Shown here one piece after another: positions 1-21,014 of a stretch of DNA of 21,014 bases. This stretch comes from Candidatus Heimdallarchaeota archaeon (GTDB lineage Archaea; Asgardarchaeota; Heimdallarchaeia; Heimdallarchaeales; Heimdallarchaeaceae). The stretch spans positions 1 to 21,014 of the forward strand of contig JAEOTE010000155.1 of assembly GCA_016839945.1 (NCBI GenBank), given 5' to 3'. A program made the position numbers and the translations under genes. The notes under the pieces were generated by a model. That model worked only from the letters and a program-made list of their open reading frames with translations, did not search any database and was not told where the DNA came from. The first letter of the stretch is position 1, and each line of letters begins with the position of its first letter.

Positions 1-93
1 GTTGAATACTGTCCAGTCGAAATAAATGCACTTACTGTAGCAGAAGCTCTGTACGGTGAAGTTGGTCAAACAAAGGAGGTTTTAGATTTATGA
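1..93 (+). CDS. hydB: C-terminal fragment of group 3b sulfhydrogenase beta (4Fe-4S) subunit, truncated by window edge
   Basis: Frame 1 reads VEYCPVEINALTVAEALYGEVGQTKEVLDL*. CPxxI is the tail of a ferredoxin-type CxxCxxCxxxCP motif. Its stop overlaps the gamma-subunit start (ATGA at 90-93), and the position fits the beta-gamma-delta-alpha order. Confidence 0.75.
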   Translation, partial: VEYCPVEINALTVAEALYGEVGQTKEVLDL

Positions 94-950
94 GTATTCA
101 GAAATGTGATGATGAAGAAATAAATACTTACAAAGCTCAACCTGCAAAAATCTTGTCTATAAAAGATCTTACAGAAGATACCAGGTATTTCAAGGTAAGA
201 TTTGTAGATGAAAGCATAATTGAAGAAGAATATAGACCTGGACAATTTGCAATAATGTCCATTCCTGGAGTTGGAGAAGCAGTATTTTCAATTTCTTCCC
301 CACCAACAAGAACAGATTTTATTGAATTTGGAATTAGAAAGGTTGGATCCTTCACTGAAGCTTTATTCAAACTCAAAGAAGGTGATATAATCTATCTCAG
401 AGGACCTTATGGTGATGGCTTTGATATGGCAGGATTAAAAGGTAGAGATCTGATTATTGTTTCTGGAGGACTAGGTGCTGTTCCATTAAGATCAGTTTTA
501 CTCTATGTAGAAGACAGAAGAGAAGAATATAATCAAGTATTTTTCTTGAATGGAGCAAGAAGTCCAGCAGACATGTTGTACCGAGAAGATTTCATAGCAA
601 TGGCATCAAGAGGAATAATTGAAACACATCTATCTGTTGATAAAGATGATACTGGTGAATGGCCATACAATGAAGGTTTTGTAACAGCTCTTTTCCCAAA
701 GATAGCAGATAGGGTGGTAAGTGAGAAAACTACTGCACTAATTTGTGGGCCTCCAATAATGTACAAGAATGTGATAAAAGAATTGTTGAAACTTAATATT
801 CCTAAAGATCAGATTTTGATGACACTCGAAAGAAGGATGAAGTGTGGTCAAGGTCATTGTGGTCATTGTGCTATTGAGGGTCGTTATACTTGTCTAGAAG
901 GACCTGTATTTACATACTATGATGTGCAACGCATCAAGGAGTTGATCTAA
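90..950 (+). CDS. hydG: Sulfhydrogenase gamma subunit (FAD/NAD(P)-binding, [2Fe-2S]; FNR/PyrK-like)
   Basis: RPGQF, FSISS, RGPYGDGF, GGLGAVPLRS and CGPPIM motifs; C-terminal ERRMKCGQGHCGHC...TCLEGPVF [2Fe-2S] motif; GGAGG RBS at about 75-79. Confidence 0.92.
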   Translation: MSIQKCDDEEINTYKAQPAKILSIKDLTEDTRYFKVRFVDESIIEEEYRPGQFAIMSIPGVGEAVFSISSPPTRTDFIEFGIRKVGSFTEALFKLKEGDIIYLRGPYGDGFDMAGLKGRDLIIVSGGLGAVPLRSVLLYVEDRREEYNQVFFLNGARSPADMLYREDFIAMASRGIIETHLSVDKDDTGEWPYNEGFVTALFPKIADRVVSEKTTALICGPPIMYKNVIKELLKLNIPKDQILMTLERRMKCGQGHCGHCAIEGRYTCLEGPVFTYYDVQRIKELI

Positions 951-1745
951 ATGTGGCAAAGAGAAAAGAAACCTATAGTGGGAGTATTTGGTTTTAGTGG
1001 TTGCGCTGGAGATCAATTGGCAATTCTTCATATGGAAGATGAATTAGTAGACTTCTTCACAAGTGCTGACATAAAGTTCTTTCATATGGCTCAATCCCAC
1101 CAAGAGGTTCCTAAAGTTGATATTGCTGTTGTAGAAGGGAGCATCAACACTGATAAACAGCTAAAGGAACTAGAAGAGATTAGAGAAATGGCTGATGTAG
1201 TTGTAGCAATTGGTACTTGTGCTTGCTATGGTGGCATCCAATATCTTGGTGAAAATCAAGAAGAATTCAATGAAAGAATGCAATACGTTTATGGCAAAGA
1301 TGGAGTTGTTCCTGAGTTTTCTGATCTTGTTGGACAACCAAATGCGGCTAAACCAATCAGCGACTTTATTAAGGTTGATTATGCAATTCCTGGATGTCCA
1401 ATTTCTAAGGAAAATTTTATTCCAATTTATGCGAAACTTATTTCAGGACTTTATCCACAGAAGTATCCATATCCTGTTTGTGTTGAATGTAAGTACGAAG
1501 GTAATGATTGTTTTCTACTTCATGGAAAATTCTGTTTAGGTCCAGTTACTGCTGCAGGATGCAGAGCTGTTTGTCCAAGTTTTGATGTATCTTGTGTAGG
1601 ATGTTTTGGAACATATGAAGGTGCAAATTATCCTTCACTGTATGATAAACTAAAGGAAATTGGATTAACAGAAGAAGATGTTACTCGCAAACTCAAGATG
1701 TTTGGGGGAGATGCAGTAGAAAAAATACTAAAAGGTGAAGAATAA
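951..1745 (+). CDS. hydD: Group 3b [NiFe]-hydrogenase small (delta) subunit
   Basis: GCAGD, VEGSI, GTCACYGG and PGCP proximal-cluster region, followed by CVEC...C...CLGPVT..GC...CP....SCVGCFG. Abuts the hydG stop codon. Confidence 0.93.
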   Translation: MWQREKKPIVGVFGFSGCAGDQLAILHMEDELVDFFTSADIKFFHMAQSHQEVPKVDIAVVEGSINTDKQLKELEEIREMADVVVAIGTCACYGGIQYLGENQEEFNERMQYVYGKDGVVPEFSDLVGQPNAAKPISDFIKVDYAIPGCPISKENFIPIYAKLISGLYPQKYPYPVCVECKYEGNDCFLLHGKFCLGPVTAAGCRAVCPSFDVSCVGCFGTYEGANYPSLYDKLKEIGLTEEDVTRKLKMFGGDAVEKILKGEE

Positions 1746-3031
1746 TGGCAGAAAAAACAGTTAGTGTAGATGTTCTAGCAAGAGTAGAAGGTGATGGGGG
1801 AATTCAAGTATATACAAAAGATGGTAAAGTAGACAAGGTTCTAGTAAACATCTTTGAAGGCCCTAGAATGATTGAAGCTCTTGTTAGAGGTAAAACTATA
1901 CATGAGAATCTCTCTCTTGTAGCTAGAATTTGCGCAATTTGTACAGTTTCTCACAGATATGCTTCAGCAAAAGCTATTGAGAAAGCGTTAAATGTTGAAG
2001 TAACCGAAAAAATCAAATTGTTAAGACATCTTTGGCATTTTGCTGAATATATAGAATCACATGTCCTACATGTTTATTACTTAACTCTCCCAGATTTCTT
2101 CAAACAACCATCAGCTATTGCTCTTCTTCCAACACATACAGATACAGTGATAGAAGCTGTAGAACTGAAGAAATATGGTACTGAATTAATGAAACTCTTA
2201 CATGGAAGGAAAATACATGGTGAGAATGCGATTATTGGTGGTTTTGGGAAACTTCCAACAGATGAGGAATTGGACTATTTTGTTGAAAAAGCTATTGAAT
2301 ACAAAGAAAGACTTTCCAAATTCTTAGATGTTTTTGCTTCATTAGAAATTCCAGATTACTGTGAAAGAGAAACAGTATTTATGTGCTGTAATCCTCCAAA
2401 TAATGAGTTTGGATTTGAAGGTGAAAGTATTCTGATATCTACTGGAGAAGAATATCCTGTAGAAGAATATAAAAAACTGACAAACGAGAGAGTAGTATCA
2501 CATAGTTATGCTAAAAGATCAAAATACAATGACAAACCATTTACAGTAGGAGCTTTAGCAAGATTGTTACTAATAGGAGACCGGTTAACTGGAGAAGCTA
2601 AAGAAAAATTTGATGCAATTTATAATGAAAGATGGAAAGTGAATCCCCTATATAACAATCATGCGCAACTAATTGAAACTTTATGGTGTTTTGAACAGAT
2701 ACCTGATTTAATAGCTAAAATTAAAGATCTACCAGATCCAGAAGTTGTTGAAGTAACTCAATTGGATGGAATTGCATCTGCAGCAGTAGAAGCTCCAAGA
2801 GGAATTCTATATCATACATATGATATTAAGGATGGAAAGATGGTTAATGCTGATATAATCACACCTACAGCTCAATTTCTAGATGATGTTGAAGAATACA
2901 TTAGAACAGCAGCAGAGAAATTATTGGCAGAAAATCATCCTGAGACAGAGCTTCAATTAGAAATGATTGCAAGAGCATATGATCCTTGCATTTCTTGTAG
3001 CTGTCATATGGTAAAATTGGTGAGACAATAA
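1745..3031 (+). CDS. hydA: Group 3b [NiFe]-hydrogenase large (alpha) subunit
   Basis: RVEG, L1 motif RICAIC, EAPRG, L2 motif DPCISCSCH followed by a 7-aa cleavable tail MVKLVRQ. TAATG overlap with hydD. Confidence 0.95.
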   Translation: MAEKTVSVDVLARVEGDGGIQVYTKDGKVDKVLVNIFEGPRMIEALVRGKTIHENLSLVARICAICTVSHRYASAKAIEKALNVEVTEKIKLLRHLWHFAEYIESHVLHVYYLTLPDFFKQPSAIALLPTHTDTVIEAVELKKYGTELMKLLHGRKIHGENAIIGGFGKLPTDEELDYFVEKAIEYKERLSKFLDVFASLEIPDYCERETVFMCCNPPNNEFGFEGESILISTGEEYPVEEYKKLTNERVVSHSYAKRSKYNDKPFTVGALARLLLIGDRLTGEAKEKFDAIYNERWKVNPLYNNHAQLIETLWCFEQIPDLIAKIKDLPDPEVVEVTQLDGIASAAVEAPRGILYHTYDIKDGKMVNADIITPTAQFLDDVEEYIRTAAEKLLAENHPETELQLEMIARAYDPCISCSCHMVKLVRQ

Positions 3032-3490
3032 TTGTCCCCCAAAATTTCTTTTTTTCAAGATATTGATGTTGAAACTATAGCTTTTTTTTGTTTAGGTAAT
3101 AGAGATAGATCTGATGATGCAGTAGGTTTGATTGTTGCAGATAAACTTATAAGAATCTATCCAAAAAATGTTTTTTCTGAGGAATTAGAAGATATTTCTA
3201 CCTTTTTAGTTGATGTAATAGAGAAGGATATTTATGAACATATTGTGATAATAGATGCAGTTGATTTTAATGCAAGCCCAGGATCAATACTAATTACCTC
3301 TGATATTTCAAATGAGATTCGTCCAATAACTACACATACAATTCCAATTAGTCAGATAAAGGAAATTGTGAAATCACAGAATAAACATTTTACACTTGTA
3401 GGAATACAAGTTAGTTCTATCAAATTTATGGGAGAAGTATCCAAAGAAGTTTTGAGAGCTGCAAAAGAGGTAGTTAATTTATTATCTTAA
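3032..3490 (+). CDS. hycI: Hydrogenase maturation endopeptidase (HycI/HyaD family)
   Basis: LGNRDRSDDAVG, IIDAV and TTHTIP motifs. The TTG start immediately follows the large-subunit stop, with GGTGAG upstream. Confidence 0.88.
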   Translation: MSPKISFFQDIDVETIAFFCLGNRDRSDDAVGLIVADKLIRIYPKNVFSEELEDISTFLVDVIEKDIYEHIVIIDAVDFNASPGSILITSDISNEIRPITTHTIPISQIKEIVKSQNKHFTLVGIQVSSIKFMGEVSKEVLRAAKEVVNLLS

Positions 3491-3502
3491 ATTCCAACAC
3501 AC

Positions 3503-3514
3503 AAACTTATAAAT
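3503..3514 (+). promoter_or_regulatory. Putative BRE/TATA box for the sulfotransferase gene
   Basis: AAACTTATAAAT about 37 nt upstream of ATG 3551, with a GGGAG RBS-like element in between. Confidence 0.45.
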
Positions 3515-3550
3515 TTCCTCTAAAAATAAATCTGCAGGGAGATACACGAG

Positions 3551-4624
3551 ATGATAGGGGCATATTTTCATGTCTGGATAAAAACTCTCTGGAAAAATCG
3601 ATTTAATGTCAGTCTTTTAAGATTTCATGTATTATTTGTTATAACATTAATGACATTTATGCAGTATCCTCTAGCCATAATAGAGAATCTCATGTTAAGA
3701 AGAAAGATCAAAAAAACAAAAATAGACAAAGATCCTGTCTTCATATTAGGTCATCAAAGAAGTGGAACAACTCATCTTTATAGACTGATGTCAAAGGATG
3801 AGTCGTTTTTATACACTAAATTAATTGATATATCCTATCCTTTGGTTTTTAGATACTTTAGGAAGATTGTTACATTTTTAACAACAACCTTCATGCCAGA
3901 AGAAAGACCAATGGATAGTATGGTTCTTGCAATTGACGAACCAGAAGAACATGAACTTGCAATTGCTTCATTCAATGGACTCTCGTATATAGTTGGGTAT
4001 ATGTTCCTCAATAACTTTCAGAAATATGAGATCTATGGAGGTTTTGAAAAAGCAACTGAAAAAGAAAGAGTAAAATGGATAAAGGACTTTCAATACTTCT
4101 TGAAGAAACTAATCGTGGAATATGGGAATAAAACACTTTTACTTAAATCACCTAATGACACAGAAAGAATACCTCTTCTACTAGAGCTGTTTCCTAATGC
4201 AAAATTCATTCACATTTATAGAGATCCATATCGCGTATTCTTATCCACAAAGAAATTATTCATTAAGAACAATAGAGACACTCATCTACAAAAGATAAAG
4301 ATAGATCTGGATGATTTTGCTATAAAGCACTATAATAAAATGTATAAGAAATTCTATGAAGATATCGCACTAATTCCTAAAGGTCAATTTATAGAAATAG
4401 CATACGAAAGTCTTGTTCAAAATCCTCTAGTAGAGCTTGAAAATATTTATGCTGAACTATCAATTCCAGGTTTCAAAAAAACTAAAAAGAATTTTGAAAA
4501 CTATCTGAATTCAATAAAGGATTATAAAGTTACAAAGTACGAAACAGATGAAGAACTAAAATCAAAAATTTATGCTGAATTATCATTTACTGCAAAGAAA
4601 TGGGGATATGTAAAAAATAATTAA
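3551..4624 (+). CDS. PAPS-dependent sulfotransferase (Sulfotransfer_3 / Stf3-like)
   Basis: 5'-PSB loop PVFILGHQRSGTTHL, LLKSP, 3'-PB motif FIHIYRDPY..FLS, and YESLVQNP. Confidence 0.88.
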   Translation: MIGAYFHVWIKTLWKNRFNVSLLRFHVLFVITLMTFMQYPLAIIENLMLRRKIKKTKIDKDPVFILGHQRSGTTHLYRLMSKDESFLYTKLIDISYPLVFRYFRKIVTFLTTTFMPEERPMDSMVLAIDEPEEHELAIASFNGLSYIVGYMFLNNFQKYEIYGGFEKATEKERVKWIKDFQYFLKKLIVEYGNKTLLLKSPNDTERIPLLLELFPNAKFIHIYRDPYRVFLSTKKLFIKNNRDTHLQKIKIDLDDFAIKHYNKMYKKFYEDIALIPKGQFIEIAYESLVQNPLVELENIYAELSIPGFKKTKKNFENYLNSIKDYKVTKYETDEELKSKIYAELSFTAKKWGYVKNN

Positions 4625-4652
4625 TTGCATTTTTACAGAAGCTCGAAATAAG

Positions 4653-4660
4653 TTTTTATA
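4653..4660 (+). promoter_or_regulatory. Putative TATA box, leaderless transcript of the GPH transporter
   Basis: TTTTTATA ends 24 nt before TTG 4685, the spacing typical of leaderless archaeal mRNAs. Confidence 0.4.
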
Positions 4661-4684
4661 GGACTATTCTGTTAATAGCGTATT

Positions 4685-6064
4685 TTGAAAAAGAAGAAAG
4701 AACGAAAAGCACTACATATGGTTTCATATGCTTCGATGATGCTAGCGAGTTCTACTTCTATTAATTTTCTAAACGCTAGAATTTTCAACTTTTATACAGA
4801 CGAAGTCGGTATGGATGTTATTTGGATTCCATTAGTAATGACTATTTATGCTATATGGAACAGTGTTAATGATCCTCTTTTTGGTTGGATATCTGATAAA
4901 ACTCGAACTCGTTGGGGAAGGCGTTTTCCATATGTAATGTTCGGTTTTATTCCGTTCATATTAGCGTTTATAGCTATTTGGTTAATTCCTGATGCTTTGG
5001 TTGATAGTCAAAAAACTATTGTTACTTGGATGTTGTTAACACTTCTAATTTTTGATTCATTATTCACAGTCGTAGTCCTTTCTTGGCATTCTCTTTTCCC
5101 AGAAAAATTTACTGATGCAAAAGATAGAAACATAGTATCTGCTATCAGACAAATTTTCTCACTGATTGCTATAGTAGTAGCTTTAGTTGTTGCTCCACTT
5201 ATGTTTGAATATGGTAATAGAAAATCATATACTGCTCCAATCCTAATGTTAGGTGGATTAATTCTTCTTGGATTCCTGCTCTCATTTTATGGAGTCAGAG
5301 ATAAAGAACTAGTGAAAAAATATGAGGAAACAAAAACAATTGAGACAGAGGAAAAAGAGAAGATTAGTTTCAAAGAATCTTTTGTACAAATTTTCAAAAA
5401 CAAAAATCTCTTTGCATTTGTCTTTGCATTTTGTTTTGCAAATATTGCTTATCTAACATTAATGGCAATGGTTCCCTATATGGTAAAATGGGTGTTTGTA
5501 GAATCCTCAAACTATGAGAGTTACATCCAAGGAACTGCAATGGGAGTTGCTATATTGTCCTTTGCCTTTTGGATATACATCTCAATAAAGAAAGGACCAA
5601 AATTAGTGTATATTCTTTGTGGAACAATATTCTTCGTTTCTCTTATACCTCTAGCATTTGCAACAACAAGTTGGGCATGGGTAGCTATTTTGTTAATGGT
5701 TGGAGTAGGATTTGCAATTTCAGGTTTACTACTAATCCCAGAAGTACTTCTTTCAGAAGTAATAGATGATGATTTTCAGAAACATGGGAAGAAAAGAGAA
5801 GGAATGTTCTTTGGGATATATGGATTCTTCTTAAGAATAGCTATTGTTTTTGAATCCTATCTTATTACAATAATACTAAATGCAACAGGTTATGATGCAA
5901 ATGCTGCAGCTCAAACAGAATTAGCAAAAAAAGGAATTAAGATAATAATGGTAGGTGTCCCTATTGTCTGTTTTACTTTAGGAATTCTACTGCTTTTCTT
6001 CTTCTATGATGTATCAAGAAAAAGACTAGGAATTAAAACTGATAAACGATTTTCTATATTTTAA
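4685..6064 (+). CDS. MFS transporter, glycoside-pentoside-hexuronide (MelB/MFS_2) family
   Basis: WNSVNDPLFGWISDKTRTRWGRRFPY signature, SEVIDDD...KREGMFFG motif, about 12 hydrophobic segments. Start may be TTG 4685 or a slightly later ATG. Confidence 0.88.
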   Translation: MKKKKERKALHMVSYASMMLASSTSINFLNARIFNFYTDEVGMDVIWIPLVMTIYAIWNSVNDPLFGWISDKTRTRWGRRFPYVMFGFIPFILAFIAIWLIPDALVDSQKTIVTWMLLTLLIFDSLFTVVVLSWHSLFPEKFTDAKDRNIVSAIRQIFSLIAIVVALVVAPLMFEYGNRKSYTAPILMLGGLILLGFLLSFYGVRDKELVKKYEETKTIETEEKEKISFKESFVQIFKNKNLFAFVFAFCFANIAYLTLMAMVPYMVKWVFVESSNYESYIQGTAMGVAILSFAFWIYISIKKGPKLVYILCGTIFFVSLIPLAFATTSWAWVAILLMVGVGFAISGLLLIPEVLLSEVIDDDFQKHGKKREGMFFGIYGFFLRIAIVFESYLITIILNATGYDANAAAQTELAKKGIKIIMVGVPIVCFTLGILLLFFFYDVSRKRLGIKTDKRFSIF

Positions 6065-6076
6065 ATTCATACCAAG

Positions 6077-6095
6077 CTTTTCTTTTAATTTTTTT
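6077..6095 (+). terminator. Putative archaeal oligo-T terminator
   Basis: CTTTTTCTTTTAATTTTTTT-type T-rich tract shortly after the stop at 6064. Confidence 0.4.
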
Positions 6096-6139
6096 CCAAA
6101 ACTCTTAAAATAAAAACTGAAATTTTATATGGGATTATA

Positions 6140-7615
6140 ATGGTTGAATCTACAGCAAAAACAAATGAAGTAAAAATTATTGCATTAATCTTTGCTGTAG
6201 GATCAGGGATTTTTATAACAACATCAGATGCATCTGTTATAGTTTTACTTCTAAATACAATCAAAGTCGATTTTGGGAGTCAACAGAATGAAATTCAATG
6301 GGTGATTCTTGCTTATCTTATGGTTATGATGGCATTTACAACATTACTGGGGGACTTAGGAGACAAATATGGAAATAAGATACTTTTCCAGATAGGTATT
6401 GGAATCTTTATCCTTGGATGTATTCTTTGTTTCTTCTCTCACTCATTAGCTTTCCTTATCGTTTCAAGAGTGATTCTGTCTATAGGCGTTGCATCAATAA
6501 TATCAAATGGAATGGCGATGCTAACTTATTTCACGACAACAGAGAACAGAGGAACAGTAATGGGGTTAACCAATTTATTGATAGGATTTTCTGTTCTAAT
6601 AGGAACTGTGCTAGCTTCAGTTATTACAGACTATTTTAACTGGAATAGCTCATTTTTCATTAATATTCCAATAGGCATTTTAAGCTTAGTTCTAATGCAT
6701 TTCTTGATTCCTGAAACTTTAGTATCAGAAAAAAAAGAAAAAACAGACTGGAAAGGAGCTTTTGTTTTTGCATCCTTTCTTTCTCTTTTAGTTTTGAGTT
6801 TAAGTATAGGTGTGGATCTAAAAATAAATCGAGGTTTCATGTGGGCTGGAATCATTTTATTTATTAGTTTGGTTTTTCTCACATTCTTTATACTAATAGA
6901 AAGAAAAATCCAAAATCCTCTGATAGAACTAGAATTATTCAGAAACAAGAAAATATCAGTAGGCGTTATAACTTCCACAATAGCCGAATTTGGTATGATT
7001 TGCATAATATACTTGTTCCCATTTTATCTACAAGAAATTCAAGGAATGACAAATATAATTCAAGTTGGATTAATCATAGCAGGTGTCCCAGTAGGTATGC
7101 CTATACTATCAGCTATTGCTGGGAAATTATCAGATAAAATAGATGCGAGAATAATAACAGCAATTGGATTATTTGGAATGTCTGTTACTTTCTTAATTCT
7201 AATATTTGTGATTGAAGTTAATACTCCTATATGGGCTCTAGTTCTTGTATCCATCCTTATGGGAGCTTCATTTGGAACCTTTCTAATACCAAACAATAAT
7301 TCACTGATGACTGCAGCGCCAGAGGAAAAACTAGGTGTTATAGGCGCTTTAAGTAGATTAAGCATGACTGTTGGAATCAGCTTAGGTACAGTAATGTCTG
7401 CAAGTATTTTTGTTTTAACTGGAAATATCTTAGAAAATAAAACAGGTTTAGGAGTGGATTACCCGCCAAATTATGTTCAATCTATGCGAGTAGTTTTCAT
7501 TGTTTTCTGTATAATTGTTCTATTAGGTGCTATATATTCCTATACTAGAGGACCAGAAGAAAGAGAAAAAGAAGTTACTCCTCAAGAAGAGGAGGTTAGT
7601 AAATCTATTACATAG
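6140..7615 (+). CDS. MFS drug:H+ antiporter, DHA2 (EmrB/QacA) 14-TMS family
   Basis: QWVILAYL, motif A variant GDLGDKYGNK, FFINIPIG, PLIELELFRN, GKLSDKIDAR; about 14 TM segments. Overlaps the convergent pdxT by 8 bp. Confidence 0.88.
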   Translation: MVESTAKTNEVKIIALIFAVGSGIFITTSDASVIVLLLNTIKVDFGSQQNEIQWVILAYLMVMMAFTTLLGDLGDKYGNKILFQIGIGIFILGCILCFFSHSLAFLIVSRVILSIGVASIISNGMAMLTYFTTTENRGTVMGLTNLLIGFSVLIGTVLASVITDYFNWNSSFFINIPIGILSLVLMHFLIPETLVSEKKEKTDWKGAFVFASFLSLLVLSLSIGVDLKINRGFMWAGIILFISLVFLTFFILIERKIQNPLIELELFRNKKISVGVITSTIAEFGMICIIYLFPFYLQEIQGMTNIIQVGLIIAGVPVGMPILSAIAGKLSDKIDARIITAIGLFGMSVTFLILIFVIEVNTPIWALVLVSILMGASFGTFLIPNNNSLMTAAPEEKLGVIGALSRLSMTVGISLGTVMSASIFVLTGNILENKTGLGVDYPPNYVQSMRVVFIVFCIIVLLGAIYSYTRGPEEREKEVTPQEEEVSKSIT

Positions 7616-8216
7616 AAAGAAAGTATTTGTGTATTCTAGAATCTTCAGTTAGTTCAGGATGGAAAGTACAAGCTAATACAGATTCGTTTCTAGCTAGAAT
7701 AGTTACATCTCTATGAGTTGATAGAACCTCTATATCTGGAGAATTTACTGAAATAATTTGTGGTGCACGAATAAAAACACCGTGAAAGTCTTTTGGATTA
7801 AAATCCTTGATTCTTAGCTTTACTTCAAAAGAATCAATTTGTCGTCCATAAGCATTACGTGCAGTAGATATATCTATTAATCCTAATCCTTCAAATGGAT
7901 CATTTTCTGATTGTCTTTCAATTTCTGTACTTAAAAGAACTACTCCTGCACATACTCCAAAAATCTTCATTCCTTCAGAGTGTTTCTGTATAATCTTTTT
8001 TCTAAGATTTTCTTCAGATTGATGCACAATACTCAATTTACTCATAACAGTGGATTCTCCACCAGGAATAATTAAGTGAGTTATAGGTTCGATATCTTTT
8101 TTTGTTTTAACTAAAGTAACCGGATAATTGAGGTCATTCATAGCTCTTCTGACAGCTAGAACATGTTCTCGAAAGTCTCCTTGAAGAGCTAGTACCCCAA
8201 CTATTGGTTCTTGCAT
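7608..8216 (-). CDS. pdxT: PLP synthase glutaminase subunit PdxT (SNO)
   Basis: GVLALQGDFREH, IIPGGEST, FGVCAG (catalytic Cys), RNAYGRQIDSF, FIRAP, FHPELT. 1-bp overlap with the pdxS stop. Confidence 0.96.
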   Translation of the reverse strand: MQEPIVGVLALQGDFREHVLAVRRAMNDLNYPVTLVKTKKDIEPITHLIIPGGESTVMSKLSIVHQSEENLRKKIIQKHSEGMKIFGVCAGVVLLSTEIERQSENDPFEGLGLIDISTARNAYGRQIDSFEVKLRIKDFNPKDFHGVFIRAPQIISVNSPDIEVLSTHRDVTILARNESVLACTFHPELTEDSRIHKYFLSM

Positions 8217-9172
8217 TAGATATCTGCTCCCCTCTCTTGCATACTTAATTCCATTTTATCTGTTTCAATACCAAACATAGTCTTTTGCTCATCGATCATC
8301 TCTTGAGCTTCAAGAACTTTAGCAGGATCATTGAAATGAGTTGTAGCAAGAACAATAGCTCTAGCTCTATTTTCTGGATCTTCAGCTTTGAAAATACCTG
8401 AACCAACGAATATTCCATCAGCTCCTAATAGCATCATTTCAGCTGCATCAGCAGGAGTTGCAATTCCTCCAGCAGAGAAATTCACTACAGGTAATCTTCC
8501 TAATCTACAGGTTTCTATAAGAGTGTCTAAAGAAACTTTGAGTGTCCGAGCTGTAGCCATAAGCTGTTGACCATCATTGTTCTCATACAATTTCTTTGCA
8601 TGCTCAATCCCATTAAGATACCTTCGCATGTGTTTTATAGCATGAGCTACGTTTCCAGTTCCTGGTTCACCTTTAGTTCTGATCATAGCAGCTCCTTCCT
8701 CGATCCTTCGAAGAGCTTCACCTAAGTCTCTAGCTCCGCAAACAAATGGAGTGTGGAAAGGCCATTTCCAAATATGTCTTTCTTCATCAGCAGGAGTAAG
8801 AACCTCACTTTCATCTACTAAATCTACACCGATAGCTTCCAAAACCTTAGCTTCATATGTGTGACCAATTCGACATTTAGCCATAATCGGAATACTAACT
8901 GCTCCCATTACTTCTCTAATTTTATCGACACTAGCAGTACGAGCAATTCCTCCAACTTTTCTAACATCAAAGGGAAGTTTATCTAAAACCATCACAGAAA
9001 CAGCACCAGCTTTTTCAGCTATACGTGCCTGTTCAGCATTGGTCACATCCATAACGACTCCACCTTTTAACATGTCAGCAAAGCCATATTTGACCTTAAC
9101 AGTGCCTTTAATTTCACCATCTTTCTCAATTTCACCAATATGTCTGTAATCCCAATAATCTTTCAATTTCAT
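8216..9172 (-). CDS. pdxS: PLP synthase lyase subunit PdxS (SNZ), archaeal type
   Basis: [55 protein letters not shown]. Start reassigned to ATG 9172 (MKLKDYWDY) because it has a GAGGT RBS, and the longer 9217 start falls inside the promoter/operator region. Confidence 0.96.
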
Positions 9173-9183
9173 TACCTCTTTAA

Positions 9184-9205
9184 TATACAAGTCGAAACTT
9201 GTATA
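9184..9205. promoter_or_regulatory. Perfect inverted repeat, putative operator O1 upstream of pdxS
   Basis: TATACAAGT-cgaa-ACTTGTATA: 9-bp perfect arms with a 4-nt spacer, 11 nt upstream of the pdxS ATG. Confidence 0.7.
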
Positions 9206-9210
9206 ATTGA

Positions 9211-9232
9211 TATTCAAGTTAAATCTTGTATA
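9211..9232. promoter_or_regulatory. Second copy of the same palindrome, putative operator O2
   Basis: TATtCAAGT-taaa-tCTTGTATA: same geometry, 2 arm mismatches versus O1, offset by 27 bp. Confidence 0.65.
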
Positions 9233-9235
9233 CGT

Positions 9236-9250
9236 GTTTATAACCTTTTT
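9236..9250 (-). promoter_or_regulatory. BRE-TATA promoter of pdxST
   Basis: Minus strand reads AAAAAGG-TTATAAAC, a purine-rich BRE followed by a TATA box. The predicted TSS at about 9210-9215 lies at the O1/O2 junction. Confidence 0.6.
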
Positions 9251-9345
9251 GTTATGAAGATAAAAAAAGAAAAAAAATCTTTACTTTATTTTTTTAAAGA
9301 ACAATATATTCATATTAATATTAAAAACAAGTTTTGGAGAACAAA

Positions 9346-9684
9346 TTGAAAGGAAAAAACGTAATTATAGGATTTAGTTTGATAATTCTAATATTTGTTA
9401 CAATACAGTTCTCTATAGCAGAACAAGAAGAAATGATGAATCAAGTAGTAAATCAGAGCATTGGATTCAGTGATGAATGTTGTGATCCAGATTGTGACCC
9501 AATCCGTGATCGTGATAGAGATCGATACCGTGATCGAGATGGATGTCTAGATTGCGGTTTTGATTGCGATTGTGATTGTAATCCAGATTGTGACCCAAAT
9601 TGTGACCCAATCCGTTATCGTATTAGAGATCATAACCGTACTCGAGAAGGCTTAAGAAATTGCACACGATCTAATCTTGGATGA
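9346..9684 (+). CDS. Small secreted or membrane-anchored Cys/Asp/Arg-rich repeat protein
   Basis: TTG 9346 preceded by GGAG. N-terminus MKGKNVIIGFSLIILIFVTIQFSIA resembles a signal peptide. C-terminal region has 11 Cys in CDPDC/DCDCDC motifs and DRDRDR runs. Confidence 0.65.
   Translation: MKGKNVIIGFSLIILIFVTIQFSIAEQEEMMNQVVNQSIGFSDECCDPDCDPIRDRDRDRYRDRDGCLDCGFDCDCDCNPDCDPNCDPIRYRIRDHNRTREGLRNCTRSNLG
9491..9647 (+). repeat. Intragenic direct repeat (49 bp x2, period 108 bp) plus short GAT-TGY/GAT-CGT codon repeats
   Basis: 9491-9539 versus 9599-9647 match at 41/49 positions by manual alignment and encode CDPIRxRxRDxxRxR twice. Confidence 0.8.
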
Positions 9685-9710
9685 ATTTTACTAGTTAGAT
9701 TGATTTAAAA

Positions 9711-9725
9711 TTCTTCTTTTTTTTT
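9711..9725 (+). terminator. Putative oligo-T terminator
   Basis: TTCTTCTTTTTTTTT tract 26 nt after the stop at 9684. Confidence 0.45.
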
Positions 9726-9833
9726 CCTCTCTACTATATTAGTAGTAAATATAACTAAAAGATTCAATATTGAAATAATATAAATACTAGAAAAAGTAAT
9801 CGTTTAACTGATTTATAAGTTAGGAGAAATAAT

Positions 9834-10394
9834 ATGAAACCAGAAGAGGAGAATAGTTTTAGTTATGAATTCTCAAAAGCACATGTATTAGAGATAGTAG
9901 GAGATTGGTTTAAAGCTAAGAGAATAATGTATGCTGATGAAATGTTTGAGGATTACTACAAATTTGTTGAGGAACAGTGTTTTACTAATAATTTCATTGA
10001 AGAATTAATTAAAACACAAGTTAGGGAATCGATATACAAATGGTTAAGTGTTTTTCATGAAGGGAAGAAAGATACTTATGATCATATAGATAAGGAAGAG
10101 GGAGAAATAGTTCCAGAATGGTTTCTTAAAAACAGATACAAGGAACTAGAAGATATGTTTTCCTCAAAATACTTTAGCTATGATTTTAAAACAGTTGAAA
10201 CAGAATATGATAGTGCATTTAAAGCATTTGTAGTATCTGTTAGTACAGATAAAGAAATTGGTGAAATTACTATTCGGATTTTATCAGATGACATAGAAAC
10301 TTATTTAGAAAATAGATTAACTCTGTTAAGTTTTATAGAAAGTAAGATTGTTGATAAAAACACTGCTGAATTTATATTTAAAATGGATTGGTAG
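9834..10394 (+). CDS. Hypothetical protein (acidic, aromatic-rich, 186 aa)
   Basis: AGGAG RBS before the ATG; fills the gap with a codon style like its neighbours; no motif recognised. Confidence 0.7.
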   Translation: MKPEEENSFSYEFSKAHVLEIVGDWFKAKRIMYADEMFEDYYKFVEEQCFTNNFIEELIKTQVRESIYKWLSVFHEGKKDTYDHIDKEEGEIVPEWFLKNRYKELEDMFSSKYFSYDFKTVETEYDSAFKAFVVSVSTDKEIGEITIRILSDDIETYLENRLTLLSFIESKIVDKNTAEFIFKMDW

Positions 10395-10399
10395 TTTTT

Positions 10400-11746
10400 C
10401 TAGATATAATCAATTAAGTCTCTCATTTTTTGAAGAGTCTCAACACCTTTTCTAGTTAAGATGTAGTGTTTTCTTTTAGCTTTTTCTTCCTTAACTGAAA
10501 TAAGTCCTTTGCTCTCTAGTTCACTAAGATGCTGATAAATTGCTTGTATATTCATACTCTCTCTTCCAAGCGATTCCCAAATCGAATATCCATAATCTGC
10601 TTTCTCTTCAGCTATAAGATTAAGTATCTCGAATTTTGTTGTAGAACTTTCAGATAATCCCCAAACGATTTTTTTCTTTCCTCTCAACTGTGATGCAAAT
10701 ATGTTTAGAGCATTGAAGCCTGACCCAGTAAGAATTGCAACTGATTTAGAAGGCTCTAATTCTTTGTTCTTAATTAACTTCCTTGCAGCTGCTATAACTG
10801 AAGCTGATGCTGGTTCAATAAAAAGACCTTCATTTTTAGCAATTTCAAGAGCTTCTTCAATCATTACACTTGCTTTAATTTCTATTTCTTTTCCTTCTGT
10901 TTTCTCAAGAAGTTCTTCAACTTCTCTTAGAAGAAATGGTTGTTTACTTTCTAAAGATTCAGCTAGATATGCTGTCTTTGTTTTTTCTAAAGAAACAGTA
11001 TAAAGTCTTGGAATTTTTTTTATCCATCCTGATGCAAAAGCATCTTCCAATCCTCTATAGATAGAATAAACTAGCGATCCTGAACCTCTTGGAACAATAA
11101 TACTGTCTATGTTTTCTTTTTGAAGTAAGATTTCTAAGCTAATAGTTTTTTGCCCTTCTATTGTAAGAAGGTTTTTCTCAGGAGTAGCTGAATAAGCCTT
11201 CTCTTTTTCTGCTGTTTTTTCAGCTGCTGAAATAGCGTCATTTACGAATTCTCCTTTTTCAATAACTTTACTACCATATAGTTTCATTTGTTCTATTTTA
11301 GAGAGTTCTAAATTATGTGGAATGACATTGATTGATTCAATACCAGCTTTTGCAGCATATGCAGAGAGACTGATACTAAAAGAACCTGTGCTAGCTCCAA
11401 CTATTTTATCATACTTTCTTTGATATGCATCAGAAAGTATTAATGAACAAGCTCGATCTCTGAAAGTTCCTGTAGGATTTCGGAACTCAAGTTTTAAACC
11501 TAGGTTTTTCAGATCGGAATCTTTAGTTAAGTGTAGTAAAGGTGTATTGCCTTCAGCTAATGATATAGGATTTTTGAAGTTTGGTAGAAAACTCTGAAGA
11601 GACCACATAGATGCAAGATTAATCATGGATAAAGAGGGACCTTCAATAGGGGGAATAGTAACAAGACCCTCACAATTGGGACATCTTAGTAAAGGTTCTC
11701 CTATCTCTTTGTTACATTTAATACATTTAGGTTGATTAATCCACAT
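10400..11746 (-). CDS. Threonine-synthase-like (PLP fold type II) domain lacking the catalytic Lys, with N-terminal Zn ribbon and C-terminal PadR-like winged helix; probable transcription regulator
   Basis: CIKC...CPNC; SLAEGNTPL; NPTGTFRDR (canonical FKDR); ASTGS...SLSAYAA; EGQKT; VPRGSGS; EGLFIEPASA; ILTGSG. C-terminal TKFEILNLIAE...YGYSIWESL...QAIYQHLSELESKGLI...RKHYILTRKG. Confidence 0.85.
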   Translation of the reverse strand: MWINQPKCIKCNKEIGEPLLRCPNCEGLVTIPPIEGPSLSMINLASMWSLQSFLPNFKNPISLAEGNTPLLHLTKDSDLKNLGLKLEFRNPTGTFRDRACSLILSDAYQRKYDKIVGASTGSFSISLSAYAAKAGIESINVIPHNLELSKIEQMKLYGSKVIEKGEFVNDAISAAEKTAEKEKAYSATPEKNLLTIEGQKTISLEILLQKENIDSIIVPRGSGSLVYSIYRGLEDAFASGWIKKIPRLYTVSLEKTKTAYLAESLESKQPFLLREVEELLEKTEGKEIEIKASVMIEEALEIAKNEGLFIEPASASVIAAARKLIKNKELEPSKSVAILTGSGFNALNIFASQLRGKKKIVWGLSESSTTKFEILNLIAEEKADYGYSIWESLGRESMNIQAIYQHLSELESKGLISVKEEKAKRKHYILTRKGVETLQKMRDLIDYI

Positions 11747-11802
11747 CTAATGTTCTAATTAGCTAAATAAAATATAACTCTATTTGTCACCAACAGCATT
11801 TT

Positions 11803-12012
11803 TCAAAGAGTTTCTATACCTACAGGATCTTCATTTTTGTCAACTTCAATGTCGCAAGAGCATAATTCAGACATCATTTCTTCAAGCTGAAAGGATAAAG
11901 GTTCTTCAAACTCTAGAAAGAATTCAATCTCTTGTTTCATGAGATAATCAGTTAGATGTATCAAAAGCTGTTTTTCTTTTGCTGAGTGAACAACGATACG
12001 CATAATTCTCAT
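11803..12012 (-). CDS. Small acidic hypothetical protein (69 aa)
   Basis: ATG-initiated ORF filling the gap upstream of the ThrC-wHTH gene on the same strand; protein-like composition; no known motif. Confidence 0.5.
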   Translation of the reverse strand: MRIMRIVVHSAKEKQLLIHLTDYLMKQEIEFFLEFEEPLSFQLEEMMSELCSCDIEVDKNEDPVGIETL

Positions 12013-12143
12013 ATAAAATGTAAATTGAAAAACTTTACTAACACTTAAAAGAAGCGTAATTCTAAAAGATTGTAGTTAAATTTACGAGAAAATTATATAA
12101 ATAAGTTATATCTTTGCAATATAAATCGAAGTAGTGATTAATT

Positions 12144-13844
12144 ATGCCGGAAAAAGTATGGTCTTATTGTGATGGAATTCCAGCTGATATTGATGTCCCT
12201 GAAATAAGTATTATTGACTTATTTAGACAAAATGCTGACAAATTCCCAGATAGAAATATGATAGAATTCTTAGGAAGATTCAAACCATATCCTGAAGTTG
12301 AAGAAGAAATTAACAGATTTGCTAATTCATTACAGAAGCTAGGTGTTGAAAAAGGAGACAGAATAGCTTGTTTAATGCCTAATTGCCCACAATATGTAGT
12401 ATCATTTTTTGCAACTAATTCTTTAGGTGGTATTTTTACTGCTATAAGCTCTCTCTACACTTCTAAAGAAATAAGGTATCAATTGCAGGACAGCGAAGCT
12501 AAAGTTTTGGTTACTCTTGATATATTTCTTGATAGAGTAAGAGAAATTATAGATGAAACACCAGTGGAACATGTAATTGTCTCATCAATTGCAGATGAAC
12601 TTCCTGGAATTAAGAGCTTTCTCTATAGAAAAGTTATAGGAAGAAAAAATCCAAAAATACAAGATGAACTAGTTTACTCTGATTTATTAGAGAAGGGAGA
12701 AAATAAAAGGATAAAAACAAAGATTGATTCAAAAGAAGACATAGCAGTACTGCAATACACAGGCGGTACTACTGGAATCATGAAGGGTGCCATGTTGACA
12801 AATTACAACCTTATGGCTCAAGCTACAATTCTTCCTTACTGGGATATTTGGTTACCTGAAAGACCTGAAGGTCAATACAAAATCTCAGGTTGTTTACCTA
12901 TGTCTCATATATTTGGTTTCTCTACATCCTTCCTTTGGACTGTTGCTACAGGAGGTTTACTTTATCTAATTCCTGATCCTAGACAACTAAAAGATGTTAT
13001 GGAAAGTGTTTCAAAACATGGAATTCATTTTATGTTTGCTGTTCCTCTTCTTTTCCAAAAAATTGCAGAATCCCCAGATATCGATAAATTTGATTTATCG
13101 TCACTCTACCTATGTATATCTGGAGGAGAAGCTTTACCCATGACAACTGTGAAAAAATTTAAAGATGTTACAGGATGCACAGTAGTAGAAGGATATGGAC
13201 TAAGCGAAAATTCGCCTGTTTCACATGTAAATCCTGCTAATGATGAATTTAATAAAATTGGAACAATAGGAATACCTATTCCAAATACTTTGTCAATGGT
13301 TGTTGATCCAGAAACTCAAGAAGAAGTCAAAGAACAAGGAAAAGAAGGAGAGATATGGATACGAGGTCCATCTGTTATGAAAGGATATTGGAATAATAAA
13401 GAAGCTACTGATGAAACTTTAGTTAAGGGTTGGTTAAGAACTGGTGATGTTGCTACAATGGATGAAAAAGGATATTTCAAGATAGTTGATAGACTTAAGG
13501 ACATGATTATCGTTTCTGGATACAAAGTTTGGCCAAATGAAGTTGAAGATGTACTTTATGCTCATCCTGATATTAATATGGCTGGTGTTGTTCAGTTTAA
13601 AGAAGAAACTAGTGAAAAGGTTAAAGCGTTTTTAGTTGCTGAACCAGGAAGCAAACAATTATCTCTTGATGAAATCAGAAAATACTGTAAAGAAAAGATG
13701 GCTCCCTATAAGATTCCATCAATAATCGAATACAAAGATGAATTACCAAGAACAACAGTAGGTAAAGTATCTAGAAAAGAACTAAGAACTGAAATTCCAC
13801 AAACTCCTCCTCCTGAAGTAAAAAAGGAAGAGGTTAAATCTTAA
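12144..13844 (+). CDS. fadD: Long-chain-fatty-acid--CoA ligase (ANL superfamily, FadD-like)
   Basis: LQYTGGTTGIMKGAMLT P-loop, EGYGLSE, GWLRTGD, IVDRLKDMI..SG..V.P.EVE, LPRTTVGK. Confidence 0.92.
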   Translation: MPEKVWSYCDGIPADIDVPEISIIDLFRQNADKFPDRNMIEFLGRFKPYPEVEEEINRFANSLQKLGVEKGDRIACLMPNCPQYVVSFFATNSLGGIFTAISSLYTSKEIRYQLQDSEAKVLVTLDIFLDRVREIIDETPVEHVIVSSIADELPGIKSFLYRKVIGRKNPKIQDELVYSDLLEKGENKRIKTKIDSKEDIAVLQYTGGTTGIMKGAMLTNYNLMAQATILPYWDIWLPERPEGQYKISGCLPMSHIFGFSTSFLWTVATGGLLYLIPDPRQLKDVMESVSKHGIHFMFAVPLLFQKIAESPDIDKFDLSSLYLCISGGEALPMTTVKKFKDVTGCTVVEGYGLSENSPVSHVNPANDEFNKIGTIGIPIPNTLSMVVDPETQEEVKEQGKEGEIWIRGPSVMKGYWNNKEATDETLVKGWLRTGDVATMDEKGYFKIVDRLKDMIIVSGYKVWPNEVEDVLYAHPDINMAGVVQFKEETSEKVKAFLVAEPGSKQLSLDEIRKYCKEKMAPYKIPSIIEYKDELPRTTVGKVSRKELRTEIPQTPPPEVKKEEVKS

Positions 13845-13848
13845 AAAA

Positions 13849-14541
13849 TTATTTGAAAAGAGATAGTATTCTCTTTTTATCCTCTTTTTCTAATTCTTCT
13901 AATCCTTTAAGAGTATCTTTGTTCAAAGCTTTCCAGAATATACATTTCTCATGATGCCAACGATAGTTCAAGTGATCTTCATAATAGTATGGTTCCCCTG
14001 CTCTTACCGTATCCTTTTCAATTTTTAGGCCACAAGTTTTACAGGTTGATCTACTACTTTTGGCATATTCTACTTTCCAAGCATCTTCATGATCATAAGA
14101 TGTTAACCTATCAGTTTGATCTGTTTTTAGTTGATTAATTATCTCAATTGGATCTTGGTCATTAAGTAAGTTTTTAGAGATTTTCAAATAGAAAATATCA
14201 AACTTACTCATCTCAAAAGCAAGTTGAGCTGGTTTATCTTGTTTGAGTTCCTTATGTATTCGAACCTTTGGTGGAAATTGATTATTCCTAAGAATGTACT
14301 TTGCACAAGCTTCGGACATCAAGGAACTTAATCGTCGTTTATCATAAGTTGAAAATTTCTTCCCTTCAACTAAGCCATAAGATGAGTTGGTTACAGTTCT
14401 ATCTATATCTTCAATGTACTCTCTTTCTTTAATAATCACAAAAGATCTATCAGGGATTTCATCAACTATTTTGGAGATCTCGAATGTTTCAGGATCTACA
14501 TAAAAACCCCATTCATCATCTGATTCAAGTGTCATTTTCAT
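13849..14541 (-). CDS. Protein with C-terminal PARP-type zinc finger and an unrecognised N-terminal domain
   Basis: WKVEYAKSSRSTCKTC-x26-HEKC...LKGLEELEKEDKKRI matches the zf-PARP pattern (EYAKSxRxxCxxC...WxHxxC...GxxxL..xD...I) of PARP1 and ligase III. Confidence 0.85.
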   Translation of the reverse strand: MKMTLESDDEWGFYVDPETFEISKIVDEIPDRSFVIIKEREYIEDIDRTVTNSSYGLVEGKKFSTYDKRRLSSLMSEACAKYILRNNQFPPKVRIHKELKQDKPAQLAFEMSKFDIFYLKISKNLLNDQDPIEIINQLKTDQTDRLTSYDHEDAWKVEYAKSSRSTCKTCGLKIEKDTVRAGEPYYYEDHLNYRWHHEKCIFWKALNKDTLKGLEELEKEDKKRILSLFK

Positions 14542-14643
14542 CTAATATCACTCACTACTTATAAATATAAATCACAAATATTCTAGATAAAATAGTATAT
14601 AAATTTAACAGACAAGATTTAAAAAGAATAATTTTAGGAGTTT

Positions 14644-15120
14644 TTACCCACCAGGGGTTCCATGAGTAAAAGCATCATCCCACATCGCATCCCAGATATC
14701 TTCCTCAATTAGGGTTTCTTTTTCGACTATTGTTTTATGAATCCAACGCAGTAACTCGTGGTGCCTAATTTCATCGCTGTAAATTTCTTTAATTATAATT
14801 CTCTCTCTTTTATCTAATGGTTTTTCAAGAAGCTCTTTGTATTTCTTTATTGCTTCAGCTTCTAATTTAAGATGCTCTTGAAGATTTTCTGCTAACTCAT
14901 CTGTTATTTTTTCATCTATTCCAGGAGTAGGTTTCTCTAATCGAGCTACTAAAGCATTTAGCATATTTTCATGTTTTTCCGAGTCATTAATAACTGCCAA
15001 AAGCATCTCTCGCACAAGGATATTTTTTATTCCTTTTACTGCTTGGTATGCAGTTGAAACAATTCTTTTTTCTATCTCAATTTGTTCCTTAAAAAATTCT
15101 AATTTTTCTTCTTTGCTCAT
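14644..15120 (-). CDS. Ferritin-like (rubrerythrin-type four-helix bundle) protein
   Basis: Two internal repeats E...Y...D(S/E)xxH (EKRIVSTAY...DSEKH; EAEAIKKY...DEIRH); AAGGTG RBS. Confidence 0.78.
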   Translation of the reverse strand: MSKEEKLEFFKEQIEIEKRIVSTAYQAVKGIKNILVREMLLAVINDSEKHENMLNALVARLEKPTPGIDEKITDELAENLQEHLKLEAEAIKKYKELLEKPLDKRERIIIKEIYSDEIRHHELLRWIHKTIVEKETLIEEDIWDAMWDDAFTHGTPGG

Positions 15121-15273
15121 TAAATTACACCTTAAACGTCAAGAAGGTTATTTTTGAAGTAATTTCTTTGATACATATATAAAGATTTACAACTTGCTTT
15201 TCTTAAGTAATTAAAAAGAATGTAAAAGAAAAAGTTCTCTAATCAAAAACTCAAAAGGAAAGAAAGAAGAACC

Positions 15274-15591
15274 TTATGTTTCAACAGCTTTCCTTTCCAA
15301 TCTGAATTGTTGGAATTTGTTTATTGCAAATACTAGAACCAGTATGCCAATGATAGTAGCTAAAAGCACTCCTAGAAATGCTAGAACTCCAATAACAGCT
15401 CCCCCGAAAAGTCCATATTTTGCACCAAATTGGATGATCCATTGGTAAAGTGTTGAAATGAGAAACATAATATAACCTAAAAATATAGATGATCCAATAA
15501 CATATGTTAGTAAAACAAGGATACTAGCTCCTGCAGCTAAAGGAAATTGCCATCCAGTAAAAGAAACATCTTTTTCCATTTCATTTTCCAT
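15274..15591 (-). CDS. Small membrane protein (2-3 TM), unknown function
   Basis: Long hydrophobic stretches and a basic C-terminal tail. Confidence 0.7.
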   Translation of the reverse strand: MENEMEKDVSFTGWQFPLAAGASILVLLTYVIGSSIFLGYIMFLISTLYQWIIQFGAKYGLFGGAVIGVLAFLGVLLATIIGILVLVFAINKFQQFRLERKAVET

Positions 15592-15705
15592 ACATGCAGT
15601 TCAATTTTCTTAAATTTAAAAGTTTCTCCCAAAAGTTAATTATTAAAAAACATATTCTAGAATACAAAAACCAAAGAAAATAAATGAAACATAAGAGATG
15701 TTGCT

Positions 15706-16443
15706 ATGTTAAAAGATGAAGAAGATGCCTTTGGACATGAAATGTATGACTTCTATCAAGGTAAAGAAGTATGGGAAATTATAGAAAGAGATGATGGATA
15801 TATTGATGTAAGTCTAGGAGCTAAAAGATACTTCTCGGAATTTGAAGAATGGTACGACATTGAAAAAGAAGCTATGTATTATGTTGAAGGAAAAGTTCTG
15901 GATATAGGTTGTGGTGCAGGAAGACATAGTCTTTATCTTCAGAAAAACAATTTCGATGTGCTAGGAATAGATAATTCACCTTTAGCTATAAAAGTTTGCA
16001 AATTAAGAGGATTAAAAAAAGCAGAGATATTATCACTTCACGAAATTGAAACAGATTTGGGAAAATTTGATACAATTTTAATGTTAGGTAATAATTTTGC
16101 ATTGACAGGTAATCCTCAAAATGCTCAGAAAATACTAAAAACATTTCTTGAAATCACTTCAGACAAAGGTAGAATTATTGCAGAATTTCTCGATCCTTAT
16201 GGTACTGACAACAAAGATCATTTAGAGTATCACAAACTCAATAAGAAGAGAGGTAGAATGGGAGGACAAGCTATTATAAGAGTAAGGTACAGGAAATATA
16301 TCTCTCCTTGGTTTGACTTTCTTTTATTATCAAGAGATGAATTGAGAGAGTTATTGAAAAATACAAGATGGAAAATAGAAAAATTAATAGAAAAGAATAA
16401 ACAAGATCCTAGTTATATTGCTATTATTAAAAAGATAAAATAG
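15706..16443 (+). CDS. Class I SAM-dependent methyltransferase
   Basis: [11 protein letters not shown] motif I, GIDNS motif [12 protein letters not shown]. Confidence 0.9.
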
Positions 16444-16457
16444 AAAGAAAAAGGATT

Positions 16458-17294
16458 TTAGCTAGGTTGTAAAACGCCAGCAAAAACTAACCAAGCTAGA
16501 AGTGTTTTTGCAACCAAGCTAAGTATTTGATACATTCTTTCTCCATAAAGGTAATCTTTCCAAGGTCCTACTTTTTTATATTGAAGTAACATATTGAATG
16601 CAAAGGACATAAACAATAGAAATTCAACTACATAAATTACAGGAACGAACCAAGGGAGATTTTCTGCATCAGACGCTGCAACACCAAAAATATATGATAA
16701 TACTATCCATGGCATAATGCCTGCAACCCATCCATATATGTAAGAAAGCCAATTAGTTTTTTCTGTTGTTTGATTATGTACTTCCATTACATGACCAAAT
16801 AAATTCATTAAGGCGTTCACACCGAATATTAATGCTAAAACCCAGAAATCTCTAACACCAAAGAATAAGGCTATAAAAGCAACCATCAATGAACTTGAAA
16901 AAGCATATTCAAACCATCTAATTGGATTCATCTTCTTCTTTAGATTCTTTACATAGAAATTGTAAAGAGGTCCAGCAATTAATAAATGTGCTACTGCTGA
17001 AAAAAGCAAAAATGCTGCAACAGTAGGTCCTACTGCACTAAATTCAAAGAGAGTATCTGTTTTAATTACAGATGTAGGAATTCCTCCAATTAACTCAATA
17101 TCATTATAAGTTGATAATACAGGAATTGGAGCAAAATTCTTCAATGCATCTACAGATACACCCAAAACTATCATAGCAATGCCTTGAACAAGATGAAGAA
17201 TACCCATTGCTAGATTAAATTTTCTTAAGTAAGTAAATCTGATTGGAGATTGAAAACCATTATCCAATACAGACATTTCTTTTTCAATTGACAT
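16458..17294 (-). CDS. heR: Heliorhodopsin
   Basis: LRKFNLAMGILHLVQG (TM1 His), AVAHL (TM2 His), NPIRWFEYAFSSSLM (counterion Glu), MNLFGHVME, ERMYQILSLVAKTLLAW (retinal-binding Lys in SxxxK), long TM1-TM2 beta loop. Confidence 0.95.
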   Translation of the reverse strand: MSIEKEMSVLDNGFQSPIRFTYLRKFNLAMGILHLVQGIAMIVLGVSVDALKNFAPIPVLSTYNDIELIGGIPTSVIKTDTLFEFSAVGPTVAAFLLFSAVAHLLIAGPLYNFYVKNLKKKMNPIRWFEYAFSSSLMVAFIALFFGVRDFWVLALIFGVNALMNLFGHVMEVHNQTTEKTNWLSYIYGWVAGIMPWIVLSYIFGVAASDAENLPWFVPVIYVVEFLLFMSFAFNMLLQYKKVGPWKDYLYGERMYQILSLVAKTLLAWLVFAGVLQPS

Positions 17295-17315
17295 GAAACA
17301 TTTTTAATTAAACAA

Positions 17316-17323
17316 ATATATAA
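17316..17323 (-). promoter_or_regulatory. Putative TATA box for a leaderless heliorhodopsin transcript
   Basis: Minus-strand TTATATAT ends about 21 nt before ATG 17294; no RBS visible. Confidence 0.45.
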
Positions 17324-17380
17324 GTGGTTAGGTTAAGCAAAAAATTGGGTGTGTGTAATATATATGAACATATTTGATTC

Positions 17381-20173
17381 TTATCTTCTTAAGACGCATA
17401 ATTTGATTTCCAATGGTTTAAAATTTATATTAACATTAGAATCTTTTATAGAAACACTTTCTTCTATAGAACCATCGATTCTTATACAATCAAATGATGA
17501 AATTTCGTTATTTAGAAATATATCTGTATTTTGAGCTTCATTATCCAAATTATAAAGTGTAGCTAGTATTTTATCCTCTTTGACTCTAAGAGAAGAAATC
17601 CTTATCCAAGGATTTGTTACTACTACAATTGGTTTAAGCATTTCTTTAACTATGGATGCTTTAGAAAATTCAATACTTCTAGGTGTAAGAGAAAAAGATT
17701 CTGCTTGATCTGAGATAACACTCATGGGGACTTTATCTTCATGAATAAACAAACTGTAATCGAAGTTATATGTTTGATACATTTCTTGGGCTCCAGGAGT
17801 TTCTAAGAATGGACCTGCATGCATTGGTCTTTCAGGAAAATCAGATCTTGAAAGATAACCAACTGAACGTAATAACGTTAATGCTAATCTTGAACCTTCA
17901 ACTAGTTCAACTTCAGGTAATCCTTTGTTTATCAAAGTAACTCCTATTGAACTTGTTGGGTCATCAATTCTAATGAAACGTTTTTGCGGTTGGATTCCTG
18001 ATGGAGCTTCAGAATAAGTTTCATCTCCTTCTGGATCACTTTTACGTTTTATGAAACCAAAATGAGTTGAAGTGAGAGTCTTTGTTGCTTTGAATGGAAG
18101 ATCAAAACAAATTCGAAGTCTATGATCTTTAGCTTTGTTTAGGATTGTTGTTGATATATCAATCCTATTCAAATCTCTATAGAAGCGGAAAGTTGTAGAA
18201 ATAGGTAACTTAACACTCTTCTTTCTCTTCTTTCGATTAGAGTTAAGCTCTTTATAGACTTTTAGAGAGCCAATCTGCTTAATTTCACTTACTATCTGAC
18301 CATTCAGCTTAGTTTTTCGTTTAACTCGCCTTAGAATTGCTTTTTCAGGCCCTAAACGACCAAATGTATATTCATCTCCCCTATCTCCATAATCTTCAAA
18401 TTTGTGAAGATTTGAAAATAATTGATTCGTTTTTTTATCTATAAGATCAAAAGTTCCATTTCTATTAAATATCAGCTTATAGAATTGATTCTCAACTTTG
18501 TTTTTTGTGACACTAAGTTTTTCCACATTTGTTATAATATCAAGATCTTCTTTTAGTGAGAAGTTAGTAAAACTCCATTTATCAAGATAAGCGACTGAAC
18601 AATATTTCTCCGAAAAACCTTTAGTCACTTTGACTTCGAATTTATTATATTTCTTATTCTGAACAAGTTCATCTGCTTTTTGTTTGAGAGCTTCAATATC
18701 AAAATCACCTATTGGTTTTTCATCACAAATAATTCTAATATTGCAGATATCAGATTTTTCCCCTTCAGAATAAGTCACTTCATTGATATAAACACCCATA
18801 ATATTTCTACCAGGAAGTAATTTCAATCCAGATTTAAGCATAAAAGGAGAGAAGCTACTCTCAAAAATTATATCCTCTGAAGAGGTGATTGGTTGAATAT
18901 CATACCTAACTCCGTCTGATGATTCTATCCCTTTAACAGCTAGTTCTTTAGGAATAGAAAAATCAAAATATACAGGTAAACTGGAACAATTGGAAGGATT
19001 AAAAACTGCCAAAGATGATTCTTCTGCTTCGACATTGTTATCTTTAATATGTTCAATAGCATCCTCAATCATACTATTAGCTATTGTTTCTGCCCAAGAA
19101 TATCGAGCTCTCATTTCTTCATGAGTCTTATCTATTGAACATCCACATATTGAATCATGTGGTTGATTATGCAAATGCCATCTCCAAGCATTTTTAAGAT
19201 AAATCGAAGGATAATTTCTATTCAGGTTTAACCAAGTGTAAGTATTGATTGGTTCAGCATAATGAACAAGCAAATCTTCTACTTTTTGATTCCATTGTTT
19301 GATCCACATTCGAGCTGAGTAAGTATCTTGTAGTAGGTGAGCTCTAGCTGAGGATCTGAATTCTCCAGTATATTCAGGAGGGATGTAATCACTGTTTTTC
19401 ATTGCAGAAAGTAATTCATCTACGTAATCATCAAGAAGTGAAATTTTGACTTCAGTTTCTCCTGAATTAATTTTCGGAACTAGTGAAATTAAATAGGTTT
19501 GAGGGAGCTGATGATCGGTGCCGTTCATAAGAAGATATACTGGTAAGGGAGAATATTGAGATAAATCCTTTATTCTTGTTGTAATAGCATCTTCAAGTTC
19601 ATTCAGTTCATCAGGGAGAGTTGCAGCATTTCCATATCCATATGGCATATAAATAGAAAATAATGATGATGATGAGTTTAGATCACTCTTCCAACTGAAA
19701 GGTACAGTTACAACCTCTAATCCTACTCCTCTCCATACAACAGCTGCTTTGAAATTAGTAAGATCTGTAATCAGCTGCGGAATCGCACGAGAATGACCAA
19801 ATTGATCTGGTAAATAAGCTATAGGCATTAAATTCAAATCGTATTCCTTAGCAAGGTCAAAACTAAATTCTAAATTGCGGATTAGGCTCTCTTGATTAAC
19901 AAGCCATTCATCAGGTAAAAGATACCATGGACCAACAGCTATTTTTCCTTCTCGAATACAATTTAGTAACTCCTCTTTCCTCTCTAGACGAATATCAAGA
20001 TAATCCTCAAGTATAACAGTTTGACCGTCTAACATGAAACGATAATCATTTTCAGAGAGAATATCCAATAAATAATCTATGAGTTTAACCAATTCATTTC
20101 TAAAAAACTCAAAAGGTTTGTACCACTCTCTATCCCAATGTGTATGAGGTACTATGAGTGCTTTTTCCTTCAT
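17381..20173 (-). CDS. Glycoside hydrolase family 38 alpha-mannosidase (MngB-like)
   Basis: HTHWDREWY Zn-binding motif, LDGQT, GPWY..PDEWL, nucleophile region YLPDQFGH, NG.DH, HDSICGCS.D, D.GDEY, TLLRSVG.LSR.D. Confidence 0.92.
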   Translation of the reverse strand: MKEKALIVPHTHWDREWYKPFEFFRNELVKLIDYLLDILSENDYRFMLDGQTVILEDYLDIRLERKEELLNCIREGKIAVGPWYLLPDEWLVNQESLIRNLEFSFDLAKEYDLNLMPIAYLPDQFGHSRAIPQLITDLTNFKAAVVWRGVGLEVVTVPFSWKSDLNSSSSLFSIYMPYGYGNAATLPDELNELEDAITTRIKDLSQYSPLPVYLLMNGTDHQLPQTYLISLVPKINSGETEVKISLLDDYVDELLSAMKNSDYIPPEYTGEFRSSARAHLLQDTYSARMWIKQWNQKVEDLLVHYAEPINTYTWLNLNRNYPSIYLKNAWRWHLHNQPHDSICGCSIDKTHEEMRARYSWAETIANSMIEDAIEHIKDNNVEAEESSLAVFNPSNCSSLPVYFDFSIPKELAVKGIESSDGVRYDIQPITSSEDIIFESSFSPFMLKSGLKLLPGRNIMGVYINEVTYSEGEKSDICNIRIICDEKPIGDFDIEALKQKADELVQNKKYNKFEVKVTKGFSEKYCSVAYLDKWSFTNFSLKEDLDIITNVEKLSVTKNKVENQFYKLIFNRNGTFDLIDKKTNQLFSNLHKFEDYGDRGDEYTFGRLGPEKAILRRVKRKTKLNGQIVSEIKQIGSLKVYKELNSNRKKRKKSVKLPISTTFRFYRDLNRIDISTTILNKAKDHRLRICFDLPFKATKTLTSTHFGFIKRKSDPEGDETYSEAPSGIQPQKRFIRIDDPTSSIGVTLINKGLPEVELVEGSRLALTLLRSVGYLSRSDFPERPMHAGPFLETPGAQEMYQTYNFDYSLFIHEDKVPMSVISDQAESFSLTPRSIEFSKASIVKEMLKPIVVVTNPWIRISSLRVKEDKILATLYNLDNEAQNTDIFLNNEISSFDCIRIDGSIEESVSIKDSNVNINFKPLEIKLCVLRR

Positions 20174-20256
20174 TTCTTTCTTTTGTTTTTTTAAGATAAA
20201 ATAAAGTTTCTCTTTAATACAGAGATAAAAAAAGGAAAATAGATTAAAAGATTGTT

Positions 20257-21014
20257 TTACAATGATTCTTCTGCTTCTTTCTTCTTCTTTGATAAAACTT
20301 CTTCTACAACTATTTCTATTCTCTTTTTGAATAGTTCAATTGCTTTGGATTGAGCTTCTAGATTAGAAGGTAATTTCTCTTCTATTCGTATTTTATACTT
20401 TTTAAGAAGGTCTTCTACAATTTTTTCTTTAATCTTAGCATCTTTGTCTTCCAAATCTTCAATAATTTCAGCTGTAACTTCTTTTACTCGTTCTAAATCA
20501 ACCTTTTCTACCATTAGTTCAACTTTTTCTTCAGCAATTACTTCAACAGTTTCTTCAGGTTCAGCTTCTACAGCATCTTTCTCTTCTTTGAGTGCTTTTT
20601 CAATTAGACCACTTATTTGTTCTTCTATCTTGGAAACTGCTTCATCTACAATCTTTTCAATGGCTTTTTCAGCTAAGCCCATTGCTTTTTCCTTAATAGA
20701 TTCTTTGACAGATAAAACCTCTTCAAGCTTTGGACCTATTTCATGCATTATGGTTTTCGTTATAGAATCTTTTAGTTTATCTAAACCCAATTCCTTGAAT
20801 GTTTCAATTGATAATTTACTAGGTTCAAGTTCTTCTAAAGTCTCTTTTATCTCTTCTTCAAGTTTATCAATAATCTTCTGAATTTCTTCTTTCTTTTCTT
20901 CCTCAGTTTCCTCTTCTTTTTTCTTTTTCTCTTCTTCTTGTTTACGCTTTTTCTTAGCTACAGTTTTGTATTTGTCTCTGACTAATTCTGTCATCTTCTC
21001 TGTAAAATTCTGAA
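20257..21014 (-). CDS. Glu/Lys-rich predicted coiled-coil protein, probably 5'-truncated by the window edge
   Basis: The frame stays open upstream of ATG 20994 to the window end (QNFTEK-M); very E/K-rich helical composition. Confidence 0.7.
   Translation of the reverse strand, partial: QNFTEKMTELVRDKYKTVAKKKRKQEEEKKKKEEETEEEKKEEIQKIIDKLEEEIKETLEELEPSKLSIETFKELGLDKLKDSITKTIMHEIGPKLEEVLSVKESIKEKAMGLAEKAIEKIVDEAVSKIEEQISGLIEKALKEEKDAVEAEPEETVEVIAEEKVELMVEKVDLERVKEVTAEIIEDLEDKDAKIKEKIVEDLLKKYKIRIEEKLPSNLEAQSKAIELFKKRIEIVVEEVLSKKKKEAEESL

Follow-up and report, generated by a model that had tools for sequence, protein, structure and literature searches.

The window, by which we mean the whole stretch of 21,014 nucleotides analysed, belongs to a Heimdall-type Asgard genome from a marine sediment assembly. 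Its features relevant here are a pdxST operon with its promoter, two palindromes in the pdxS leader, a divergent small ORF and the gene of a putative regulator:

7608-8216, minus strand: pdxT, glutaminase subunit of PLP synthase, second gene of the operon (PF01174 SNO, 172.2 bits)
8216-9172, minus strand: pdxS, PLP synthase subunit, first gene of the operon (PF01680 SOR_SNZ, 315.8 bits)
9184-9205, no strand: candidate operator O1, proximal, a perfect 22-bp palindrome (9+4+9) in the pdxS 5' leader (28.8 bits)
9211-9232, no strand: candidate operator O2, distal, an imperfect copy differing from the O1 arms at 2 positions (29.0 bits)
9237-9250, minus strand: predicted pdxS promoter, read from the sequence, with TATA box TTATAAA (9237-9243) and a purine-rich BRE-like stretch (9244-9250)
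9346-9684, plus strand: small ORF divergent from pdxS, with a hydrophobic N-terminal segment and Cys/Asp-rich repeats, identified by synteny in the genus
10400-11746, minus strand: putative regulator gene coding for a PALP-PadR fusion of 448 amino acids, characterised by domain searches, alignment and an AlphaFold model

The pdxST operon and its candidate operators

The genes pdxS and pdxT abut at position 8216, giving the adjacent SOR_SNZ and SNO proteins of a PLP synthase. The pdxT gene is syntenic in another genome of the genus (G004), whose product is 74% identical. The mechanically called pdxS ORF opens at a TTG at 9217, within the operator; the start codon is likely the ATG at 9172, which is preceded by GAGGT at 9174-9178. 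From there to the stop codon of the fusion gene the distance is 1.2 kb.

The palindromes have the form TAT-W-CAAGT-N4-ACTTG-W-ATA and are spaced 27 bp start to start. O2 begins 4 nt downstream of the TATA box and spans the expected transcription start, while O1 ends 5 nt ahead of the ribosome-binding site. This is the tandem arrangement of 22-bp palindromes between TATA box and ribosome-binding site that an earlier note on this DNA had described together with the operon, and both descriptions hold. A search with the degenerate pattern, allowing at most one mismatch, yields 2 matches in the window versus 0.00 expected from 100 shuffles. No other site in the 3.0-Mb genome comes close to O1 (28.8 bits) and O2 (29.0 bits); the next best reaches 15.6 bits.

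Equivalent sites precede pdxS or the gene of an ECF importer S component (see below) in relatives. They lie downstream of the TATA box in every lineage examined, over the expected start and leader and often 20-40 bp from the start codon; the succession of TATA box and operator is found also in genomes G007, G004, G042, G043, G046 and G047. Within the genus the Cys/Asp-rich small ORF is conserved beside the operator and may be co-regulated, but two genomes, G009 and G011, lack it and keep the operator in front of the S gene. A further small ORF, orf69, is likewise syntenic in the genus.

A threonine synthase-like protein fused to a winged helix

The earlier note had recognised in the 448-amino acid protein a homolog of fold-type II PLP enzymes that lacks the Schiff-base Lys and is joined to a PadR-like winged helix; domain searches and alignment bear this out. 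The PALP domain covers residues 61-341 (175.7 bits in the Pfam search) and PadR (PF03551) matches residues 374-439 with 35.6 bits, above the cut-off of 27. HTH_45 and DUF4364 are the other profiles that match the carboxyl-terminal domain; GntR is not among them. Cysteines 8, 11, 22 and 25 form a Zn-ribbon at the amino terminus. Among the ORFs scanned, which comprised all but a few small ones, no other transcription-factor domain was found, in line with the note's view of the protein as the sole recognisable DNA-binding regulator of the window.

The position of the Schiff-base Lys is occupied by R96 in the motif NPTGTF-R-DR, and Arg is present at this position in all close Asgard homologs. At 36 loci from across the archaeal phyla that code for a fusion with a winged helix, the residue counts are 15 R, 9 K, 4 M, 4 I, 2 L and 1 A, with the position not covered at one locus; unfused homologs keep K in 43 of 44 cases. 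In 26 of the 35 covered fusions one of R, M, I, L or A thus stands at the Lys position, which rules out aldimine chemistry. Nine members retain the Lys, whose absence is therefore no hallmark of the fusion family, and chemistry could differ in these clades.

Two other sites changed as well. The Arg before EGQKT, which we take to be the substrate-phosphate Arg of threonine synthase, is lost in all fusions (T195 in the protein of the window) and retained in 41 of 44 unfused homologs. The GNAG loop, presumably the one that holds the cofactor phosphate, is mostly conserved in unfused homologs and reads G-[ST]-G in fusions, GSGS here. In addition, the Asn through which threonine synthase touches the 3'-hydroxyl of PLP is a Ser, and PLP binding is therefore not assured. 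Residues F95, G221, G223, S314 and G343 are invariant across the fusion alignment.

Assignment as a threonine synthase (EC 4.2.3.1) was considered and rejected. The protein has neither the Lys of the NPTGSF-K-DR motif nor the Arg before EGQKT with an intact GNAG loop, and no NCBIfam threonine synthase model gives it a score above the cut-off (NF004170, 282.3 bits versus 421; TIGR00260, 99.8 bits versus 167.1). The genome codes for two further ThrC paralogs, both bearing the Lys.

The AlphaFold model (pLDDT 86.8) features a common fold with threonine synthases, its top PDB matches, across residues 52-349 at 27-29% identity, a disordered linker at 343-364 and a PadR-type winged helix at 366-447 made of three helices followed by a beta hairpin. 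A homodimer model (pLDDT 82, contacts agreeing by at least 74% between runs) scores 0.79 against 0.00 for the best control. Of proteins solved as pairs 20 of 30 attain this mark, of those solved as single chains 1 of 23. The predicted interface is located within the PALP domain, although the score may stem from the predictor's memory of solved ThrC dimers. The protein is probably a catalytically dead one-component transcription factor rather than an enzyme.

Exchange of pdxST for an importer within the genus

Of the 24 other genomes in the genus, 22 carry the fusion and just 3 have pdxS (4 of 25 with that of the window included). The plain co-occurrence of fusion and pdxST that the earlier note had suggested testing therefore fails. 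Its expectation that the motif would precede pdxS in relatives carrying the fusion is borne out in all four pdxS-bearing genomes (that of the window, G004, G007 and G015). In 17 genomes of the genus that lack pdxS the palindrome, in most cases with 0 or 1 mismatch, lies 20-40 bp before a gene for an ECF S component of family PF07155. This gene is followed by one for a fused EcfAA' ATPase and by an ORF of 241 amino acids in the EcfT position. The importer operon sits exactly at the position of pdxST, with the same flanking genes on either side. pdxS and the S gene are mutually exclusive in the genus, and no S homolog was found in the genome of the window.

The S component matches PF07155 with E = 5.9e-25 (88.7 bits, cut-off 26.7). 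Its sole significant PDB match is 4hzu chain S (E = 1.3e-8), which we take to be the apo structure of HmpT. Pyridoxamine is the transport substrate of HmpT (PMC4860826), and PF07155 includes PdxU and PdxU2/HmpT (PMC9997740). The fused ATPase gives E = 2.1e-81 with TIGR04520 and E = 2.2e-75 with TIGR04521, both below the family cut-offs, while the 241-amino acid ORF has no NCBIfam match. The relatives combine in this way a PF07155 membrane protein with nearby ECF energising genes, as expected of PdxU/PdxU2 systems. We infer a B6 substrate for the archaeal S component from its family and from the fact that it and pdxS exclude each other at one regulated locus. The usual predicted target is a PdxU/HmpT-family ECF importer with the same operator, and pdxST occupies the slot in only a few lineages, this one among them. 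This swap at a single slot strengthens the assignment to vitamin B6.

Distribution in other archaea

Among the 36 fusion loci the S gene adjoins the fusion in 24 and pdxST in 2, one in Hadarchaeota and one in Nitrososphaerales, which provides the neighbourhood of fusion and pdxST in other phyla that the earlier note had proposed to look for. A fusion gene adjacent to an operator-bearing target is found at 26 of the 36 loci, in Asgard archaea, Bathyarchaeia, Nitrososphaerota, Hadarchaeota and Thermoprotei; the small ORFs of the genus were not found at these loci of other lineages. Variants of the palindrome are specific to lineage in these phyla and track the fusion clade. In five distant Asgard genomes that carry the fusion, pdxS is absent (0/5) and an S gene with palindromes directly upstream is always present (5/5); the gene adjoins the fusion in four and is 260 kb away in H. 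endolithica. In two lineages the operator is found on an S gene unlinked to the fusion gene; the site before such a gene in two Thermococci genomes reads CAAGT-N4-ACTTG. No B6 gene was found near some fusions, such as those at Thermococci locus L017 and Nitrososphaerota locus L025, the latter adjoining an amino-acid permease gene.

Sister families of the genus serve as negative controls. pdxS is present in 14 of their 15 genomes, and fusion, S gene and operator at pdxS are all absent from them. The motif is missing where the fusion is missing and no enrichment before unrelated genes was seen; the opposite outcomes would have spoken against the reading of the earlier note.

Proposed regulation and its alternatives

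The sequences show how the protein is built and which residues it has lost, that the operator is unique, conserved and linked to the fusion gene, and that its targets are interchangeable; which protein binds the operator, with what ligand and in which direction of regulation, we infer. The fusion is likely a dimeric, B6-responsive repressor that acts on pdxST here and on the B6 importer in most relatives. It would dimerise through its threonine synthase-fold domain, so that the two carboxyl-terminal winged helices would face the two arms of a palindrome, and a pair of dimers bound at O1 and O2 would keep RNA polymerase from initiating pdxST transcription. The sensor domain retains the scaffold that cradles PLP, minus the Schiff-base Lys and the substrate-phosphate Arg, and a B6 vitamer, probably PLP, would most likely be bound non-covalently as co-repressor. 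Sufficiency of B6 would then turn off PLP synthesis here and B6 import in most relatives. Many PadR-type regulators let go of DNA on ligand binding; if this held here B6 would act as an inducer, which makes little sense for a gene of synthesis or uptake.

An improbable alternative, though the best placed of those considered, is that the fusion binds the operator but works as an activator, its apo form switching on pdxST or the importer and PLP cancelling this effect. Archaeal activators usually bind upstream of BRE/TATA, whereas the sites discussed here lie downstream of the TATA box throughout. Apo-activation cancelled by PLP is nevertheless the mode of characterised PdxR proteins (PMC5320631), and comparative genomics cannot separate the two modes because their outcome is the same, less synthesis when B6 is plentiful.

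Somewhat less probable still is a signal other than B6: an amino acid-type ligand (O-phosphohomoserine, threonine or some other PLP substrate), whether or not PLP is also bound as cofactor, in the manner of GabR and GABA. The descent of the domain from threonine synthase and the nine fusions that keep the Lys would suit such a ligand, as would the true thrC paralog beside the fusion at five Bathyarchaeia loci. Those same five loci also have an S gene fronted by the palindrome, and conservation is confined to targets that supply B6, namely PdxU-like S components and pdxST. Moreover, the phosphate Arg of the substrate site is gone from every fusion and the Lys from most.

We give even less weight to the palindromes being operators of another regulator, the fusion sharing the neighbourhood in some other role. 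The tie between protein and DNA is drawn from sequence comparison, and the Cys/Asp-rich ORF and orf69 are syntenic in the genus as well. Against this, fusion and operator-bearing target stay together at most loci, across phyla in which searches did not find the small ORFs, the form of the operator changes with the fusion clade, there is no operator where there is no fusion, and the fusion carries the sole DNA-binding domain common to the loci. Lastly, that the protein is still an active PLP enzyme, a threonine synthase or another, to which a domain was added is very improbable: relatives bear the database names 'threonine synthase' and 'pyridoxal-phosphate dependent enzyme' and its top NCBIfam match is a threonine synthase model, but that match falls short of the cut-off, the catalytic Lys and substrate-phosphate Arg are lost, the phosphate loop is altered and two Lys-bearing paralogs are at hand.

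Relation to known regulators

The earlier note had proposed a convergent analogue of PdxR that senses B6 and represses pdxST. The comparative tests support the analogy, and the likely B6-responsive repressor extends it to importers; the effector and the repressor logic keep the conditional standing given to them above. Bacterial PdxR regulons contain pdxST, pdxK and pdxU, and MocR proteins were reported absent from Archaea (PMC5320631). The fusion resembles PdxR/MocR proteins in using a PLP-enzyme fold as sensor together with a winged helix, and in a predicted regulon that likewise comprises pdxST and an importer of PdxU type. Membership of the MocR/PdxR subfamily was rejected on two counts: the DNA-binding domain is carboxyl-terminal and matches PadR rather than being an amino-terminal GntR winged helix, and the effector domain is PALP (fold-type II, here a threonine synthase domain) with an Arg, not a fold-type I aminotransferase with a PLP-binding Lys. 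PdxR binds PLP via this Lys and activates as apo-protein, whereas in the fusion the position of the sites suggests repression. The resemblance of the two systems is one of convergence, not of homology.

Among archaeal systems, ThiR is a thiamine regulator of the same build, an enzyme domain plus a HTH. The fusion shares its design with the riboflavin regulator RbkR, also a one-component protein in which an enzyme-derived sensor joined to a HTH represses genes of synthesis and transport from palindromic promoter-proximal sites (PMC5397151). Vitamin, sensor fold and DNA-binding family all differ between RbkR or ThiR and the fusion. The sensor of RbkR and ThiR is an enzyme of the vitamin's own metabolism, while that of the fusion comes from a PLP-using enzyme outside the B6 pathway; RbkR retains kinase activity, in contrast to the catalytically dead fusion sensor.

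An amino-terminal Zn-ribbon is present in archaeal ThrC. The fusion shares it, as well as the fold and the domain of the predicted dimer interface, and differs from ThrC by the substitutions Lys to Arg, substrate-phosphate Arg to Thr and GNAG to GSGS and by the addition of about 100 residues of linker and winged helix. Classical PadR proteins are small, with an amino-terminal winged helix and a carboxyl-terminal dimerisation helix. The winged helix of the fusion resembles theirs and the palindrome fits binding by a dimer, but its PadR domain is carboxyl-terminal and dimerisation is predicted to proceed via the enzyme-like domain.

A literature search found no paper describing such a B6 regulator in Archaea. 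There is a fair chance, a little below that given to the repressor itself, that the fusion is the founding member of a family of B6 sensors spanning the Archaea, and their first known regulator of B6: a dead threonine synthase fold would read PLP, a conserved operator would mark the genes of B6 supply, and one locus of a Heimdall genus would switch between pdxST and PdxU-like ECF import. If this is true, the state of the locus would map B6 prototrophy and auxotrophy, and hence cofactor dependence on partners, across the Asgard archaea, among them the cultured Promethearchaeum syntrophicum MK-D1.

The pdxST operon and its putative operator

The window carries every element described in the earlier note: a pdxST operon, a double 22-bp palindrome and a protein (P0001) that fuses a threonine-synthase-fold (PALP) domain without the Schiff-base lysine to a winged helix. 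The pdx genes and the signals that precede them, including the two palindromes considered as putative operators (O1 and O2), are organized as follows.

Features of the pdxST region (window coordinates)
7608-8216, minus strand: pdxT, strong Pfam match
8216-9172, minus strand: pdxS, strong Pfam match, ATG at 9172
9174-9178, minus strand: GAGGT upstream of the pdxS ATG
9184-9205: O1, perfect palindrome with 9+4+9 organization
9211-9232: O2, with two differences from the arms of O1
9237-9243, minus strand: TTATAAA box

The order toward pdxS is thus TTATAAA, O2, O1, GAGGT and ATG. A degenerate operator pattern allowing at most one mismatch matches twice in the window and never in 100 shuffles. When the whole genome is scanned with a weight matrix, O1 and O2 score 28.8 and 29.0 bits, respectively, and no further site exceeds the 15.6 bits of the next best, which leaves no additional regulon members. 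Autoregulation found no support in positions 11747-12143, where no site was detected 5' of the fusion gene. An extra site with 1 mismatch recurs in three of the compared genomes (G005, G008 and G022), where it falls within the 3'-terminal part of a conserved coding region of 152 aa, and was taken as a chance match because of this location.

The genome of origin has 3.0 Mb, 32% G+C and 186 contigs, and is 88% complete. The closest protein matches to the window bear Heimdallarchaeota or Thorarchaeota labels, and its DNA was found in three DNA runs only, all from one marine-sediment study, with no RNA run listed.

Exchange of pdxST for an ECF importer within the genus

The simple co-occurrence of fusion and pdxS, which the earlier note proposed as a check, fails. 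The fusion is present in 22/24 other genomes of the genus and pdxS in 3/24 (4/25 with the window's own genome), while the sister families have pdxS in 14/15 genomes and the fusion in 0/15. This does not refute a functional link because an alternative importer explains the pattern. The three other pdxS-bearing genomes of the genus have one or two palindrome copies between the TATA box and the start codon, as in the window, and thus bear out the anticipated presence of the motif upstream of pdxS in relatives with the fusion.

A pattern search of the genus located the site near the fusion gene in most pdxS-less genomes, with 0 or 1 mismatch in most of them. In the 15 pdxS-less loci examined the site lies 20-40 bp upstream of the gene of a 266-300-aa PF07155 membrane protein, the substrate-binding component of an ECF importer (S gene). 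It is followed by a gene coding a fused EcfAA' ATPase and by a 241-aa ORF in the EcfT position that gave no family match. This ECF operon has the flanks found in the window, with a hydrogenase cluster on one side and, on the other, a small Cys/Asp-rich ORF, the fusion gene, orf69, an AMP-dependent ligase gene and a zf-PARP protein gene. Since the flanking genes are shared, pdxST occupies exactly the slot of the ECF operon. No genome of the genus has both pdxS (4 genomes) and the S gene (17 genomes), and no S homolog was found in the window's genome.

The sole significant PDB match of the S protein is chain S of 4hzu, considered here as the structure of HmpT. This protein transports pyridoxamine (PMC4860826), and the vitamin B6 importers of the PF07155 family are PdxU and PdxU2/HmpT (PMC9997740). 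The association of two alternative B6 supply routes with one operator, beside one regulator gene, is the strongest argument for a system dedicated to vitamin B6.

The searches of the closest relatives G003 and G016, whose fusion is 91-92% identical, detected no pdxS and no S gene. Since the contigs with their fusion genes are very short, assembly gaps are a more probable cause than true absence of the target.

Other genes of the window

The NiFe hydrogenase cluster (90-3490, plus strand) is conserved on the left side of the swapped cassette. Its four genes code for a FAD/NAD-binding subunit, the small subunit, the large subunit and a maturation protease of HycI type. It is separated from pdxT by a segment (3551-7615, plus strand) with one sulfotransferase gene and two genes of MFS transporters; the MFS gene at 6140-7615 has an 8-bp overlap with the end of pdxT and accompanies pdxST also in G004. 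The segment 13849-14541 (minus strand) codes for a 230-aa protein in which an unassigned N-terminal part precedes a carboxyl terminal zinc finger of the PARP type (PF00645, 56.1 bits). It adjoins the AMP-dependent ligase gene, a synteny shared with four further genomes of the genus. An intact heliorhodopsin gene (16458-17294, minus strand; PF18761, 283 bits) is next to a GH38 alpha-mannosidase-like gene (17381-20173).

Two ORFs separate the operator from the fusion gene. The product of the first, a small ORF (9346-9684, plus strand), has a hydrophobic N-terminal segment, repeats of CDPDCDP / DRDRDR type and no Pfam match. Most genomes of the genus have a homolog of this ORF between operator and fusion, oriented divergently from pdxS or the S gene, and it could share the regulated promoter region. 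This Cys/Asp-rich ORF was rejected as the operator's true target because the operator abuts the start of pdxS or of the S gene and because it persists in G009 and G011, where the ORF is missing. The second ORF (9834-10394, plus strand; 186 aa, no family match) looks like a recent insertion since the syntenic loci of G014, G005, G004, G001 and G013 lack a counterpart.

The fusion protein

The fusion gene (10400-11746, minus strand) codes for 448 residues that are distributed among a Cys4 ribbon, the PALP domain (61-341), a low-confidence linker (343-364) and a PadR-type winged helix (366-447). The protein shares 27-29% identity and the same fold with solved threonine synthases, and fails to reach the cut-off in all NCBIfam models of threonine synthase. 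The Schiff-base lysine is replaced by R96, the arginine preceding EGQKT by T195 and the GNAG loop by GSGS. In about 100 Asgard homologs with a winged helix the lysine position is nearly always arginine, whereas shorter unfused homologs retain lysine. A sample of 80 loci showed at this position R in 15, K in 9, M in 4, I in 4, L in 2 and A in 1 of the 36 fusions (one not covered), and K in 43 of the 44 unfused homologs. The arginine at 195 is absent from all 36 fusions and present in 41/44 unfused homologs. Residues F95, G221, G223, S314 and G343 of the pocket scaffold are invariant across the fusion alignment. The window's genome has two further ThrC-like genes. Judged from its sequence, the fusion is a putative regulator and not an enzyme.

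The homodimer model of the fusion, with its interface in the PALP domain, scored 0.79 (best control 0.00; pLDDT 82), a mark reached by 20/30 proteins solved as pairs and 1/23 solved as single chains, and its runs had at least 74% contact agreement; the score may reflect memory of solved ThrC dimers. The predicted homodimer fits a palindromic site.

The nine fusions that keep the lysine (L011, L012, L016, L018-L020 and L022-L024) come from two Bathyarchaeia and the Promethearchaeia/Hermod clade. They have the other family-specific changes and may bind PLP covalently. The NCBIfam model NF004170 (PRK05638; 442 positions), a 'threonine synthase' equivalog, aligns to fusion residues 7-441, winged helix included, and probably gives enzyme names to putative regulators of the fusion family in some archaeal genomes. 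In Bathyarchaeia loci L009, L010, L013, L014 and L033 a lysine-bearing thrC paralog is found just 5' of the fusion gene and in the opposite orientation; the S gene is on the other side of the fusion in the first four and none was found in L033. This paralog may be a relic of the duplication from which the regulator arose.

Distribution of the system in archaea

The search was extended to five distant fusion-bearing Asgard genomes, including the complete Promethearchaeum syntrophicum MK-D1 and Heimdallarchaeum endolithica genomes. The query used found pdxS in 0/5, while 5/5 have an S gene immediately preceded by palindromes. This gene adjoins the fusion in 4/5 and is 260 kb off in H. endolithica. 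A set of 36 fusion loci covered Asgard, Bathyarchaeia, Nitrososphaerota, Hadarchaeota, Thermoprotei and others; the fusion has the S gene as neighbour in 24 of them and pdxST in two, the importer being the usual partner. In most of these 26 target-adjacent loci the best or near-best match to an Asgard-trained matrix within the whole 5-21 kb lies just 5' of the target gene. The operator variants are clade-specific.

The CAAGT-type operator is found in Heimdall, Loki, Hadarchaeota and Thermococci, the TAAGT-type before the S gene of the lysine-retaining Promethearchaeia/Hermod clade, and the ATAGTT- or AAAGTT-type in Bathyarchaeia. In Nitrososphaerota the operator is of the TATATAAGC-type; it precedes the S gene of three loci and, in L034, is found in the region from which pdxS and the fusion gene diverge. 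A CAAGT-N4-ACTTG site also precedes an S gene in two Thermococci genomes, where this gene and the fusion are unlinked. In five further fusion-bearing genomes pdxS was not found with the query used. The neighbours of the fusion in L017 (Thermococci) and L025 (Nitrososphaerota) code for a proteasome subunit, FttA, RpiA, another PALP enzyme, an amino-acid permease and a signal peptidase, and none was informative.

The 15 sister-family genomes served as negative control and have neither the S gene nor an operator in their pdxS loci, where the best score was 11.8 bits at a site not close to the pdxS start. The motif is thus missing where the fusion is missing, as had been predicted.

Proposed mechanism

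The operator sites follow the TATA box and cover the expected start, the position where archaeal repressors block polymerase recruitment. The fusion would be a repressor of B6 supply genes. We infer that a B6 vitamer, probably PLP, would act as co-repressor, an economical logic because the targets are end-product supply genes. The interpretation as a B6 regulator put forward in the earlier note is supported by these genomic comparisons, with its target set corrected to a PdxU-like importer as the rule and pdxST in this genome.

An apo-activator like PdxR would account for the same kind of targets and is unlikely with sites that cover the start. Sensing of an amino-acid-type ligand would suit the threonine synthase fold, and is distinctly unlikely for a protein found beside B6 supply genes. 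Binding of the palindrome by another protein is very unlikely considering the shared distribution of fusion and motif. Residual enzyme activity in a protein that lost the lysine and arginine is hardly credible. Repression by the fusion remains the preferred reading.

Significance

Bacterial PdxR regulons include pdxST, pdxK and pdxU, and MocR/PdxR regulators were reported missing from Archaea (PMC5320631). The likeness to PdxR appears to lie in how the system works, with pdxST and PdxU-type targets, while the fusion fails both defining features of MocR proteins. RbkR, an archaeal enzyme-derived vitamin regulator (PMC5397151), has a similar design and a different fold. No description of a ThrC-winged-helix fusion or of any archaeal B6 regulator was found in the literature.

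If true, the fusion family fills the gap in archaeal B6 regulation by an independent invention that uses a different PLP fold. It would correct the widespread 'threonine synthase' or 'PLP-dependent enzyme' label that inflates archaeal threonine-pathway calls. It would also provide a testable function for the ECF S components of the PF07155 family in archaea; among all prokaryotes just three transporters of B6 are characterised (PMC9997740). Fusion and 22-bp operator could make a compact candidate B6 biosensor. They would also be a marker of B6 makers versus importers among Asgard and other archaea, which bears on syntrophy and on the design of cultivation media.
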